Shown here piece by piece: positions 1 to 64,000 of a DNA stretch of 64,000 nt. Numbering within the stretch: the first letter of the stretch is position 1; each line of letters opens with the position of its first letter. Origin of the DNA: Escherichia coli (lineage in GTDB: Bacteria > Pseudomonadota > Gammaproteobacteria > Enterobacterales > Enterobacteriaceae); NCBI RefSeq assembly GCF_029227855.1, contig NZ_CP074356.1; one strand, 5' to 3'. The translations under genes and the position numbers were made by a program. The notes under the pieces are model-generated. The model had not been told where the DNA came from. It ran no database searches and worked only from the letters and a program-made list of their open reading frames with translations.

Positions 1-1151
1 TTCGCCAGCGCGCCCACTATGTCGATATTATTTTTGGGCCGCAAACGCTGCACCGTCTGCCGGAGATGATCAACTCCGTGCGCGGCGACCGCAGCCCGGT
101 TGTAGATATCAGCTTCCCGGAAATCGAGAAGTTTGACCGTCTGCCGGAACCGCGTGCCGAAGGGCCGACCGCGTTTGTCTCCATCATGGAAGGCTGCAAT
201 AAATATTGCACCTACTGCGTAGTGCCTTACACCCGTGGTGAAGAGGTAAGCCGTCCGTCCGACGATATTCTGTTTGAGATCGCCCAGCTTGCGGCTCAGG
301 GCGTGCGTGAAGTCAACCTGCTCGGTCAGAACGTGAACGCCTGGCGTGGTGAAAACTACGACGGCACCACCGGATCGTTTGCCGATCTGCTGCGTCTGGT
401 TGCTGCGATCGACGGGATCGATCGTATTCGCTTTACCACCAGCCATCCGATCGAATTCACCGACGATATCATCGAAGTGTACCGCGACACGCCGGAGCTG
501 GTGAGCTTCCTGCATCTGCCGGTACAGAGCGGTTCCGATCGCATTCTGAACCTGATGGGACGTACCCATACAGCGCTGGAGTACAAAGCGATCATCCGTA
601 AACTGCGTGCGGCGCGTCCGGATATTCAGATCAGTTCTGACTTCATCGTTGGCTTCCCTGGCGAAACCACCGAAGACTTCGAGAAAACGATGAAGCTGAT
701 TGCCGACGTCAATTTCGACATGAGCTACAGCTTTATCTTCTCTGCACGTCCGGGTACGCCAGCCGCCGATATGGTTGATGATGTTCCGGAAGAAGAGAAG
801 AAGCAGCGTCTGTATATTCTACAAGAACGTATTAATCAGCAAGCGATGGCATGGAGCCGCCGGATGCTCGGCACCACCCAGCGTATTCTGGTAGAAGGTA
901 CATCGCGTAAGAGCATCATGGAGCTTTCCGGTCGCACTGAAAATAACCGCGTGGTCAACTTCGAGGGCACACCGGATATGATCGGTAAATTCGTCGATGT
1001 AGAAATTACCGACGTCTACCCGAACTCTCTGCGCGGTAAAGTGGTGCGAACTGAAGATGAAATGGGTCTGCGCGTGGCAGAAACACCGGAATCGGTCATT
1101 GCCCGTACCCGCAAAGAAAACGACCTTGGCGTGGGTTATTATCAGCCATAA
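1..1151 (+). CDS. miaB: tRNA methylthiotransferase MiaB, C-terminal 382 codons (5' end outside window)
   Basis: Frame 3 is open from the window edge ([22 protein letters not shown]...) to TAA 1149-1151, so the track Met at 66 is internal. Radical-SAM CNKYCTYC motif. Sequence recognised as E. coli MiaB. Confidence 0.95.
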
Positions 1152-1157
1152 TTCTCA

Positions 1158-1187
1158 GGCCCGCCGTTCCGGTGGGCCTTGTTTTTT
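1158..1187 (+). terminator. intrinsic terminator after miaB
   Basis: 9-bp GC-rich stem GGCCCGCCG / CGGTGGGCC (one G-U pair) with loop TTC at 1158-1178, followed by TTGTTTTTT. It starts 7 nt after the miaB stop. Confidence 0.8.
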
Positions 1188-1303
1188 CTCTCTTTATCCC
1201 CATCTTTATCGCAATGCTTGCGCCTTTTTCCTGTGGCGTGAATAATTTCCTTATAGGCCGGTGAATGTTCAGCTTCCGGCGGCATACAGATAAGAGGAAC
1301 GGT

Positions 1304-2344
1304 TTGAACATAGACACTCGCGAAATCACCCTGGAGCCAGCAGACAATGCGCGTCTGTTGAGCCTGTGCGGCCCGTTTGATGACAACATCAAACAGCTCG
1401 AACGCCGTCTCGGCATCGAGATCAATCGCCGCGATAACCACTTTAAACTGACCGGCCGTCCGATTTGCGTCACCGCTGCGGCAGACATTCTGCGTAGCCT
1501 GTATGTCGATACAGCCCCGATGCGCGGTCAGATTCAGGATATCGAACCGGAACAGATCCACCTTGCGATTAAAGAAGCGCGGGTACTGGAGCAAAGCGCG
1601 GAGAGCGTGCCGGAGTACGGCAAAGCGGTCAATATCAAAACCAAACGCGGCGTAATCAAGCCGCGCACGCCAAACCAGGCGCAGTACATTGCCAATATTC
1701 TCGACCATGACATCACCTTCGGCGTTGGCCCGGCGGGTACGGGTAAAACCTACCTGGCAGTGGCTGCGGCAGTTGATGCCCTGGAGCGTCAGGAAATTCG
1801 CCGTATTCTGCTGACTCGTCCGGCGGTCGAAGCCGGTGAGAAACTGGGCTTCCTGCCTGGCGATTTAAGCCAGAAAGTAGACCCGTATCTGCGCCCACTG
1901 TACGACGCGCTGTTTGAAATGCTGGGCTTTGAGAAAGTCGAGAAACTGATTGAGCGCAACGTTATTGAAGTCGCGCCGCTGGCCTATATGCGTGGTCGTA
2001 CGCTGAACGACGCGTTTATCATTCTCGATGAGAGCCAGAACACCACCATCGAACAGATGAAGATGTTCCTGACCCGTATCGGTTTTAACTCAAAAGCGGT
2101 TATCACCGGCGACGTCACACAGATCGACCTGCCGCGTAATACCAAGTCAGGCTTGCGTCACGCCATCGAAGTGCTGGCTGACGTCGAAGAGATCAGCTTT
2201 AACTTCTTCCACAGCGAAGACGTGGTTCGTCACCCGGTGGTGGCGCGTATCGTTAACGCTTATGAAGCCTGGGAAGAAGCAGAACAAAAACGTAAAGCGG
2301 CGCTGGCAGCAGAACGCAAGCGCGAAGAACAGGAACAAAAATGA
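1304..2344 (+). CDS. ybeZ: PhoH-like ATPase YbeZ
   Basis: ORF 1265-2344. I prefer TTG 1304 as start: SD AAGAGGA at 1292-1298 with a 5-nt spacer, giving 346 aa as in the K-12 annotation I recall. ATG 1265 has no SD. Walker A GPAGTGKT. Confidence 0.9.
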
Positions 2345-2808
2345 GTCAGGTGATCCTCGATTTACAACTGGCATGTGAAGATAATTCCGGGTTACCGGAA
2401 GAGAGCCAGTTTCAAACATGGCTGAATGCGGTGATCCCGCAGTTTCAGGAAGAGTCGGAAGTGACTATTCGCGTGGTCGATACCGCCGAAAGCCACAGTC
2501 TGAATCTGACCTATCGCGGTAAGGATAAGCCGACCAACGTGCTCTCCTTCCCGTTTGAAGTGCCGCCTGGAATGGAGATGTCGCTACTGGGCGATCTGGT
2601 TATCTGCCGTCAGGTGGTTGAGAAGGAAGCACAGGAGCAAGGCAAACCACTGGAGGCGCACTGGGCGCATATGGTGGTGCACGGCAGTCTGCATTTGTTA
2701 GGTTACGATCACATCGAAGATGACGAAGCAGAAGAAATGGAAGCCCTCGAAACAGAGATTATGCTTGCTCTGGGCTATGAGGATCCGTACATTGCCGAGA
2801 AAGAATAA
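2341..2808 (+). CDS. ybeY: endoribonuclease YbeY (16S rRNA 3'-end maturation)
   Basis: 155-aa ORF. ATGA overlap with the ybeZ stop. Metal-binding [11 protein letters not shown] motif. Confidence 0.95.
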
Positions 2809-2897
2809 TTTGCCAGGCATTTGACTGGCAGATGTCCCCGCCGTTGGTGATTAACGACGGCGTTTTGATTAACTAACATGAGAACCCATACGACGCC

Positions 2898-3776
2898 ATG
2901 AGCGACGACAATTCACACAGTAGTGACACGATAAGCAACAAGAAGGGATTTTTCTCCCTGTTACTCAGCCAACTTTTCCACGGTGAACCGAAAAACCGTG
3001 ACGAACTGCTGGCGCTGATCCGTGATTCCGGGCAGAACGACCTTATCGACGAAGATACGCGCGATATGCTCGAAGGGGTGATGGACATCGCAGACCAACG
3101 CGTTCGCGACATCATGATCCCCCGCTCCCAGATGATTACCCTGAAACGCAACCAGACGCTGGACGAATGCCTTGATGTCATCATCGAGTCCGCCCACTCA
3201 CGTTTCCCGGTGATTAGCGAAGACAAAGATCACATTGAAGGGATTCTGATGGCGAAAGACTTGCTGCCGTTTATGCGCAGCGATGCTGAAGCCTTCAGCA
3301 TGGACAAAGTGTTACGTCAGGCGGTTGTCGTTCCTGAAAGTAAGCGCGTAGACCGGATGCTGAAAGAGTTTCGCTCTCAGCGTTACCACATGGCGATCGT
3401 CATTGACGAATTCGGTGGGGTTTCCGGTCTGGTGACCATTGAAGACATCCTGGAACTGATTGTTGGTGAGATTGAAGACGAGTATGACGAAGAAGATGAT
3501 ATCGACTTCCGTCAGCTGAGTCGTCATACCTGGACCGTGCGCGCACTGGCTTCCATTGAAGACTTCAACGAAGCGTTCGGCACCCACTTTAGCGATGAAG
3601 AGGTTGACACTATCGGTGGTCTGGTGATGCAGGCATTTGGGCATCTTCCGGCGCGTGGCGAAACCATCGACATCGACGGTTACCAGTTCAAAGTGGCGAT
3701 GGCTGACAGTCGGCGTATTATTCAGGTTCATGTCAAAATCCCGGATGACTCACCCCAGCCGAAGCTGGATGAATAA
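2898..3776 (+). CDS. corC: CorC/YbeX CBS-domain Mg/Co efflux-associated protein
   Basis: 292-aa ORF with the CBS-pair plus CorC_HlyC-type C-terminal layout. Sequence recognised as E. coli YbeX/CorC. Confidence 0.92.
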
Positions 3777-3800
3777 AACCGAAACTGGATAGATAACTAC

Positions 3801-5339
3801 ATGGCTTTTGCCTCATTAATTGAACGCCAGCGCATTCGCCTGCTGCTGGCGTTATTATTCGGTGCCTGCGGAACGCTGGCCTTCTCTCCTTACGACGTCT
3901 GGTCTGCGGCGATTATTTCGCTGATGGGGCTTCAGGCGCTGACCTTTAACCGCCGTCCACTCCAGTCTGCCGCTATTGGCTTTTGCTGGGGATTTGGCCT
4001 CTTTGGCAGCGGTATTAACTGGGTCTATGTCAGCATCGCGACTTTTGGCGGAATGCCTGGCCCGGTTAACATCTTCCTGGTGGTACTGCTGGCGGCGTAT
4101 TTGTCGCTGTATACCGGATTATTTGCTGGCGTGCTGTCGCGTCTGTGGCCGAAAACCACCTGGCTGCGCGTGGCTATTGCCGCCCCTGCTCTCTGGCAAG
4201 TGACCGAGTTTCTGCGCGGTTGGGTGCTGACTGGTTTCCCGTGGTTACAGTTCGGCTATAGCCAGATTGATGGCCCGTTAAAAGGGCTGGCACCGATAAT
4301 GGGCGTGGAAGCCATTAACTTCCTGCTAATGATGGTTAGCGGCCTGCTGGCACTGGCGTTGGTCAAACGCAACTGGCGTCCGATGGTGGTGGCCGTCGTG
4401 CTGTTCGCCCTTCCCTTCCCGCTGCGTTACATCCAGTGGTTTACCCCGCAACCGGAGAAAACCATTCAGGTTTCGATGGTTCAGGGCGATATTCCGCAAT
4501 CGCTGAAGTGGGACGAAAGCCAGCTTCTTAATACGCTGAAAATTTATTACAACGCGACGGCACCGCTGATGGGCAAATCGTCGCTGATTATCTGGCCGGA
4601 GTCGGCGATAACCGATCTGGAAATTAATCAGCAACCGTTCCTCAAAGCACTGGACGGTGAGTTGCGCGATAAAGGTAGCTCGCTGGTCACCGGGATTGTC
4701 GACGCGCGTCTCAATAAGCAGAACCGCTACGATACCTACAACACCATCATCACGCTGGGGAAAGGTGCGCCGTACAGCTACGAATCAGCCGATCGCTATA
4801 ACAAAAACCATCTGGTGCCGTTTGGCGAGTTTGTCCCGCTGGAGTCGATTCTGCGTCCGTTAGCGCCGTTCTTTGATCTGCCGATGTCGTCGTTCAGCCG
4901 TGGGCCATATATCCAGCCGCTGCTGTCGGTAAACGGTATTGAGCTTACTGCGGCTATTTGCTACGAGATCATTCTTGGCGAGCAAGTGCGTGATAACTTC
5001 CGCCCGGATACCGACTACCTGCTGACTATCTCCAACGATGCGTGGTTTGGTAAATCTATTGGTCCATGGCAACACTTCCAGATGGCGCGAATGCGTGCGC
5101 TGGAGTTGGCGCGCCCGCTACTGCGCAGCACCAATAACGGCATTACGGCGGTGATTGGCCCGCAGGGTGAGATTCAGGCGATGATCCCGCAATTCACCCG
5201 CGAAGTATTAACCACTAACGTGACGCCGACTACCGGACTCACACCGTACGCACGTACCGGCAACTGGCCGCTGTGGGTACTGACGGCATTGTTTGGTTTT
5301 GCTGCTGTGCTGATGAGCCTGCGTCAACGACGTAAATAA
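3801..5339 (+). CDS. lnt: apolipoprotein N-acyltransferase Lnt
   Basis: 512-aa ORF with a polytopic N-terminal half and a C-N hydrolase domain carrying the catalytic Cys context [10 protein letters not shown]. Confidence 0.95.
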
Positions 5340-5385
5340 TCCCTTCTTATCGTGCCGGAATACATCCCGTATTTCGGCACGCTCA

Positions 5386-5413
5386 CCGGATGCGGCATCA
5401 GTGCGTTATCCGG
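5386..5413. repeat. REP-like palindromic unit
   Basis: CCGGATGCGGCatcagtGCgTTATCCGG closely resembles the E. coli REP consensus (GCCGGATGCGGCG...CTTATCCGGCC). It is preceded by a second hairpin, GTGCCGGAATA/TATTTCGGCAC (5352-5380), just after lnt. Confidence 0.55.
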
Positions 5414-5438
5414 ATAACAAAATTCCCCTATCCAACTT

Positions 5439-5454
5439 TGGCACATCTATTGCT
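5439..5454 (+). promoter_or_regulatory. sigma-54 (-24/-12) promoter upstream of gltI
   Basis: TGGCACatctaTTGCT has GG-N10-GC spacing and matches TGGCAC-N5-TTGCW at every specified position. gltIJKL is reported to be Ntr/sigma-54 dependent (recalled). The site lies about 280 nt upstream of the gltI ATG. Confidence 0.6.
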
Positions 5455-5671
5455 TTGTTATACAAGGCAAAGCTTGAACCAGCATCAGTACAACCCGGTT
5501 GCACCACAGCAATCCACGGGTAGCACCAAAAGAGTGCATTTTAAGAATTTTGCTTCGGAATGGTGCGGCGCATCTCGCAAAAACAAACAATAAAACAGCA
5601 ATATCTTTACATTTAACCAAACTAAATGTTACCTAACAGGCACAACACTGCACAATAAAGTTGCAGACGAT

Positions 5672-5694
5672 AACAACACAAACACTCACAACAG
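5672..5694 (+). promoter_or_regulatory. C/A-rich element in the gltI 5' UTR (GcvB sRNA target / translational enhancer)
   Basis: AACAACACAAACACTCACAACAG lies 42-64 nt upstream of the gltI ATG. This position and composition match the C/A-rich GcvB target described for Salmonella/E. coli gltI (recalled). Confidence 0.6.
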
Positions 5695-5735
5695 GTATCC
5701 ATGCGTTCTTAACGCAGAAGATAAAGGAGTTGGAT

Positions 5736-6644
5736 ATGCAATTACGTAAACCTGCCACAGCAATCCTCGCCCTGGCGCTTTCCGCAGGACTGGCACAGGC
5801 AGATGACGCCGTCCCGGCAGCAGGCAGTACGCTGGACAAAATCGCCAAAAACGGCGTGATTGTCGTCGGTCACCGTGAATCTTCAGTACCTTTCTCTTAT
5901 TACGACAATCAGCAAAAAGTGGTGGGTTACTCGCAGGATTACTCCAACGCCATTGTTGAAGCAGTGAAAAAGAAACTCAACAAACCGGACTTGCAGGTAA
6001 AACTGATTCCGATTACCTCACAAAACCGTATTCCACTGCTGCAAAACGGCACTTTCGATTTTGAATGTGGTTCTACCACCAACAACGTCGAACGCCAAAA
6101 ACAGGCGGCTTTCTCTGACACTATTTTCGTGGTCGGTACGCGCCTGCTGACCAAAAAGGGCGGCGATATCAAAGATTTCGCCGATCTGAAAGGTAAAGCC
6201 GTAGTCGTCACTTCCGGCACTACCTCTGAAGTTTTGCTCAACAAACTGAATGAAGAGCAAAAAATGAATATGCGAATTATCAGCGCCAAAGATCACGGTG
6301 ACTCTTTCCGCACCCTGGAAAGCGGTCGTGCCGTTGCCTTTATGATGGATGATGCTCTGCTGGCTGGTGAACGTGCGAAAGCGAAGAAACCAGACAACTG
6401 GGAAATCGTCGGCAAGCCGCAGTCTCAGGAAGCCTACGGTTGCATGTTGCGTAAAGACGATCCGCAGTTCAAAAAGCTGATGGATGACACTATCGCTCAG
6501 GTGCAGACCTCCGGTGAAGCGGAAAAATGGTTTGATAAATGGTTCAAAAACCCAATTCCGCCGAAAAACCTGAACATGAATTTCGAACTGTCAGACGAAA
6601 TGAAAGCACTGTTCAAAGAACCGAATGACAAGGCACTGAACTAA
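5736..6644 (+). CDS. gltI: glutamate/aspartate ABC transporter periplasmic binding protein GltI
   Basis: Track ORF 5661-6644. I chose ATG 5736 (MQLRKPATAILALALSAGLAQA signal peptide), preceded by SD AAGGAG at 5724-5729, giving 302 aa. Confidence 0.93.
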   Translation: MQLRKPATAILALALSAGLAQADDAVPAAGSTLDKIAKNGVIVVGHRESSVPFSYYDNQQKVVGYSQDYSNAIVEAVKKKLNKPDLQVKLIPITSQNRIPLLQNGTFDFECGSTTNNVERQKQAAFSDTIFVVGTRLLTKKGGDIKDFADLKGKAVVVTSGTTSEVLLNKLNEEQKMNMRIISAKDHGDSFRTLESGRAVAFMMDDALLAGERAKAKKPDNWEIVGKPQSQEAYGCMLRKDDPQFKKLMDDTIAQVQTSGEAEKWFDKWFKNPIPPKNLNMNFELSDEMKALFKEPNDKALN

Positions 6645-6802
6645 TTACAAGAACCAGGGGCGGAAATTCCAGCCCTCTCGATTGTTACGTAGCACGGACA
6701 GACTATACGCCTGATGGTCGTTCCCCATCGGGCCTGAAAACCGCAATACGCTGGGTAACAATCTTCGAGGGTAGCAGTTAACGCTGCTACCCTCTTTTTT
6801 CT
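6640..6802 (+). ncRNA. sroC: SroC sRNA (gltI-gltJ spacer-derived GcvB sponge)
   Basis: The 169-nt gltI-gltJ spacer ends in a strong intrinsic terminator: 11-bp stem GAGGGTAGCAG/CTGCTACCCTC at 6767-6794 plus T6 at 6795-6800. SroC is annotated at this position in K-12. The 5' end is placed from my recollection of a ~163-nt RNA overlapping the gltI stop. Confidence 0.6.
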
Positions 6803-6813
6803 GGAGTAGATTT

Positions 6814-7554
6814 ATGTCTATAGACTGGAACTGGGGTATTTTTTTACAACAAGCCCCGTTCGGCAACACCACCTATCTTGGTTGGATCTGGAGTGGTTTT
6901 CAGGTGACGATCGCTTTGTCGATCTGCGCCTGGATTATCGCTTTCCTCGTCGGTTCATTTTTCGGCATTTTACGTACCGTTCCAAACCGTTTTCTCTCCG
7001 GTCTGGGTACGTTGTATGTCGAACTGTTCCGCAACGTGCCGTTGATTGTGCAATTCTTTACCTGGTATCTGGTGATCCCGGAGCTGTTGCCGGAGAAAAT
7101 CGGCATGTGGTTTAAGGCCGAGCTGGATCCCAATATTCAGTTTTTCCTTTCATCCATGCTTTGCCTGGGGCTGTTTACCGCCGCCCGTGTTTGCGAACAG
7201 GTACGCGCCGCGATCCAGTCGCTGCCGCGTGGGCAGAAGAATGCCGCGCTGGCGATGGGTCTGACGCTGCCGCAGGCTTACCGCTATGTACTGTTGCCTA
7301 ATGCTTATCGCGTTATCGTCCCGCCGATGACCTCCGAGATGATGAACCTGGTGAAAAACTCCGCCATCGCCTCGACCATCGGTCTGGTGGATATGGCAGC
7401 GCAGGCCGGTAAATTGCTTGATTACTCAGCCCACGCCTGGGAGTCGTTTACCGCCATTACGCTTGCGTATGTGTTGATTAACGCTTTTATCATGCTGGTG
7501 ATGACGCTGGTTGAACGTAAAGTTCGCCTGCCCGGCAACATGGGGGGCAAATAA
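6814..7554 (+). CDS. gltJ: glutamate/aspartate ABC transporter permease GltJ
   Basis: 246-aa polytopic ORF. SD GGAG at 6803-6806. Recognised as GltJ. Confidence 0.93.
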
Positions 7555-8228
7555 TGTACGAGTTTGACTGGAGTTCCATTGTCCCTTCCCTGCCATATCT
7601 GCTGGATGGGCTGGTGATCACCCTGAAAATCACCGTCACGGCAGTCGTGATTGGTATTTTGTGGGGCACCATGCTGGCGGTGATGCGCTTGTCCAGCTTT
7701 GCGCCCGTAGCGTGGTTTGCCAAAGCCTACGTTAACGTATTCCGCTCGATTCCTTTAGTTATGGTTTTGCTGTGGTTTTACCTGATTGTGCCGGGTTTTC
7801 TGCAAAACGTGCTGGGATTATCGCCAAAAAATGATATCCGTTTAATTTCGGCAATGGTGGCGTTTTCGATGTTTGAAGCGGCCTACTATTCAGAGATTAT
7901 CCGTGCCGGTATTCAAAGTATTTCCCGTGGTCAGTCGAGCGCCGCGCTGGCGTTGGGAATGACTCACTGGCAGTCGATGAAACTGATTATTCTGCCGCAG
8001 GCTTTCCGCGCGATGGTGCCGCTGCTGCTCACTCAGGGCATCGTACTGTTCCAGGATACCTCGCTGGTGTATGTGTTATCTCTGGCCGATTTCTTCCGTA
8101 CCGCCTCAACCATTGGTGAGCGTGATGGTACGCAGGTTGAGATGATCCTGTTTGCCGGATTTGTTTATTTCGTTATTAGCCTTAGCGCGTCGTTGTTGGT
8201 CAGCTACTTGAAAAGAAGGACAGCATAA
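7554..8228 (+). CDS. gltK: glutamate/aspartate ABC transporter permease GltK
   Basis: 224-aa polytopic ORF. TAATG 1-nt overlap with gltJ. Confidence 0.93.
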
Positions 8229-8953
8229 TGATTACCCTGAAAAATGTTTCAAAATGGTATGGTCACTTTCAGGTGCTGACCGACTGCTCAACCGAAGTGA
8301 AAAAAGGCGAAGTGGTGGTGGTTTGCGGCCCGTCTGGTTCCGGTAAATCAACGCTGATTAAAACCGTCAACGGCCTCGAACCGGTGCAGCAAGGTGAAAT
8401 CACCGTCGATGGTATCGTGGTTAACGATAAGAAAACCGATCTGGCAAAGCTGCGTTCCCGCGTCGGGATGGTGTTCCAGCATTTCGAGTTGTTCCCCCAT
8501 TTGTCGATTATTGAAAACCTGACCCTGGCGCAGGTGAAAGTGCTAAAACGCGATAAAGCACCCGCTCGTGAAAAAGCATTGAAATTGCTGGAGCGCGTCG
8601 GGCTTTCCGCTCATGCCAATAAGTTTCCGGCGCAGCTTTCCGGCGGTCAGCAGCAGCGTGTGGCGATCGCTCGCGCATTGTGCATGGATCCTATTGCCAT
8701 GCTGTTCGACGAACCGACATCGGCGCTGGATCCGGAGATGATCAACGAAGTGCTGGACGTAATGGTCGAACTGGCGAATGAAGGAATGACCATGATGGTG
8801 GTGACCCACGAAATGGGCTTTGCCCGTAAAGTGGCGAATCGGGTGATCTTTATGGACGAGGGTAAAATTGTCGAAGACTCGCCGAAAGACGCTTTCTTCG
8901 ATGATCCGAAATCGGACCGCGCAAAAGACTTCCTCGCGAAAATCCTGCATTAA
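8228..8953 (+). CDS. gltL: glutamate/aspartate ABC transporter ATPase GltL
   Basis: 241 aa. Walker [10 protein letters not shown] and ABC signature [13 protein letters not shown] overlap with gltK. Confidence 0.95.
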
Positions 8954-9070
8954 TCACTCTGGCGCGCATACCCAATTGCGCGCCATCTCACGCTTTATCG
9001 TTTCGCCCCTCGTATCTGTTACATCCTGGCGTTACCCTTGTCGCAAAGAAGCACACAACAAGGAGCAACA

Positions 9071-10006
9071 ATGGCACTGCCAATTCTGTTAGATTGCGAC
9101 CCAGGTCATGACGACGCTATCGCAATAGTTCTTGCCCTCGCCTCACCAGAGCTTGATATCAAAGCAATTACGTCTTCCGCCGGAAACCAGACTCCAGAAA
9201 AAACCTTACGCAATGTTCTGCGTATGCTGACCTTGCTTAATCGCACCGATATTCCGGTGGCAGGCGGCGCGGTAAAACCGTTAATGCGTGAGTTGATTAT
9301 CGCGGACAATGTGCACGGTGAAAGCGGTCTCGACGGCCCGGCATTACCGGAACCGACGTTCGCACCGCAAAACTGTACGGCGGTAGAGCTGATGGCGAAA
9401 ACGCTGCGTGAAAGTGCGGAACCTGTCACGATTGTTTCTACCGGGCCGCAAACTAACGTTGCCTTGCTGCTCAATAGCCATCCGGAACTGCATAGCAAAA
9501 TTGCCCGTATCGTGATTATGGGCGGCGCAATGGGGCTTGGTAACTGGACGCCTGCGGCTGAATTTAATATTTACGTTGACCCGGAAGCGGCAGAAATTGT
9601 CTTCCAGTCAAGGATCCCGGTGGTGATGGCCGGTCTGGATGTTACTCATAAAGCGCAAATCCACGTTGAAGACACCGAGCGTTTCCGCGCGATTGGCAAC
9701 CCTGTTTCAACCATTGTTGCCGAACTGCTGGATTTCTTCCTCGAATATCATAAAGACGAAAAATGGGGCTTTGTCGGCGCACCGCTGCATGACCCATGCA
9801 CCATCGCCTGGCTGTTAAAACCGGAGTTGTTTACCACTGTTGAGCGCTGGGTTGGCGTGGAAACACAAGGGAAATATACCCAGGGTATGACGGTTGTTGA
9901 TTATTATTATCTGACCGGCAATAAACCGAATGCCTCTGTAATGGTCGATGTTGATCGTCAGGGCTTTGTTGATTTACTGGCTGATCGTCTGAAATTTTAC
10001 GCTTAA
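9071..10006 (+). CDS. rihA: pyrimidine-specific ribonucleoside hydrolase RihA
   Basis: Track ORF 9038-10006. I chose ATG 9071 ([16 protein letters not shown], nucleoside hydrolase DxDxxxDD motif) with SD AAGGAG at 9060-9065, giving 311 aa. Confidence 0.92.
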
Positions 10007-10012
10007 TCACTC

Positions 10013-10037
10013 GCCGGATGACATCACGCCATCCGGC
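10013..10037. repeat. REP-like hairpin between convergent rihA and ybeL
   Basis: GCCGGATG-acatcacgc-CATCCGGC is an 8-bp perfect stem. It is the only structured element in the 44-nt spacer between the two stop codons. Confidence 0.5.
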
Positions 10038-10050
10038 ACCACTCATTTCA

Positions 10051-10533
10051 TTAAGGCTCGAACGGGCGTCTCTGGAACTGGTCATGACCACATTTCGGGC
10101 ATAGCGTCAGCACTTCCGGTGTATAGATCGGGAGATGGAAATGACATTTCTCGCAGACCAGATTACCCAGCCCTACCACTTCTCCGCTGTGATAAACCCC
10201 GTGATGATTGAGGTCCTGGAAAACTTCGCGCCATTCAAGCTGCGTTTTATCGGTGATGTCTGCCAGTTCCTGCCACAAGCTTTCTTTAATCACCCGCATA
10301 AAGACGCTGTCAGACTCTTCTTTCAGGCTCTCTTCATAGCTCATGGCGAACTCTTCCAGGTCACGTCTGACAGCTCGCGTCAGCTCATCGACTTCGGTTC
10401 GCGTTAACTCCCCTGTTTTTATTACGCGCTCGCGCGCCTGTTCCACCAGTGCGTCGATATCACGTTCGCCATTGCGCAGGCGTTCGCTCAGTGACGCGAC
10501 CAGTTCACGGTAATATTGAGCAACCTTGTTCAT
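10051..10533 (-). CDS. ybeL: DUF1451 zinc-ribbon protein YbeL
   Basis: 160-aa ORF with a C-terminal CxxC...CxxC zinc ribbon (CEKCHFH...CPKCGHDQF). Recognised as YbeL; function unknown. Confidence 0.9.
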   Translation of the reverse strand: MNKVAQYYRELVASLSERLRNGERDIDALVEQARERVIKTGELTRTEVDELTRAVRRDLEEFAMSYEESLKEESDSVFMRVIKESLWQELADITDKTQLEWREVFQDLNHHGVYHSGEVVGLGNLVCEKCHFHLPIYTPEVLTLCPKCGHDQFQRRPFEP

Positions 10534-10767
10534 CGTTTCATCTCCCGGGTCGTTAACTGACTATAATAATAGACGTTCTTTGTTCCTTGCTTTGCTAATA
10601 CGCCCACAAACTCTGTAAATTAATGTATGAATAATCCGGGCATCATTTCAACGTCGAATGCGCGAAAGGCTGTTTTGACGCGGACGTTTGGGCTATGCTA
10701 TGCGGATCTGAAAAACCACCTCAACGCTACATTTGTAGCCGTATTGAAAACAGGACCACTGGCTGCC

Positions 10768-13350
10768 ATGCAAGAGCAATACCGCCCGGAAGAGATAGAA
10801 TCCAAAGTACAGCTTCATTGGGATGAGAAGCGCACATTTGAAGTAACCGAAGACGAGAGCAAAGAGAAGTATTACTGCCTGTCTATGCTTCCCTATCCTT
10901 CTGGTCGACTACACATGGGCCACGTACGTAACTACACCATTGGTGACGTGATCGCCCGCTACCAGCGTATGCTGGGCAAAAACGTCCTGCAGCCGATCGG
11001 CTGGGACGCGTTTGGTCTGCCTGCGGAAGGCGCGGCGGTGAAAAACAACACCGCACCGGCACCGTGGACGTACGACAACATCGCGTACATGAAAAACCAG
11101 CTCAAAATGCTGGGCTTTGGTTATGACTGGAGCCGCGAGCTGGCAACCTGTACACCGGAATACTACCGTTGGGAACAGAAATTCTTCACCGAGCTGTATA
11201 AAAAAGGCCTGGTATATAAGAAGACTTCTGCAGTCAACTGGTGCCCGAACGACCAGACCGTACTGGCGAACGAACAAGTTATCGACGGCTGCTGCTGGCG
11301 CTGCGATACCAAAGTTGAGCGTAAAGAGATCCCGCAATGGTTTATCAAAATCACCGCTTACGCTGACGAGCTGCTCAACGATCTGGATAAACTGGATCAC
11401 TGGCCAGACACCGTTAAAACCATGCAGCGTAACTGGATCGGTCGTTCCGAAGGCGTGGAAATCACCTTCAACGTTAACGACTATGACAACACGCTGACCG
11501 TTTACACTACCCGCCCGGACACCTTTATGGGTTGTACCTACCTGGCGGTAGCGGCGGGTCATCCGCTGGCGCAGAAAGCGGCGGAAAATAATCCTGAACT
11601 GGCGGCCTTTATTGACGAATGCCGTAACACCAAAGTTGCCGAAGCTGAAATGGCAACGATGGAGAAAAAAGGCGTCGATACTGGCTTTAAAGCGGTTCAC
11701 CCATTAACGGGCGAAGAAATTCCCGTTTGGGCAGCAAACTTCGTATTGATGGAGTACGGCACGGGCGCAGTTATGGCGGTTCCGGGTCACGACCAGCGCG
11801 ACTACGAGTTTGCCTCTAAATACGGCCTGAACATCAAACCGGTTATCCTGGCAGCTGACGGCTCTGAGCCAGATCTTTCTCAGCAAGCCCTGACTGAAAA
11901 AGGCGTTCTGTTCAACTCTGGCGAGTTCAACGGTCTTGACCATGAAGCGGCCTTCAACGCTATCGCCGATAAACTGACTGCGATGGGCGTTGGCGAGCGT
12001 AAAGTGAACTACCGTCTGCGCGACTGGGGTGTTTCCCGTCAACGTTACTGGGGCGCGCCGATTCCGATGGTGACGCTGGAAGACGGTACCGTAATGCCGA
12101 CCCCGGACGACCAGCTGCCGGTGATCCTGCCGGAAGATGTGGTGATGGACGGCATTACCAGCCCGATTAAAGCAGATCCGGAGTGGGCAAAAACTACCGT
12201 TAACGGTATGCCAGCACTGCGTGAAACCGACACTTTCGACACCTTTATGGAGTCCTCCTGGTACTATGCGCGCTACACTTGCCCGGAGTACAAAGAAGGT
12301 ATGCTGGATTCCAAAGCGGCTAACTACTGGCTGCCGGTGGATATCTACATTGGTGGTATCGAACACGCCATTATGCACCTGCTCTACTTCCGCTTCTTCC
12401 ACAAACTGATGCGTGATGCAGGTATGGTGAACTCTGACGAACCAGCGAAACAGTTGCTGTGTCAGGGTATGGTGCTGGCAGATGCCTTCTACTATGTTGG
12501 CGAAAACGGCGAACGTAACTGGGTTTCCCCGGTTGATGCTATCGTTGAACGTGACGAGAAAGGCCGTATCGTGAAAGCGAAAGATGCGGCTGGCCATGAA
12601 CTGGTTTATACCGGCATGAGCAAAATGTCCAAGTCGAAGAACAACGGTATCGACCCGCAGGTGATGGTTGAACGTTACGGCGCGGACACCGTTCGTCTGT
12701 TTATGATGTTTGCTTCTCCGGCTGATATGACTCTCGAATGGCAGGAATCCGGCGTGGAAGGGGCTAACCGCTTCCTGAAACGTGTCTGGAAACTGGTTTA
12801 CGAGCACACAGCGAAAGGTGATGTTGCGGCACTGAACGTTGATGCGCTGACTGAAGATCAGAAAGCGCTGCGTCGCGATGTGCATAAAACGATCGCTAAA
12901 GTGACCGATGATATCGGCCGTCGTCAGACCTTCAACACCGCAATTGCGGCGATTATGGAGCTGATGAACAAACTGGCGAAAGCACCGACCGATGGCGAGC
13001 AGGACCGCGCCCTGATGCAGGAAGCGCTGCTGGCGGTAGTCCGTATGCTTAACCCGTTCACCCCGCACATCTGCTTCACGCTGTGGCAGGAACTGAAAGG
13101 CGAAGGCGATATCGACAACGCACCGTGGCCGGTTGCTGACGAAAAAGCGATGGTGGAAGACTCCACGCTGGTCGTGGTGCAGGTTAACGGTAAAGTCCGT
13201 GCAAAAATCACCGTTCCGGTGGACGCAACGGAAGAACAGGTTCGCGAACGTGCTGGCCAGGAACATCTGGTAGCAAAATATCTTGATGGCGTTACCGTGC
13301 GTAAAGTGATTTACGTACCCGGTAAACTCCTCAATCTGGTCGTTGGCTAA
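10768..13350 (+). CDS. leuS: leucyl-tRNA synthetase
   Basis: Track ORF 10627-13350. I chose ATG 10768 ([15 protein letters not shown]...), giving 860 aa. HMGH (HIGH) and KMSKS class-I motifs are present. Confidence 0.95.
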
Positions 13351-13364
13351 GCGCGGGAGGAAGC

Positions 13365-13946
13365 GTGCGATATCTGGCAACATTGTTGTTATCTCTGGCG
13401 GTGTTAATCACCGCCGGGTGTGGCTGGCATCTGCGTGATACCACGCAGGTTCCTTCCACTATGAAGGTCATGATCCTGGACTCAGGCGATCCGAACGGGC
13501 CATTAAGCCGTGCGGTGCGTAACCAGTTACGTCTGAATGGTGTCGAGTTGCTTGATAAAGAAACCACGCGTAAGGACGTTCCATCCCTGCGTTTGGGTAA
13601 AGTGAGCATCGCGAAAGATACCGCATCGGTATTCCGTAACGGTCAAACAGCAGAGTATCAGATGATCATGACGGTCAATGCGACCGTGTTGATCCCCGGC
13701 CGTGACATCTACCCGATTAGCGCCAAAGTCTTCCGTTCGTTCTTCGATAACCCGCAAATGGCGTTAGCGAAAGATAACGAACAAGACATGATCGTAAAAG
13801 AGATGTACGACCGTGCTGCCGAACAGCTGATTCGTAAGCTGCCAAGCATCCGTGCTGCGGATATTCGTTCCGACGAAGAACAGACGTCGACCACAACGGA
13901 TACTCCGGCAACGCCTGCACGCGTCTCTACCACGCTGGGTAACTGA
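13365..13946 (+). CDS. lptE: LPS-assembly lipoprotein LptE
   Basis: 193 aa with a GTG start. Lipobox LITAGC. SD GGGAGGAAG lies just upstream. Confidence 0.93.
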
Positions 13947-14977
13947 TGATTCGGTTGTACCCGGAACAACTCCGCGCGCAGCTCAATGAAGGGCTGCGCG
14001 CGGCGTATCTTTTACTTGGTAACGATCCTCTGTTATTGCAGGAAAGCCAGGACGCTATTCGTCAGGTCGCTGCGGCGCAAGGGTTCGAAGAACACCACAC
14101 TTTTTCCATTGATCCCAACACTGACTGGAATGCGATCTTTTCGTTATGCCAGGCCATGAGTCTGTTTGCCAGTCGACAAACGCTATTGCTGTTGTTACCC
14201 GAAAACGGACCGAATGCGGCGATCAATGAACAACTTCTCACACTCACCGGACTTCTGCATGACGACCTGCTGTTGATCGTCCGCGGTAATAAATTAAGCA
14301 AAGCGCAAGAAAATGCCGCCTGGTTTACTGCTCTTGCGAATCGCAGCGTGCAGGTGACCTGTCAGACACCGGAGCAGGCTCAGCTTCCCCGCTGGGTTGC
14401 TGCGCGTGCAAAACAGCTCAACTTAGAACTGGATGACGCTGCAAACCAAGTGCTCTGCTACTGTTATGAAGGTAACCTGCTGGCGCTGGCCCAGGCACTG
14501 GAGCGTTTATCGCTGCTCTGGCCAGACGGCAAACTGACATTACCGCGCGTTGAACAGGCGGTGAATGATGCCGCGCATTTCACCCCTTTTCATTGGGTTG
14601 ATGCTTTGTTGATGGGAAAAAGTAAGCGCGCGTTGCATATTCTTCAGCAACTTCGTCTGGAAGGCAGCGAACCGGTTATTTTGTTGCGCACATTACAACG
14701 TGAACTGTTGTTACTGGTTAACCTGAAACGCCAGTCTGCCCATACGCCACTGCGTGCATTGTTTGATAAGCATCGGGTATGGCAGAACCGCCGGGGCATG
14801 ATGGGCGAGGCGTTAAATCGCTTAAGCCAGCCGCAGTTACGTCAGGCCGTGCAACTCCTGACACGAACGGAACTCACCCTCAAACAAGATTACGGTCAGT
14901 CAGTGTGGGCAGAGCTGGAAGGGTTATCTCTTCTGTTGTGCCATAAACCTCTGGCGGACGTATTTATCGACGGTTGA
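13946..14977 (+). CDS. holA: DNA polymerase III delta subunit
   Basis: 343 aa. TGATG 1-nt overlap with lptE. Recognised as HolA. Confidence 0.93.
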
Positions 14978-14978
14978 T

Positions 14979-15620
14979 ATGAAATCTTTACAGGCTCTGT
15001 TTGGCGGCACCTTTGATCCGGTGCACTATGGACATCTTAAACCCGTGGAAACGCTGGCGAATTTGATTGGTCTGACGCGGGTCACAATCATCCCTAATAA
15101 TGTTCCTCCGCATCGTCCCCAGCCGGAAGCGAACAGCGTGCAGCGTAAACACATGCTTGAACTGGCGATTGCCGACAAGCCATTATTTACTCTTGATGAA
15201 CGCGAGCTAAAGCGCAATGCCCCCTCTTACACTGCGCAAACACTGAAAGAGTGGCGGCAGGAACAAGGGCCAGACGTGCCGCTGGCGTTTATTATTGGTC
15301 AGGATTCACTGCTGACCTTTCCGACCTGGTACGAATACGAAACGATACTCGACAATGCACATTTGATCGTCTGTCGGCGTCCAGGTTACCCACTTGAAAT
15401 GGCGCAACCGCAATACCAGCAATGGCTGGAAGATCATTTGACACATAACCCGGAAGATCTTCACCTTCAGCCTGCCGGTAAAATTTATCTGGCTGAAACG
15501 CCGTGGTTTAACATCTCGGCGACCATCATCCGCGAACGTTTGCAAAACGGTGAATCGTGTGAGGATTTATTGCCGGAACCGGTACTGACTTACATTAACC
15601 AACAAGGCTTGTATCGCTGA
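14979..15620 (+). CDS. nadD: nicotinate-mononucleotide adenylyltransferase
   Basis: 213 aa. [11 protein letters not shown] nucleotidyltransferase motif. Starts 1 nt after the holA stop. Confidence 0.94.
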
Positions 15621-15643
15621 TACCTGTCGTTACGGAGGGCATG

Positions 15644-16255
15644 ATGCGACTGTGGTTAATTCGTCATGGCGAAACGCAAGCGAATATCGATGGTCTGTAC
15701 AGCGGTCATGCTCCCACACCCCTGACTGCGCGCGGTATTGAGCAAGCGCAAAATCTGCATACGCTGCTACATGGTGTTTCCTTTGACCTGGTTTTATGCA
15801 GTGAACTGGAACGGGCACAGCATACCGCGCGACGGGTTCTCAGTGATCGCCAGCTTCCCGTGCAAATCATCCCTGAACTCAACGAAATGTTTTTTGGCGA
15901 CTGGGAGATGCGACATCATCGCGACCTCATGCAAGAAGATGCCGAAAACTATAGCGCGTGGTGCAATGACTGGCAGCATGCTATCCCCACGAACGGTGAA
16001 GGATTTCAGGCATTTTCACAACGAGTGGAACGGTTTATCGCAAGGCTTAGTGAATTTCAGCACTATCAGAATATTTTAGTCGTCAGCCATCAGGGTGTAC
16101 TGAGTCTGTTAATCGCCCGTTTAATTGGTATGCCTGCCGAAGCTATGTGGCATTTTCGCGTTGACCAGGGGTGTTGGAGCGCCATTGATATCAACCAAAA
16201 ATTCGCGACGCTACGCGTCCTCAATAGCCGTGCCATCGGGGTCGAGAATGCATGA
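15644..16255 (+). CDS. cobC: alpha-ribazole phosphatase / histidine-phosphatase family protein
   Basis: Tandem ATGs at 15641 and 15644. SD GGAGGG at 15634-15639 is only 1 nt from the first ATG and 4 nt from the second, so 15644 (203 aa) is preferred. RHGET phosphoglycerate-mutase-type motif. Confidence 0.88.
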   Translation: MRLWLIRHGETQANIDGLYSGHAPTPLTARGIEQAQNLHTLLHGVSFDLVLCSELERAQHTARRVLSDRQLPVQIIPELNEMFFGDWEMRHHRDLMQEDAENYSAWCNDWQHAIPTNGEGFQAFSQRVERFIARLSEFQHYQNILVVSHQGVLSLLIARLIGMPAEAMWHFRVDQGCWSAIDINQKFATLRVLNSRAIGVENA

Positions 16256-16496
16256 CTTTTCTGTTTTTTTACGGGTAAGCCGCAACGACCATTGACAGCC
16301 CCGGGCAGGCTGATATTCTCCGCAGCCAGACTTTTTTCGCCAGACACGACTTTGTAGAAATTGTTTTACAAAAATGGCGATGCAATCTGCGGCGCGGGGT
16401 GGGATGATAGCCCACTTTCGAAAGCCGATTCGGCGACAATTGTCCCGAAATCGCCTCTGGTTCAGGTATACTGACAGACCATTTTTATCTATTTGA

Positions 16497-16832
<336 letters not shown>

Positions 16833-16835
16833 TGC

Positions 16836-17303
16836 GTGAAGCTGCAACTTGTCGCCGTGGGAACGAAAATGCCGGACTGGGTACAAACCGGTTTTACCGA
16901 GTACCTGCGTCGTTTTCCGAAAGATATGCCCTTCGAGCTGATTGAAATTCCGGCCGGAAAACGCGGCAAGAATGCGGACATCAAGCGCATACTCGACAAA
17001 GAGGGTGAGCAGATGTTGGCGGCCGCAGGCAAAAACCGCATTGTCACCCTCGATATTCCAGGCAAGCCCTGGGATACGCCGCAGTTAGCCGCTGAGCTGG
17101 AACGCTGGAAGCTGGATGGTCGCGACGTCAGTCTACTGATTGGCGGGCCTGAAGGGTTGTCGCCTGCCTGTAAAGCGGCGGCGGAGCAGAGCTGGTCGCT
17201 GTCGGCGCTTACCCTCCCCCATCCGTTGGTTCGCGTGCTGGTCGCAGAGAGTCTGTACCGGGCGTGGAGCATCACCACCAACCATCCTTATCACCGTGAG
17301 TGA
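16836..17303 (+). CDS. rlmH: 23S rRNA m3-pseudouridine1915 methyltransferase RlmH
   Basis: 155 aa with a GTG start 3 nt after the rsfS stop. SPOUT-family sequence recognised as YbeA/RlmH. Confidence 0.93.
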
Positions 17304-17333
17304 TAAGGGAGCTTTGAGTAGAAAACGCAGCGG

Positions 17334-19235
17334 ATGAAACTACAGAACTCTTTTCGCGACTATACGGCAGAGTCCGCGCTGTTTGTGCGCCGGGCGCTGG
17401 TCGCCTTTTTGGGGATTTTGCTGCTGACCGGCGTGCTTATCGCCAACCTGTATAATCTGCAAATTGTTCGCTATACCGATTACCAGACCCGCTCTAATGA
17501 AAACCGCATTAAGCTGGTGCCTATCGCGCCCAGCCGCGGCATTATCTACGACCGTAACGGTATCCCTCTGGCCCTCAACCGCACTATCTACCAGATAGAA
17601 ATGATGCCGGAGAAAGTCGATAACGTGCAGCAAACGCTGGACGCTTTGCGCAGCGTGGTTGATCTGACCGATGACGATATTGCTGCATTCCGAAAAGAGC
17701 GCGCACGTTCACACCGTTTCACCTCCATTCCGGTGAAAACTAACCTGACCGAAGTACAAGTAGCTCGCTTTGCCGTCAATCAGTACCGTTTTCCGGGTGT
17801 TGAAGTTAAAGGCTATAAACGTCGTTACTATCCTTACGGTTCGGCGTTGACCCACGTCATCGGCTATGTGTCGAAAATCAACGATAAAGACGTCGAACGC
17901 CTGAATAATGACGGCAAACTGGCCAACTATGCGGCAACGCATGATATCGGTAAGCTGGGCATTGAGCGTTACTATGAAGACGTGCTGCACGGTCAGACCG
18001 GTTATGAAGAGGTTGAAGTTAACAACCGTGGGCGTGTTATCCGCCAGTTAAAAGAAGTGCCACCGCAAGCCGGACACGATATTTACCTGACGCTGGATCT
18101 CAAACTCCAGCAATATATTGAAACGCTGCTGGCGGGTAGCCGCGCAGCGGTGGTAGTCACCGATCCGCGTACAGGTGGGGTGCTGGCGCTGGTTTCCACG
18201 CCTAGTTATGACCCAAACCTATTTGTTGACGGTATCTCCAGCAAAGATTATTCCGCCTTGCTGAACGACCCGAATACACCGCTGGTGAACCGCGCCACAC
18301 AGGGGGTTTATCCTCCCGCGTCTACAGTTAAACCCTATGTGGCGGTTTCGGCATTGAGCGCCGGAGTGATCACGCGCAATACGACGCTGTTTGACCCAGG
18401 CTGGTGGCAACTGCCAGGTTCGGAAAAACGTTATCGTGACTGGAAAAAATGGGGCCACGGGCGTCTGAATGTCACAAGATCGCTGGAAGAATCTGCGGAT
18501 ACCTTCTTCTATCAGGTGGCCTACGATATGGGAATCGATCGCCTCTCCGAATGGATGGGTAAATTCGGTTATGGTCATTACACCGGTATCGACCTGGCGG
18601 AAGAACGTTCCGGCAACATGCCTACCCGCGAATGGAAACAGAAACGCTTTAAAAAACCGTGGTATCAGGGTGACACCATTCCGGTTGGTATCGGTCAGGG
18701 TTACTGGACAGCGACCCCAATCCAGATGAGTAAGGCACTGATGATCCTGATTAATGACGGTATCGTGAAGGTTCCGCATTTGCTGATGAGCACCGCCGAA
18801 GACGGCAAACAGGTGCCATGGGTACAACCGCATGAACCGCCCGTCGGCGATATTCATTCCGGTTACTGGGAGCTGGCAAAAGACGGTATGTACGGTGTTG
18901 CTAACCGCCCTAACGGTACGGCGCATAAATACTTTGCCAGCGCACCGTACAAAATTGCGGCGAAATCTGGTACAGCTCAGGTCTTCGGTCTGAAAGCGAA
19001 CGAAACCTATAATGCGCACAAAATTGCCGAGCGTTTACGTGACCACAAACTGATGACTGCCTTTGCGCCATACAACAATCCGCAAGTGGCTGTCGCCATG
19101 ATTCTGGAGAACGGTGGCGCGGGTCCAGCGGTTGGTACGCTGATGCGCCAGATCCTCGACCACATTATGCTGGGTGATAACAACACCGATCTGCCTGCGG
19201 AAAATCCAGCGGTTGCCGCAGCGGAGGACCATTAA
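17334..19235 (+). CDS. mrdA: penicillin-binding protein 2 (elongasome transpeptidase)
   Basis: 633 aa with an N-terminal TM anchor and SxxK active site (ASTVKP). Confidence 0.95.
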
Positions 19236-19237
19236 TC

Positions 19238-20350
19238 ATGACGGATAATCCGAATAAAAAAACATTCTGGGATAAAGTCCATCTCGATCCCACAATGCTG
19301 CTGATCTTACTGGCATTGCTGGTTTACAGCGCCCTGGTTATCTGGAGCGCCAGCGGTCAGGATATTGGCATGATGGAGCGTAAAATCGGCCAAATCGCGA
19401 TGGGTCTGGTCATCATGGTGGTGATGGCGCAAATTCCTCCACGCGTTTATGAAGGCTGGGCCCCCTATCTCTATATCATCTGTATTATTTTGCTGGTGGC
19501 AGTAGATGCTTTTGGTGCCATCTCTAAAGGCGCTCAACGCTGGCTGGACCTCGGTATCGTTCGTTTTCAGCCGTCGGAAATTGCCAAAATAGCCGTACCA
19601 CTGATGGTAGCGCGCTTTATCAACCGCGACGTTTGCCCGCCATCGTTGAAGAACACTGGCATCGCGCTGGTGCTGATATTTATGCCCACGCTGCTGGTGG
19701 CTGCACAGCCTGACCTGGGAACATCAATCCTCGTTGCGCTTTCCGGTCTGTTTGTACTGTTCCTCTCTGGCCTTAGCTGGCGTCTGATTGGCGTCGCAGT
19801 AGTGCTGGTAGCGGCGTTCATTCCGATTCTGTGGTTCTTCCTGATGCATGATTACCAGCGCCAGCGCGTAATGATGCTCCTGGACCCGGAATCAGACCCA
19901 CTCGGCGCGGGCTATCACATTATTCAGTCTAAAATTGCTATTGGCTCCGGCGGATTACGCGGCAAAGGCTGGCTGCACGGCACTCAGTCACAACTTGAAT
20001 TTCTCCCCGAACGCCATACCGACTTTATCTTCGCGGTACTGGCGGAAGAGCTGGGATTAGTGGGCATTTTGATTCTGCTCGCTCTCTACATTCTGCTGAT
20101 CATGCGCGGGCTGTGGATAGCCGCCAGAGCGCAAACCACCTTTGGTCGCGTCATGGCTGGCGGCTTAATGCTGATATTATTCGTTTATGTCTTCGTAAAT
20201 ATTGGTATGGTAAGCGGTATTCTGCCGGTTGTAGGGGTTCCGCTCCCACTGGTCAGTTATGGAGGATCGGCGCTAATTGTGCTGATGGCTGGGTTCGGGA
20301 TTGTAATGTCAATCCACACCCACAGGAAAATGTTGTCGAAAAGCGTGTAA
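19238..20350 (+). CDS. mrdB: SEDS peptidoglycan glycosyltransferase RodA
   Basis: 370-aa polytopic ORF starting 2 nt after the mrdA stop. Recognised as RodA. Confidence 0.95.
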
Positions 20351-20360
20351 GAGGTGCGCA

Positions 20361-21449
20361 ATGCGTAAGCAGTGGCTCGGGATCTGCATCGCGGCAGGAA
20401 TGCTCGCGGCATGTACAAGCGATGATGGTCAGCAACAGACGGTAAGTGTACCGCAGCCTGCGGTATGTAACGGCCCCATAGTTGAAATTAGCGGGGCGGA
20501 CCCGCGTTTCGAACCACTGAACGCGACGGCAAATCAGGATTACCAGCGCGACGGTAAAAGCTACAAAATCGTGCAGGATCCGTCTCGATTTAGCCAGGCG
20601 GGACTGGCGGCAATCTATGATGCCGAACCCGGCAGTAACCTGACGGCCTCTGGCGAAGCATTCGATCCGACACAGTTGACGGCGGCCCATCCAACGCTTC
20701 CGATCCCCAGCTACGCCAGAATCACTAACCTGGCTAACGGGCGAATGATCGTGGTGCGCATTAATGATCGCGGTCCTTACGGCAACGACCGCGTTATTTC
20801 GCTTTCTCGCGCGGCAGCTGACCGTCTTAACACGTCAAACAACACCAAAGTTCGTATCGATCCGATTATTGTCGCCCAGGATGGTTCGCTTTCTGGTCCT
20901 GGTATGGCTTGTACCACAGTTGCCAAACAGACTTACGCCCTGCCTGCACCTCCCGATTTAAGCGGTGGCGCGGGAACAAGTTCAGTGTCTGGCCCGCAGG
21001 GTGACATTCTTCCGGTCAGTAATTCGACGCTAAAAAGCGAAGATCCGACCGGCGCGCCGGTAACCAGCAGCGGTTTCCTCGGTGCACCAACGACGTTAGC
21101 GCCTGGTGTGCTGGAAGGCAGCGAACCAACACCTGCGCCACAGCCCGTTGTTACAGCCCCCTCGACAACGCCTGCAACCTCGCCTGCAATGGTGACACCG
21201 CAAGCCGACTCACAAAGCGCCAGCGGCAACTTTATGGTGCAAGTCGGGGCCGTTAGCGATCAGGCTCGTGCGCAACAGTACCAACAGCAACTGGGACAGA
21301 AGTTCGGCGTCCCCGGTCGCGTAACTCAAAATGGCGCGGTCTGGCGGATCCAGCTTGGCCCATTCGCCAGCAAAGCCGAAGCCAGTACCTTGCAGCAACG
21401 TTTGCAAACCGAAGCCCAATTACAGTCATTTATTACCACCGCGCAGTAG
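20361..21449 (+). CDS. rlpA: septal ring lytic transglycosylase-like lipoprotein RlpA (SPOR domain)
   Basis: 362 aa. Lipobox MLAAC, a Pro/Thr/Ser-rich linker and a C-terminal SPOR-like domain. Confidence 0.93.
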   Translation: MRKQWLGICIAAGMLAACTSDDGQQQTVSVPQPAVCNGPIVEISGADPRFEPLNATANQDYQRDGKSYKIVQDPSRFSQAGLAAIYDAEPGSNLTASGEAFDPTQLTAAHPTLPIPSYARITNLANGRMIVVRINDRGPYGNDRVISLSRAAADRLNTSNNTKVRIDPIIVAQDGSLSGPGMACTTVAKQTYALPAPPDLSGGAGTSSVSGPQGDILPVSNSTLKSEDPTGAPVTSSGFLGAPTTLAPGVLEGSEPTPAPQPVVTAPSTTPATSPAMVTPQADSQSASGNFMVQVGAVSDQARAQQYQQQLGQKFGVPGRVTQNGAVWRIQLGPFASKAEASTLQQRLQTEAQLQSFITTAQ

Positions 21450-21588
21450 CGTAAAGCAGGCATCTGATGTGTCAATTTCTGTAAATGACGTTAACAAAGT
21501 CACGCGGAAAGTCAGATGCCTGCCGGTAGTGCATTTGCTATAGTAGGGCACTTTTTTTAATTCCATCACGGATGTCGTAGTTCAGACC

Positions 21589-22800
21589 ATGAATACCATT
21601 TTTTCCGCTCGTATCATGAAGCGCCTGGCGCTCACCACGGCTCTTTGCACAGCCTTTATCTCTGCTGCACATGCCGATGACCTGAATATCAAAACTATGA
21701 TCCCGGGTGTACCGCAGATCGATGCGGAGTCCTACATCCTGATTGACTATAACTCCGGCAAAGTGCTCGCCGAACAGAACGCAGATGTCCGCCGCGATCC
21801 TGCCAGCCTGACCAAAATGATGACCAGTTACGTTATCGGCCAGGCAATGAAAGCCGGTAAATTTAAAGAAACTGATTTAGTCACTATCGGCAACGACGCA
21901 TGGGCCACCGGTAACCCGGTGTTTAAAGGCTCTTCACTGATGTTCCTCAAACCGGGCATGCAGGTTCCGGTTTCTCAGCTGATCCGCGGTATTAACCTGC
22001 AATCGGGTAACGATGCTTGTGTCGCCATGGCCGATTTTGCCGCTGGTAGCCAGGACGCTTTTGTTGGCTTGATGAACAGCTACGTTAACGCCCTGGGCCT
22101 GAAAAATACCCACTTCCAGACGGTACATGGTCTGGATGCTGATGGTCAGTACAGCTCCGCGCGAGATATGGCGCTGATCGGCCAGGCGTTGATCCGTGAC
22201 GTACCGAATGAATACTCGATCTATAAAGAAAAAGAATTTACGTTTAACGGTATTCGCCAGCTGAACCGTAACGGTCTGTTATGGGATAACAGCCTGAATG
22301 TCGACGGCATCAAAACCGGACACACTGACAAAGCAGGTTACAACCTTGTTGCTTCTGCGACTGAAGGCCAGATGCGCTTGATCTCTGCGGTGATGGGCGG
22401 ACGTACTTTTAAAGGCCGTGAAGCCGAAAGTAAAAAACTGCTGACCTGGGGCTTCCGTTTCTTCGAAACCGTTAACCCACTGAAAGTAGGTAAAGAGTTC
22501 GCCTCTGAACCGGTTTGGTTTGGTGATTCTGATCGCGCTTCGTTAGGTGTTGATAAAGACGTGTATCTGACCATTCCGCGTGGCCGCATGAAAGATCTGA
22601 AAGCCAGCTATGTGCTGAACAGCAGTGAATTGCATGCGCCGCTGCAAAAGAATCAGGTCGTCGGTACTATCAACTTCCAGCTTGATGGCAAAACGATCGA
22701 ACAACGCCCGCTGGTTGTGCTGCAAGAAATCCCGGAAGGCAACTTCTTCGGCAAAGTCATTGATTACATTAAATTAATGTTCCATCACTGGTTTGGTTAA
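21589..22800 (+). CDS. dacA: D-alanyl-D-alanine carboxypeptidase PBP5
   Basis: 403 aa. Signal peptide, SLTK (SxxK) motif and a C-terminal amphipathic anchor. Confidence 0.95.
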
Positions 22801-22856
22801 AAATCGAACACTTGAAAGTGTAATTTCCGTCCCCATATACTAAGCATCAGTAAAAA

Positions 22857-22886
22857 ACTCCCGCCTTCTGGCGGGAGTTGCTATTT
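22857..22886 (+). terminator. intrinsic terminator after dacA
   Basis: 9-bp stem ACTCCCGCC/GGCGGGAGT with loop TTCT, flanked by an A-run upstream and followed by TGCTATTT. Confidence 0.7.
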
Positions 22887-22909
22887 AATTACGTTACGCC
22901 GGAGCTGAC

Positions 22910-23173
22910 ATGAAAACCAAACTTAACGAACTGCTTGAATTCCCTACTCCTTTTACTTACAAAGTTATGGGGCAGGCGTTACCTGAGCTGGTTGATCAGG
23001 TGGTTGAAGTGGTACAGCGCCATGCGCCAGGTGACTACACCCCAACGGTAAAACCAAGCAGCAAAGGCAACTACCACTCGGTATCTATCACTATCAACGC
23101 TACTCATATCGAGCAGGTTGAAACACTGTATGAAGAACTGGGCAAAATCGATATTGTCCGCATGGTTCTGTAA
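22910..23173 (+). CDS. ybeD: DUF493 protein YbeD
   Basis: 87-aa ORF immediately upstream of lipB (a conserved pairing). Recognised as YbeD. Confidence 0.9.
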
Positions 23174-23273
23174 CTCGCTTCTCCGTTACCCGGCTCCTGG
23201 TCGGGTAACTCCCCTCTCCTCGCTGTGATATACTTTTCCCCCACTTTTACTCATTCTCCACGGAGATGCCGTT

Positions 23274-23915
23274 TTGTATCAGGATAAAATTCTTGTCCGC
23301 CAGCTCGGTCTTCAGCCTTACGAGCCAATTTCCCAGGCTATGCATGAATTCACCGATACCCGCGATGATAGTACCCTTGATGAAATCTGGCTGGTCGAGC
23401 ACTATCCGGTATTCACCCAAGGGCAGGCAGGAAAAGCGGAGCACATTTTAATGCCGGGTGATATTCCGGTGATTCAGAGCGATCGCGGTGGGCAGGTGAC
23501 TTATCACGGGCCGGGGCAACAGGTGATGTATGTGTTGCTTAACCTGAAACGCCGTAAACTCGGTGTGCGTGAACTGGTGACCTTGCTTGAGCAAACAGTG
23601 GTGAATACCCTGGCTGAACTGGGTATAGAAGCGCATCCTCGGGCTGACGCGCCTGGTGTCTATGTCGGGGAAAAGAAAATTTGCTCACTGGGTTTACGTA
23701 TTCGACGCGGTTGTTCATTCCACGGTCTGGCATTAAACGTCAATATGGATCTTTCACCATTTTTACGTATTAATCCTTGTGGGTATGCCGGAATGGAAAT
23801 GGCTAAAATATCACAATGGAAACCCGAAGCGACGACTAATAATATTGCACCGCGTTTACTGGAAAATATTTTAGCGCTACTAAACAATCCTGACTTCGAA
23901 TATATTACCGCTTAA
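23274..23915 (+). CDS. lipB: octanoyltransferase LipB
   Basis: 213 aa with a TTG start. SD GGAG at 23262-23265. Recognised as LipB. Confidence 0.92.
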
Positions 23916-24174
23916 TTGCATACCTCAATGGCCCAATTTACACTGGGTCATTACTCATAATACCTGCTAATGCTTTACATCTCCTTCGCGTTTGTATATT
24001 TTCTTTATCACTTGCAGAAATGCGATGCTACGCCTTGCTCCGTAACTCACCCCATTGATTAACTTATTGAAATAGTTGATTATGGTGAGCAAAAGCGTTC
24101 CGTTCCAATTAGACATAAGATTATTGTAATTTTTTTAAATATTATTTTTCCATGAATAAAATTGGAGTAAGTGC

Positions 24175-25128
24175 GTGGATAGTAATAATCAAATTGAAAC
24201 CTGTTTAAGCAGAAAGTCGTCAGAAGGTAAACCACAAATATTTACAACCTTACGAAATATTGATCTTAACCTTCTGACTATTTTTGAAGCTGTATATGTA
24301 CATAAAGGGATCGTTAATGCAGCGAAAGTGCTTAATCTGACACCCTCGGCAATCAGTCAGTCTATTCAGAAACTGCGCGTTATATTCCCTGACCCATTGT
24401 TTATTCGCAAAGGCCAGGGTGTCACTCCTACCGCATTTGCGATGCATCTACATGAGTATATCAGTCAGGGCCTTGAGTCCATTCTTGGCGCGCTGGATAT
24501 CGAAGGAAGCTATGATAAGCAACGAACGATAACTATTGCGACCACCCCCTCGGTCGGAGCCCTGGTCCTTCCTGTCATCTATCGGGCGATTAAATCTCAC
24601 TATCCGCAGCTTTTACTGCGCAACCCCCCCATCAGCGACGCGGAAAACCAACTCAGTCAGTTTCAAACCGATCTCATCATCGATAACATGTTTTGCACCA
24701 ATCGTACGGTGCAACATCATGTTCTGTTCACCGACAATATGGTGTTAATTTTCCGCGAGGGAAATCCACTACTCTCTTTAGAAGATGACAGGGAGACTAT
24801 CGACAACGCTGCGCATATACTCCTGTTACCGGAAGGGCAAAATTTCAGCGGTCTGCGGCAGAGAGTTCAAGAGATGTTTCCGGACCGGCAAATCAGTTTC
24901 ACCAGCTACAACATTTTGACAATCGCTGCACTGGTTGCCAACAGTGACATGTTAGCGATTATTCCCAGCCGTTTTTATAACCTGTTTAGCCGTTGCTGGC
25001 CGCTGGAAAAACTGCCTTTTCCGTCCTTAAATGATGAGCAAATAGATTTCTCTATCCACTACAACAAATTCAGCCTGCGTGATCCCATCCTGCACGGGGT
25101 AATAGATGTTATCCGTAATGCATTTTGA
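24175..25128 (+). CDS. ybeF: LysR-family transcriptional regulator YbeF
   Basis: 317 aa with a GTG start. SD GGAG at 24163-24166. N-terminal wHTH (LNLTPSAISQSIQKLR). Sits in AT-rich surroundings. Confidence 0.88.
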   Translation: MDSNNQIETCLSRKSSEGKPQIFTTLRNIDLNLLTIFEAVYVHKGIVNAAKVLNLTPSAISQSIQKLRVIFPDPLFIRKGQGVTPTAFAMHLHEYISQGLESILGALDIEGSYDKQRTITIATTPSVGALVLPVIYRAIKSHYPQLLLRNPPISDAENQLSQFQTDLIIDNMFCTNRTVQHHVLFTDNMVLIFREGNPLLSLEDDRETIDNAAHILLLPEGQNFSGLRQRVQEMFPDRQISFTSYNILTIAALVANSDMLAIIPSRFYNLFSRCWPLEKLPFPSLNDEQIDFSIHYNKFSLRDPILHGVIDVIRNAF

Positions 25129-25336
25129 AAAAGTATTGTTACAGCCAGATCACAGCGAAGAACGAAAAAATGGCACAATCCAACAACAATTTTACATTTT
25201 CGCGACCGCTTTGGCTGCTTTCAGGTCCGTTTCAATGATATACTGCCAGTCGTTAATTCAAAAATAGTTGATAATTACAACAATCTATTGAATTGAAACG
25301 CTTTCCTTCGTAATTCGCAACTGGAACACGCACGCT

Positions 25337-26302
25337 ATGAGTAAACCCATTGTGATGGAACGCGGTGTTAAATACCGCGATGCCGATAAGATGGCCCTTA
25401 TCCCGGTTAAAAACGTGGCAACAGAGCGCGAAGCCCTGCTGCGCAAGCCGGAATGGATGAAAATCAAGCTTCCAGCGGACTCTACACGTATCCAGGGCAT
25501 CAAAGCGGCAATGCGCAAAAATGGCCTGCATTCTGTCTGCGAGGAAGCCTCCTGCCCTAACCTGGCGGAATGCTTCAACCACGGCACAGCAACGTTTATG
25601 ATCCTCGGCGCTATTTGTACCCGCCGTTGTCCGTTCTGTGACGTTGCCCACGGTCGCCCGGTAGCTCCGGATGCCAATGAACCAGTGAAACTGGCGCAGA
25701 CCATTGCCGATATGGCGCTGCGTTATGTGGTTATCACCTCCGTTGACCGTGATGACCTGCGCGATGGCGGTGCCCAGCACTTTGCGGATTGCATTACTGC
25801 CATTCGGGAAAAAAGCCCGCAAATCAAAATTGAAACTCTGGTGCCGGATTTCCGCGGTCGTATGGATCGTGCTCTGGATATTCTAACCGCCACACCACCA
25901 GATGTGTTCAACCATAACCTGGAAAACGTACCGCGTATTTACCGTCAGGTACGGCCTGGTGCAGATTACAACTGGTCGCTGAAGCTGCTGGAACGCTTTA
26001 AAGAAGCGCATCCGGAAATCCCGACCAAGTCTGGTCTGATGGTGGGTCTGGGTGAAACCAATGAAGAAATTATTGAGGTAATGCGCGACCTGCGCCGTCA
26101 TGGTGTGACGATGTTAACGCTGGGGCAATATTTGCAGCCAAGCCGCCATCACCTGCCGGTTCAACGTTACGTTAGCCCGGATGAGTTCGACGAAATGAAA
26201 GCCGAAGCGCTGGCGATGGGCTTTACCCATGCTGCATGCGGTCCGTTTGTCCGCTCGTCTTACCACGCCGATTTGCAGGCGAAAGGGATGGAAGTTAAGT
26301 AA
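25337..26302 (+). CDS. lipA: lipoyl synthase LipA
   Basis: 321 aa. Radical-SAM [10 protein letters not shown] motif plus auxiliary cluster [12 protein letters not shown]. Confidence 0.96.
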
Positions 26303-26332
26303 TCCTGTAATAATTACTTACATCTGTCTGAT

Positions 26333-26364
26333 AAAAAACCCGCTTTTTGAAGCGGGTTTTTTTG
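26333..26364. terminator. bidirectional intrinsic terminator between convergent lipA and tatE
   Basis: AAAAAACCCGCTTtttgAAGCGGGTTTTTTT: a hairpin flanked by an A-run and a T-run, so it reads as a terminator on both strands. Confidence 0.85.
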
Positions 26365-26403
26365 TATCGAACAAGATATTGAGGGAGCGTCCTGCTCGCC
26401 ACG

Positions 26404-26607
26404 TCACTCTTTATGAGAGAGCTTTTCAGCCTGAAGATCAACGTCTGCGCCTTTTTTCGCCGCAGCATCGTCATCATTCATCGCCTTCTTGAACCCTTTA
26501 ATGGCCGCTCCAAGGTCTCCGCCCAGCGTACGTAACTTCTTAGTCCCAAACAGCAGAACGACCAGCGCCGCAACTACCAGCAGTTTGGTAATACTAATCT
26601 CACCCAT
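26404..26607 (-). CDS. tatE: Sec-independent translocase component TatE
   Basis: 67 aa. N-terminal TM helix plus amphipathic helix ([26 protein letters not shown]). TatA paralog. Confidence 0.93.
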
Positions 26608-26735
26608 AGATACCTTCTTGACATATAACCGGCAACAGAACGCGCCTTAAAAACCAGAGAATATTAACGGTCATTCGACGCGCGCACACAATAGCAATCT
26701 GTAACAAGGTGAATCAAGCGCCGAGTAAAAAAACA

Positions 26736-27524
26736 TCATAATAATTGCGGCGGCGCAAAGCGACGGTTGTTTAAGACGGGCAGTTGCGCGCGCACCTGAC
26801 GCACACGTTCGGGCGTCACTTCCGCCATAATGAGTGCAGGCATTTCTGACGCTGCCGCAATGGTGACGCCAAAGGGATCTATAATCCGGCTTTGCCCGAT
26901 ATTTTTGTTCCCGCACTCCCCCGCCGCCACCATATAACAGGTGGTATCCAGCGCACGAGCGGCAAGCAACGTTGACCAGTGATGCTCTTTGAGCGGCCCA
27001 CGAACCCAGGCGGCAGGAAGTACCAGGATTTCAGCTCCCTGTAATGCCTGTGCCAGCGCCAGCTCTGGAAAGCGTAAGTCATAACAGGTCATCAGACCGA
27101 CCTTCATCCCTTCCACCTCCAGTAACGGAGCTATTTCATTACCAGCATCAACATGGCGTGATTCCTGAATGGCAAATGCATCATAGAGATGCAGTTTGGC
27201 ATAACGGGCGACGATGTTTCCTGCCTGTAGCGCCACCAGCATATTCCATGCGCGCCCCGGCGTTGAAGGAACATGAATCGTCAGAATTGTCGTCATCATG
27301 TTACGTTTACTTTCTCGCCGTAAACGTCCGAGGAATTCGCCTTCCAGCAGCTGTGCTGATTTAACCGATAGATCTGCATCATGATCATCACGCGCCAACA
27401 ATGCTTCCGGCAGGACAAACAGCGAAACGTCGTTTTCCGCCGCCTGCGCCATCAACGAGGCACAAATCTCAGCGTTCTTTTCCCACACAGATGTAACAGC
27501 AAACTGTCCTGCAGCAACCAGCAT
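26736..27524 (-). CDS. ybeM: nitrilase-superfamily C-N hydrolase YbeM (intact)
   Basis: Uninterrupted ORF. ATG 27524 is preceded by AGGAGG (27535-27530) with a 5-nt spacer, giving 262 aa; the track start at 27530 is a GTG overlapping the SD. Glu-Lys-Cys triad contexts VLPE, AKLHLYD and [10 protein letters not shown] are present. Confidence 0.85.
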
Positions 27525-27616
27525 TGCCACCTCCTGTCAGAGTCGTAAAATTCGCCAACGACGATTATTCGGCGTTACACTTATCACTCATACAAATCAA
27601 ATAGCAGGATTTTGCA

Positions 27617-28000
27617 GTGTTACAACTTCTTTTAGCAGTTTTTATTGGCGGTGGTACGGGAAGCGTGGCGAGATGGCTGTTAAGTATGCGATTTAACCCG
27701 CTGCATCAGGCGATTCCGTTGGGGACGCTGGCTGCAAACCTGATTGGGGCATTCATCATAGGAATGGGATTCGCCTGGTTTAGCAGGATGACGAACATTG
27801 ATCCAGTGTGGAAAGTATTAATCACCACCGGATTTTGTGGCGGTCTAACAACCTTCTCAACATTTTCGGCAGAAGTAGTGTTTTTGTTACAAGAGGGCCG
27901 CTTAGGCTGGGCGTTACTGAACGTTTTCGTCAACCTTTTGGGGTCTTTTGCCATGACCGCACTGGCTTTCTGGCTGTTTTCCGCCTCAACCGCACACTAA
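27617..28000 (+). CDS. crcB: fluoride channel CrcB/FluC
   Basis: 127-aa four-TM ORF with a GTG start. Recognised as CrcB. Confidence 0.92.
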
Positions 28001-28005
28001 AGACC

Positions 28006-28036
28006 AAAAAAAACCCGCTGATTAAGCGGGTTTTGA
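28006..28036. terminator. bidirectional intrinsic terminator between convergent crcB and cspE
   Basis: AAAAAAAACCCGCTgattaAGCGGGTTTT: an A-run, a 7-bp stem and a T-run. Confidence 0.85.
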
Positions 28037-28053
28037 ATTCTTGCTGACGTATC

Positions 28054-28263
28054 TTACAGAGCGATTACGTTTGCAGCAGAAGGGCCTTTGGCACCGTTAG
28101 TGATTTCGAACTCTACGCGCTGACCTTCAGCAAGAGTTTTAAAACCATTAGTCTGGATTGCAGAGAAGTGTACAAACACGTCTTTGCTGCCGTCTTCCGG
28201 AGTAATGAAACCGAATCCTTTGGACTCATTAAACCACTTAACGTTACCTTTAATCTTAGACAT
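28054..28263 (-). CDS. cspE: cold-shock-domain protein CspE
   Basis: Track ORF extends to 28347. The true start is ATG 28263 ([23 protein letters not shown]1 motif), giving 69 aa. Confidence 0.95.
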
Positions 28264-28437
28264 CAAAATTACCTTTACATGAAAAATAGACACAAATGCT
28301 GTGTCGGTTACCAGTACACCAATTGTGGTACGCTTTGTCCAGTGCAACTTTACTAAAAAGTGATAAAAGTCGCGTTATTTTTGATGTTAATTATTTTACC
28401 CATTGATTTTAAAGAGTTTACTAAAATTTCATTTGTC

Positions 28438-28998
28438 TCAAAACTGAAAGCGCATCCAGGCAAAGTACACATTGCCATTGTTATAGGTACCCGGAATGTA
28501 GGTCATCTGAAAAGTCACTGGACCATAACCCACAGAGGCCAATGGCAGTAGAACCGGGAGAGGGATGTAATTCCAGTTATCGCGTGCCGTTACGCCAGCG
28601 GTGAATCCCAGTCCTAAATGAAAATTTTCATCCGCCAGCGGTCGCCAGGTACTTTCCCATCCGTATCCGGCAATCGGTTCCCATTTGTTCCACGAGTCCT
28701 TAAATGCCATGGCATACAGGCCATGCCAGTTTCCTTTTTCATCCCAACGCGACTGACCAAAACCGCCACCCCACAGTCGCTCGTTATAGCGATCGGTTTT
28801 TTCTTTGTCGTAAGCGAAACGAGCATGCCAGGTGATGGCAGGAATATATAAATCATAATGTTCAGGCTGTTGCCAGGTTTGTGTAATATTTTCTCCAAAC
28901 GTTGTCATCCACTCATCTGCGTTAGCAAAAACTTTACCAACGCTGATTAACTGAATAAAAACAAAGGAAAAGATAGCGACATATTTACTCACGTTCAT
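28438..28998 (-). CDS. pagP: lipid A palmitoyltransferase PagP
   Basis: Track ORF extends to 29022. I chose ATG 28998 ([25 protein letters not shown] signal peptide), giving 186 aa. Beta-barrel with C-terminal aromatic residues (WMRFQF). Confidence 0.93.
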
Positions 28999-29483
28999 TT
29001 GTGACCATAAAACATTTATCAAAAATCTACTACTAGCATAGCAAAGCTACAATTAACATAACCTTAATAGCCCCAACATAAAGAACAATCTGAATAGCTG
29101 CTCTATTTATTTCCGCTTGTTTAAGTTAAATATTTCCGCGCATCGATTAAAGATGATGTATCGTTTTCTGCGATGGGAATAGTCAAAAAAGAAAAACCAA
29201 GTATTTTTTGATGACAAAATGCAACCAAGGAAAAATTTCTTTATTTTTTAATTGGATACAAAAATCACCTTAACGAAGAATATAATATATATCGTCAACC
29301 CATGCTCATGGCAGATTATTTTCTGAGCACGCAACCGCAGCTAACACCATTGCTATTAACAAATTTGCATCAATCCGCCATCAATTTACACACATTATTA
29401 TGTGGTAATTGCCAAACGCTAAATATGCGTTTTGTTATCTATGTATAAAAACAGCAACTTCAATGTCTTAATGGCAGTTTTTC

Positions 29484-29497
29484 TTGATTTTAATCAG
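29484..29497 (+). promoter_or_regulatory. FNR-type site (class II geometry) upstream of dcuC
   Basis: TTGATtttaATCAg matches TTGAT-N4-ATCAA at 9 of 10 positions. If centred at -41.5, the -10 window falls exactly on CATATT (29520-29525). dcuC is known to be FNR-activated. Confidence 0.55.
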
Positions 29498-29586
29498 CAT
29501 TCACCGCCAATTTATTGGGCATATTTTTTCCTTAAGTTTTAGGAATTTTTTATTATTTACTTTGGGGCCTGGAGACAGGAAAAATT

Positions 29587-30972
29587 ATGCTGACATTCAT
29601 TGAACTCCTTATTGGGGTTGTGGTTATTGTGGGTGTGGCTCGCTACATCATTAAAGGGTATTCCGCCACTGGCGTGTTATTTGTCGGTGGCCTGTTATTG
29701 CTGATTATCAGTGCCATTATGGGGCACAAAGTGTTACCGTCCAGCCAGGCTTCAACAGGCTACAGCGCCACGGATATCGTTGAATACGTTAAAATATTGC
29801 TAATGAGCCGCGGCGGCGACCTCGGCATGATGATTATGATGCTGTGTGGCTTTGCCGCTTACATGACCCATATCGGCGCGAATGATATGGTGGTCAAGCT
29901 GGCGTCAAAACCATTGCAGTATATTAACTCCCCTTACCTGCTGATGATTGCCGCCTATTTTGTCGCCTGTCTGATGTCTCTGGCCGTCTCTTCCGCGACC
30001 GGTCTGGGTGTTTTGCTGATGGCAACCCTGTTTCCGGTGATGGTAAACGTTGGTATCAGCCGTGGTGCAGCTGCTGCTATTTGTGCCTCCCCGGCGGCGA
30101 TTATTCTCGCACCGACTTCAGGGGATGTGGTGCTGGCGGCGCAGGCTTCCGAAATGTCGCTGATTGACTTCGCCTTCAAAACGACGCTGCCTATCTCAAT
30201 TGCTGCAATTATCGGCATGGCGATCGCCCACTTCTTCTGGCAACGTTATCTGGATAAAAAAGAGCACATCTCTCATGAAATGTTAGATGTCAGTGAAATC
30301 ACCACCACTGCTCCTGCGTTTTATGCCATTTTGCCGTTCACGCCGATCATCGGAGTGCTGATTTTTGACGGCAAATGGGGTCCGCAATTACACATCATCA
30401 CTATTCTGGTGATTTGTATGCTGATTGCCTCCATTCTGGAGTTCATCCGCAGCTTTAATACCCAGAAAGTTTTCTCTGGTCTGGAAGTGGCTTATCGCGG
30501 GATGGCAGATGCGTTTGCTAACGTGGTGATGCTGCTGGTTGCCGCTGGGGTATTCGCTCAGGGGCTTAGCACCATCGGCTTTATTCAAAGTCTGATTTCT
30601 ATCGCCACCTCGTTTGGTTCGGCGAGTATCATCCTGATGCTGGTATTAGTGATCCTGACAATGCTGGCGGCAGTCACGACCGGTTCAGGCAATGCGCCGT
30701 TTTATGCGTTTGTTGAGATGATCCCGAAACTGGCGCACTCTTCCGGCATTAACCCGGCGTATTTGACTATCCCAATGCTGCAGGCGTCAAACCTCGGTCG
30801 TACCCTGTCACCCGTTTCTGGCGTAGTCGTTGCGGTTGCCGGGATGGCGAAAATCTCACCATTTGAAGTCGTAAAACGCACCTCGGTGCCGGTGCTTGTT
30901 GGTTTGGTGATTGTTATCGTTGCTACAGAGCTGATGGTGCCAGGAACGGCAGCCGCGGTCACAGGCAAGTAA
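29587..30972 (+). CDS. dcuC: anaerobic C4-dicarboxylate transporter DcuC
   Basis: 461-aa polytopic ORF. Recognised as DcuC. Confidence 0.94.
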   Translation: MLTFIELLIGVVVIVGVARYIIKGYSATGVLFVGGLLLLIISAIMGHKVLPSSQASTGYSATDIVEYVKILLMSRGGDLGMMIMMLCGFAAYMTHIGANDMVVKLASKPLQYINSPYLLMIAAYFVACLMSLAVSSATGLGVLLMATLFPVMVNVGISRGAAAAICASPAAIILAPTSGDVVLAAQASEMSLIDFAFKTTLPISIAAIIGMAIAHFFWQRYLDKKEHISHEMLDVSEITTTAPAFYAILPFTPIIGVLIFDGKWGPQLHIITILVICMLIASILEFIRSFNTQKVFSGLEVAYRGMADAFANVVMLLVAAGVFAQGLSTIGFIQSLISIATSFGSASIILMLVLVILTMLAAVTTGSGNAPFYAFVEMIPKLAHSSGINPAYLTIPMLQASNLGRTLSPVSGVVVAVAGMAKISPFEVVKRTSVPVLVGLVIVIVATELMVPGTAAAVTGK

Positions 30973-30980
30973 ATAGTCAT

Positions 30981-31008
30981 GCCGGAGGCAAGTTTCCTCC
31001 GGCTTTAT
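30981..31008. terminator. hairpin terminator between convergent dcuC and dpiA
   Basis: 8-bp stem GCCGGAGG/CCTCCGGC with loop CAAGTTT, followed by TTTAT. It lies 9 nt after the dcuC stop and 5 nt before the dpiA stop. Confidence 0.65.
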
Positions 31009-31012
31009 CATG

Positions 31013-31693
31013 TCACCCACTGTGGTATATGCGTTGCGGTCTGCCAACTTTGCCGTGAACAATTTCAGCAATAATCAGATGGCGGCTGGCGCAATATTCA
31101 AGATAACGTCTGGCAGTGGTGCGGCTGATAGTCAGTGCCTGCGCCACCGTTTCTGCCGTATGTTGCACACCAGGCTCTTTAAACAGTTTTCGCACTGCGT
31201 TTAGCGTCAAGGGGTCAATGCCGGTCGGCAGTTCGTCTTTGGGTTCACCGCGAGCATAGGCATTAAACATCTCATCAATTTGCTTCTGGCTGGCGCTATC
31301 AATACTTTCCAGCATATGTTTACGCTGGCGGAAACGGGTTAGCGTTTGCCCCAGACGTTCATAGGCAATTGGCTTAATGAGATAATCAAATACACCACAA
31401 CGTACGGCTTCAGACACCGTTTCCATATCACTGGCTGCAGTGGTAAACACCACGTCGCCGGGATAATGCGCCTGCACCAGTTCATGCAGTAAATTAATCC
31501 CTCTACCGTCAGGAAGATAGTTATCGAGCAAGATTAGCCCCGGCTTAAAACGCTCGATCATCATTCGGGCCTGCGCCAGGTTTCCCGCCAGTAATATCTG
31601 ACTGAATCCGGGAATGTGACGAATATATTCCGCATGCATCTCTGCCAGCGGCGTTTCGTCCTCAACGATCAATAGGGTTAATGGAGCTGTCAT
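31013..31693 (-). CDS. dpiA: two-component response regulator DpiA (CitB)
   Basis: 226 aa with a receiver domain (LLIVEDE...D) and a C-terminal HTH. Recognised as DpiA. Confidence 0.94.
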   Translation of the reverse strand: MTAPLTLLIVEDETPLAEMHAEYIRHIPGFSQILLAGNLAQARMMIERFKPGLILLDNYLPDGRGINLLHELVQAHYPGDVVFTTAASDMETVSEAVRCGVFDYLIKPIAYERLGQTLTRFRQRKHMLESIDSASQKQIDEMFNAYARGEPKDELPTGIDPLTLNAVRKLFKEPGVQHTAETVAQALTISRTTARRYLEYCASRHLIIAEIVHGKVGRPQRIYHSG

Positions 31694-33320
31694 TAGGTTT
31701 CACTTTCGGAATATAGATTGAAAATAAGGTACCGCAGGGATCATTATCTTCGAGAGTGATAACACCACCGCAGCGCGTTACGTAGCTGGCAATCAAGTAC
31801 AACCCAATGCCATGTTCACCGGGCTCGTCAGCACGCGTACTGACACCCTGCTCAAATATTTTGTCTCGTAGAGACTCTGGAACGCCGCAGCCCTGATCGG
31901 CGACTTCAATCACCACATCATCGCCTTCATCGCTGAGGAATAATTCAACGATCTTGTTTCCTTCATCGCTACGTAGGCTGGCTTCGAAGGCGTTATCAAG
32001 TAAATTGCCAACAATGGCTGCAAACTCGGTGCTGTCCAGTCCTGGCGGCAGTTGCGAAAGCTGACTTCCGGGGACGATGACCATTTTTAGCCCCAGTTCG
32101 CGGGCGCGCTGCACTTTACCAAAAAGCAGCCCCGCCACCTGGCGATCGGCAAACGCCTCGCGCAGGCTATCAATAAGCTGTTGCTGGGCCTGAGACTCCC
32201 CCTGCACCATCGCCAACACGCGATCATACTCTTTCATCTGCAACAGACCATTGAGCGTCGACATCCAATTGAGATGCTCGTGTCGCAATGTGCGCAGGCT
32301 CTCGACGTATTGTTTAATTTGCGTCAGTTGCGCATTGAGGGTGGATATTTCGTCTTTACTACGAAAGCTGATAATGGCCCCCAGCAAATCATCACCAGAA
32401 CGAATAGCTTCCCGGTTGGCAATAACGCTCAGACCGTTAAAGTTCGCCACCACATCCTGTCGTTTTTCATCAATCTGTTCGGTAAAGAAATCGGCGGGCC
32501 TGACCACTTCAGCAATGGGTTTACCCAACCATTGCCGTCCGGGGGAGCTCAGCCCCAGCATCTTTCTTGCGTTACGATTGATGGCGGTAATGTAACCGTG
32601 CGGATCCACCGCAATGAGCCCTTCATAAACCGAACTAAACAGCGCCTCTTGCTGACGGACCACGCGTGCGATTTGCTTTGGCTCCATGCCCATCATCTGC
32701 CGACGGATATGCGCGGCCAGGAACCACGACAGCAACATCAGAATCCCTAACAGCACGACAAACACGCCAGCCATCGGTAATAAAAACTCAGCCCGCCAGC
32801 TATCGATTTTACTCACCAGGTAGCCAATCGACACCACGCCGATGACTTTTCCATCGTCATCAAAGATTGGCGTTTTGGCACGCATCGCCATGCCAATTGA
32901 CCCTTTCCCGGTGATGAAGTAGCTCTCCCCTTTCTCCAGCGCGCCCGGTTTGGTGAACTGCATAGGATAACCAATTTTCTCCGGATTAGGATGGTAAAGA
33001 CGAATCGAGTGCCGATCGCCAATCACCACATAATCGAAATCAGTATCTCTTTGTAATTTATCAGCGATGGTCGCCAGCCTCTTGTAGTCACGCGTTTTCA
33101 CTGCGCTGATGATACTGTCATTAGAAGCAATAATTTTTGCCTGATTCATTGCCATATCGCGCACATGAAGCGTTAAATAGTCCTCAAAACTGGCCGTAAA
33201 ATATTGCGCCAGGGCTGCAATGACAAATATTGAGAACACCAGAATCAGCAAAAAGATACGCAGCGGAAATGCCAGTCTTTGGAAAAATGCAAACTGTTTA
33301 TTCTCGTTAAGCTGCAACAT
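31662..33320 (-). CDS. dpiB: citrate-sensing histidine kinase DpiB (CitA)
   Basis: Track ORF extends to 33380. I chose ATG 33320 (MLQLNENKQFAFF...) with SD AAGGA, giving 552 aa. Two TM segments flank a periplasmic PAS-type domain, with HATPase motifs. The 3' end overlaps dpiA by 32 nt. Confidence 0.92.
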   Translation of the reverse strand: MLQLNENKQFAFFQRLAFPLRIFLLILVFSIFVIAALAQYFTASFEDYLTLHVRDMAMNQAKIIASNDSIISAVKTRDYKRLATIADKLQRDTDFDYVVIGDRHSIRLYHPNPEKIGYPMQFTKPGALEKGESYFITGKGSIGMAMRAKTPIFDDDGKVIGVVSIGYLVSKIDSWRAEFLLPMAGVFVVLLGILMLLSWFLAAHIRRQMMGMEPKQIARVVRQQEALFSSVYEGLIAVDPHGYITAINRNARKMLGLSSPGRQWLGKPIAEVVRPADFFTEQIDEKRQDVVANFNGLSVIANREAIRSGDDLLGAIISFRSKDEISTLNAQLTQIKQYVESLRTLRHEHLNWMSTLNGLLQMKEYDRVLAMVQGESQAQQQLIDSLREAFADRQVAGLLFGKVQRARELGLKMVIVPGSQLSQLPPGLDSTEFAAIVGNLLDNAFEASLRSDEGNKIVELFLSDEGDDVVIEVADQGCGVPESLRDKIFEQGVSTRADEPGEHGIGLYLIASYVTRCGGVITLEDNDPCGTLFSIYIPKVKPNDSSINPIDR

Positions 33321-33699
33321 TGTTTTCCTTGCGGGTTGTCCCGAGCCTCTTTGACGAATGTAATTAAAATGTTGAATCAAAATACATAGATATTAAATAT
33401 AATCGTGGCAAATTTTATTCATTAAATCAATTAAATCACTTAAACCTGCGGGTCATTTCGTAATTACATTAATTAAAAAACTTAAAACCATTAAATAAAT
33501 AAAAAACCACTAACTCTATGTGAAATAAATCAAAATTTCACGCTGCAATACTCCTTAGGATGTATAGCGAAAGGAGAAAAAGATATACCTCGATCGCCCC
33601 CCTTTCTCCCAAGTGAAAATAAAAGGTTATCAGTTTGCAACATCGAACAACATTTGTTGCAAATCGATAACAACATGCACCTTCAGGATACTATTTATT

Positions 33700-34758
33700 A
33701 TGTTCGGCAATGATATTTTCACCCGTGTAAAACGTTCAGAAAATAAAAAAATGGCGGAAATCGCCCAATTCCTGCATGAAAATGATTTGAGCGTTGACAC
33801 CACAGTCGAAGTATTTATTACCGTAACCCGCGATGAAAAGCTTATCGCGTGCGGTGGAATTGCCGGAAATATTATTAAATGCGTTGCTATCAGTGAATCC
33901 GTTCGCGGTGAAGGACTGGCGCTGACATTAGCCACCGAGCTAATTAACCTCGCCTATGAGCGGCACAGCACGCATCTGTTTATTTATACCAAAACCGAAT
34001 ACGAGGCGCTGTTCCGCCAGTGCGGTTTTTCCACGCTGACCAGTGTACCCGGCGTGATGGTGCTGATGGAAAACAGCGCCACGCGACTGAAACGCTATGC
34101 CGAATCGCTGAAAAAATTTCGTCATCCAGGGAACAAGATTGGCTGCATTGTGATGAACGCCAATCCCTTTACGAATGGTCACCGTTATCTGATTCAACAG
34201 GCTGCAGCACAGTGCGACTGGTTGCATCTGTTTTTAGTTAAAGAAGATTCTTCACGCTTTCCCTATGAAGACCGGCTGGATCTGGTGTTAAAAGGCACCG
34301 CCGATATTCCACGCCTGACTGTGCATCGCGGCTCCGAATACATCATCTCCCGCGCTACGTTCCCTTGCTACTTCATTAAAGAACAGAGCGTCATTAACCA
34401 TTGTTACACCGAAATTGATCTGAAGATTTTCCGTCAGTACCTCGCTCCCGCGCTGGGTGTAACTCACCGCTTTGTCGGTACTGAACCCTTTTGTCGCGTT
34501 ACCGCCCAGTACAACCAGGATATGCGCTACTGGCTGGAAACGCCGACTATCTCCGCACCGCCCATCGAACTGGTTGAAATTGAGCGGCTGCGTTACCAGG
34601 AGATGCCGATATCCGCTTCCCGGGTACGTCAACTGCTGGCGAAAAACGATCTCACGGCTATCGCGCCGCTGGTCCCTGCAGTCACGCTGCATTATTTGCA
34701 GAACCTGCTTGAGCACTCCCGCCAGGACGCGGCAGCTCGTCAAAAGACCCCCGCATGA
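33700..34758 (+). CDS. citC: [citrate (pro-3S)-lyase] ligase CitC
   Basis: Track ORF starts at 33613. I chose ATG 33700 (MFGNDIFTRVKRSENKK...), giving 352 aa. Recognised as CitC. Confidence 0.9.
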   Translation: MFGNDIFTRVKRSENKKMAEIAQFLHENDLSVDTTVEVFITVTRDEKLIACGGIAGNIIKCVAISESVRGEGLALTLATELINLAYERHSTHLFIYTKTEYEALFRQCGFSTLTSVPGVMVLMENSATRLKRYAESLKKFRHPGNKIGCIVMNANPFTNGHRYLIQQAAAQCDWLHLFLVKEDSSRFPYEDRLDLVLKGTADIPRLTVHRGSEYIISRATFPCYFIKEQSVINHCYTEIDLKIFRQYLAPALGVTHRFVGTEPFCRVTAQYNQDMRYWLETPTISAPPIELVEIERLRYQEMPISASRVRQLLAKNDLTAIAPLVPAVTLHYLQNLLEHSRQDAAARQKTPA

Positions 34759-34772
34759 GAAACAGGTGAAAA

Positions 34773-35069
34773 ATGAAAATAAACCAGCCCGCCGTTGCAG
34801 GCACCCTTGAGTCTGGGGATGTGATGATACGCATCGCCCCACTCGATACGCAGGATATCGACCTGCAAATCAACAGCAGCGTTGAGAAACAGTTTGGCGA
34901 TGCAATTCGCACCACCATTCTGGACGTTCTCGCCCGCTACAACGTGCGCGGCGTACAGCTGAATGTCGATGATAAAGGCGCACTGGACTGCATTTTACGT
35001 GCACGACTGGAAGCCCTGCTGGCACGCGCCAGCGGTATCCCGGCTCTGCCATGGGAGGATTGCCAATGA
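34773..35069 (+). CDS. citD: citrate lyase acyl carrier protein (gamma subunit)
   Basis: 98 aa. N-terminal AGTLESGDV carries the prosthetic-group serine. Confidence 0.94.
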
Positions 35070-35974
35070 TTTCCGCTTCGCTGCAACAACGTAAAACTCG
35101 CACCCGCCGCAGCATGTTGTTTGTGCCTGGTGCCAATGCCGCGATGGTCAGCAACTCCTTCATCTACCCGGCTGATGCCCTGATGTTTGACCTCGAAGAC
35201 TCCGTGGCATTGCGTGAAAAAGATACCGCCCGCCGCATGGTTTACCACGCGCTGCAACATCCGCTGTATCGCGATATTGAAACCATTGTGCGTGTAAACG
35301 CGCTGGATTCCGAATGGGGTGTTAACGACCTGGAAGCCGTCGTTCGCGGTGGTGCGGACGTTGTGCGTCTGCCGAAAACCGATACCGCTCAGGATGTTCT
35401 GGATATCGAAAAAGAGATCCTGCGTATCGAAAAAGCCTGTGGTCGTGAACCCGGCAGCACCGGCCTGCTGGCGGCGATTGAATCTCCGCTGGGGATTACC
35501 CGCGCAGTGGAAATCGCTCACGCTTCCGAGCGTTTGATCGGTATCGCCCTCGGTGCAGAAGACTATGTGCGCAACCTGCGTACAGAACGCTCCCCGGAAG
35601 GAACTGAACTGCTGTTCGCACGCTGTTCCATTTTGCAGGCCGCGCGCTCTGCGGGTATTCAGGCGTTCGATACCGTCTATTCCGACGCTAACAACGAAGC
35701 CGGATTCCTGCAAGAAGCCGCCCACATCAAACAGCTGGGCTTTGACGGCAAATCGCTGATCAACCCGCGTCAGATTGATCTGCTGCATAACCTCTACGCA
35801 CCGACCCAGAAAGAAGTGGATCACGCCCGCCGCGTCGTAGAAGCCGCTGAAGCCGCCGCTCGCGAAGGCCTCGGCGTGGTTTCCCTGAATGGCAAGATGG
35901 TGGACGGTCCGGTTATCGATCGCGCCCGTCTGGTGCTCTCCCGCGCAGAACTTTCCGGCATCCGCGAAGAATAA
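35066..35974 (+). CDS. citE: citrate lyase beta subunit (citryl-ACP lyase)
   Basis: ATG 35066 overlaps the citD stop (ATGA), giving 302 aa. The track start at 35051 lies inside citD. Confidence 0.93.
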
Positions 35975-35984
35975 GGCAATCAAA

Positions 35985-37517
35985 ATGACGCAGAAAATTG
36001 AACAATCTCAACGACAAGAACGGGTAGCGGCCTGGAATCGTCGCGCTGAATGCGATCTTGCCGCTTTCCAGAACTCGCCAAAGCAAACCTACCAGGCTGA
36101 AAAAGCGCGCGATCGCAAACTGTGCGCCAACCTGGAAGAAGCGATTCGTCGCTCGGGTTTACAGGACGGTATGACGGTTTCCTTCCATCACGCTTTCCGT
36201 GGCGGTGACCTGACCGTCAATATGGTGATGGACGTCATCGCGAAGATGGGCTTTAAAAACCTGACTCTGGCCTCCAGCTCCCTGAGTGATTGCCATGCGC
36301 CGCTGGTAGAACACATTCGCCAGGGCGTGGTTACCCGCATTTATACCTCTGGCCTGCGCGGTCCACTGGCGGAAGAAATCTCCCGTGGTCTGCTGGCGGA
36401 ACCGGTGCAAATCCACTCTCACGGCGGACGTGTGCATCTGGTACAGAGCGGCGAACTGAATATTGATGTGGCTTTCCTCGGCGTCCCGTCCTGTGATGAA
36501 TTCGGTAATGCCAACGGCTACACCGGTAAAGCCTGCTGCGGCTCCCTCGGCTATGCAATGGTTGATGCCGACAACGCGAAACAGGTTGTGATGCTCACTG
36601 AAGAACTGCTGCCTTATCCGCATAATCCGGCAAGCATTGAGCAAGATCAGGTTGATCTGATCGTCAAAGTTGATCGCGTTGGCGATGCCGCGAAAATCGG
36701 CGCTGGCGCGACCCGTATGACCACTAACCCGCGCGAACTGCTTATTGCCCGTAGCGCTGCGGATGTGATTGTCAACTCAGGCTACTTTAAAGAAGGTTTC
36801 TCCATGCAGACCGGCACCGGCGGCGCATCGCTGGCGGTAACCCGTTTCCTGGAAGACAAAATGCGTAGCCGCGATATTCGCGCCGACTTCGCCCTTGGCG
36901 GTATTACCGCAACGATGGTTGATCTGCACGAAAAAGGGCTGATCCGCAAACTGCTGGATGTACAGAGCTTTGACAGCCACGCTGCACAATCGCTGGCCCG
37001 TAACCCCAATCACATCGAAATCAGCGCCAACCAGTACGCTAACTGGGGTTCAAAAGGCGCATCGGTTGATCGTCTCGACGTGGTGGTACTGAGCGCGCTG
37101 GAAATTGACACCCAGTTCAACGTTAACGTGCTGACCGGCTCTGACGGCGTACTGCGTGGTGCTTCCGGTGGTCACTGCGATACCGCGATTGCCTCTGCGC
37201 TTTCCATCATCGTCGCGCCGCTGGTACGCGGTCGTATTCCGACTCTGGTGGATAACGTGCTGACCTGCATCACCCCGGGCTCCAGTGTCGATATTCTGGT
37301 CACTGACCACGGTATCGCAGTTAACCCGGCACGTCCGGAGCTGGCAGAACGTCTGCAGGAAGCGGGCATTAAAGTGGTTTCCATTGAGTGGCTGCGTGAA
37401 CGTGCGCGTCTGCTGACCGGTGAACCACAGCCGATTGAATTCACCGACCGCGTCGTTGCCGTTGTGCGTTACCGCGATGGCTCGGTGATCGATGTTGTGC
37501 ATCAGGTGAAGGAATAA
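35985..37517 (+). CDS. citF: citrate lyase alpha subunit (citrate CoA-transferase)
   Basis: Track ORF starts at 35889 inside citE. I chose ATG 35985 (MTQKIEQSQRQERV...), giving 510 aa. Confidence 0.93.
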   Translation: MTQKIEQSQRQERVAAWNRRAECDLAAFQNSPKQTYQAEKARDRKLCANLEEAIRRSGLQDGMTVSFHHAFRGGDLTVNMVMDVIAKMGFKNLTLASSSLSDCHAPLVEHIRQGVVTRIYTSGLRGPLAEEISRGLLAEPVQIHSHGGRVHLVQSGELNIDVAFLGVPSCDEFGNANGYTGKACCGSLGYAMVDADNAKQVVMLTEELLPYPHNPASIEQDQVDLIVKVDRVGDAAKIGAGATRMTTNPRELLIARSAADVIVNSGYFKEGFSMQTGTGGASLAVTRFLEDKMRSRDIRADFALGGITATMVDLHEKGLIRKLLDVQSFDSHAAQSLARNPNHIEISANQYANWGSKGASVDRLDVVVLSALEIDTQFNVNVLTGSDGVLRGASGGHCDTAIASALSIIVAPLVRGRIPTLVDNVLTCITPGSSVDILVTDHGIAVNPARPELAERLQEAGIKVVSIEWLRERARLLTGEPQPIEFTDRVVAVVRYRDGSVIDVVHQVKE

Positions 37518-37520
37518 GCC

Positions 37521-38925
<1,405 letters not shown>

Positions 38926-38974
38926 TAATTTAAGCACTTGATAAAATTGGAATATTAATTGTCGGAGAACCCGT

Positions 38975-40438
38975 ATGTCTTTAGCAAAAGATAATATATG
39001 GAAATTATTGGCGCCCCTGGTGGTGATGGGTGTCATGTTTCTTATCCCTGTACCTGACGGTATGCCGCCGCAGGCGTGGCATTACTTTGCAGTGTTTGTG
39101 GCAATGATTGTCGGCATGATCCTCGAGCCAATTCCGGCAACGGCGATCAGTTTTATTGCGGTTACTATTTGCGTTATTGGCAGTAATTACCTGCTCTTTG
39201 ATGCCAAAGAATTAGCTGACCCAGCGTTTAATGCGCAAAAACAGGCGCTGAAATGGGGTCTGGCTGGTTTTTCCAGCACCACGGTATGGCTGGTATTTGG
39301 CGCATTTATTTTTGCATTAGGGTATGAAGTTTCCGGGTTAGGCCGTCGTATTGCCCTTTTCCTGGTGAAATTCATGGGCAAACGCACGCTGACGTTGGGT
39401 TATGCGATTGTCATTATCGACATTCTGCTGGCACCGTTTACACCGTCCAACACCGCGCGTACCGGGGGTACGGTTTTTCCGGTCATTAAAAACCTGCCGC
39501 CGCTGTTTAAATCATTCCCGAACGATCCGTCCGCGCGTCGTATTGGCGGCTATTTGATGTGGATGATGGTCATTAGTACCAGTCTGAGTTCGTCCATGTT
39601 TGTCACCGGTGCGGCACCAAACGTACTGGGTCTGGAGTTCGTCAGCAAAATTGCCGGTATCCAGATTAGCTGGTTGCAGTGGTTCCTCTGCTTCCTGCCG
39701 GTTGGGGTTATCTTGCTTATCATTGCGCCGTGGCTTTCCTACGTGCTGTACAAACCGGAAATCACACACAGTGAAGAAGTGGCAACCTGGGCGGGTGATG
39801 AACTAAAAACCATGGGTGCGCTGACACGCAGAGAGTGGACGCTGATTGGTCTTGTATTGCTCAGCTTAGGTTTGTGGGTATTTGGCAGTGAAGTCATTAA
39901 TGCTACTGCGGTAGGTCTGCTGGCAGTTTCGCTAATGTTGGCCCTGCACGTTGTGCCGTGGAAAGACATTACCCGCTATAACAGCGCATGGAACACACTG
40001 GTCAACCTGGCAACTCTGGTTGTGATGGCTAATGGCCTGACTCGTTCTGGTTTTATTGACTGGTTCGCCGGTACCATGAGTACGCACCTGGAAGGCTTCT
40101 CACCAAACGCAACGGTGATTGTACTGGTTCTGGTGTTCTACTTTGCGCACTACCTGTTTGCCAGCCTGTCTGCGCACACCGCAACCATGCTGCCGGTTAT
40201 TCTGGCCGTCGGTAAAGGTATTCCGGGCGTACCAATGGAACAACTGTGTATCCTGCTGGTGCTGTCTATCGGTATCATGGGCTGTCTGACGCCGTATGCA
40301 ACCGGTCCTGGGGTGATTATTTACGGCTGTGGCTATGTGAAATCAAAAGATTACTGGCGACTTGGTGCAATCTTCGGGGTGATTTACATCTCTATGCTGC
40401 TGTTGGTTGGCTGGCCGATTCTCGCCATGTGGAACTAA
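38975..40438 (+). CDS. citT: citrate/succinate antiporter CitT (DASS family)
   Basis: 487-aa polytopic ORF. Recognised as CitT. Confidence 0.94.
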   Translation: MSLAKDNIWKLLAPLVVMGVMFLIPVPDGMPPQAWHYFAVFVAMIVGMILEPIPATAISFIAVTICVIGSNYLLFDAKELADPAFNAQKQALKWGLAGFSSTTVWLVFGAFIFALGYEVSGLGRRIALFLVKFMGKRTLTLGYAIVIIDILLAPFTPSNTARTGGTVFPVIKNLPPLFKSFPNDPSARRIGGYLMWMMVISTSLSSSMFVTGAAPNVLGLEFVSKIAGIQISWLQWFLCFLPVGVILLIIAPWLSYVLYKPEITHSEEVATWAGDELKTMGALTRREWTLIGLVLLSLGLWVFGSEVINATAVGLLAVSLMLALHVVPWKDITRYNSAWNTLVNLATLVVMANGLTRSGFIDWFAGTMSTHLEGFSPNATVIVLVLVFYFAHYLFASLSAHTATMLPVILAVGKGIPGVPMEQLCILLVLSIGIMGCLTPYATGPGVIIYGCGYVKSKDYWRLGAIFGVIYISMLLLVGWPILAMWN

Positions 40439-40469
40439 TACGTTCGCCAAACGCTGAATAAATCATCAC

Positions 40470-40503
40470 GCCCGCCAGGTAAGCCCACCTGGCGGGCTTT
40501 TTT
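40470..40503 (+). terminator. intrinsic terminator after citT
   Basis: 11-bp stem GCCCGCCAGGT/ACCTGGCGGGC with loop AAGCCC, followed by T6. Confidence 0.85.
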
Positions 40504-40551
40504 ATGATTTAATAGATAGTATTCAGTGTATGTATGAGTTCCACACCCATT

Positions 40552-41358
40552 ATGAAAGCATTCTGGCGTAACGCCGCGTTGCTCGCGGTTTCTCTGCTTC
40601 CCTTCTCTTCTGCCAACGCCGTGGCGTTGCAGGCAAAACAGTATGGCGATTTTGATCGCTATGTCCTGGCCCTCTCCTGGCAAACCGGATTTTGCCAGAG
40701 TCAACACGATCGAAATCGTAACGAACGAGATGAATGTCGCCTGCAAACCGAAACGACCAACAAAGCTGATTTTCTGACCGTACATGGTCTATGGCCAGGA
40801 TTGCCTAAATCGGTTGCTGCCCGTGGTGTTGATGAACGCCGCTGGATGCGCTTCGGTTGCGCTACTCGCCCAATCCCGAATCTACCAGAAGCGCGCGCCA
40901 GCCGAATGTGTTCATCGCCGGAAACCGGGTTATCGCTGGAAACGGCCGCTAAACTAAGTGAAGTCATGCCAGGAGCTGGCGGACGTTCCTGCCTGGAACG
41001 CTACGAATATGCCAAACACGGTGCCTGCTTTGGTTTTGATCCAGACGCATACTTCGGCACGATGGTACGCCTGAATCAAGAAGTTAAAGAGAGCGAAGCC
41101 GGAAAATTCCTTGCGGATAACTACGGTAACACAGTGAGCCGCCGTGACTTTGATGCCGCCTTTGCCAAAAGCTGGGGAAAAGAGAACGTGAAAGCAGTTA
41201 AGCTAACGTGCCAGGGTAACCCTGCGTATTTGACTGAAATTCAGATCTCGATCAAAGCTGACGCCATCAACGCTCCGCTTTCTGCCAACTCATTCTTGCC
41301 ACAACCACACCCAGGCAACTGTGGCAAAACCTTTGTGATTGATAAAGCAGGTTATTAA
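40552..41358 (+). CDS. rna: periplasmic RNase I (T2 family)
   Basis: Track ORF starts at 40534. I chose ATG 40552 (MKAFWRNAALLAVSLLPFSSANA signal peptide), giving 268 aa. T2 RNase CAS motifs TVHGLWP and YEYAKHGAC. Confidence 0.94.
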   Translation: MKAFWRNAALLAVSLLPFSSANAVALQAKQYGDFDRYVLALSWQTGFCQSQHDRNRNERDECRLQTETTNKADFLTVHGLWPGLPKSVAARGVDERRWMRFGCATRPIPNLPEARASRMCSSPETGLSLETAAKLSEVMPGAGGRSCLERYEYAKHGACFGFDPDAYFGTMVRLNQEVKESEAGKFLADNYGNTVSRRDFDAAFAKSWGKENVKAVKLTCQGNPAYLTEIQISIKADAINAPLSANSFLPQPHPGNCGKTFVIDKAGY

Positions 41359-41504
41359 TCCTCTGATTTACAAAACACGCTAATTCGTCTTCCATAAACC
41401 ATGACGATTAAGATTTATACATAATGCGCTACATTGAGGAATTCCCTGAATGTGACGCAAATCACTTCAAAGAGTGAGCAACAGTCAGTATCATCATGTG
41501 AGTT

Positions 41505-41537
41505 AAACCCTCGCCGCCTGACGGTGAGGGTTTTCTT
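41505..41537 (+). terminator. intrinsic terminator, probably the native rna terminator
   Basis: AAACCCTCGCCG-cctga-CGGTGAGGGTTT stem (one G-U pair) followed by TTTTCTT. It lies immediately left of the inferred IS200 left end. Confidence 0.6.
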
Positions 41538-41547
41538 GTGCACAGAA

Positions 41548-41570
41548 AACCCCCAGCTAGGCTGGGGGTT
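41548..41570 (+). terminator. IS200 left-end perfect palindrome (transcription barrier / TnpA-recognised hairpin)
   Basis: AACCCCCAGC-TAG-GCTGGGGGTT is a 10-bp perfect stem with a 3-nt loop, preceded by AAAA. Confidence 0.65.
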
Positions 41571-41599
41571 CCGGAAAGCTTTCAGCTTTGAGCCTGTTA

Positions 41600-41689
41600 T
41601 TAAAACCCCTTTTGATTTGTTAAAACACCTTGCGGTCTGGCAACTGCAAGTGTCAAACAAGAAATCAAAAGGGGGTCCCAATGGGGAAC
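41600..41689 (-). ncRNA. predicted art200-like antisense sRNA to the tnpA 5' UTR
   Basis: The minus strand has a promoter-like TTTACA (41725-41720), an 18-nt spacer, then TAAGCT (41701-41696), putting the start near 41689 (tnpA codon 3). The reverse complement of the UTR stem-loop is followed by UUUU (41605-41602), which reads as a terminator. This gives about 90 nt, matching the published art200 (recalled). Confidence 0.45.
41606..41675 (+). promoter_or_regulatory. tnpA 5'-UTR stem-loop sequestering the Shine-Dalgarno sequence
   Basis: CCCCTTTTGATTTGTT (41606-41621) pairs with AACAAgaAATCAAAAGGGGG (41656-41675). The 3' arm contains the AAGGGGG SD located 6 nt before the tnpA ATG. Confidence 0.65.
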
Positions 41690-42139
41690 GAAAAGAGCTT
41701 AGCGCACACCCGATGGAACTGTAAATATCACATAGTTTTTGCGCCAAAATACCGAAGACAGGTGTTCTACAGAGAGAAGCGTAGAGCAATAGGCAGTATT
41801 TTGAGAAAGCTGTGTGAGTGGAAAAGCGTACGGATTCTGGAAGCTGAATGCTGTGCAGATCATATCCATATGCTTGTGGAGATCCCGCCTAAAATGAGCG
41901 TATCCGGGTTTATGGGATATCTGAAAGGGAAAAGCAGTCTGATGCTTTACGAGCAGTTTGGTGATTTGAAATTCAAATACAGGAACAGGGAGTTCTGGTG
42001 CAGAGGGTACTACGTCGATACAGTGGGTAAGAACACGGCGAAGATACAGGATTACACAAAGCACCAGCTTGAAGAGGATAAAATGGGAGAGCAGTTATCG
42101 ATTCCCTATCCGGGCAGCCCGTTTACGGGCCGTAAGTAA
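41681..42139 (+). CDS. tnpA: IS200 transposase TnpA (Y1 HUH single-strand transposase)
   Basis: Track ORF starts at 41630. I chose ATG 41681 (MGNEKSLAHTRWNCKYHIVFAPKYRR...), giving 152 aa. HUH motif HIHMLV and a C-terminal catalytic Tyr region RGYYVDTVG. Confidence 0.93.
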   Translation: MGNEKSLAHTRWNCKYHIVFAPKYRRQVFYREKRRAIGSILRKLCEWKSVRILEAECCADHIHMLVEIPPKMSVSGFMGYLKGKSSLMLYEQFGDLKFKYRNREFWCRGYYVDTVGKNTAKIQDYTKHQLEEDKMGEQLSIPYPGSPFTGRK

Positions 42140-42299
42140 CGAAGTTGGATGCAAATGTCAGATCGTGTGCGCCTGTTAGGGCGCGGCTGGTAAGAGAGCC
42201 TTATAGGCGCATTTGAAAAACCTCCGGCTATGCCGGAGGATATTTATTTTTGGGTATGTTTATCTGCGACACTCGCAGTACCGACGACATGGAGTAAAA

Positions 42300-42710
42300 A
42301 TGTCCAGACCAACTATCATCATTAACGACCTGGATGCCGAACGCATCGATATTCTGCTGGAGCAACCCGCCTATGCTGGTTTGCCAATCGCCGACGCGTT
42401 AAACGCAGAGTTGGATCGCGCCCAAATGTGTTCGCCAGAAGAGATGCCACACGACGTGGTGACAATGAACAGCCGGGTTAAATTCCGCAATCTTAGCGAT
42501 GGCGAAGTGCGTGTGCGCACGCTGGTGTATCCGGCAAAAATGACCGACAGCAATACTCAGCTTTCCGTTATGGCTCCGGTAGGTGCCGCACTGCTGGGGC
42601 TGCGCGTTGGCGATTCCATTCACTGGGAACTTCCGGGCGGCGTTGCAACCCACCTTGAAGTGCTGGAACTCGAATACCAGCCAGAAGCTGCTGGCGACTA
42701 CCTGCTTTAA
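42300..42710 (+). CDS. rnk: regulator of nucleoside diphosphate kinase Rnk (GreA/B C-terminal-like)
   Basis: Track ORF starts at 42213, inside the IS200 right end. I chose ATG 42300 ([16 protein letters not shown]...) with SD GGAG at 42291-42294, giving 136 aa. Confidence 0.92.
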
Positions 42711-42743
42711 TCCCATCTGCACAAGCGATAACTCGCTTTGCCC

Positions 42744-42770
42744 AGAGGATGCACTCGCATCCTCTTTTCG
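42744..42770 (+). terminator. intrinsic terminator after rnk
   Basis: 9-bp stem AGAGGATGC/GCATCCTCT with loop ACTC, followed by TTTTCG. Confidence 0.7.
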
Positions 42771-43065
42771 CTCAAATATCAACCAGATTTATCATTTTGC
42801 TCTTAAGCGCAGCATTCTAATCTGAACTGGTTATTCATCTGCGGAACCTCATATGAGCGAAGCTCTCGGTATCACTGCATTTTATATATTCATAGCCGCG
42901 ATTATTGTTGCTGCAGTGCTATACCTTGAACAACGCTGGTAGCGCCTGGTTTTATTTATTTTCCAGCTCAATAGCAAATTCAGATCAAATCAGCCTCGCA
43001 AATCATAGATTCATAACCAATAATGTGCTGTTATGTATACATGCAAAAACAAGGAGAGAATGCTT

Positions 43066-43494
43066 ATGTACAAGACAATCATCATGCCAGTGGATGTTTT
43101 CGAAATGGAATTGAGCGACAAAGCTGTTCGCCACGCTGAATTCCTCGCCCAGGATGACGGAGTTATTCATCTACTTCACGTACTACCCGGGTCAGCCAGC
43201 CTGAGCCTGCACCGTTTTGCCGCTGATGTGCGTCGTTTTGAAGAGCATCTGCAACATGAAGCAGAAGAACGTCTGCAAACGATGGTCAGCCACTTCACCA
43301 TCGATCCTTCCCGCATTAAGCAACATGTCCGTTTTGGTAGCGTGCGGGATGAAGTCAATGAGTTGGCAGAAGAACTGGGGGCTGATGTTGTAGTTATCGG
43401 TTCGCGCAACCCTTCGATTTCGACCCATCTGTTAGGTTCTAACGCCTCGAGCGTGATCCGCCACGCCAATCTGCCGGTGCTGGTTGTGCGTTAA
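43066..43494 (+). CDS. uspG: universal stress protein UspG
   Basis: Track ORF starts at 43033. I chose ATG 43066 ([16 protein letters not shown]...) with SD AAGGAG at 43051-43056, giving 142 aa. Confidence 0.92.
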
Positions 43495-43510
43495 TTGCCA
43501 GAATAAATAT

Positions 43511-43546
43511 CCCGCCCTGCCCGGAGCCATCCCGGCGGGGCTTTTT
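43511..43546 (+). terminator. probable terminator after uspG
   Basis: CCCGCC...GGCGGG GC-rich pairing followed by CTTTTT. The stem register is ambiguous. Confidence 0.4.
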
Positions 43547-43554
43547 ATTGCCAT

Positions 43555-43586
43555 AAAAAAGCCGCCAGGTTTGACCCCGGCGGCTA
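43555..43586 (-). terminator. intrinsic terminator after ahpF
   Basis: The minus strand reads GCCGCC-ggggtcaaacct-GGCGGC followed by TTTTTT (A-run 43555-43560 on the plus strand). Confidence 0.65.
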
Positions 43587-43614
43587 AGCAATTGCAGGTG
43601 AATCTTACTTCTTC

Positions 43615-45180
43615 TTATGCTGTTTTGGTGCGAATCAGGTAGTCAAAAGCACTCAGAGAGGCTTTGGCACCTTCGCCAGTGGCGATGATGATCTGCTTGT
43701 ACGGAACCGTTGTACAGTCACCCGCTGCGAACACGCCTTTCACGTTGGTTTCGCATTTCGCATCAATGATAATCTCGCCCATGCGGTTACGTTCGACTGC
43801 GCCTTCGAGCCAGTTGGTGTTCGGCAGCAGACCAATCTGCACGAAAATACCGGCCAGTTCGATGTTGTGAATATCGCCGCTGACACGATCGCGATATTCC
43901 AGACCAACGACTTTGCTGCCGTCGCCTTTCACTTCCGTGGTTTGCGCATTCAGAATAATGTCGACGTTTTTCAGGCTGCGCAGTTTGTCCTGCAGAACCT
44001 GGTCGGCTTTCATTTCTGGCGCAAATTCCAGCAGAGTTACGTGCTCAACGATACCCGCCAGGTCGATTGCTGCTTCCACGCCGGAGTTACCGCCGCCGAT
44101 AACCGCTACGCGTTTACCTTTAAACAGCGGGCCGTCGCAGTGCGGGCAGTAGGTCACGCCTTTGGTGCGATACTGATCTTCGCCCGGAACGTTCATGTTG
44201 CGCCATTTTGCACCGGTCGCCACGATAATGCTGCGCGCTTTCAGTACCGCGCCGGAAGCTGTTTCAATCTGATGCAGGCCACCTTCAACCGCTGCCGGGA
44301 TCAGTTTGCTGGCGCTCTGGCTGTCGATCACATCAACATCGTATTCATCAACGTGAACTTTCAGTGCCCCTGCCAGCTTCTGCCCTTCGGTCTTCGGTAC
44401 AGAAATGTAGTTTTCGATATCAACGGTATCGAGGATCTGACCACCAAAACGTTCGCCCATCAAACCAGTACGGATACCTTTACGTGCGGAGTAAATTGCT
44501 GCCGCTGCACCCGCCGGGCCGGAACCGACGATTAATACGTCATAAGCATCACGCTTGTTCAGCTCTTCTGCCGCACGTTTTTCCGCGCCAGTATCAATTT
44601 TGGCGACGATTTCAGTCAACGTCATGCGACCCTGACCAAACTCTTTCCCGTTTACGAACACTGCCGGAACGCCCATCACGTTGCGATCGGTGATTTCGTT
44701 CTGGAAGGTGCCGCCGTCAATTGCAGTGTGCTTGATGCGCGGGTTCAGTACGCTCATCAGGTTCAGCGCCTGCACCACGTCCGGGCAGTTGTGGCAAGAG
44801 AGCGAGTAATAGGTTTCGAATTCAAAATCACCGTCAATATGGCGAATCTGCTCCAGCAGAGACTGCGCTTCTTTCGACGGATGACCACCGGTCCACAACA
44901 ACGCCAGTACCAGCGAGGTAAACTCGTGGCCCAGCGGGGAACCTGCAAAACGTGGCCCCTGGTTAGAACCTGGGTTAGTGATCAGGAAAGACGGCTTACG
45001 CACCGGCAAGCTGTTATCTTCTTTAAAGGTGACTTTGTCTGACAGTTCTGCGATTTCAGCCAACAGTTCCTTGATTTCTGCCGATTTAGCGCTGTCATCC
45101 AGCGTGGCAATTAACTCAACAGGCTTGGTCAATTTCTCAAGGTAAGCCTTGAGTTGAGTTTTCATATTTGTGTCGAGCAT
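43615..45180 (-). CDS. ahpF: alkyl hydroperoxide reductase subunit F
   Basis: Track ORF extends to 45210. I chose ATG 45180 ([17 protein letters not shown]...) with SD AGGAGA, giving 521 aa. Redox CxxC pairs CHNCPD and CPHCDG; FAD/NAD GxGxxG motifs. Confidence 0.95.
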
Positions 45181-45350
45181 GTTTATCTCCTGGGCTTTAA
45201 ACATCATCATGCAAGCGGCCTCTGCGGCTACCTGGATGCAGCTTGCATCATGGTGCGGGGAAGAAAATCGGGTGCCGCAGCACCCGAAGAATTAGGTGAA
45301 TTTCCGAAGTATTTCGCGCCGGAGTTGGTAGCGCGAAAGACGAAGGAAAT

Positions 45351-45914
45351 TTAGATTTTACCAACCAGGTCCAGAGACGGAGCCAGAGTTGCTTCACCTT
45401 CTTTCCATTTAGCCGGGCAAACTTCACCTGGGTGAGAAGCTACGTACTGTGCTGCTTTGATTTTACGCAGCAGGTCAGACGCGTCACGGCCAATGCCTTC
45501 AGCGGTAACTTCGATTGCCTGGATGATACCCTGCGGGTCAACAACGAAGGTCGCACGGTCAGCCAGACCTTCATCTTCACGCATGTTGTCGAAGTTACGG
45601 GTCAGGGCGCCAGTCGGGTCGCCGATCATCGCATATTTGATTTTAGCGATGGTTTCAGAGCTGCTGTGCCATGCTTTGTGGGTGAAGTGAGTATCGGTAG
45701 ATACTGCGTATACGTCTACGCCCAGTTTCTGCAGTTCTTCGTAGTGGTCAGCAACGTCACCCAGTTCGGTCGGGCATACGAAAGTAAAGTCAGCCGGGTA
45801 GAAGAAGAAGACGCTCCAGCGGCCTTCGGTATCTTTTTCGGTGATTTCGATGAATTCGCCGTTTTTGAATGCCTGGTTTTTAAAAGGTTTAATTTTGGTG
45901 TTAATCAAGGACAT
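45351..45914 (-). CDS. ahpC: alkyl hydroperoxide reductase subunit C (2-Cys peroxiredoxin)
   Basis: 187 aa. Peroxidatic Cys context FTFVCPTE and resolving Cys EVCPAKW. Confidence 0.97.
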
Positions 45915-45960
45915 CTATACTTCCTCCGTGTTTTCGATGAGATGTAAGGTAACCAATTTT

Positions 45961-46003
45961 TGCCGATTCGGCTAATGCGTTTCCATTATCAAATCGATAA
46001 GTT
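45961..46003. promoter_or_regulatory. OxyR binding region of the ahpC promoter (shared ahpC/dsbG divergent region)
   Basis: The minus strand reads CTTATCGATTTGATAATGGAAACGCATTAGCCGAATCGGCA. I recognise this as the footprinted OxyR site of enterobacterial ahpC. It lies about 50-90 nt upstream of the ahpC ATG. Confidence 0.6.
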
Positions 46004-46285
46004 TTACCTTACAACCTTCGTAAGACAACTTTGTGAACTTTGCACCGCCAGCGGCGATAAAAAGTAAAATGGCCCCCTTTCCAGGTGACCGTGTAATCTG
46101 AACTACCCTTTGGTATCTTCAGCGCCTGCCTGCAGGCTGAGGTGTTGCCCTTACAAATGCAACAACGACATGGATTACAACACCCTCATAAACAAAGGGC
46201 AATCACCTGATCTAAGCTCTTACCTATGACAGTGATAGGTTATGCCTTTTACCCGACTTTTGCACTGACTGAAAAGGACAAATTA

Positions 46286-47032
46286 ATGTTAAAAAAGATA
46301 CTTTTACTGGCTCTGCTTCCTGCAATCGCCTTCGCAGAGGAACTTCCTGATCCAGTAAAAGCGATTGAAAAACAGGGTATTACGATCATCAAAACATTCG
46401 ATGCTCCCGGAGGAATGAAAGGTTATCTCGGAAAGTATCAGGATATGGGCGTCACCATCTACCTGACTCCAGATGGTAAGCACGCTATCTCCGGTTACAT
46501 GTACAACGAGAAAGGTGAAAACCTGAGTAACACACTTATCGAAAAAGAAATTTACGCACCAGCCGGACGCGAAATGTGGCAACGGATGGAACAATCCCAC
46601 TGGCTCCTCGACGGTAAAAAAGATGCGCCGGTCATTGTCTACGTCTTCGCCGATCCTTTCTGCCCATATTGTAAACAGTTCTGGCAGCAGGCTCGTCCGT
46701 GGGTAGATTCTGGCAAAGTGCAATTAAGAACATTGTTGGTTGGCGTTATCAAGCCAGAAAGCCCGGCGACAGCAGCGGCAATTCTTGCCGCCAAAGATCC
46801 CGCAAAAACCTGGCAAGAATATGAAGCCTCTGGTGGCAAGCTTAAGCTAAACGTGCCTGCAAACGTAAGTACAGAGCAAATGAAAGTGTTAAGCGATAAC
46901 GAGAAACTGATGGACGATCTGGGGGCAAATGTCACGCCAGCTATCTATTACATGAGTAAGGAAAATACACTGCAACAGGCCGTGGGGTTGCCCGATCAGA
47001 AAACGCTTAATATCATTATGGGGAATAAATAA
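46286..47032 (+). CDS. dsbG: periplasmic thiol:disulfide oxidoreductase DsbG
   Basis: Track ORF starts at 46226. I chose ATG 46286 ([17 protein letters not shown] signal peptide) with SD AAGGA, giving 248 aa. CPYC active site. Confidence 0.93.
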
Positions 47033-47240
47033 AAGATAATTCATGGATGGTTGAACTATATCCCTGCTTTTCAACCATCCTAAAAAAGCATGAATTGCTC
47101 GCTCTGCCCTAAGTGGCTGTGCTATTTTAGTAAAACTTAATCCTGAGTTAAGCAAAAAAACATAATCAATAAAAATATATACGCAAAAAACATTGATTAA
47201 GTGAATATACCATGGAAGAAAAATATAACCGGAGTAGTGT

Positions 47241-48143
47241 ATGGCCAATCTCTACGACTTGAAAAAGTTCGACTTAAATCTTCTTGTCATATTTGAGTGT
47301 ATTTATCAGCATTTAAGCATTAGCAAGGCTGCTGAATCACTATATATCACCCCGTCAGCCGTGAGCCAGTCGTTACAACGCTTACGTGCGCAATTTAATG
47401 ACCCTTTATTCATTCGCTCAGGAAAAGGTATCGCGCCGACGACGACAGGGTTAAATCTGCATCACCATCTTGAGAAAAACCTCAGAGGCCTTGAACAAAC
47501 AATTAATATAGTCAATAAGTCCGAACTAAAGAAAAACTTTATTATCTACGGCCCTCAGCTCATTTCTTGCTCTAATAATAGTATGCTGATCCGCTGCCTA
47601 CGGCAAGATGCCTCTGTCGAGATTGAGTGCCATGATATCCTCATGTCAGCAGAGAATGCTGAAGAACTGTTGGTTCACCGCAAAGCCGATCTGGTGATCA
47701 CCCAAATGCCAGTGATCAGCCGTTCCGTCATTTGCATGCCATTGCATACAATTCGCAATACTCTAATTTGTAGTAATAAGCATCCGCGAATTACTGACAA
47801 TAGCACTTATGAACAAATTATGACAGAAGAGTTCACCCAATTAATATCCAAATCAGCAGGAGTTGATGATATTCAAATGGAAATAGACGAGAAGTTTATG
47901 AATCGCAAAATTTCATTTCGTGGTTCCTCTTTGCTGACAATCATTAATAGCATTGCAGTTACAGATTTACTGGGAATAGTCCCCTATGAACTTTATAACT
48001 CCCACCGTGACTTTCTTAATTTAAAAGAGATAAAACTAGAACATCCGTTACCTTCAATAAAGCTTTACATTTCCTATAATAAATCTTCTTTAAATAATTT
48101 GGTGTTCTCCCGATTTATTGATCGTCTAAATGAGAGTTTTTGA
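47241..48143 (+). CDS. ybdO: LysR-family transcriptional regulator YbdO
   Basis: 300 aa. SD GGAG. N-terminal wHTH (LYITPSAVSQSLQRLR). The gene is visibly AT-rich. Confidence 0.9.
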   Translation: MANLYDLKKFDLNLLVIFECIYQHLSISKAAESLYITPSAVSQSLQRLRAQFNDPLFIRSGKGIAPTTTGLNLHHHLEKNLRGLEQTINIVNKSELKKNFIIYGPQLISCSNNSMLIRCLRQDASVEIECHDILMSAENAEELLVHRKADLVITQMPVISRSVICMPLHTIRNTLICSNKHPRITDNSTYEQIMTEEFTQLISKSAGVDDIQMEIDEKFMNRKISFRGSSLLTIINSIAVTDLLGIVPYELYNSHRDFLNLKEIKLEHPLPSIKLYISYNKSSLNNLVFSRFIDRLNESF

Positions 48144-48289
48144 TATATAACCTCAGACAGCTATTATAACTTTCACCTATTTATTCACAGCACGAATGAA
48201 AAATAAAACACTCTGCTTTTCAGTGTTTACTTTATAATTAACAGTCTTATCTCACTGATCACCCCGTAACGTTCAGAGAGCGTTTTCAG

Positions 48290-49510
48290 ATGTCTATTTA
48301 TAAAATCCCGCTTCCACTGAATATTCTGGAAGCTGCAAAAGAACGTATTACCTGGACACTTAACACCCTACCCCGTGTCTGCGTTTCTTTTTCGGGTGGT
48401 AAAGATTCCGGATTAATGCTGCATCTGACCGCCGAACTTGCCCGACAAATGGGCAAAAAAATTTGTGTTTTATTTATCGACTGGGAAGCTCAGTTCTCTT
48501 GCACCATTAACTATGTTCAGTCCCTGCGCGAGTTGTACACCGATGTCATCGAAGAGTTTTACTGGGTTGCGCTCCCGCTTACAACGCAAAATTCCCTATC
48601 ACAATACCAACCCGAATGGCAGTGCTGGGAACCTGATGTCGAATGGGTACGTCAGCCCCCGCAAGATGCGATAACCGATCCTGACTTTTTCTCCTTTTAC
48701 CAGCCTGGCATGACCTTCGAACAATTTGTGCGTGAGTTTGCCGAATGGTTTTCGCAAAAACGTCCGGCGGCGATGATGATCGGCATCCGTGCGGATGAGT
48801 CCTACAACCGTTTTGTCGCCATCGCCAGTTTAAATAAACAACGTTTTGCCGATGATAAGCCCTGGACTACTGCCGCACCAGGCGGTCATAGCTGGTACAT
48901 ATACCCCATCTACGACTGGAAAGTCGCTGATATCTGGACCTGGTATGCTAGCCATCAACGCCTCTGTAACCCACTGTATAATATAATGTATCAGGCAGGC
49001 GTTCCTCTACGTCATATGCGAATTTGCGAACCTTTTGGTCCGGAACAACGGCAAGGATTATGGCTCTATCACGTTATCGAACCGGATCGCTGGGCTGCTA
49101 TGTGCGCACGAGTCAGCGGGGTAAAAAGTGGCGGCATTTACGCCGGACATGACAACCATTTTTATGGTCATCGGAAAATCCTCAAGCCCGAACATTTAGA
49201 CTGGCAGGAGTATGCATTATTGCTACTCAACAGCATGCCGGAGAAAACAGCTGAGCATTATCGCAATAAAATCGCCATTTATTTGCACTGGTATCAGAAA
49301 AAAGGCATCGAGGTTCCACAAACCCAGCAAGGGGACATTGGCGCGAAAGATATCCCCTCCTGGCGGCGAATATGCAAAGTTTTACTCAATAACGATTACT
49401 GGTGTCGGGCATTATCATTTAGCCCGACCAAAGCGAAGAACTATCAGCGTTATAACGAACGAATAAAAGGAAAACGTCAGGAATGGGGGATACTATGCAA
49501 CAACGATTAA
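48290..49510 (+). CDS. ybdN: PAPS-reductase-like PP-loop ATPase YbdN (IbrA-like)
   Basis: 406 aa. PP-loop SGGKDS within VCVSFSGGKDSGLMLHL. Recognised as YbdN. Confidence 0.9.
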   Translation: MSIYKIPLPLNILEAAKERITWTLNTLPRVCVSFSGGKDSGLMLHLTAELARQMGKKICVLFIDWEAQFSCTINYVQSLRELYTDVIEEFYWVALPLTTQNSLSQYQPEWQCWEPDVEWVRQPPQDAITDPDFFSFYQPGMTFEQFVREFAEWFSQKRPAAMMIGIRADESYNRFVAIASLNKQRFADDKPWTTAAPGGHSWYIYPIYDWKVADIWTWYASHQRLCNPLYNIMYQAGVPLRHMRICEPFGPEQRQGLWLYHVIEPDRWAAMCARVSGVKSGGIYAGHDNHFYGHRKILKPEHLDWQEYALLLLNSMPEKTAEHYRNKIAIYLHWYQKKGIEVPQTQQGDIGAKDIPSWRRICKVLLNNDYWCRALSFSPTKAKNYQRYNERIKGKRQEWGILCNND

Positions 49511-50112
49511 CGCAGGATTTAACCCAATTTCTCGCCAGCTTGCCGGAAGACGATCGCATCAAAGCGATTAATGAAATCCGCATGGCGATCCATCAGGTTA
49601 GCCCCTTTCGAGAAGAGCCAGTGGATTGCGTTCTGTGGGTTAAAAACAGCCAACTTATGCCTAATGATTACAACCCAAACAACGTGGCACCACCCGAAAA
49701 AAAACTGCTGAAAAAATCCATTGAAATAGATGGTTTTACCCAACCCATTGTGGTCACGCATACGGATAAAAATGCCCTGGAAATCGTGGATGGTTTTCAC
49801 CGCCATGAAATTGGTAAAGGCTCATCATCGTTAAAATTACGCTTAAAAGGTTATTTGCCGGTGACCTGTCTGGAAGGTACGCGTAATCAACGCATCGCCG
49901 CGACTATTCGTCATAATCGCGCCCGTGGACGTCACCAAATCACTGCCATGTCAGAAATCGTCCGTGAACTCAGCCAGTTGGGATGGGACGATCATAAAAT
50001 CGGCAAAGAGCTGGGAATGGACAGCGACGAAGTGCTACGCCTGAAGCAAATTAACGGCCTGCAAGAGTTGTTTGCCGACCGTCAATATTCCCGCGCCTGG
50101 ACGGTTAAATAG
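49483..50112 (+). CDS. ybdM: ParB/sulfiredoxin-like nuclease-domain protein YbdM (IbrB-like)
   Basis: 209 aa from ATG 49483. ATG 49495, preceded by GGGGGA-tact, would give 205 aa. ParB/Srx DGxHR-type motif VDGFHRHE. Overlaps the ybdN 3' end by 28 nt (or 16 nt). Confidence 0.88.
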   Translation: MGDTMQQRLTQDLTQFLASLPEDDRIKAINEIRMAIHQVSPFREEPVDCVLWVKNSQLMPNDYNPNNVAPPEKKLLKKSIEIDGFTQPIVVTHTDKNALEIVDGFHRHEIGKGSSSLKLRLKGYLPVTCLEGTRNQRIAATIRHNRARGRHQITAMSEIVRELSQLGWDDHKIGKELGMDSDEVLRLKQINGLQELFADRQYSRAWTVK

Positions 50113-51273
50113 CTAAAGCTGGCGCAGGCGTTCAGCTGCTGCCAGCAACGTCGATTCCTTCTTGGCAAAACAGAGACGAATCAGTTTATGTGGGAAGGGA
50201 TCGGCGCAAAACACCGATAGCGGAATCGCCGCTACGCCGTGCTCCTGCGTCAGCCACTGGCAAAACTCAACGTCATCCAGCGTAGACACGGCGCTGTAAT
50301 CCACCAGCAAAAAGTATGTACCTTCGCACGGTAAAATCTCCAGCCGACTCTCACTTAAGGCATTCACCAGAATATCGCGTTTCTGGCGATAAAAGTCCGG
50401 TAACGCAAGATAATGCTCAGGTTCTGCACGTAGCATATCCGCAAGTGCCAGCTGTGCCGGGGTATTCACCGAAAAGGTCAGATACTGATGTACCTTGCGA
50501 ATTTCGGCACTGATGGGCGCTGGCGCAACGCAATAACCCACTTTCCAGCCGGTCATATGATAGGTCTTGCCAAACGATGACACCGCCACCGCCCGCTCAC
50601 GCAGCTGCGGATGCGCCAGCACGCTGGCATGGCCCTGTTGTGAAAAGTTGATGTGCTCGTAAACTTCATCGCTAATGACAAAAATCTCGTGCCCGGCAAT
50701 TGCCTGCCACAAAGCGGCGAAATCAGCCTGCTGCCAGACAGTTGCACTGGGGTTATGCGGGGTGTTGAGGATCACCAGTCGGGTGCGCTCGCTTAACAAT
50801 GCGGCAAATTCCTGCCAGTCCACGCGAAAATGCGGTGGTTGCAGTGCAATACGTTTCACTATTCCCCCCGAAAGCGCGATGGCGGGCGCGTAACTGTCAT
50901 AGCTGGGATCAAAGCAGATCACTTCATCACCATTGCGCACCAATGCGGTAATCGCTGCATATAACGCTTCCGTCGCCCCTGCCGTTACGGTGATATCACT
51001 ATCGGCATCCGGTTGATAGCCATACAGACGTTCCGTTTTCTGAGCAATCGCCTCGCGCAAGGCCTGCACGCCAGTCATAGGCGCGTATTGGTTTGCCCCC
51101 TGGTCAACATGGTACGCCAGCCGCTCCTGCAAATAGCGCGGACCATCAAAATCAGGAAAGCCTTGCGACAGGTTAATCGCCTGGTGTTGCTGCGCCAGCG
51201 CGCTCATCTGGGTGAAAATAGTGGTGCCAAGTTGTGGAAGTTTGCTTTGTGGAATCAGAGGGTTATTTGTCAT
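50113..51273 (-). CDS. ybdL: methionine-oxo-acid aminotransferase YbdL (class I PLP)
   Basis: 386 aa. PLP-lysine context SFGKTYHMTGWKVGY. Recognised as YbdL. Confidence 0.92.
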   Translation of the reverse strand: MTNNPLIPQSKLPQLGTTIFTQMSALAQQHQAINLSQGFPDFDGPRYLQERLAYHVDQGANQYAPMTGVQALREAIAQKTERLYGYQPDADSDITVTAGATEALYAAITALVRNGDEVICFDPSYDSYAPAIALSGGIVKRIALQPPHFRVDWQEFAALLSERTRLVILNTPHNPSATVWQQADFAALWQAIAGHEIFVISDEVYEHINFSQQGHASVLAHPQLRERAVAVSSFGKTYHMTGWKVGYCVAPAPISAEIRKVHQYLTFSVNTPAQLALADMLRAEPEHYLALPDFYRQKRDILVNALSESRLEILPCEGTYFLLVDYSAVSTLDDVEFCQWLTQEHGVAAIPLSVFCADPFPHKLIRLCFAKKESTLLAAAERLRQL

Positions 51274-51382
51274 TTTTTATTGTGCCTGACGAAGTTGCGT
51301 GTTGAAGGCACTATAACACGATGCTAGTATTTGGCAATCAAGACGTTTAGATGTCTAAATAAAACAATAGGGACAACACAAC

Positions 51383-52471
51383 ATGCCTCACAATCCTATC
51401 CGCGTGGTCGTCGGCCCGGCTAACTACTTTTCACATCCAGGAAGTTTCAATCACCTGCACGATTTTTTCACTGATGAACAACTTTCTCGCGCGGTGTGGA
51501 TCTACGGCGAACGCGCCATTGCTGCGGCGCAAACAAAACTTCCGCCAGCGTTTGAACTGCCAGGGGCAAAGCATATTTTGTTTCGCGGCCATTGCAGCGA
51601 AAGCGATGTACAACAACTGGCGGCTGAGTCCGGTGACGATCGCAGCGTGGTGATTGGCGTCGGCGGCGGCGCACTGCTCGACACCGCGAAAGCCCTCGCC
51701 CGCCGTCTCGGTCTGCCGTTTGTTGCCGTTCCGACGATCGCCGCCACCTGCGCCGCCTGGACACCGCTCTCCGTCTGGTATAACGATGCCGGACAGGCGC
51801 TGCATTATGAGATTTTCGACGACGCCAATTTTATGGTGCTGGTGGAACCGGAGATTATCCTCAATGCGCCGCAAGAATATCTGCTGGCGGGGATCGGTGA
51901 CACGCTGGCGAAATGGTATGAAGCGGTGGTGCTGGCTCCGCAACCAGAAACGTTGCCGCTAACCGTGCGGCTAGGGATCAATAATGCGCAGGCTATTCGC
52001 GACGTCTTGTTAAACAGTAGCGAACAGGCGCTGAGCGATCAGCAAAATCACCAGTTAACGCAATCATTTTGCGATGTGGTGGATGCGATTATCGCCGGAG
52101 GTGGAATGGTCGGTGGTCTGGGCGATCGTTTTACGCGTGTGGCGGCGGCCCATGCCGTGCATAACGGTCTAACCGTGCTGCCGCAAACCGAGAAGTTTCT
52201 TCACGGCACCAAAGTCGCCTACGGAATTCTGGTGCAAAGCGCCTTGCTGGGTCAGGATGATGTGCTGGCGCAATTAACTGGAGCGTATCAGCGTTTTCAT
52301 CTGCCGACTACGCTGGCGGAGCTGGAAGTGGATATCAATAATCAGGCGGAGATCGACAAAGTGATTGCCCACACCTTGCGTCCGGTGGAATCCATTCATT
52401 ACCTGCCGGTCACGCTGACACCGGATACGTTGCGTGCAGCGTTCGAAAAAGTGGAATCGTTTAAAGCCTGA
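51383..52471 (+). CDS. ybdH: iron-type (group III) alcohol/hydroxycarboxylate dehydrogenase YbdH (HcxA)
   Basis: 362 aa. GGGALLDTAK nucleotide-binding motif of the Fe-ADH/glycerol dehydrogenase family. Confidence 0.9.
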   Translation: MPHNPIRVVVGPANYFSHPGSFNHLHDFFTDEQLSRAVWIYGERAIAAAQTKLPPAFELPGAKHILFRGHCSESDVQQLAAESGDDRSVVIGVGGGALLDTAKALARRLGLPFVAVPTIAATCAAWTPLSVWYNDAGQALHYEIFDDANFMVLVEPEIILNAPQEYLLAGIGDTLAKWYEAVVLAPQPETLPLTVRLGINNAQAIRDVLLNSSEQALSDQQNHQLTQSFCDVVDAIIAGGGMVGGLGDRFTRVAAAHAVHNGLTVLPQTEKFLHGTKVAYGILVQSALLGQDDVLAQLTGAYQRFHLPTTLAELEVDINNQAEIDKVIAHTLRPVESIHYLPVTLTPDTLRAAFEKVESFKA

Positions 52472-52480
52472 CGTACATAT

Positions 52481-52678
52481 TTAGCAGCAGCGCGCGCCGC
52501 CTTTTCCACCGTAGCGCGCGTCCTGCCGCTCACGGAAAAACTCCTCGTAGGTCATCGGCGTTTGATCGGGATGGTTAACCCGCATATGTTCGACATAGTT
52601 GTCGTAATCAGGCATACCAATCATCAGTTTCGCCGCCTGACCTAAATATTTTCCGGCTTTTGCCAGTGAATCAAACAT
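52481..52678 (-). CDS. ybdD: DUF466 small protein YbdD
   Basis: 65-aa ORF directly downstream of cstA on the same strand. SD GGAGG. Recognised as YbdD. Confidence 0.85.
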
Positions 52679-52790
52679 CTAAACCTCCGGTAATACAAAT
52701 GCCCTCCTGAATTAAGAGGGCTTAATTGCTATCAACACGCTCGGGCTGAGAGTAAGGGGAACGCTCAGCACATCCCCCCTCACTCTGACT

Positions 52791-54896
52791 TTAGTGCGCG
52801 CCTTTCGCCTGCGCCACGATCTCCTCGACATTTTCCGGCATTGGCTCATACGGCGTTTCTTTCGCCGTTGGCTTCGGCTCTTTCAATGCCGCCAGTGCCG
52901 TCTTAATCGAGAACAGCGCCAGAACCACCACGACCACCATAAAGAAGATGGTTAACCCGGCATCCAGACGGTTGTTGAACACCAGTTGCGCCAGCTGTGA
53001 CTCAGTATACTGCGACGGAATATTGCCGCTGTCGATCATTGCCTGGAACTTATTAGCAATGGCCAGGAAGCCGACTTTCGCATCCGGGCTAAACGCTTTC
53101 TGCCAGCCTGCGGTCAGGGTACAAATCAGCAGCCAGGCCGTTGGTACCAGCGCCACCCAGGCGTAACGTTGACGTTTCATTTTGAACAGCACCACAGCAC
53201 AGAGCATCAGCGCCATCCCTGCCAGCATCTGGTTGGCAATACCAAACAGCGGCCACAAGGTGTTAATACCGCCCAGCGGATCGACCACACCCTGATGGAG
53301 GAAATAGCCCCACGCCAGTACGCACAGCGCCGTTGCCAGCAGGTTAGCAGGCAGTGAATCGGTCCGTTTCAGGCCCGGAGACACCACGCCCAGCAGATCC
53401 TGCAACATAAAGCGCGCAGCACGCGTACCTGCATCCACCGCCGTCAGAATAAACAGTGCTTCAAACAAAATGGCGAAGTGATACCAGAACGCCACATCCA
53501 TCATGCCGCCCAGCGCGCCGTGCAGAATGTAGGCCATCCCCACCGCCAGCGTCGGCGCACCGCCCGCACGGGAAATGATCGACTGTTCACCCACTTCGCT
53601 GGCAATCTGGTTGAGCGTATCTGGTGTAATGCTAAAGCCCCAGCTACTCACCACCTGCGCGGCAGAAGCGACTACATCCGCCGTCCCTGCAGGAGCCAGC
53701 ACCGCCATCGGGCTGTTCATGGCGAAGTACACACCTGGATCGATGATACAGGCGGAAACCAGCGCCATAATCGCCACGAAGGATTCCATCAACATCCCAC
53801 CGTAGCCGATAAAGCACGCCTGCCCTTCGTTCGCCAGCATCTTCGGCGTGGTGCCGGAAGAGATCAGCGCATGGAAGCCAGACACCGCGCCACAGGCGAT
53901 GGTGATAAACAGGAACGGGAACAGGTTACCGGTCCATACCGGGCCAGTGCCATCGACAAATTTAGTTAGCGCAGGCATGGTCAGCGTCGGGCGCATAATC
54001 AAAATGCCCACCGCCAGACCGACGATAGTCCCGATTTTCAGGAAGGTAGAGAGGTAGTCACGCGGAGCCAGCAGCAACCACACCGGCAGCACCGCCGCCA
54101 CAAAACCGTAACCCACCAGCATCCAGGTCAGCTGCACGCCGGTAAAGTCAAAGTACGGTGCCCAGGTCGGACTTTCTGCCACCCAGCCGCCAGAGATAAT
54201 GGCGAAAATCAGGAACACCAGACCAATCACCGACACTTCGCCAATACGCCCCGGACGCAAATAGCGCAGGTAGATCCCCATGAACAGCGCCAGCGGAATG
54301 GTGAACGCAACGGTATACGTTCCCCACGGGCTATGAGTCAGGGCTTTCACCACGATCATCGCCAGCACGGCAAGGATAATGACCATGATCATAAAGCAGG
54401 CCACCAGCGCAATCACCCCGGCGGTTGGCCCCATCTCTTCTTTGACCAACTCACCCAGCGAGCGACCATCGCGGCGCGTAGAAACAAACAGCACCATGAA
54501 ATCTTGCACCGCACCGGCGAGAACCACCCCAGCGAGCAGCCAGATCATCCCCGGCAGGTAGCCCATTTGCGCTGCCAGCACCGGCCCCACCAATGGACCT
54601 GCTCCGGCGATGGCCGCAAAATGGTGACCGAACAGCACTTTCTTGTCCGTCGGCACATAGTCCAGCCCGTCGTTATGGCGCACCGCGGGCGTCATACGCG
54701 TCGGGTCAACCGCCAGCACATTTTTGGCGATATACAGACCATAAAAACGGTAAGCGATCAGATAGATACAGACCGACGCCACCACAATCCACAGCGCATT
54801 GATCTGTTCCCCACGATTTAAAGCAATATATCCCAGAGCAAATGCTCCCATTACAGAGAGCACTGTCCAGACGAGGTATTTCCCTGATTTGTTCAT
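52791..54896 (-). CDS. cstA: carbon starvation protein A (peptide/pyruvate transporter family)
   Basis: 701-aa polytopic ORF. Recognised as CstA. Confidence 0.95.
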   Translation of the reverse strand: MNKSGKYLVWTVLSVMGAFALGYIALNRGEQINALWIVVASVCIYLIAYRFYGLYIAKNVLAVDPTRMTPAVRHNDGLDYVPTDKKVLFGHHFAAIAGAGPLVGPVLAAQMGYLPGMIWLLAGVVLAGAVQDFMVLFVSTRRDGRSLGELVKEEMGPTAGVIALVACFMIMVIILAVLAMIVVKALTHSPWGTYTVAFTIPLALFMGIYLRYLRPGRIGEVSVIGLVFLIFAIISGGWVAESPTWAPYFDFTGVQLTWMLVGYGFVAAVLPVWLLLAPRDYLSTFLKIGTIVGLAVGILIMRPTLTMPALTKFVDGTGPVWTGNLFPFLFITIACGAVSGFHALISSGTTPKMLANEGQACFIGYGGMLMESFVAIMALVSACIIDPGVYFAMNSPMAVLAPAGTADVVASAAQVVSSWGFSITPDTLNQIASEVGEQSIISRAGGAPTLAVGMAYILHGALGGMMDVAFWYHFAILFEALFILTAVDAGTRAARFMLQDLLGVVSPGLKRTDSLPANLLATALCVLAWGYFLHQGVVDPLGGINTLWPLFGIANQMLAGMALMLCAVVLFKMKRQRYAWVALVPTAWLLICTLTAGWQKAFSPDAKVGFLAIANKFQAMIDSGNIPSQYTESQLAQLVFNNRLDAGLTIFFMVVVVVLALFSIKTALAALKEPKPTAKETPYEPMPENVEEIVAQAKGAH

Positions 54897-55076
54897 AGTT
54901 GTTATCCGTGTGCGTGTCCATAGAGATGTTACATTTTGTTTCTATAACATCTTTGTGCAATTTAACAACACAGCAACCATGTAAATCGGAGTTGAAACCA
55001 ATATTTAACTTAACAATGTTAACTCGATCACTCCGTTAACCGAGTTTTCCTGCAATCTCATTTAATTCTGTCGGGC

Positions 55077-56238
<1,162 letters not shown>

Positions 56239-56239
<1 letters not shown>

Positions 56240-57096
56240 TATTTCACCTCGCGGGAAAGTAGCTTCCACCAGGCGTCGATGGTCGGGTTTTTCGCCAGCA
56301 TGACAAAGTCGATATCGCCATGCACTTTGCGCCAGCGCGCCGCCAGCGCCATCATCCGCACCGAATCCAGACCGTAGTCGATCAGGTTGTCGTCATCGAA
56401 CGGTTCATCGGACTCGTCCAGCAACGGCAGGATCACCTCACGCAGCGCCGCTTTGCTGGCGGGGACAGGTGCTGGCAGCAATTCTTCGGTCATCACCACC
56501 CGGCCAGAACGTCCGGCCACATATTTCAGCGACATCAAATGCTCGTCACGGCTGAAATCAGCCAGCGCATCCGCCACCATAAACGGTTTAATATCGCGCA
56601 TAAATGCGTCCGTTGCGGTGGTCATACAGCCAATGTGGGCATATACCCCGGTAATAATCAGCTGGTTACGTCCACTCTCTTTCAGCATTTGCTCCAGCGG
56701 GGAACGATGAAACGCGCTGTAGCGCCACTTCACCAGCACCGTGTCGTCGGCATCTGGCGTCAGGCGATCCACCACCTTTTGCTGTTCCGGCGAACGGGTC
56801 AGGCCAGGCCCCCACATATCATTCAACAGCGCCCGATCTTCATCGCTCTGCTCTTTCGGCTGGGCGGTGTAATAAACCGGGATATTGTGCTGTTTGCAGT
56901 AGTCGCGTAGTGCCGCAATATTCGCGATCACCTGCTCCATCATCGGGCAGTTCTCGCCCCAGAAGCTGACAAAATAGTCCTGCATATCATGGATTAACAA
57001 CGCGGCACGTTGCGGTTCAAAGGCCCAGTCAACTTTATTCTGCGGAATATCGTGAGACTCCGGCAGTGCGTAAGCCTGTAATTTTGGAATAGCCAT
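56239..57096 (-). CDS. entB: isochorismatase / aryl carrier protein EntB
   Basis: 285 aa with an isochorismatase domain and a C-terminal ArCP (LIDYGLDSVRMM, phosphopantetheine serine). Confidence 0.95.
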
Positions 57097-57109
57097 CGTG
57101 TTCTCTCCT

Positions 57110-58720
57110 TCAGGCTGATGCGCGTGACGCCAGCCACTGACGTAATTGTTTTTTATCGACTTTCCCGACCGCCGTCAGCGGAAGTGAATCCACACACTCC
57201 ACGCGATCCGGTAATTTAAATTCGGCAATACCCTGTTCACGCAGGAAACGACGCACCTGCACCGCGCGTAGAGGCTCTTTTACCACCAGATAAGCACAGC
57301 TTTTTTCGCCCATCAGCTCATCTTCCATACTCACCAGTGCGGCGTAGATCACCGCCGGATGGCGCAGCAGCAGGTTTTCGATCTCTTCGGCAGCGATCTT
57401 CTCGCCGCCACGGTTGATCTGATCTTTCTCGCGCCCCTGCACGGTGATGTACCCCTCTGGATCAATAGAGATCAGATCACCAGAACAGTAAAAACCGTTG
57501 GCATCAAAGGCGCTGGCATTGTGCTGCGGGCTTTTGTAATAGCCGCGGAAGGTGTACGGACCGCGCGTCATCAGGCGTCCGACTTCCCCTTGCGGCAGTG
57601 GATTTCCTTCGGCATCGGCAACCCACACTTCATCGTCCGGACACATTGGATAGCCCTGGGTATGGATTATTTTCTCCGCGCTATCATCAAGTCGGGTGTA
57701 GTTCACCAGTCCTTCCGCCATGCCGAATACCTGCTGTAACTGGCAGCCAATCTCTGCGGGAATACGCGCCGCAAGCGTGGCAGAAAGACGTGCACCACCG
57801 ACCTGTAACAGTTTCAGCGAGGCAAGCTGCGCCCGGCTTTCGCCTTCGGTCAGCGCCTGTAACCACAGGCTGACTGCGGGTGGCACCAGCGCGGTGACGT
57901 TCACCTGATGTTTTTCAATCAATGGGAAGCAGAGCGTGGCGCTGGGGTCGGCAGCCAGAACGACAGTGCCGCCAGCGAGAAATACGCCCAGCGATCCTGG
58001 CGAACTCATGGCGTAGTTATGAGCCGCCGGGATCGCGCACAGGTAGCGTGTCTGTTGTGTGAACTGACAAATCTCGACGCTACGACGCACGCTGTAGTAA
58101 TAGTCGTTATGAGTGCGCGGGATCAGTTTCGGTGTGCCGGTGGTGCCGCCGGAAAGCTGGAAATAGGCCACTTCATCAGCAGGTGACGGCGTGGCAGTAA
58201 AATCCTCAGCCGGATGGTTAATCGCATCCTGCAAATTATGCTCACCGCTGTCGTTGTGCAGTTGCACCACGCGAATGGAGGAATGCTCTGCAACAAATGT
58301 ATTGAGGAAATCATCTCCGCTAAACAGCGCATGCTGGCGATCGGCAATCAGTAACGCCGGTTCAATCTGGCTGGCATAGGCGTTCAGTTCACTACGCTGA
58401 TGGCTGAACAGCGCCAGCACCGGCGAAACGCCCAGTTTCAGCAGCGCGAAAAAAGTAATGTAAAGTTCAGCGACGTTACCCAGTTGTACCAGCGCAGTTT
58501 CACCAGGTTTAATGCCCTGACGGCGCAAACTACACGCGAGGTTATCCGCCGCCTGATTCAGCTCCCGGTAACTCAACTGCCGCTCGCCGTCGATGACCGC
58601 GATGCTGTCGCTTGCGGCATGACGGGTCAGAATGTCGGTCAGCGGCAAATCCTGCCAGTAGCCTTTTTCCCGATAGCGACGGGCAAACTCTTCCGGCCAG
58701 CGGGTGAATGGAATGCTCAT
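57110..58720 (-). CDS. entE: 2,3-dihydroxybenzoate-AMP ligase EntE
   Basis: ATG 58720 is preceded by AAGGAG with a 5-nt spacer, giving 536 aa; the track start at 58726 is a GTG inside the SD region. Adenylation motif SGGTTGTPK. Confidence 0.94.
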
Positions 58721-58729
58721 CCTCACTCC

Positions 58730-59905
<1,176 letters not shown>

Positions 59906-59934
59906 ATCATCCTCCACAAAATGATAAAGGCTTT

Positions 59935-59953
59935 AATAATGATTATCATTTAT
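59935..59953. promoter_or_regulatory. Fur box (entC side of the entC/fepB divergent promoter)
   Basis: aATAATGATtATCATTtat matches GATAATGATAATCATTATC at 14 of 19 positions. It lies 30 nt upstream of the entC ATG. Confidence 0.75.
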
Positions 59954-60049
59954 ATTTTCGGTCGCTAACCTAAAAGCAAACGCGCACTATGTCAACTCTT
60001 GAGGTAACGCAATCTGCAACTCGGGGTTGCATCTGGTTGTGGTTACAAT

Positions 60050-60068
60050 GAAAATGAGAAGCATTAAC
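60050..60068. promoter_or_regulatory. Fur box (fepB side)
   Basis: GAaAATGAgAAgCATTAaC matches the Fur consensus at 15 of 19 positions. It lies 26 nt upstream of the fepB GTG. Confidence 0.6.
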
Positions 60069-60093
60069 TTCATTAATAACAGGAAGCTGATTT

Positions 60094-61050
60094 GTGAGAC
60101 TCGCCTCGCTCTACCGCAACGCCCTTCTATTAACAGGACTTTTGCTTTCAGGAATAGTCGCAGTTCAGGCCGCCGACTGGCCGCGTCAGATTACTGACAG
60201 CCGGGGCACTCATACCCTGGAAAGCCAGCCGCAGCGTATTGTTTCCACCAGCGTCACCCTGACTGGCTCACTGCTGGCGATTGATGCTCCGGTGATTGCC
60301 AGCGGCGCGACCACGCCGAATAACCGCGTCGCGGATGACCAGGGCTTTTTACGCCAGTGGAGCAAGGTGGCGAAAGAACGCAAACTGCAACGGCTCTATA
60401 TCGGCGAACCGAGCGCCGAAGCCGTTGCCGCGCAAATGCCGGATTTGATTTTAATTAGCGCAACCGGCGGGGATTCGGCGCTGGCGCTGTATGATCAGCT
60501 TTCCACCATCGCCCCGACATTAATCATCAATTACGACGACAAAAGCTGGCAGTCGCTGTTAACGCAACTTGGCGAAATTACCGGGCATGAGAAACAAGCG
60601 GCAGAGCGGATTGCACAGTTTGATAAGCAACTGGCAGCGGCGAAAGAGCAAATCAAATTACCGCCGCAGCCGGTCACTGCCATTGTCTATACCGCCGCTG
60701 CACACAGTGCCAATCTCTGGACGCCGGAATCAGCACAAGGGCAGATGCTGGAACAACTCGGCTTTACGTTGGCGAAATTGCCCGCAGGGTTAAACGCCAG
60801 CCAAAGCCAGGGCAAACGCCATGACATCATTCAGCTTGGTGGTGAAAATCTGGCTGCAGGGTTAAATGGCGAGTCACTATTCCTGTTCGCCGGTGATCAG
60901 AAAGATGCCGATGCTATTTATGCCAATCCACTGCTCGCGCACCTGCCCGCAGTACAAAACAAGCAGGTTTATGCGCTGGGAACCGAGACGTTCCGACTGG
61001 ATTACTACAGCGCCATGCAAGTGCTGGAACGACTTAAGGCGCTGTTTTAA
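60094..61050 (+). CDS. fepB: ferric enterobactin periplasmic binding protein FepB
   Basis: 318 aa with a GTG start. SD AGGAAG at 60081-60086. Signal peptide present. Recognised as FepB. Confidence 0.93.
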
Positions 61051-61053
61051 GCA

Positions 61054-62304
61054 TTAACTGTCGGACGCTGCCACCTGCGGCGGCGTCTGGCGAAAACGTC
61101 GCAACTCCACCAGCACCAGCAACAACAACACGCCGATAATCAACAAACCAAAACCGCTCGCGCTTGCGGAAGCAACCGGTGTCATCATCGCGCCCAAACC
61201 GCCCAGCAGCGCCGCGCCTATGGCATCGCCCGTCACGTTTTGCGCCGTCCACAAACCGTTAATCCGCCCTAACATCGCTTCCGGGGTTTGCGTTTGCAGC
61301 ATTGTGTATTGCAGCAACGAACTAACCGCGCTCAGCCAGCCGAACAGCGCCAGACAAACCACGCCTAAAATCCACATCGGCATCAGGCCAAACAGACCAA
61401 TGGCGAGGAACGATCCCAGCGTGGAAAGCAGCATCAATAACCCTGGTCGCGCGCTATGTGCCAGCTTACCGCTGGTTAACGCGCCAATAGCCGCGCCGAG
61501 CGGGATCGCCGCATAGAGAAAACCAATCTGTGCCGCCGACATCTGCCAGTTGTCAGCCAGCGCCGGATACAGTACCCGCACCGCGCTCGCCATCGTCAAT
61601 AAACCACCCAGCAGCGCAATCCCTCCCACCAGCGGGCTGGCGAGCAGAAAACGAAATCCTGCCAGTAATGATTTCAACGGATGCTCACGCGGCTGCGGTG
61701 GCGGTGGCAACGCCGGAAGGCTTAACAACGGTAGCAAGGTAATAAACGTGCCCGCCGCCGCCAGCCCGTAGTTCCAGGCCACACCGCCGGTCGCCAGCAA
61801 TAAACCGCCAATCATAGGCGAAATCACCGACCCCAGACGCACGGTCAACATGGTGATCGCCCCGGCCTGCATTAAGTTTTCACGCCCTACCAGTGCAGGT
61901 GTCGCCGCCAGTAGCGCCGTAACGCCAAGCGATGCGAAAAAACCATCCCATAATCCGAGTAAATAGATTGCCAGCAAAGATGGCTCCGGCAGCAACGCGT
62001 TCAGGCACAGTCCAATGAAGCCAATGCCACAGGTGCCGCGCGCCAGCAAAATCACTTTTTTGCGCTCATACCGATCCGCCAGCACACCGCCGACCATCAG
62101 GCCAACAAACATCGCCCCGCCGGTCAGCGTTACCGAAAGCCCCACCTGCCAGGTAGAATGCGTCATCATCTGGATCTGCACCGGCACCGCGACGCCGAGC
62201 AAACCCAGAGACACAATTGAGATAAAACGAGCGAGGAATACTGCGCGAAACGCCGGGTGCGTTTTCAACAGGCTGAGGTTAAGCAGCCAGGATTGTTTAT
62301 TCAT
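61054..62304 (-). CDS. entS: enterobactin exporter EntS (MFS)
   Basis: 416-aa 12-TM ORF. Recognised as EntS/YbdA. Confidence 0.94.
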
Positions 62305-62377
62305 TACAATGCCTTGCCATCAAATATTTTAAATACCTATTCTTAGGCTGCACATGCTAACATATCCAAATAAGATC

Positions 62378-62402
62378 GATAACGATAATTAATTTCATTA
62401 TC
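62378..62402. promoter_or_regulatory. Fur box(es) in the entS/fepD divergent promoter
   Basis: GATAAcGATAATtAaTtTC (62378-62396) matches the Fur consensus at 15 of 19 positions, and an overlapping AATTTCATTATC extension runs to 62402. Confidence 0.75.
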
Positions 62403-62414
62403 ATGGAAGTTCGT

Positions 62415-63419
62415 ATGTCTGGTTCTGTTGCCGTGACACGCGCCATTGCCGTGCCCGGATTGCTGTTATTACTGATTATCGCGACGGCATTAAGCCTGCT
62501 CATTGGGGCAAAATCACTCCCCGCTTCCGTAGTGCTGGAGGCGCTCTCCGGCACCTGCCAGAGCGCCGACTGCACCATTGTGCTCGACGCCCGTCTGCCG
62601 CGCACCCTTGCCGGTTTACTGGCAGGCGGTGCGCTTGGGCTTGCCGGGGCGCTGATGCAAACCCTCACCCGAAACCCACTTGCCGACCCCGGCTTGCTTG
62701 GCGTGAACGCCGGAGCCAGCTTTGCCATTGTGCTGGGTGCGGCGCTGTTTGGTTACTCTTCCGCACAGGAACAACTGGCGATGGCCTTCGCCGGGGCGCT
62801 GGTGGCCTCATTGATTGTTGCCTTTACCGGCAGCCAGGGCGGCGGGCAGTTAAGTCCGGTGCGTTTAACCCTGGCGGGCGTGGCACTGGCGGCGGTGCTG
62901 GAAGGGCTGACCAGCGGCATCGCCCTGCTTAATCCTGACGTCTACGATCAGTTGCGTTTCTGGCAAGCCGGTTCGCTGGATATTCGCAATCTACATACCT
63001 TAAAAGTGGTGCTGATCCCGGTGCTGATCGCCGGAGCAACCGCGCTATTACTGAGCCGCGCGCTGAACAGTTTAAGCCTCGGCAGTGACACCGCGACGGC
63101 GCTGGGTAGTCGCGTGGCGCGCACACAGTTGATTGGTCTGCTGGCGATTACCGTGCTTTGTGGTAGTGCGACGGCGGTAGTTGGCCCGATTGCCTTTATT
63201 GGCCTGATGATGCCGCATATGGCACGTTGGTTGGTGGGTGCCGATCATCGCTGGTCGCTGCCCGTCACGCTGCTTGCTACCCCTGCCCTGCTGCTGTTTG
63301 CCGATATCATCGGGCGGGTGATTGTGCCCGGCGAACTGCGCGTTTCTGTAGTCAGTGCCTTTATTGGCGCACCGGTGCTGATCTTCCTCGTGCGACGTAA
63401 AACGCGAGGTGGCGCATGA
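62415..63419 (+). CDS. fepD: ferric enterobactin ABC permease FepD
   Basis: Two in-frame ATGs at 62403 and 62415. ATG 62415 (MSGSVAVTRA..., 334 aa) has GGAAG 5 nt upstream. ATG 62403 abuts the Fur box and a likely -10 GATAAT (62384-62389) and would lack an SD. FecCD-family permease. Confidence 0.9.
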   Translation: MSGSVAVTRAIAVPGLLLLLIIATALSLLIGAKSLPASVVLEALSGTCQSADCTIVLDARLPRTLAGLLAGGALGLAGALMQTLTRNPLADPGLLGVNAGASFAIVLGAALFGYSSAQEQLAMAFAGALVASLIVAFTGSQGGGQLSPVRLTLAGVALAAVLEGLTSGIALLNPDVYDQLRFWQAGSLDIRNLHTLKVVLIPVLIAGATALLLSRALNSLSLGSDTATALGSRVARTQLIGLLAITVLCGSATAVVGPIAFIGLMMPHMARWLVGADHRWSLPVTLLATPALLLFADIIGRVIVPGELRVSVVSAFIGAPVLIFLVRRKTRGGA

Positions 63420-64000
63420 TTTACGTCTCTCGCCGATTAATCATCACCTGTTTGCTGCTAATTACCGCCTGTGTGGTTGCAGGTATCTGGGGATTACGCA
63501 GCGGTGCCGTCACGCTGGAAACCTCGCAGATATTCGCCGCGCTGATGGGCGATGCGCCGCGCAGTATGACGATGGTGGTCACCGAATGGCGTTTACCACG
63601 CGTGCTGATGGCGCTGTTAATTGGCGCGGCTCTGGGCGTCAGCGGCGCGATTTTTCAGTCGCTGATGCGTAACCCGCTCGGCAGCCCTGACGTAATGGGC
63701 TTTAACACCGGGGCGTGGAGCGGCGTGCTGGTGGCGATGGTGCTGTTTGGTCAGGACCTGACGGCTATCGCCCTGGCAGCAATGGTGGGCGGCATTGTCA
63801 CCTCGCTGCTGGTCTGGCTGCTTGCCTGGCGTAACGGTATCGACACCTTTCGGTTAATTATTATCGGTATCGGTGTTCGCGCCATGCTGGTGGCCTTTAA
63901 TACCTGGTTGTTGCTGAAAGCGTCTTTAGAAACGGCGCTAACAGCGGGTTTGTGGAATGCCGGATCGCTCAACGGCCTGACGTGGGCAAAAACCTCGCCT
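63416..64000 (+). CDS. fepG: ferric enterobactin ABC permease FepG, N-terminal 195 codons (3' end outside window)
   Basis: ATG 63416 overlaps the fepD TGA (ATGA). The frame stays open to the window end (MIYVSRRLIITCLLLITACVVAGIWGLRSG...). It is absent from the ORF track because no stop lies in the window. Confidence 0.93.
   Translation, partial: MIYVSRRLIITCLLLITACVVAGIWGLRSGAVTLETSQIFAALMGDAPRSMTMVVTEWRLPRVLMALLIGAALGVSGAIFQSLMRNPLGSPDVMGFNTGAWSGVLVAMVLFGQDLTAIALAAMVGGIVTSLLVWLLAWRNGIDTFRLIIIGIGVRAMLVAFNTWLLLKASLETALTAGLWNAGSLNGLTWAKTSP

Follow-up and report, generated by a model that had tools for sequence, protein, structure and literature searches.

The analysed window was a 64,000-nt stretch of Escherichia coli DNA, 100% identical to strain JNEC-KY178 across 24 kb. 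Its gene order around the site of interest was gltJ, gltK, gltL, rihA (+), then ybeL (-) and leuS (+), and the features are listed in Table 1. The convergent genes rihA and ybeL ended with stop codons at 10004-10006 (TAA) and 10051-10053 (TTA on the + strand), respectively, and the spacer between them was exactly 44 nt long (10007-10050), with the sequence TCACTCGCCGGATGACATCACGCCATCCGGCACCACTCATTTCA. The RihA and YbeL proteins of the window were 98.7% and 100% identical to their K-12 counterparts. No tRNA or tmRNA genes were found in the 64-kb window.

Table 1. Features of the rihA/ybeL site in the window.
Feature	Position	Strand	Basis
rihA, pyrimidine-specific ribonucleoside hydrolase, left flank	9071-10006	+	ORF; annotated in near-identical JNEC-KY178
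Convergent intergenic spacer, most probably the unoccupied allele of the hscC-block site	10007-10050		Sequence, junction census, spacer orthology
Degenerate REP-type palindrome	10013-10037		8-bp perfect stem GCCGGATG/CATCCGGC, 9-nt loop
ybeL, DUF1451 zinc-ribbon protein, right flank	10051-10533	-	ORF; annotated in JNEC-KY178
leuS, core gene beyond ybeL	10768-13350	+	Flank for recombination and SNP comparisons

The corresponding region of K-12 MG1655 had the order leuS, ybeL, ybeQ, ybeR, djlB, ybeT, ybeU, djlC, hscC, rihA, gltL, and 7,976 nt separated the stop codons of ybeL and rihA. The first-pass annotation had described the two stop codons as 44 nt apart and the K-12 block as absent, relying on a K-12 gene order that would have been wrong if rihA and ybeL were neighbors in K-12. 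The coordinates proved exact, the gene order was right, and the seven genes do lie between the two in MG1655. When the seven K-12 block proteins were used as tblastn queries, none of them matched anywhere in the 64-kb window. Hence, the window and the K-12 hscC locus share the same site between ybeL and rihA, with flank proteins 98-100% identical, and differ in what this site holds, namely a 44-nt REP spacer and none of the seven genes in the window versus 7,976 nt in K-12.

A REP-like hairpin had been proposed as the only feature of the spacer, and a palindrome with an 8-bp stem, GCCGGATGACATCACGCCATCCGGC, was found exactly at the proposed place. It was laid out as GCCGGATG-ACATCACGC-CATCCGGC, beginning 6 nt past the rihA stop and 13 nt past the ybeL stop. 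The pattern GCC[GT]GAT…ATC[CA]GGC occurred once in the 64-kb window, to which the scan was confined, when 0.00-0.01 matches were expected by chance. Folded as RNA, the hairpin reached -14.8 kcal/mol (z -3.1) on the + strand and -21.8 kcal/mol (z -3.0) on the - strand. No terminator-like sites were found in 9700-10700, and no T-tract followed the hairpin on either strand. A canonical intrinsic (Rho-independent) terminator was therefore ruled out, as the G+C-rich hairpin lacked the T/U tract. A scan of 8000-12000 at E up to 1 returned no match to Rfam families.

The palindrome was compared with the features that define REPs. It was situated wholly inside the 44-nt spacer, that is, outside coding sequence, and GCCGGATGACATCACGCCATCCGGC agreed with the consensus stem GCC(G/T)GATG … CATC(C/A)GGC. 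The stem columns were invariant across genera when aligned with the canonical REPs found at the orthologous position. However, the GTAG abutting the foot of the palindrome, which is the tag recognized by RAYT proteins, was lacking: the stem was preceded by CTC on the + strand and by GTGG and one extra base on the - strand. The spacer of E. ruysiae still had GTAG at the same one-base offset, and a proper GTAG-GCCGGAT was present in Citrobacter braakii and Citrobacter Res13. Canonical REPs are roughly 35 nt long, with an inner stem and a bulge. The orthologous Citrobacter REPs were 33-36 nt, and the window palindrome, made up of its 8-bp perfect stem and 9-nt loop, measured 25 nt. Thus, the window element resembles REP/BIME elements in being extragenic, in lying between convergent genes at 6 and 13 nt from their stops, in its consensus stem GCCGGATG/CATCCGGC and in that Citrobacter and Salmonella carry canonical REPs with the GTAG tag at the orthologous position; it differs from them in its length of 25 nt and in the missing GTAG. 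The 64-kb window held a single copy of the pattern. Judging from these features, the hairpin is best described as a degenerate REP, short and devoid of the GTAG tag.

REPs are described as stabilizing upstream mRNA (PMC12306157), and REPs within 15 nt of a stop codon as stalling terminating ribosomes and lowering translation (Liang, Rudd and Deutscher 2015, as cited in PMC12306157). By analogy with these published REPs, an effect of the hairpin on both convergent genes is plausible. It would most likely act on the 3' ends of both convergent mRNAs by protecting them from 3' exonucleases. With both stop codons less than 15 nt away, the hairpin would also be expected to dampen translation termination of rihA and ybeL.

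The spacer was further compared between genomes. The spacer of CFT073 differed from that of the window by one base, those of the E. coli strains TKEC21-59 and SCPM-O-B-8794 by a 5-nt indel, and the E. ruysiae spacer between the same two stop codons was TAACTCGCCGGATGGTATCACGTCATCCGGCACTACCA. The window, CFT073, TKEC21-59, E. coli SCPM and E. ruysiae spacers could be aligned end to end, and on this alignment the window spacer is orthologous to that of E. ruysiae within Escherichia. The layout in Citrobacter FP75 and Pseudocitrobacter was a stop, 6 nt, GCCGGATG…CATCCGGC, 6-7 nt and a stop. A common layout of a stop, 5-7 nt, GCCGGAT…ATCCGGC, 6-13 nt and a stop also included Citrobacter, Pseudocitrobacter and Salmonella arizonae/diarizonae. 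One or two canonical GTAG-tagged REPs occupied the position in C. braakii, Citrobacter Res13, C. portucalensis, S. arizonae and S. diarizonae, and a different palindromic unit was found in the rihA/ybeL spacer of Enterobacter and its relatives. The proposed orthology across genera draws on position, orientation and REP-family sequence, which are not independent of the REP consensus. The hairpin may be the orthologue of the rihA-proximal REP of an ancestral pair, or it may be a collapsed pair; the alignment fits both equally well. The spacer would be orthologous either way, be the hairpin the rihA-proximal REP or a two-REP BIME collapsed to its outer arms.

A survey of outgroups was performed with YbeL, taking one genome per species and yielding 80 loci, with E. 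albertii, E. fergusonii and S. bongori outside the sample. Across these 80 species loci, ybeL stood directly against rihA, or against gltL where rihA was missing, in nearly all non-Escherichia genera. The adjacent arrangement was observed in nearly all Citrobacter, in S. arizonae/diarizonae, Enterobacter, Phytobacter, Pseudocitrobacter, Trabulsiella, Lelliottia and others, and the block was seen only in Escherichia among the loci of this survey. Since the distant genera that have no block at the site have both genes adjacent, the rihA/ybeL adjacency was taken as the older state.

Other contents were observed at the same junction in some of these genera. C. murliniae and Citrobacter Cu233 carried 7-8.5 kb operons at the ybeL/rihA junction (extracted loci from ~10484), which resembled chaperone-usher fimbriae by their ORF sizes and N-termini. 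By the same features, a ~4-kb pair in Leclercia and Silvania appeared to encode large secreted or outer-membrane-like proteins. E. quasihormaechei had a 1.9-kb three-gene insert of 36% GC. The strain Escherichia sp. MOD1-EC7003 carried an extra J-domain-like gene between ybeL and ybeQ (extracted locus 10578-12916), split into 93 + 344 aa and 27-29% identical to DjlB/DjlC. The same interval also encoded a 321-aa signal-peptide protein, the N-terminus of which resembled the lone ybeL-side insert in Superficieibacter and UBA5654.

The block itself was found to consist of a tandem duplication (ybeQ-ybeR-djlB / ybeT-ybeU-djlC), the units of which repeat every 2,797 nt and are 72-77% identical, together with hscC. 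In other words, it comprised two tandem copies of Sel1-repeat, DUF1266 and J-domain genes plus the Hsp70 gene. Pfam matches were recorded for Sel1, DUF1266 and HSP70, with a sub-threshold DnaJ match in DjlB and nothing for DjlC. HscC has been described as a specialized Hsp70 with an ATPase stimulated by DjlC; it works with DjlB and DjlC, its cellular role and mechanism being unclear, and an hscC deletion gives Cd2+ and UV phenotypes (PMC8215388). A REP was present between the convergent djlC and hscC genes in K-12 (extracted locus 9685-9716), and a BIME of two to three REPs was observed between the djlC and hscC stops in E. marmotae (extracted locus ~11590-11690). The djlC/hscC REP mirrors the REP of the empty allele between the convergent rihA and ybeL.

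On the rihA side of K-12, ~7 nt (CACACGT) separated the rihA stop from block sequence, which began with a hairpin and the hscC leader. This block-edge hairpin and leader were homologous to the Salmonella hscC leader and hence belong to the block. The hscC leader hairpins of E. marmotae and S. enterica subsp. enterica were homologous as well. On the ybeL side, TAGTCTGATTTCGCAC and a terminator-like hairpin were situated between ybeL and ybeQ. The block junctions were conserved in E. coli, S. flexneri, E. whittamii and Escherichia sp. E1V33, and the ybeL-side junctions of Salmonella and E. coli were unlike.

In S. enterica subsp. enterica, HscC relatives were 83% identical to K-12 HscC, and the order at the same site was rihA, a 412-aa gene, hscC, djlC, DUF1266, djlB, DUF1266, ybeQ-like, ybeL. 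The 412-aa gene between rihA and hscC (extracted locus 8687-9925) gave no Pfam match, and a ybeT equivalent was missing from this block. Beyond ybeL, in place of leuS, this Salmonella carried a sigma-54 activator (PrpR_N), a KdgT transporter and a GD_AH dehydratase (17741-21680). E. marmotae had a one-module version of the block at the same site, and in one other organism a single module of hscC, J-protein, DUF1266 and Sel1 genes was located away from this site.

Compared gene by gene, the K-12 block DNA was 88-93% identical to that of other Escherichia species, with flanks at 90-96%, and 65-76% identical to that of Salmonella, with flanks at 81-86%. By these values, the divergence of the block has roughly kept pace with that of its hosts, at a somewhat higher rate. 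Given the same site, the conserved junctions and the divergence roughly in step with the flanks, the block was concluded to be old. Its position in both genera and its co-divergence with the flanks make it at least as old as Escherichia and Salmonella, and we infer that it arrived once at this site. GC3 was 0.38-0.53 in the block and 0.51-0.62 in the flanks, and this lower block GC3 fits a long-ago foreign origin.

No integrase, recombinase or transposase was found in the K-12 block by Pfam or in the RefSeq annotation, and no RAYT gene was found in the block. No direct or inverted repeats bounded the K-12 block, with direct repeats of at least 14 nt searched for at the boundaries. Repeats flanking the K-12 island, suggested earlier as a junction check, were thus not found. 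Of the features of a classical mobile genomic island, the block lacked an integrase, att or direct repeats and a tRNA, and showed only a deviant composition and a variable presence (the GC3 shift and occurrence in 81% of genomes). It matched no known anti-phage system either. HscC, DjlB, DjlC, YbeR, YbeU and the small cargo of enterotoxigenic strains described below gave no match to PADLOC-DB defence models. YbeQ and YbeT gave weak, repeat-driven matches to the start of PtuA (E 1e-4 and 5e-3) with no qualifying stretch. In the literature search, no paper was found that ties hscC to anti-phage activity, and nothing was found on DUF1266 or describing this variable rihA/ybeL site.

The states of the site were counted among 5,426 complete E. 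coli genomes, and the placement of these states in E. coli phylogroups covered named examples only. The hscC gene was present in 4,410 of them (81%), and an intact ybeR-djlB segment was present in only 3,713; the difference corresponds to about 700 hscC-carrying genomes with a partly deleted block. An empty junction was scored when one uninterrupted match covered at least 80% of window:9950-10110; this applied to 962 genomes (~18%), CFT073 among them, with identities in the range of 92.5-100%. The state of the window is therefore a frequent, publicly visible polymorphism, i.e. ordinary strain variation, and represents the common unoccupied allele of a known accessory locus.

Other small cargo at the rihA/ybeL site was restricted to 13 of the 5,426 genomes, mostly O169:H41 ETEC. 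This cargo was 1.3 kb long with 36% GC and encoded a DUF6985 protein and two small unannotatable ORFs (NZ_LR882990.1, extracted locus 2508-3784). The junction-proximal DNA on both sides of it was homologous to the hscC-block allele; hence, an exchange of cargo within the frame of the occupied allele appears to have taken place. Among the truncated blocks, strain DA33135 had lost djlB, ybeR and most of ybeQ, with a djlB remnant fused to the last third of ybeQ (extracted locus 12467-12932). E. marmotae showed a one-module state akin to that of DA33135 (extracted locus 14526-15140). Since about 700 E. coli genomes, DA33135 and E. marmotae carry reduced forms, the block is decaying in some lineages.

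Strain-variable accessory-gene sites, or integration hotspots, are a general concept for the E. coli core chromosome. The rihA/ybeL site resembles them in its core-gene flanks and in its contents, which were empty, the full block, a partial block or the DUF6985 cargo in E. coli, and other cargo in other genera. It differs from them in having no tRNA, integrase, att repeats or phage remnants, and in that its main cargo is ancient and co-diverged with the host rather than a recent arrival. The behavior of the site is nothing unexpected for an accessory-gene site.

The linkage of the two states to the flanking DNA was also analysed. No fixed difference between empty and occupied flanks was found within E. 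coli over 420 nt on each side of the junction. The immediate flanks were shared by the window (empty) and strain TUM13867 (occupied), and likewise by CFT073 (empty) and DA33135 (truncated block). The window and TUM13867 were 99.5% identical over 13 kb on the leuS side and 97.3% identical over 5 kb on the rihA side. Neither in this pair nor between CFT073 and DA33135 was a clean, discrete import tract recognized, the flanks being mosaic. The empty alleles were situated on at least three flank backgrounds, and each allele class had its own conserved junction or spacer sequence. As the block is old and the flanking SNPs are unlinked to either state, two long-lived alleles were proposed. The missing linkage and the mosaic flanks suggest that homologous recombination took place. 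On the simplest reading of the sequences, the two alleles appear to be old and to have been reshuffled by homologous recombination, with the linkage eroded almost to the junction.

Based on these results, it was concluded that the convergent rihA/ybeL junction most probably harbors an old presence/absence polymorphism, of which the window spacer is the unoccupied allele of ancestral type. The first-pass annotation had left the choice between an ancestral empty site and a clean deletion scar. The empty site was favored, and the scar was disfavored by a spacer that is orthologous to that of E. ruysiae and contains no K-12 junction sequence. However, the word ancestral has to be qualified, since the block itself is ancient at the site, where several Escherichia species and S. 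enterica subsp. enterica carry it. The window strain carries the ancestral-type allele and does not necessarily represent a lineage that never met the block.

A deletion scar would be expected to be restricted to the deleted lineage and to be built of the outer ends or remnants of the block. Instead, E. ruysiae had this spacer type too, and the 962 E. coli genomes that had it represented at least three flank backgrounds. None of the junction sequences of K-12, E. whittamii, E1V33 and S. flexneri was found in the 44-nt spacer, and the window contained no fragments of block proteins. Because its 44 nt are absent from the occupied allele, the window spacer could not be derived from that allele by deletion. 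This bears most directly on a recent, lineage-specific clean deletion with the palindrome marking the recombination joint, to which the lineage-matched TUM13867, with its near-identical immediate flanks and the full block, lends some appearance. Such an event is effectively refuted by the missing 44 nt, by the one-base-different spacer in the distant CFT073 background and the close version in E. ruysiae, and by the span of 92.5-100% identity among the 962 genomes with the junction. An old deletion is unlikely rather than refuted. The block would then have been present in the ancestor of Escherichia, Salmonella and Citrobacter, and would have been lost cleanly once or a few times, after which REPs colonized the spacer. 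Escherichia species and S. enterica subsp. enterica do share the location of the block, which co-diverged with the flanks; partial deletions of it are common today (the ~700 E. coli genomes, DA33135 and E. marmotae), and REPs are mobile and favor positions just 3' of stop codons. However, the spacer holds no trace of the block ends, the layout of a stop, 5-7 nt and a palindrome recurs in four genera, and the more distant block-free genera have rihA and ybeL adjacent. As the block is found in both Escherichia and S. enterica, a purely vertical history would need several independent losses, and several independent clean deletions combined with convergent REP insertion are less parsimonious.

The palindrome had also been proposed as a landmark of recombination or insertion, and this part of the earlier reading found no support: the occupied ends carried no REP halves, direct repeats or mobility genes. 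In its specific form, the REP palindrome would be the target or landmark of a site-specific insertion, by a REP-targeting element or a RAYT event, that delivered the block. The block is situated exactly where the REP is situated in the empty allele, varied cargo is found at the same junction in other genera, and some IS families target REPs, ISPpu9 being the example described in PMC12288879. Nevertheless, such an insertion was considered very improbable, as the block ends had no REP half-sites or target duplications, the block had no transposase, integrase or RAYT gene, the palindrome had no GTAG tag of the kind that defines RAYT-recognized REPs, and the ybeL-side junctions of Salmonella and E. 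coli were unlike. The palindrome is the resident intergenic element that the block would have replaced. Two further candidates were rejected. The djlC/hscC REP as a displaced ancestral REP flanked by two insertions would need two events, and only the REP consensus is shared. The 'ACGTCAT' beside the K-12 rihA stop, considered as a remnant of a REP arm, lies in a stretch with homology to the hscC leader of the block itself, and this leader occurs in Salmonella too.

For the preferred reading of an unoccupied ancestral-type allele, the following order of events was proposed. The original enterobacterial state would have been rihA and ybeL with a short spacer between them, and in the Escherichia/Salmonella/Citrobacter group this spacer would have been colonized by one or two REP palindromes. 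The lower-GC accessory block would have been inserted long ago, replacing the REP spacer. Both alleles would since have been kept in Escherichia and in Salmonella, with homologous recombination in the conserved genes on either side probably carrying them from one lineage to another, without site-specific mobility.

It is conceivable, though rather improbable, that both alleles have coexisted at the site since before the split of Escherichia and Salmonella as a trans-generic polymorphism under long-term balancing or fluctuating selection. The alleles are split today in both genera, at 81% versus 18% in E. coli, and between S. enterica subsp. enterica and arizonae/diarizonae. If such selection took place, the HscC system would be conditionally costly and conditionally beneficial, for example in a setting of conflict or stress. 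For the question of what HscC does, it is of some interest that both alleles have long coexisted in two genera. HscC, DjlB and DjlC are not part of the E. coli core: about one fifth of the genomes, the uropathogen CFT073 included, lack the system, and about one eighth more have it truncated. Therefore, findings made in K-12 on the third E. coli Hsp70 are not transferable to all strains. Further, genes neatly missing in comparison with K-12 have not necessarily been deleted; here, outgroups together with the junction DNA show the empty arrangement to be the older one.

Two minor observations were made nearby. In CP169086.1, labelled Enterobacter hormaechei B17-3 (extracted locus ~4950-10870), leuS and the part from rihA onward were 98-99% E. 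coli-like, while ybeL and a 2-kb stretch beyond leuS were 92-99% like Enterobacter quasiroggenkampii, and the rihA/ybeL spacer consisted of four tandem Enterobacter-type palindromic units. A cross-genus replacement ending at the junction was considered and set aside, as short stretches resembling E. coli were interspersed with others resembling Enterobacter; the locus may be a genuine mosaic of the two genera or a chimera that arose when a mixed culture was assembled. The lnt-gltI intergenic region of the window (~5340-5660) had no rhomboid protease gene, and the same was observed in TUM13867 and E. marmotae. A 1.9-kb gene of a rhomboid-family serine protease was situated between lnt and gltI in CFT073 (extracted locus 6416-8293), and the same gene was present in DA33135 (extracted locus 1231-3108). 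This gene is a second presence/absence difference, 4.5 kb from the rihA/ybeL spacer.

Follow-up and report, generated by a model that had tools for sequence, protein, structure and literature searches.

The window, by which we mean the whole 64,000-nucleotide stretch of Escherichia coli DNA that was analyzed (contig NZ_CP074356.1), carries the genes citG, citT (38975-40438), rna, tnpA, rnk, yldA and uspG in that order, all on the plus strand. The spacer between rna and rnk is 941 bp in length, versus 229 bp in K-12 MG1655, and it is occupied by a copy of the insertion sequence IS200C that stands in front of rnk (Table 1). The rnk product is a non-essential factor of the GreA family that binds RNA polymerase. 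The sequence from 41300 to 42500 matched at 100% the record NZ_AP045174.1, the complete chromosome of JNEC-KY178, a Japanese clinical isolate of E. coli.

The occupied site was found in only one of 5,426 complete E. coli genomes. A reconstructed IS-free version of the site (1,089 nt) was at least 80% covered in 5,421 of these genomes, and in the closest of them (e.g., strain 118UI) it aligned without gaps at 99.9% identity. In the genome with the occupied site about 24 places matched the query, and this genome must therefore carry many IS200C copies; a second copy was not found within the 64,000-nt window. The neighborhood of citT, rna and rnk is also known from the LTEE Cit+ duplication, in which citT was placed behind the aerobically active rnk promoter (PMC5918244). 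A remark to this effect in the initial annotation was correct, and has no bearing on the identity of the insertion.

Table 1. Features of the rna-rnk region, with positions in the window.
Feature	Position	Strand	Basis
rna (RNase I), upstream gene	40552..41358	+	RefSeq annotation; Pfam Ribonuclease_T2
Rfam RF01771 "Enterobacteria rnk leader", full-length match	41434..41542	+	118.1 bits versus gathering score of 50, E=4e-23
CRP-binding palindrome TGTGACGCAAATCACT	41451..41466		Reverse complement AGTGATTTGCGTCACA is the published CRP ChIP-seq site
Promoter-like site TTCAAA-17-TATCAT	41466..41494	+	Sole sigma-70-like match in 41300-42400
Target: GC-rich hairpin (stem 41508-41516 / 41522-41530), then TTTTCTT	41505..41537	+	Fold
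IS200C, complete, 711 bp	41538..42248	+	Empty-site alignment; four E. coli copies; conserved right ends; tandem copy
Left-end palindrome (IS200 nt 12-34), transposase-binding hairpin and bidirectional terminator	41548..41570	+	Fold; function from PMC4513863, PMC5435999
Interior stem-loop (nt 69-138 from 41538)	41606..41675	+	Fold; Rfam STnc490; function from PMC4513863
tnpA, 152-aa Y1 (HUH) transposase, I126T versus common IS200C protein	41681..42139	+	Pfam PF01797; protein comparison
Right-end hairpin CCTCCGGC-TAT-GCCGGAGG, then ATATTTATT	42221..42248	+	Terminator scan; fold; conserved across genera
Native rnk 5' leader remnant joined to rnk, 51 nt, including one extra T in the T-run	42249..42299	+	Alignment to K-12
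rnk (GreA/GreB-family regulator), intact	42300..42710	+	RefSeq WP_000089731.1; Pfam GreA_GreB and Rnk_N

Identity and structures of the inserted element

The tnpA product matched Pfam Y1_Tnp (PF01797) over residues 11-129 of its 152 residues (E=9.7e-37), and the ORF is labeled in RefSeq as an IS200C transposase. Its translation has an HIH motif at residues 61-63 and Tyr125 within YxKHQ. In the ORF list, no second ORF with a family match was found inside 41538-42248. Identity to RefSeq-annotated IS200C copies elsewhere was 98-99.6%, with 3-5 differences in 709 nt when the window copy was compared with three IS200C copies from other strains. Three of its substitutions were private relative to those compared copies, and one of them is I126T, which adjoins Tyr125. 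The exact TnpA variant was present on only one other contig, a metagenome contig of 757 nt, where the element occupies a different site that again has a hairpin and a T-run.

The internal structures of the element were also those of IS200. The left-end palindrome forms a 10-bp stem with a 3-nt loop (z = -2.7; nt 11-33 when counted from 41538), and the interior stem-loop folds at -37.2 kcal/mol (z = -5.6) and takes in the GGGGG of the ribosome-binding site. Rfam STnc490, which represents the IS200 small-RNA region, spans 41548-41671 with 145 bits. In the terminator scan the right end was recognized on either strand, and each end hairpin has an A-run on its immediate 5' side. Published IS200 is 707 bp long; nt 12-34 form a terminator, nt 69-138 form a stem-loop in which the Shine-Dalgarno sequence is hidden, and the tnpA start is near nt 40. 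The tnpA promoter is intrinsically weak, and tnpA translation is blocked by the stem-loop together with an antisense RNA (PMC4513863).

With a sole Y1 gene, a length within ~707-711 bp, both 5' structures and near-identity to RefSeq-annotated IS200C, the element belongs to the IS200 group. It shares with Salmonella IS200 and E. coli IS200C the single 152-aa Y1 HUH tnpA, the length of ~710 bp, the palindrome at nt 12-34, the stem-loop at nt 69-138, the STnc490/art200 region and ends that do not appear to be inverted repeats. No structural difference from these elements was noted; what sets the window copy apart are its three private substitutions and a site at which no insertion was seen in the other 5,425 complete E. 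coli genomes. The segment 41538-42248 is thus an ordinary, already annotated IS200C copy, a known element in a known kind of target.

Ends of the element and its junctions

The alignment to K-12 was colinear up to 41537 (...GAGGGTTTTCTT) and restarted at 42250 (TTGGGTATG...), leaving 712 extra bases. In this alignment the junction can slide by 2 nt, with T's flanking both sides. To place the ends we relied on comparison with other copies. Three further E. coli IS200C copies occupy the tig-clpP, thrL attenuator-thrA (strain EC190329) and yggN-ansB intervals. They have in common with the window copy exactly GTGCACAGAAAACCCCC... to ...GCCGGAGGATATTTATT and no sequence beyond it; all four lie at different loci. 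Their common ends are GTGCACAG... on the left and ...ATATTTATT on the right, the latter being found also at 25 or more right ends in other genera; in more than 25 copies from Yersinia, Serratia, Phytobacter, Edwardsiella and others, the conserved sequence stops at ...ATATTTATT and the next base is variable. At one locus (L102) two copies stand in tandem and the junction reads ...ATATTTATT|GTCTATGG (also written ...ATATTTATT|GTCTATGGAAAACCCCC). The left hairpin is preceded by AAAA, and the element thus begins 8 nt ahead of this tetranucleotide; its last bases are TTATT. From the shared ends and the tandem copy, we place the element at 41538-42248 (711 bp), accompanied by one extra T in the T-run.

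The two ends of the element, GTGCACAG... and ...ATATTTATT, do not form inverted repeats, and the junction is blurred by the T-runs that flank it. Measured against K-12, the four E. coli insertions added 712, 712, 710 and 711 bases (i.e., an excess of +1, +1, -1 and 0 T), and as the excess varies in this way from -1 to +1 T, the exact cut position within the T-runs is uncertain by 1-2 nt. The single-T excess in the window resembles homopolymer noise more than a duplication of constant size. A fixed duplication of 2 bp at the target was considered and rejected, since the excess length ranges between sites from -1 to +1 T.

The initial annotation, which had been made from the sequence without database searches, had recognized an IS200 between rna and rnk on the basis of the 941-bp spacer and its 152-aa TnpA ORF. 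Both of these observations were accurate, and Pfam, RefSeq and STnc490 specify the element further as the IS200C variant. The ends that it proposed, 41537 and 42245, proved correct to 1 nt on the left and 3 nt on the right, well inside the 20 nt that it had allowed, and the palindrome and stem-loop from which it had derived them fold as it described and match the published architecture (PMC4513863). Its placement of the IS on the T-tract of a hairpin, and its statement that K-12 has no IS there, were borne out by the comparison with the 229-bp K-12 spacer that it had proposed, in which the alignment breaks after 41537, resumes at 42250 and yields the empty site. It had also allowed for IS-free genomes that already contain the 0.7-kb segment; the ungapped empty site of the closest genomes, and an occupied site in one genome only, show otherwise. 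Identity and ends of the element, as well as the uniqueness of the site and the target pattern described below, are direct observations.

The target site lies in the predicted rnk leader

The sequence into which IS200C has inserted is a full-length member of the rnk leader family RF01771. The match spans model positions 1-109 with a score above the gathering threshold and is located upstream of rnk, which follows after the IS; here the leader is cut at model position 105 of 109, where the IS begins, and is parted from rnk by the element. This family stems from a survey of premature terminators, in which an attenuator upstream of rnk, working by alternative terminator and antiterminator structures, was proposed from comparative analysis (Naville & Gautheret 2010, PMC2965389), and the region upstream of rnk co-immunoprecipitates with Hfq (PMC2965389).

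Two further features are located upstream of the target hairpin. The sequence AGTGATTTGCGTCACA is listed as a CRP ChIP-seq site at rnk in ETEC H10407 (PMC4287617), and rnk is a genomic SELEX target of CRP (PMC3105977). A promoter-like site follows, from which the rnk start is predicted at ~41500-41501, just before the target hairpin. The center of the CRP site would then lie at ~-41.5/-42.5, which we read as class II CRP geometry. With the CRP site and the promoter-like site both upstream of the hairpin, the insertion is predicted to lie inside the rnk transcription unit: IS200C would be located within the rnk 5' leader and not in neutral DNA, with ~38 nt between it and the predicted start and 51 nt between it and the ATG.

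The target hairpin (41505-41533) folds at -21.5 kcal/mol (z = -4.9) and has the same sequence in K-12, where its T-tract reads TTTTCTTTT. It follows the stop codon of rna at a distance of 147 nt, and as no other terminator-like structure comes before it, it may well also end rna transcripts. The built-in terminator scan did not flag the hairpin at 41505-41537, which we attribute to A:T pairs that extend the stem into the T-tract and regard as an artefact of the scan rule. The initial annotation had called this structure the rna terminator. That label holds insofar as a GC stem-loop with a T-tract follows rna on the same strand, and falls short in that the structure is also the 3' hairpin of the RF01771 rnk leader (118 bits). 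Its estimate of about 54 nt between the IS and the rnk start was close, with 51 nt of native sequence counted before the ATG. Its expectation that elements more than about 50 nt upstream of rnk had been displaced by 0.7 kb agrees with the position of the CRP site and the promoter-like site beyond the IS.

The CRP palindrome (41451-41466) coincides with "hairpin 1" of the RF01771 model. Since a CRP operator with ChIP-seq support overlies this hairpin, the model may in part represent promoter DNA and not RNA; with a start at the predicted position (~41500), the first RF01771 hairpin would fall outside the RNA. This is a concern for RF01771, as the 5' half of the family overlaps an experimentally supported protein-binding site.

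Target preference of IS200-group elements

The position of the window copy directly after a hairpin and a T-run is typical of its group. One genome per species was scanned with the exact 25-nt left-end hairpin, which was found at more than 120 places, in the genera Yersinia, Serratia, Citrobacter, Kluyvera, Phytobacter, Vibrio, Pectobacterium and Edwardsiella, in addition to Mailhella, Elusimicrobia and Bacillota MAGs. Nearly all of the 117 distinct left flanks had a GC-rich hairpin and then a T-run that ended at the IS. A strict perfect-stem rule recovered a hairpin in 74% of the flanks versus 5.5% of the controls. This is an undercount, the misses being imperfect stems, and folding energies were compared instead. 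The last 45 nt of the flank had a median fold of -18.8 kcal/mol (n=117), versus -6.5 kcal/mol in 1,070 T-run-matched control sites from the same loci, and 98% of flanks versus 26% of controls folded at -10 kcal/mol or below (Mann-Whitney p=4e-61).

The spacing and the bases of the target were similarly regular. The last G/C pair of the flank hairpin was mostly 6-8 nt from the IS, and the right-end hairpin of the element itself is 9 nt from its end. T was present at positions -5 to -1 in 115, 108, 80 (with A in 17 more), 107 and 101 of the 117 flanks, respectively, and the resulting consensus of the pentamer before the IS, TT(T/A)TT, is matched by the element's own terminal TTATT. At L102 one IS lies directly after the right end of another. 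The three other E. coli copies follow the tig terminator, the thrL attenuator and the yggN terminator.

It could be argued that these elements have no structural target preference, inserting at any T-rich pentamer, and that only harmless insertions behind terminators persist. T-rich pentamers are very common, insertions into genes or promoters would be selected against, and the guide-like A-run of the element accounts for the T-rich motif only. Survival of harmless insertions, rather than target choice, could indeed make up part of the association with hairpins. As a whole explanation, we consider it unlikely. This is because a comparable hairpin was present in 5.5-26% of T-run-matched controls from the same loci, versus 74-98% of real insertions, and because the distance from stem to IS is narrow; insertions were also observed at leader attenuators, where harmlessness is not obvious. 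The rnk leader, thrL-thrA in EC190329 and pheL-pheA in Yersinia show that such attenuators have been struck repeatedly.

A preference of IS200-group elements for terminators is already known. Odaert et al. reportedly proposed in 1998 that terminator-like stem-loops are hot spots for IS1541. A full-text search of the literature on the targeting of terminators by IS200 or IS1541 found only a 2025-26 preprint, in which terminator-like sequences are enriched upstream of ISs and most strongly of IS200/IS605, and a case in Yersinia in which IS1541 separates pheL from pheA (PMC3082878). The latter parallels the insertions in the rnk leader and at thrL. IS1541 has the exact left-end 25-mer and the right end in common with IS200C, and its copies in Y. 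pestis follow flanks with a hairpin and a T-run; it differs in its host and in its first 8 nt, GTGCCCAG versus GTGCACAG.

Overall, IS200 copies appear not to be randomly scattered in "intergenic" DNA but to home to terminator hairpins, including the terminators of regulatory leaders. An IS200 near the start of a gene is therefore a reason to ask whether an attenuator has been disrupted or a promoter moved away.

Expected effect on rnk

In front of the IS, the hairpin and 7 of the 9 bases of its T-tract have been kept, and the ends of rna transcripts and of any short leader RNA should thus be little changed. The whole known promoter region of rnk has been moved 0.7 kb from the gene, with two IS hairpins between them, and in Salmonella the left-end hairpin of IS200 stops ~85% of incoming transcripts (PMC5435999). 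This displacement, the left-end hairpin and the terminator-like right end together suggest that rnk is probably expressed less, and only by read-through. We infer that rnk is probably under-expressed and no longer properly controlled by CRP, and an insulation of the gene from upstream transcription is plausible. The CRP-dependent promoter, with its predicted start, would now point at tnpA. At the level of this strain, the prediction is that rnk has been cut off from a CRP-dependent promoter that fires into the transposase gene, which is of local interest only. The block may leak, as is suggested by the IS200C copy between the thrL attenuator and thrA in the other strain, where the downstream genes can presumably still be expressed well enough.

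Two other outcomes for rnk were weighed, and we regard both as improbable to the same degree. In the first, the hairpin is only the terminator of rna, the rnk promoter is located within the 51 nt before the ATG, and the IS sits in neutral DNA and leaves rnk unchanged. In its favor, no terminator-like structure stands between rna and the hairpin, and no measured rnk start site was found in the literature searched. However, a sigma-70-like scan of 42249-42299 gave no promoter-like site, the sole promoter-like hexamers and the CRP ChIP-seq site are both found upstream of the hairpin, and both Rfam and its source paper assign the hairpin to the rnk 5' leader.

In the second, IS200C itself drives rnk, either by read-through from tnpA or from an outward or hybrid promoter at its right end. 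The copy between the thrL attenuator and thrA is consistent with such activity, since thrA is biosynthetic and presumably still needs to be expressed. Against this, the right end of IS200C is a strong hairpin and then a T-run, the scan found no promoter-like site at or after that end, and the published account of IS200 calls the tnpA promoter intrinsically weak (PMC4513863). An assembly artefact, i.e., a misplaced copy of a repeat in a genome with ~24 copies, would fit an occupied leader in just one of 5,426 genomes and a multicopy element, but it is very improbable: both junctions are clean, with conserved ends and the hairpin-plus-T target that is canonical for the element, the copy has three substitutions not shared by the compared copies of other strains, and the source record is a complete chromosome.

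Proposed mechanism of insertion

We consider it very likely that a complete IS200C was inserted, presumably by the single-strand route of Y1 transposases, in the T-tract after the terminator hairpin of the rnk leader, with the result that the rnk promoter was displaced and rnk expression probably lowered. The chemistry of transposition is inferred from homology with IS608 and ISDra2. By this analogy, the Y1 transposase would move the element as single-stranded DNA ("peel and paste") and place it immediately 3' of TT(T/A)TT, which would itself lie 6-8 nt after a GC-rich hairpin. This layout would resemble the element's own right end, a hairpin and then ATATTTATT, and such a resemblance would make intrinsic terminators, leader attenuators included, the usual landing sites. 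The A-run 5' of both end hairpins appears to stand where IS608 has the "guide" with which the target pairs. After insertion, tnpA would run in the same direction as the terminated transcript. The simplest reading, by comparison with these relatives, may be that a T-rich target is combined with a single-strand mechanism and that a terminator looks to the transposase like its right end.

IS608 and ISDra2 share with IS200C the subterminal hairpins with an A-rich stretch 5' of each, in the guide position, as well as insertion immediately 3' of a short specific motif, for IS200C apparently also without target duplication (PMC5934647). In IS608, guide tetranucleotides pair with the cleavage and target sites (PMC5934647). 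The targets of these elements, TTAC for IS608 and TTGAT for ISDra2, are without the hairpin feature, whereas that of IS200C, TT(T/A)TT, almost always has a GC hairpin before it; in addition, IS200C has no tnpB, unlike IS608 and ISDra2. Class C group II introns also home just after intrinsic terminator hairpins. The likeness is in target choice alone, as these introns use an unrelated mechanism (a ribozyme with a reverse transcriptase).

How a terminator would be recognized is a matter on which we are more tentative. IS200-group transposases might recognize terminators by structure, as a mimic of the right end, or an RNA polymerase paused at the U-tract might expose the target strand; we hold this reading, together with the identification of RF01771 hairpin 1 as the CRP operator, to be a serious possibility somewhat short of a probable one. 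A paused polymerase as the source of the target would explain why tnpA points with the terminated transcript. If this reading is true, the elements are terminator-homing, land time and again between leader attenuators and their genes, and uncouple these genes from their promoters and attenuators.

The orientation of the window copy was also noted. The plus strand of the window had a negative cumulative GC skew, and the locus is on the clockwise replichore of K-12, with rnk on the K-12 minus strand. From the skew and the K-12 map position, the active strand of the element would be on the leading-strand template, which for this single copy is opposite to the preference for the lagging-strand template reported for IS608. 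If orientation tracks the terminator and not the fork, it might be transcription, and not replication, that supplies the single-stranded target.

The rnk leader model and the rnk promoter

In the window, what the Rfam rnk leader model treats as its first "hairpin" is the palindrome TGTGACGCAAATCACT, which lies inside the match to the model. The same palindrome is the CRP site for rnk identified by ChIP-seq (PMC4287617), and together with the -35 and -10 hexamers it forms the geometry of a class II promoter. Because this hairpin is a CRP site with such geometry, part of the Rfam family may describe promoter DNA, not transcribed RNA. We also noted a minimal start-stop ORF (ATG TGA) overlapping the region of the predicted rnk start; it falls in AUCAUCAUG, which is strongly conserved in the consensus of the rnk leader family.

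Coordinates of features in the window
Feature	Position	Strand
Low-G+C segment	~24000-36000
Match to Rfam rnk leader	41434-41542
Palindrome TGTGACGCAAATCACT	41451-41466
-35/-10 hexamers	41466-41494
Region of the ATG TGA ORF	41495-41503
ATG TGA ORF	41496-41501
IS200C	41538-42248	+
Match to Rfam STnc490	41548-41671	+
tnpA codon 126	42056-42058
uspG directly after yldA	42711-43066

The IS200C copy between rna and rnk

The match to the Rfam STnc490 model begins at the left-end hairpin of IS200C and is on the sense strand of tnpA. In the literature STnc490/art200 is antisense to the tnpA 5' UTR, and the start of tnpA is placed near nt 40 of IS200 (PMC4513863). By strand and extent, the Rfam model does not obviously correspond to either the antisense RNA or the tnpA RNA.

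The TnpA of this copy has Thr in place of Ile at residue 126, immediately C-terminal to Tyr125, the presumed catalytic tyrosine, in the YxKHQ motif. Since an identical protein, with Thr126, also turned up at another site, on a 757-nt metagenome contig (L129), transposition of the variant is probable. Over window positions 1-64000, cumulative GC skew on the + strand is below zero, which places the active strand of the element on the leading-strand template, whereas the orientation bias described for IS608 is the opposite.

IS200 copies at other loci

In E. coli EC190329 (L004, 1404-2261) an IS200C separates thrL from thrA, inserted exactly in the T-run that belongs to the attenuator of the thr operon, a position from which it should uncouple thrABC from attenuation. 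Another locus, L102, carries two IS200 copies in a head-to-tail arrangement: the right end of the first is directly followed by the second, which inserted there. The 25-nt left-end hairpin was found with exactly the same sequence in very distant lineages, namely Enterobacterales, Vibrio, Mailhella, Elusimicrobia, Bacillota MAGs and Vagococcus (loci L009-L128); this implies that it has either spread horizontally over a wide range or is very strongly constrained.

Other features of the window

In K-12, ybdR (1.2 kb) lies between uspG and yldA/rnk. In the window uspG directly follows yldA, and thus ybdR is absent there. Elsewhere, G+C falls to 0.47-0.48, against ~0.52 on either side, in a segment spanning tatE, crcB, cspE, pagP, dcuC and dpiAB.

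Follow-up and report, generated by a model that had tools for sequence, protein, structure and literature searches.

The adjacent genes ybdN and ybdM of Escherichia coli form a two-gene module of phage origin, which belongs to the named IbrA/IbrB family. In the Enterobacteriaceae it occupies a fixed, syntenic site and evolves under purifying selection. We tentatively propose that ybdNM encodes a self-contained, sulfur-independent enzyme whose ParB-like subunit would direct an adenylylating one to nucleic acid. The analysis covered a stretch of 64,000 nucleotides of E. coli DNA (contig NZ_CP074356.1), referred to here as the window.

The citR-ybdN-ybdM locus and its control

All three genes of the locus, citR (ybdO), ybdN and ybdM, are already known. 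RefSeq annotates them as citR, a phosphoadenosine phosphosulfate reductase and an IbrB-like domain-containing protein, respectively. The ybdNM pair lies between citR and ybdL, and dsbG is the remaining neighbour in the window. The genes, the motifs SGGKDS, VDGFHRHE and KIGKELGMDSDEVLRLKQ, the 28-nt gene overlap and the AT-rich citR block described in an earlier note on this DNA were all recovered where it had placed them (Table 1). The GC content is 0.388 for citR, 0.473 for ybdN and 0.475 for ybdM, with a value of 0.516 for the whole window.

Table 1. Coordinates of genes, spacers, domains and motifs in the window.
Feature	Nucleotides	Residues	Strand	Remarks
dsbG-citR spacer	47033-47240		+	GC 0.322; citR promoter and 5' leader; H-NS-bound region
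citR/ybdO	47241-48143	300 aa	+	ORF as given in the earlier note
citR-ybdN spacer	48144-48289		+	GC 0.342
ybdN (IbrA family)	48290-49510	406 aa	+	PP-loop ATP-pyrophosphatase domain followed by all-helical DUF3440
YbdN PP-loop ATP-pyrophosphatase domain	48377-48991	~30-234	+	
PP-loop SGGKDS	48392-48409	35-40	+	YbdN, by translation
YbdN DUF3440 domain	48998-49507	~237-406	+	all-helical
ybdN/ybdM overlap	49483-49510		+	28 nt; 16 nt with ATG 49495 as start
ybdM (IbrB family)	49483-50112	209 aa	+	predicted "mini-ParB"
YbdM N-terminal region		N-terminal 45 residues		variable
YbdM ParB/Srx-type domain	49618-49935	~46-151	+	
VDGFHRHE	49786-49809		+	YbdM, by translation
DGFHR	49789-49803	103-107	+	YbdM; counterpart of ParB box II (GERR)
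IRHNRARGRH	49906-49935	142-151	+	YbdM family signature, by translation
YbdM helical tail	49939-50076	~153-198	+	conserved
KIGKELGMDSDEVLRLKQ	49996-50049		+	YbdM HTH-like segment, conserved; by translation

Of 5426 complete E. coli genomes, 5422 contain the region and 5420 carry the chromosomal copy of the pair at its single site; chromosomal ybdNM is syntenic at this fixed site across the Enterobacteriaceae. The exact 28-nt overlap is kept in 19 of 20 orthologous loci of other species, drawn from nine enterobacterial genera; the position of the ybdM start codon inside the end of ybdN suggests translational coupling. Within E. coli, the ω values of ybdN and ybdM are 0.055 and 0.137, respectively.

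The citR product is a LysR-type repressor of ybdNM that is itself repressed by H-NS. It contains the Pfam domains HTH_1 and LysR_substrate and scores 465.2 bits against the NCBIfam CitR equivalog NF047710 (cut-off 400) over residues 1-294. Both layers of control, which the earlier note had put forward for testing, turn out to be published: CitR represses ybdNM (PMC9068703) and H-NS represses citR (PMC4720273). Deletion of citR raises ybdN by log2 5.5 and ybdM by log2 2.5, and the sulfate-assimilation genes cysDNC, cysJI and cysAWU rise alongside them (PMC9068703). This concomitant rise could point to a sulfur-nucleotide substrate and weighs against our preferred reading. A CitR ChIP-exo peak is located upstream of citR (PMC9068703); a published transcription start of citR is placed 107 bp before the ATG, and H-NS-dependent elements are described both upstream and downstream (PMC4720273). 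Right after dsbG, a perfect 11-nt inverted repeat spans positions 47045-47080. The citR-ybdN spacer falls within a block that differs by 20-30% among E. coli lineages. It contains an imperfect inverted repeat at 48195-48239 (18-nt arms, 78% complementary), which is a candidate operator. A sigma70-like promoter match is found at 48140-48167 (TTGATA-16-TATTAT, 10/12), in a region where the number of such matches does not exceed the shuffled expectation.

Domain architecture and conserved motifs of YbdN and YbdM

YbdN contains two Pfam domains above their cut-offs, PAPS_reduct (PF01507, E 1e-14) and DUF3440 (PF11922, E 3e-32), and matches phrog_2302 with an E value of 1e-76. Its PP-loop fold is of the PAPS-reductase type and, among solved structures, most resembles FMN adenylyltransferase, APS/PAPS reductases and CysD, with only ~170 of the 406 residues aligning. 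The substrates of these nearest relatives in fold are small molecules (FMN, sulfate, APS/PAPS), an observation that also runs counter to the preferred reading. Conservation was assessed in 84 diverse homologues, one representative per 50%-identity cluster. SGGKDS is 91-97% conserved, along with D64, E66, R167, E170, S171, R174, D209, D214, N227 and Y230; altogether, the PP-loop and ~30 further residues are near-invariant. YbdN has an intact ATP-pyrophosphatase site of the PAPS-reductase/CysD/FMN-adenylyltransferase branch, accompanied by a family-specific helical domain. The near-invariance of these residues, together with the low ω, argues for catalytic competence. No cysteine is invariant among the 84 representatives, the most frequent being C362 (48%) and C246 (46%). 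In the redundant set of 361 sequences C246 reaches 83% and is missing from the other 17%, including whole subclades.

YbdN shares the PP-loop, GxRxxES..R and DW...D.W with CysH/APS reductase, with CysD, the small subunit of ATP sulfurylase, and with eukaryotic FMN adenylyltransferase, the PAPS domain of FAD synthase, but it scores far under every one of these family cut-offs, and its partner is ParB-like, whereas that of CysD or CysH is CysN or thioredoxin. These differences bear on the database name, according to which YbdN is the phosphoadenosine phosphosulfate reductase of sulfate assimilation. Apart from the RefSeq product name, this assignment can draw on the PAPS_reduct domain, but against the CysH models YbdN reaches just 34.1 bits (TIGR02057, cut-off 254.2) and 33.3 bits (NF002537, cut-off 154). 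Where YbdN has the canonical SGGKDS, CysH has a degenerate loop, which we take to be SFGIQA, and this contrast argues for an ATP-type rather than a PAPS-type site in YbdN. CysH carries its catalytic cysteine in a C-terminal tail of the ECGLH type; YbdN has no such tail, and its family has no invariant cysteine. An additional DUF3440 domain of 170 residues and the obligate pairing with a ParB-like gene likewise do not fit a CysH-type enzyme. Sulfate reduction is accordingly very unlikely to be the chemistry of ybdNM, and the database name has next to no chance of being correct; one of the two outcomes that the earlier note had named as refuting its view, a YbdN acting as an ordinary reductase of sulfate assimilation, is thus decided in its favour.

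YbdM matches phrog_2159 with an E value of 4.5e-69. Taken alone, it scores 24.6 bits against Pfam ParB_N, just below the gathering cut-off of 26.3, whereas 65 of 71 IbrB family members match this domain; seven of the 71 match GmrSD_N. The IbrB family profile matches ParB (4umk) and Noc (7nfu) with an E value of 1e-6 and the ParB-fold kinases SbnI and SerK with E values of 0.002 and 0.2. In the profile alignment, DGFHR falls on GERR of ParB/Noc and NxYNPN on NPxQPR. Among 136 YbdM homologues, D103, G104, H106 and R107 are invariant. In the IRHNRARGRH signature, N145, A147 and G149 are invariant, and conservation reaches 97% or more at R143, H144, R148 and H151; by position, this segment is the putative counterpart of ParB box III (ENxQR). 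The tail of YbdM is probably HTH-like: G178, M179, E183, R186 and Q189 are 97-100% conserved in the 136 homologues, and an AF2 model of low confidence (pLDDT 52) places helices at residues 170-177 and 181-198. Searches of the YbdM family against HTH families returned scattered weak matches only.

Judged from these motifs, YbdM is a "mini-ParB": the protein is short and of ParB type, and it retains counterparts of the ParB motifs that are conserved in its family. The IbrB profile aligns with the N-terminal domain of ParB and Noc, and the HTH-like segment follows at the expected spacing. YbdM differs from the CTP-dependent DNA clamps and regulators of the ParB family (ParB/Spo0J, Noc, KorB, VirB) in its box II (DGFHRHE instead of GERRxRA), in its box III (RHNRARG, with His-Asn in place of the Glu-Asn of ENxQR), in having an enzyme as its obligate partner, and in its C-terminus. 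YbdM stops at residue 209, soon after the helical tail, and no C-terminal dimerisation domain is present; against TIGR00180 it scores 15.8 bits (cut-off 58.45). Neither a ParA gene nor a parS-like repeat was found near ybdM in the window. The DGxHR-type box II and the GmrSD_N matches would tie IbrB to ParB relatives that sense DNA modification.

The resemblance to DndC and DndB proposed in the earlier note survives at the level of superfamilies only. In both systems a ParB/Srx-type DGxHR protein stands beside a PAPS-reductase-type PP-loop enzyme with SGGKDS. However, YbdN scores 21.7 bits against DndC, with a cut-off of 290.4 for TIGR03183 and a PADLOC match (E 2e-5) restricted to a partial stretch. 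In contrast to DndC, the YbdN family has no family-wide conserved cysteine or Fe-S ligand set, and it carries the extra DUF3440 domain. YbdM gave no match to DndB models of NCBIfam and PADLOC at E 0.01, and its DGFHR is related, but not identical, to DGQHR of DndB. No DndA/IscS, DndD, DndE, DndFGH or restriction partner was found in the window, in 83 viral/phage loci or among 148 flanking genes. The match to BrxP of type 4 BREX is confined to the PP-loop (18.4 bits, E 1e-4 in PADLOC), and the window contains no BREX genes (PglZ, BrxC, BrxL) near ybdN.

Pairing, distribution and phage context

The IbrA and IbrB genes are almost always inherited as a pair. Of 160 loci from phages and bacteria that could be evaluated, 159 (83/83 viral/phage, 76/77 bacterial) have an IbrB homologue adjoining the IbrA homologue on the same strand; both gene orders occur, and overlaps are frequent. 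This pairing and the conserved overlap bear out the coupled unit described in the earlier note, which had also named beforehand the failure of the two genes to co-occur outside E. coli as the observation that would count against it. Phage records with a match number 224 for YbdN and 226 for YbdM, and their host profiles are nearly identical. The homology to IbrA/IbrB that had been asserted is upheld by the PHROG matches and by the RefSeq and JGI names, JGI listing a YbdN-type protein as 'predicted PAPS sulfurtransferase'.

As in IbrAB, a gene for a PAPS_reduct and DUF3440 protein is followed in ybdNM by an overlapping IbrB-like ParB gene; unlike IbrAB, which resides on mobile islands, ybdNM is a fixed chromosomal copy. 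According to secondary citations and the name of a SEED subsystem, IbrAB from a prophage island of E. coli ECOR-9 acts as a pair of co-activators that switches on prophage eib genes, which encode immunoglobulin-binding proteins. No biochemical activity is assigned to members of the IbrA/IbrB family in the literature that we found, consistent with what had been noted earlier. Compared with YbdN, the accessory IbrAB-type copies of E. coli, Klebsiella, Citrobacter and Proteus show 54-57% identity. Those of E. coli lie in virulence islands and on plasmids; one immediately precedes a PerC-family activator gene and has aerobactin genes close by, and another adjoins iro/fec genes.

In phages, the pair is surrounded by replication and recombination genes (Erf, NinG, DnaB, SNF2). 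It is carried by Flavobacterium phage FCL-2, reported to be lytic, adjoins the terminase gene in mycobacteriophage Athena, and in some temperate phages sits between the lysis and lysogeny modules. Most phage IbrAB loci carry a further domain of no recognised kind. No third partner is constant among the 83 viral/phage loci or the 148 flanking genes, viral and bacterial; a gene for a small GNAT acyltransferase adjoins IbrA in 26 of 163 loci (about one in six). No desulfurase gene was found near YbdN/IbrA in the window, in the viral/phage loci or in the flanking-gene survey. Bacillus phage M2 has the gene order Dam, IbrA-like, methyltransferase, ParB-like. Methyltransferases account for three of the 148 flanking genes, a rarity that tells against the preferred reading. 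A fusion of a PAPS domain to Dam in a Vibrio phage has been shown by experiment to allow escape from Dnd restriction (10.1101/2021.05.05.442762). As in the IbrA-like region of phage M2, a PAPS-reductase-type domain is there beside or fused to a Dam-type methyltransferase. The Vibrio PAPS domain is short, however, neither DUF3440 nor a ParB partner is reported for that protein, and E. coli ybdNM lacks a methyltransferase neighbour.

Possible activities of the YbdN-YbdM pair

In our tentative reading, YbdN and YbdM would be two subunits of one phage-derived enzyme, in which YbdM would bind DNA, and probably a nucleotide too, and bring YbdN to its target. YbdN would transfer AMP from ATP and thereby activate a site in a nucleic acid, with DNA the likeliest candidate, and the activated group would then be replaced or be retained as a covalent mark. 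DNA as the target is suggested by the ParB/Noc match, the DGxHR-type box II and GmrSD_N matches of IbrB, the replication and recombination context in phages, the methyltransferases of phage M2, the Vibrio PAPS-Dam protein and the GNAT neighbours. Because no cysteine is invariant and no desulfurase gene lies nearby, the chemistry probably requires neither a cysteine of the enzyme nor the relay of sulfur. Activation of eib by IbrAB would be a downstream result of the mark or of YbdM binding, and the enterobacterial module would have been domesticated at its fixed site, near-silent under CitR.

The only experimental phenotype reported for the family, eib activation, is regulatory and as such goes against an enzymatic mark. 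It fits better with YbdM/IbrB being a VirB/KorB-like DNA binder with a nucleotide switch that relieves H-NS-type silencing of acquired genes, YbdN/IbrA serving as ATP-dependent loader or cofactor supplier and no covalent mark being made. Such a co-activator or anti-silencer, which we regard as somewhat unlikely, would agree with the ParB N-terminal motifs retained in YbdM, the accessory copies near the PerC-family activator and the aerobactin and iro/fec genes, the H-NS-controlled block around chromosomal ybdNM, and the position between lysis and lysogeny modules. However, it leaves the constant attachment of a fully conserved catalytic PP-loop enzyme unexplained, YbdM has a conserved His in place of the box III glutamate and lacks the dimerisation domain that ParB clamps need, and prophage activation is irrelevant where the pair is common in reportedly lytic phages such as FCL-2 or adjoins terminase as in Athena. 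We consider a role in anti-phage defence or conflict, for instance as an abortive-infection pair or as the modification component of a restriction system that is incomplete, markedly less probable. In its favour are weak superfamily-level matches to DndC and BrxP in PADLOC and the repeated occurrence of ParB/Srx domains in systems of conflict (PMC10853773), and phage IbrAB copies could be anti-defence genes. Against it, no family-level PADLOC model matched ybdNM, and no nuclease or effector partner was found in the 83 viral/phage loci or among the 148 flanking genes. Moreover, the pair is unlike the genes of defence islands, since 5420 of the 5426 E. coli genomes have it at one site that is fixed and syntenic, and the chromosomal copy is kept silent. 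A core and silent copy would be unusual for a DNA-marking system as well. Of the modification or conflict function advanced in the earlier note, nucleic-acid modification is plausible; a conflict role finds no positive evidence, and the chromosomal copy is a fixed, family-wide pair rather than an island gene.

Two further readings keep an active YbdN but change its substrate, and both appear improbable to us. YbdN could adenylate a base of tRNA or of another RNA, as TilS, TtuA and ThiI do, and so alter the decoding and expression of AT-rich foreign genes, with YbdM as an accessory or regulatory subunit; a translational effect could account for raised Eib protein levels, and the GNAT neighbour is reminiscent of the ATP-dependent acetylation of tRNA. 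The obligate partner, however, belongs to a family known for binding DNA and nucleotides, no THUMP, PUA, TRAM or other RNA-binding domain was detected, and tRNA enzymes are not among the closest structural matches of YbdN. Alternatively, YbdN could pass AMP to, or act on, sulfate, APS/PAPS or a phosphorylated metabolite, with YbdM supplying a kinase or NTPase function of the ParB/Srx type as its subunit (compare CysN for CysD, SerK and sulfiredoxin) and a metabolite or signal as the product. The best folds of YbdN, the SbnI and SerK matches of the IbrB profile, the sulfurtransferase name and the response of the cys genes to loss of CitR all point in this direction. Nevertheless, IbrB fits ParB/Noc (1e-6) far better than the kinases (0.002-0.5) and retains the conserved HTH-like tail, phage copies sit among genes of DNA replication and recombination rather than of metabolism, and the cys induction may be indirect, arising from the medium or from CitR itself.

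The earlier note saw in ybdNM a candidate for an undescribed activity, a fair statement of the case as far as the activity goes. Locus and family are already described and are no discovery of this analysis; the undescribed part is the activity of the pair, which can be tested.

Genes, motifs and chromosomal setting of the locus

The open reading frames of the window bear out the citR (ybdO)-ybdN-ybdM coordinates claimed in the earlier note, and translation places the motifs that it had read in YbdN and YbdM at the quoted positions. The ybdN and ybdM frames overlap by 28 nt, or by 16 nt if ATG 49495 is taken as the ybdM start, as had also been claimed. The described AT-richness was recovered as GC contents of 0.322 and 0.342 in the two spacers and 0.388 in citR, against 0.516 for the window; ybdN and ybdM have 0.47 each. 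Flanked by dsbG (+ strand) and the convergent ybdL (- strand), the region was found in 5422 of 5426 complete E. coli genomes, and RefSeq names its genes citR, ybdN and ybdM.

Features of the locus in the window and examples of accessory components (L-numbers denote fetched viral or bacterial loci with IbrA/IbrB homologues)
Feature	Location	Strand	Basis or remark
citR/ybdO	47241-48143	+	ORF list
ybdN	48290-49510	+	ORF list
ybdM	49483-50112	+	ORF list
ybdL	50113-51273	-	convergent neighbour downstream of ybdM
SGGKDS	48392-48409	+	translation, in ybdN
VDGFHRHE	49786-49809	+	translation, in ybdM
KIGKELGMDSDEVLRLKQ	49996-50049	+	translation, in ybdM
GNAT gene beside IbrA	L010 7190-7591; L080 7291-7704; L155 7230-7640		examples
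GNAT gene beside IbrA	L157-L162		just upstream of IbrA
~130-residue domain	L037 5561-5983; L056 1623-2768; 55 other loci (L005-L084, L143)		

Position 50112 is the last of the ybdM stop codon and 50113 the first of the ybdL stop codon, leaving no intergenic base; no terminator lies between the two stops, so that transcripts running past ybdNM would be antisense to ybdL. On the other side of the locus, starting 13 nt past the dsbG stop codon, a perfect 11-nt inverted repeat (GGATGGTTGAA / TTCAACCATCC, arms 14 nt apart) occupies 47045-47080 and could act as a terminator or bind a protein. The mechanical dsbG frame (46226-47032) encodes 268 aa from a start at 46226; the RefSeq DsbG of a close strain has 248 aa, corresponding to a start at about 46286.

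CitR passed the NCBIfam equivalog for the repressor CitR with 465 bits (cut-off 400). The order ahpC-(dsbG)-(citR)-ybdN-ybdM with convergent ybdL is shared by Escherichia, Citrobacter, Enterobacter, Klebsiella, Kluyvera, Yokenella, Phytobacter and Scandinavium; Trabulsiella has the upstream part, and a ybdL match was not found there. A CitR homologue precedes ybdNM in 15 of 20 loci from other species, and a truncated one does so in the E. coli locus compared. Within E. coli, ω is 0.055 for ybdN and 0.137 for ybdM. Published work shows that ybdO is bound and repressed by H-NS (PMC4720273) and that CitR binds upstream of citR-ybdNM, its deletion raising ybdN 45-fold and ybdM about 6-fold and inducing the cys-regulon (PMC9068703). 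Because of this synteny, the ω values and the repression by H-NS and CitR, we conclude that ybdNM is an old, domesticated and tightly repressed copy, which rules against a recent island.

The citR gene and both of its flanking spacers (window 47101-48300) exist in E. coli as two deeply diverged allele blocks. About 3560 genomes share 95-99% identity with the window over this block, and about 1790 only 60-90%. Compared with NZ_CP013658.1, identity falls to 68-84% near 47101, and the start codon of ybdN marks an abrupt end to this fall. The identity of CitR to its counterpart in that genome is 88.7% for the protein and 79.2% for the nucleotide sequence (dS about 2.5); for YbdN and YbdM it is 97.8% and 98.6%. 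That ybdO has diversified under H-NS was described earlier by Higashi et al. 2016 (PMC4720273).

Sequence and structural features of YbdN and YbdM

YbdN consists of a PAPS_reduct domain (residues 30-234) followed from residue 237 by DUF3440, and the IbrA family to which it belongs is modest in size, a search of 1.84 billion representatives yielding 218 clusters at E<1e-30. When 84 diverse full-length members are compared, the near-invariant positions comprise the PP-loop S35-G-G-K-D-S40; D64, E66, R167, E170, S171 and R174; D209, W210, D214, W216, N227 and Y230; a W/R set within an insertion (W110, W113, W119, R121); and R244, W268, R274, W305 and D369 in DUF3440. The canonical SGGxDS loop is that of PP-loop superfamily members which cleave ATP to AMP and PPi. 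The YbdN loop aligns with a degenerate SFGIQA in E. coli CysH, an alignment that is supportive only.

No cysteine of YbdN is conserved family-wide: the best, C362 and C246, occur in 48% and 46% of representatives, and C246 reaches 83% in a larger redundant set, yet is replaced in whole subclades. A metal or redox cluster formed by C112, C246, C362 and C372 was considered and is kept in the closer subfamily; whole subclades with PACC, CCAC and PA patterns rule it out as a universal catalytic feature. The cluster could nevertheless be catalytic in the E. coli subclade.

Among solved structures, neither YbdN nor YbdM has a sequence relative. By structural comparison YbdN matched the PAPS domain of human FAD synthase (15.2), APS/PAPS reductases (13.4-14.8), CysD (13.5), yeast Fad1 (12.9), TilS (11.8) and TtuA (11.0); for the helical DUF3440 half a structural relative was not detected. 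YbdN scores far below the curated cut-offs for CysH, CysD and DndC, in agreement with the view that it is not a conventional sulfate-assimilation reductase, and a literal PAPS reductase is extremely improbable. Collectively, these data show that YbdN is an enzyme conserved under selection, that its PP-loop is of the ATP type and that no thiol is conserved family-wide. From these sequence features we infer that its reaction is the adenylylation of a substrate, and not a reduction or a Dnd-type transfer of sulfur.

The partner protein YbdM alone gave 24.6 bits against ParB_N, just below the gathering score of 26.3, and among 71 IbrB family members ParB_N was matched by 65 and GmrSD_N by 7. The AF2 model of YbdM, built on 26 close orthologues, was unusable (pLDDT 52), and a profile search of PDB sequences was used instead. 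The IbrB profile matched ParB 4umk (E 1e-6) and Noc 7nfu (E 2e-6), with NxYNPN over ParB NPxQPR and DGFHR over GERR; the ParB-fold kinases SbnI and SerK scored much lower. In 136 diverse homologues the invariant or near-invariant residues are N61-x-Y-N-P-N66; E72, L75, L76, S79, G84 and P88; D103-G-F-H-R107; R143-H-N-x-A-R-G-x-H151; and G178, M179, E183, R186, Q189, G192, F197, S203 and W206. The conserved tail, helical in the poor AF2 model, looks like the HTH of ParB proteins. YbdM ends at residue 209 and therefore has no dimerisation domain; it is not one of the ParB partition proteins.

The homology to IbrA/IbrB put forward in the earlier note holds for every family feature that could be tested. 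The proposed likeness to DndC/DndB stands at the level of the superfamily, but fails for model cut-offs, cysteines and gene neighbourhood. PADLOC returned weak superfamily matches of YbdN to DndC (E 2e-5) and to BrxP (E 1e-4), which YbdN is not; known defence families yielded nothing beyond such matches, and a role of the pair in defence is quite improbable.

Pairing with IbrB and variable neighbours

YbdN and YbdM match phage protein families very strongly (phrog_2302, E 1e-76, and phrog_2159, E 4.5e-69). Annotated phage genomes contain 224 records matching YbdN and 226 matching YbdM, with near-identical host profiles (Flavobacterium 90/90, Mycobacterium 60/60, Streptococcus 21/21, Arthrobacter 12/12, Bacillus 8/8). 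We fetched 80 IMG/VR loci with an IbrA homologue, 3 phage records and 80 loci from bacterial genomes. A same-strand IbrB adjoins IbrA in all 83 viral and phage loci, mostly abutting or overlapping and in either gene order, and in 76 of the 80 bacterial ones; the four exceptions are three contig ends and one true orphan. IbrA thus occurs with IbrB in 159 of 160 evaluable loci, and the co-occurrence outside E. coli that the earlier note had set as a test is borne out: the pair is an obligate unit well beyond this species. A scan of viral contigs with a single protein found just one, near-identical, locus.

Genes resembling ybdN or ybdM, at 78-90% identity, are present in some short records labelled viral or 'phage', namely the 5.7-kb IMG/VR contig IMGVR_UViG_2695420564_000009 (L001) and the GenBank records OR851112.1 and OR845499.1 ('Salmonella phage S.Kent 1-2-1', 2.8 kb; 'Escherichia phage ECO95 1-6-1', 2.3 kb). 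These records resemble pieces of chromosomes or islands, and not genomes of phages.

Neighbours other than IbrB vary, the next commonest family occurring in 12 of 83 viral and phage loci. Those that recur serve replication and recombination in phages (Erf, NinG, DnaB, SNF2). Among 148 immediately flanking genes the SNF2 helicase was the commonest Pfam family with only 8, followed by DNA methylase and terminase with 3 each, and a constant third component was rejected. A DNA-packaging role, prompted by the mycobacteriophage Athena pair that abuts the large terminase gene, was likewise discarded, terminase being recurrent in 7 of 83 viral loci and an immediate flank in those 3 cases. Informative IbrA fusions were not found: long forms proved to be extensions in which a domain was not detected, chimaeric predictions or ORF artefacts, the last occurring in high-GC DNA.

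Two optional components do recur. A small GNAT acetyltransferase (125-140 aa) directly adjoins IbrA in 26 of 163 loci, including Bacteroides/Phocaeicola, Sphingomonas, Azoarcus and Streptomyces, and all 6 members tested exceed the Pfam cut-off; in Pseudomonas and Achromobacter the match is confined to long artefactual ORFs in the IbrA-IbrB gap. A conserved domain of ~130 residues (W.C..GFY...SCEH.LTN..NR.AW.GQA), without a Pfam or PHROG match, is present in 56 of 83 viral loci and 1 of 80 bacterial ones; it either extends the C-terminus of IbrB or has a gene of its own, placed between IbrB and IbrA. Both components are missing from E. coli ybdNM. In a goat-colon Clostridia MAG (L140, 2346-3356) the IbrB homologue carries a C-terminal extension of ~170 residues that weakly resembles the DNA-binding domain of O6-methylguanine methyltransferase (PF01035, E 0.0036, below the cut-off), a single case that could be due to chance.

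Divergent IbrAB-type copies (54-57% identity) lie at other sites in Klebsiella, Citrobacter and Proteus. The accessory genome of E. coli, too, often carries extra divergent pairs, with 7927 matching places in 5488 records, of which 81 are on plasmids. One (NZ_CP027552.1; L166, 6947-9150) immediately precedes the gene of a PerC-family regulator on an island that also contains aerobactin genes; another (L167, 2447-4308) lies between fecIR and iroBCD on the virulence-type plasmid NZ_CP181473.1.

Possible functions of the pair

The claim that the pair lacks an assigned biochemical activity agrees with our literature search, which found no study of YbdN, YbdM, IbrA, IbrB or DUF3440 biochemistry. 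The locus, the family name, the regulators and the idea that YbdN is not a PAPS reductase are already known from databases and papers; new here are the quantified pairing in both gene orders, the lack of a universal cysteine, the mini-ParB motif map and the two accessory components.

The obligate pairing, the ParB-type partner, the phage replication-region context, the occasional DNA methyltransferase and GNAT partners, and the published finding that a PAPS-Dam fusion of a phage overcomes Dnd restriction (10.1101/2021.05.05.442762) lead us to propose, tentatively and at somewhat less than an even chance, that YbdN and YbdM form one enzyme acting on nucleic acid independently of sulfur. YbdM would be the DNA- and nucleotide-binding targeting subunit and YbdN the adenylylating catalytic subunit, with DNA as the most likely substrate. 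The closest solved folds of YbdN and the induction of the cys-regulon in the citR mutant would also fit small-molecule adenylyl or sulfur-nucleotide chemistry, which we consider unlikely; modification of tRNA by the pair is improbable to the same degree. A ParB-type anti-silencer or co-activator, by comparison, is doubtful rather than improbable: it fits the virulence-island contexts of the IbrAB-type copies and the only phenotype given for the pair in secondary citations, the switching on of prophage genes by IbrAB.

The nucleic-acid enzyme could, in a more specific and possible form about which we are rather sceptical, represent an uncharacterised class of two-subunit marking enzymes. A mini-ParB nucleotide switch would deliver a PP-loop subunit resembling CysD or FMN adenylyltransferase to DNA, where adenylylation-driven substitution would write a new covalent mark, sometimes elaborated by the GNAT partner. 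The mark would serve phages as a means against restriction or silencing, and enterobacteria would have domesticated IbrA/IbrB as a tightly repressed epigenetic switch. Residues K38, D39, D64, E66 and R167 of YbdN and H106, R107 and N145 of YbdM are the targets for mutation.

Hundreds of phage genomes, with hosts such as Flavobacterium, Mycobacterium, Streptococcus, Bacillus and Arthrobacter, carry relatives of ybdNM, which are also found in virulence islands and plasmids. Phage and gut-microbiome papers take the 'PAPS reductase' label as denoting a sulfur auxiliary metabolic gene, and for the IbrA family this label is misleading. Should the pair prove to be an anti-silencer of the ParB type that works with an enzyme, the VirB/KorB paradigm would be widened; if it writes a new DNA or RNA mark, this would be new chemistry for phage-host epigenetics and would explain the activation of prophage genes by IbrAB.
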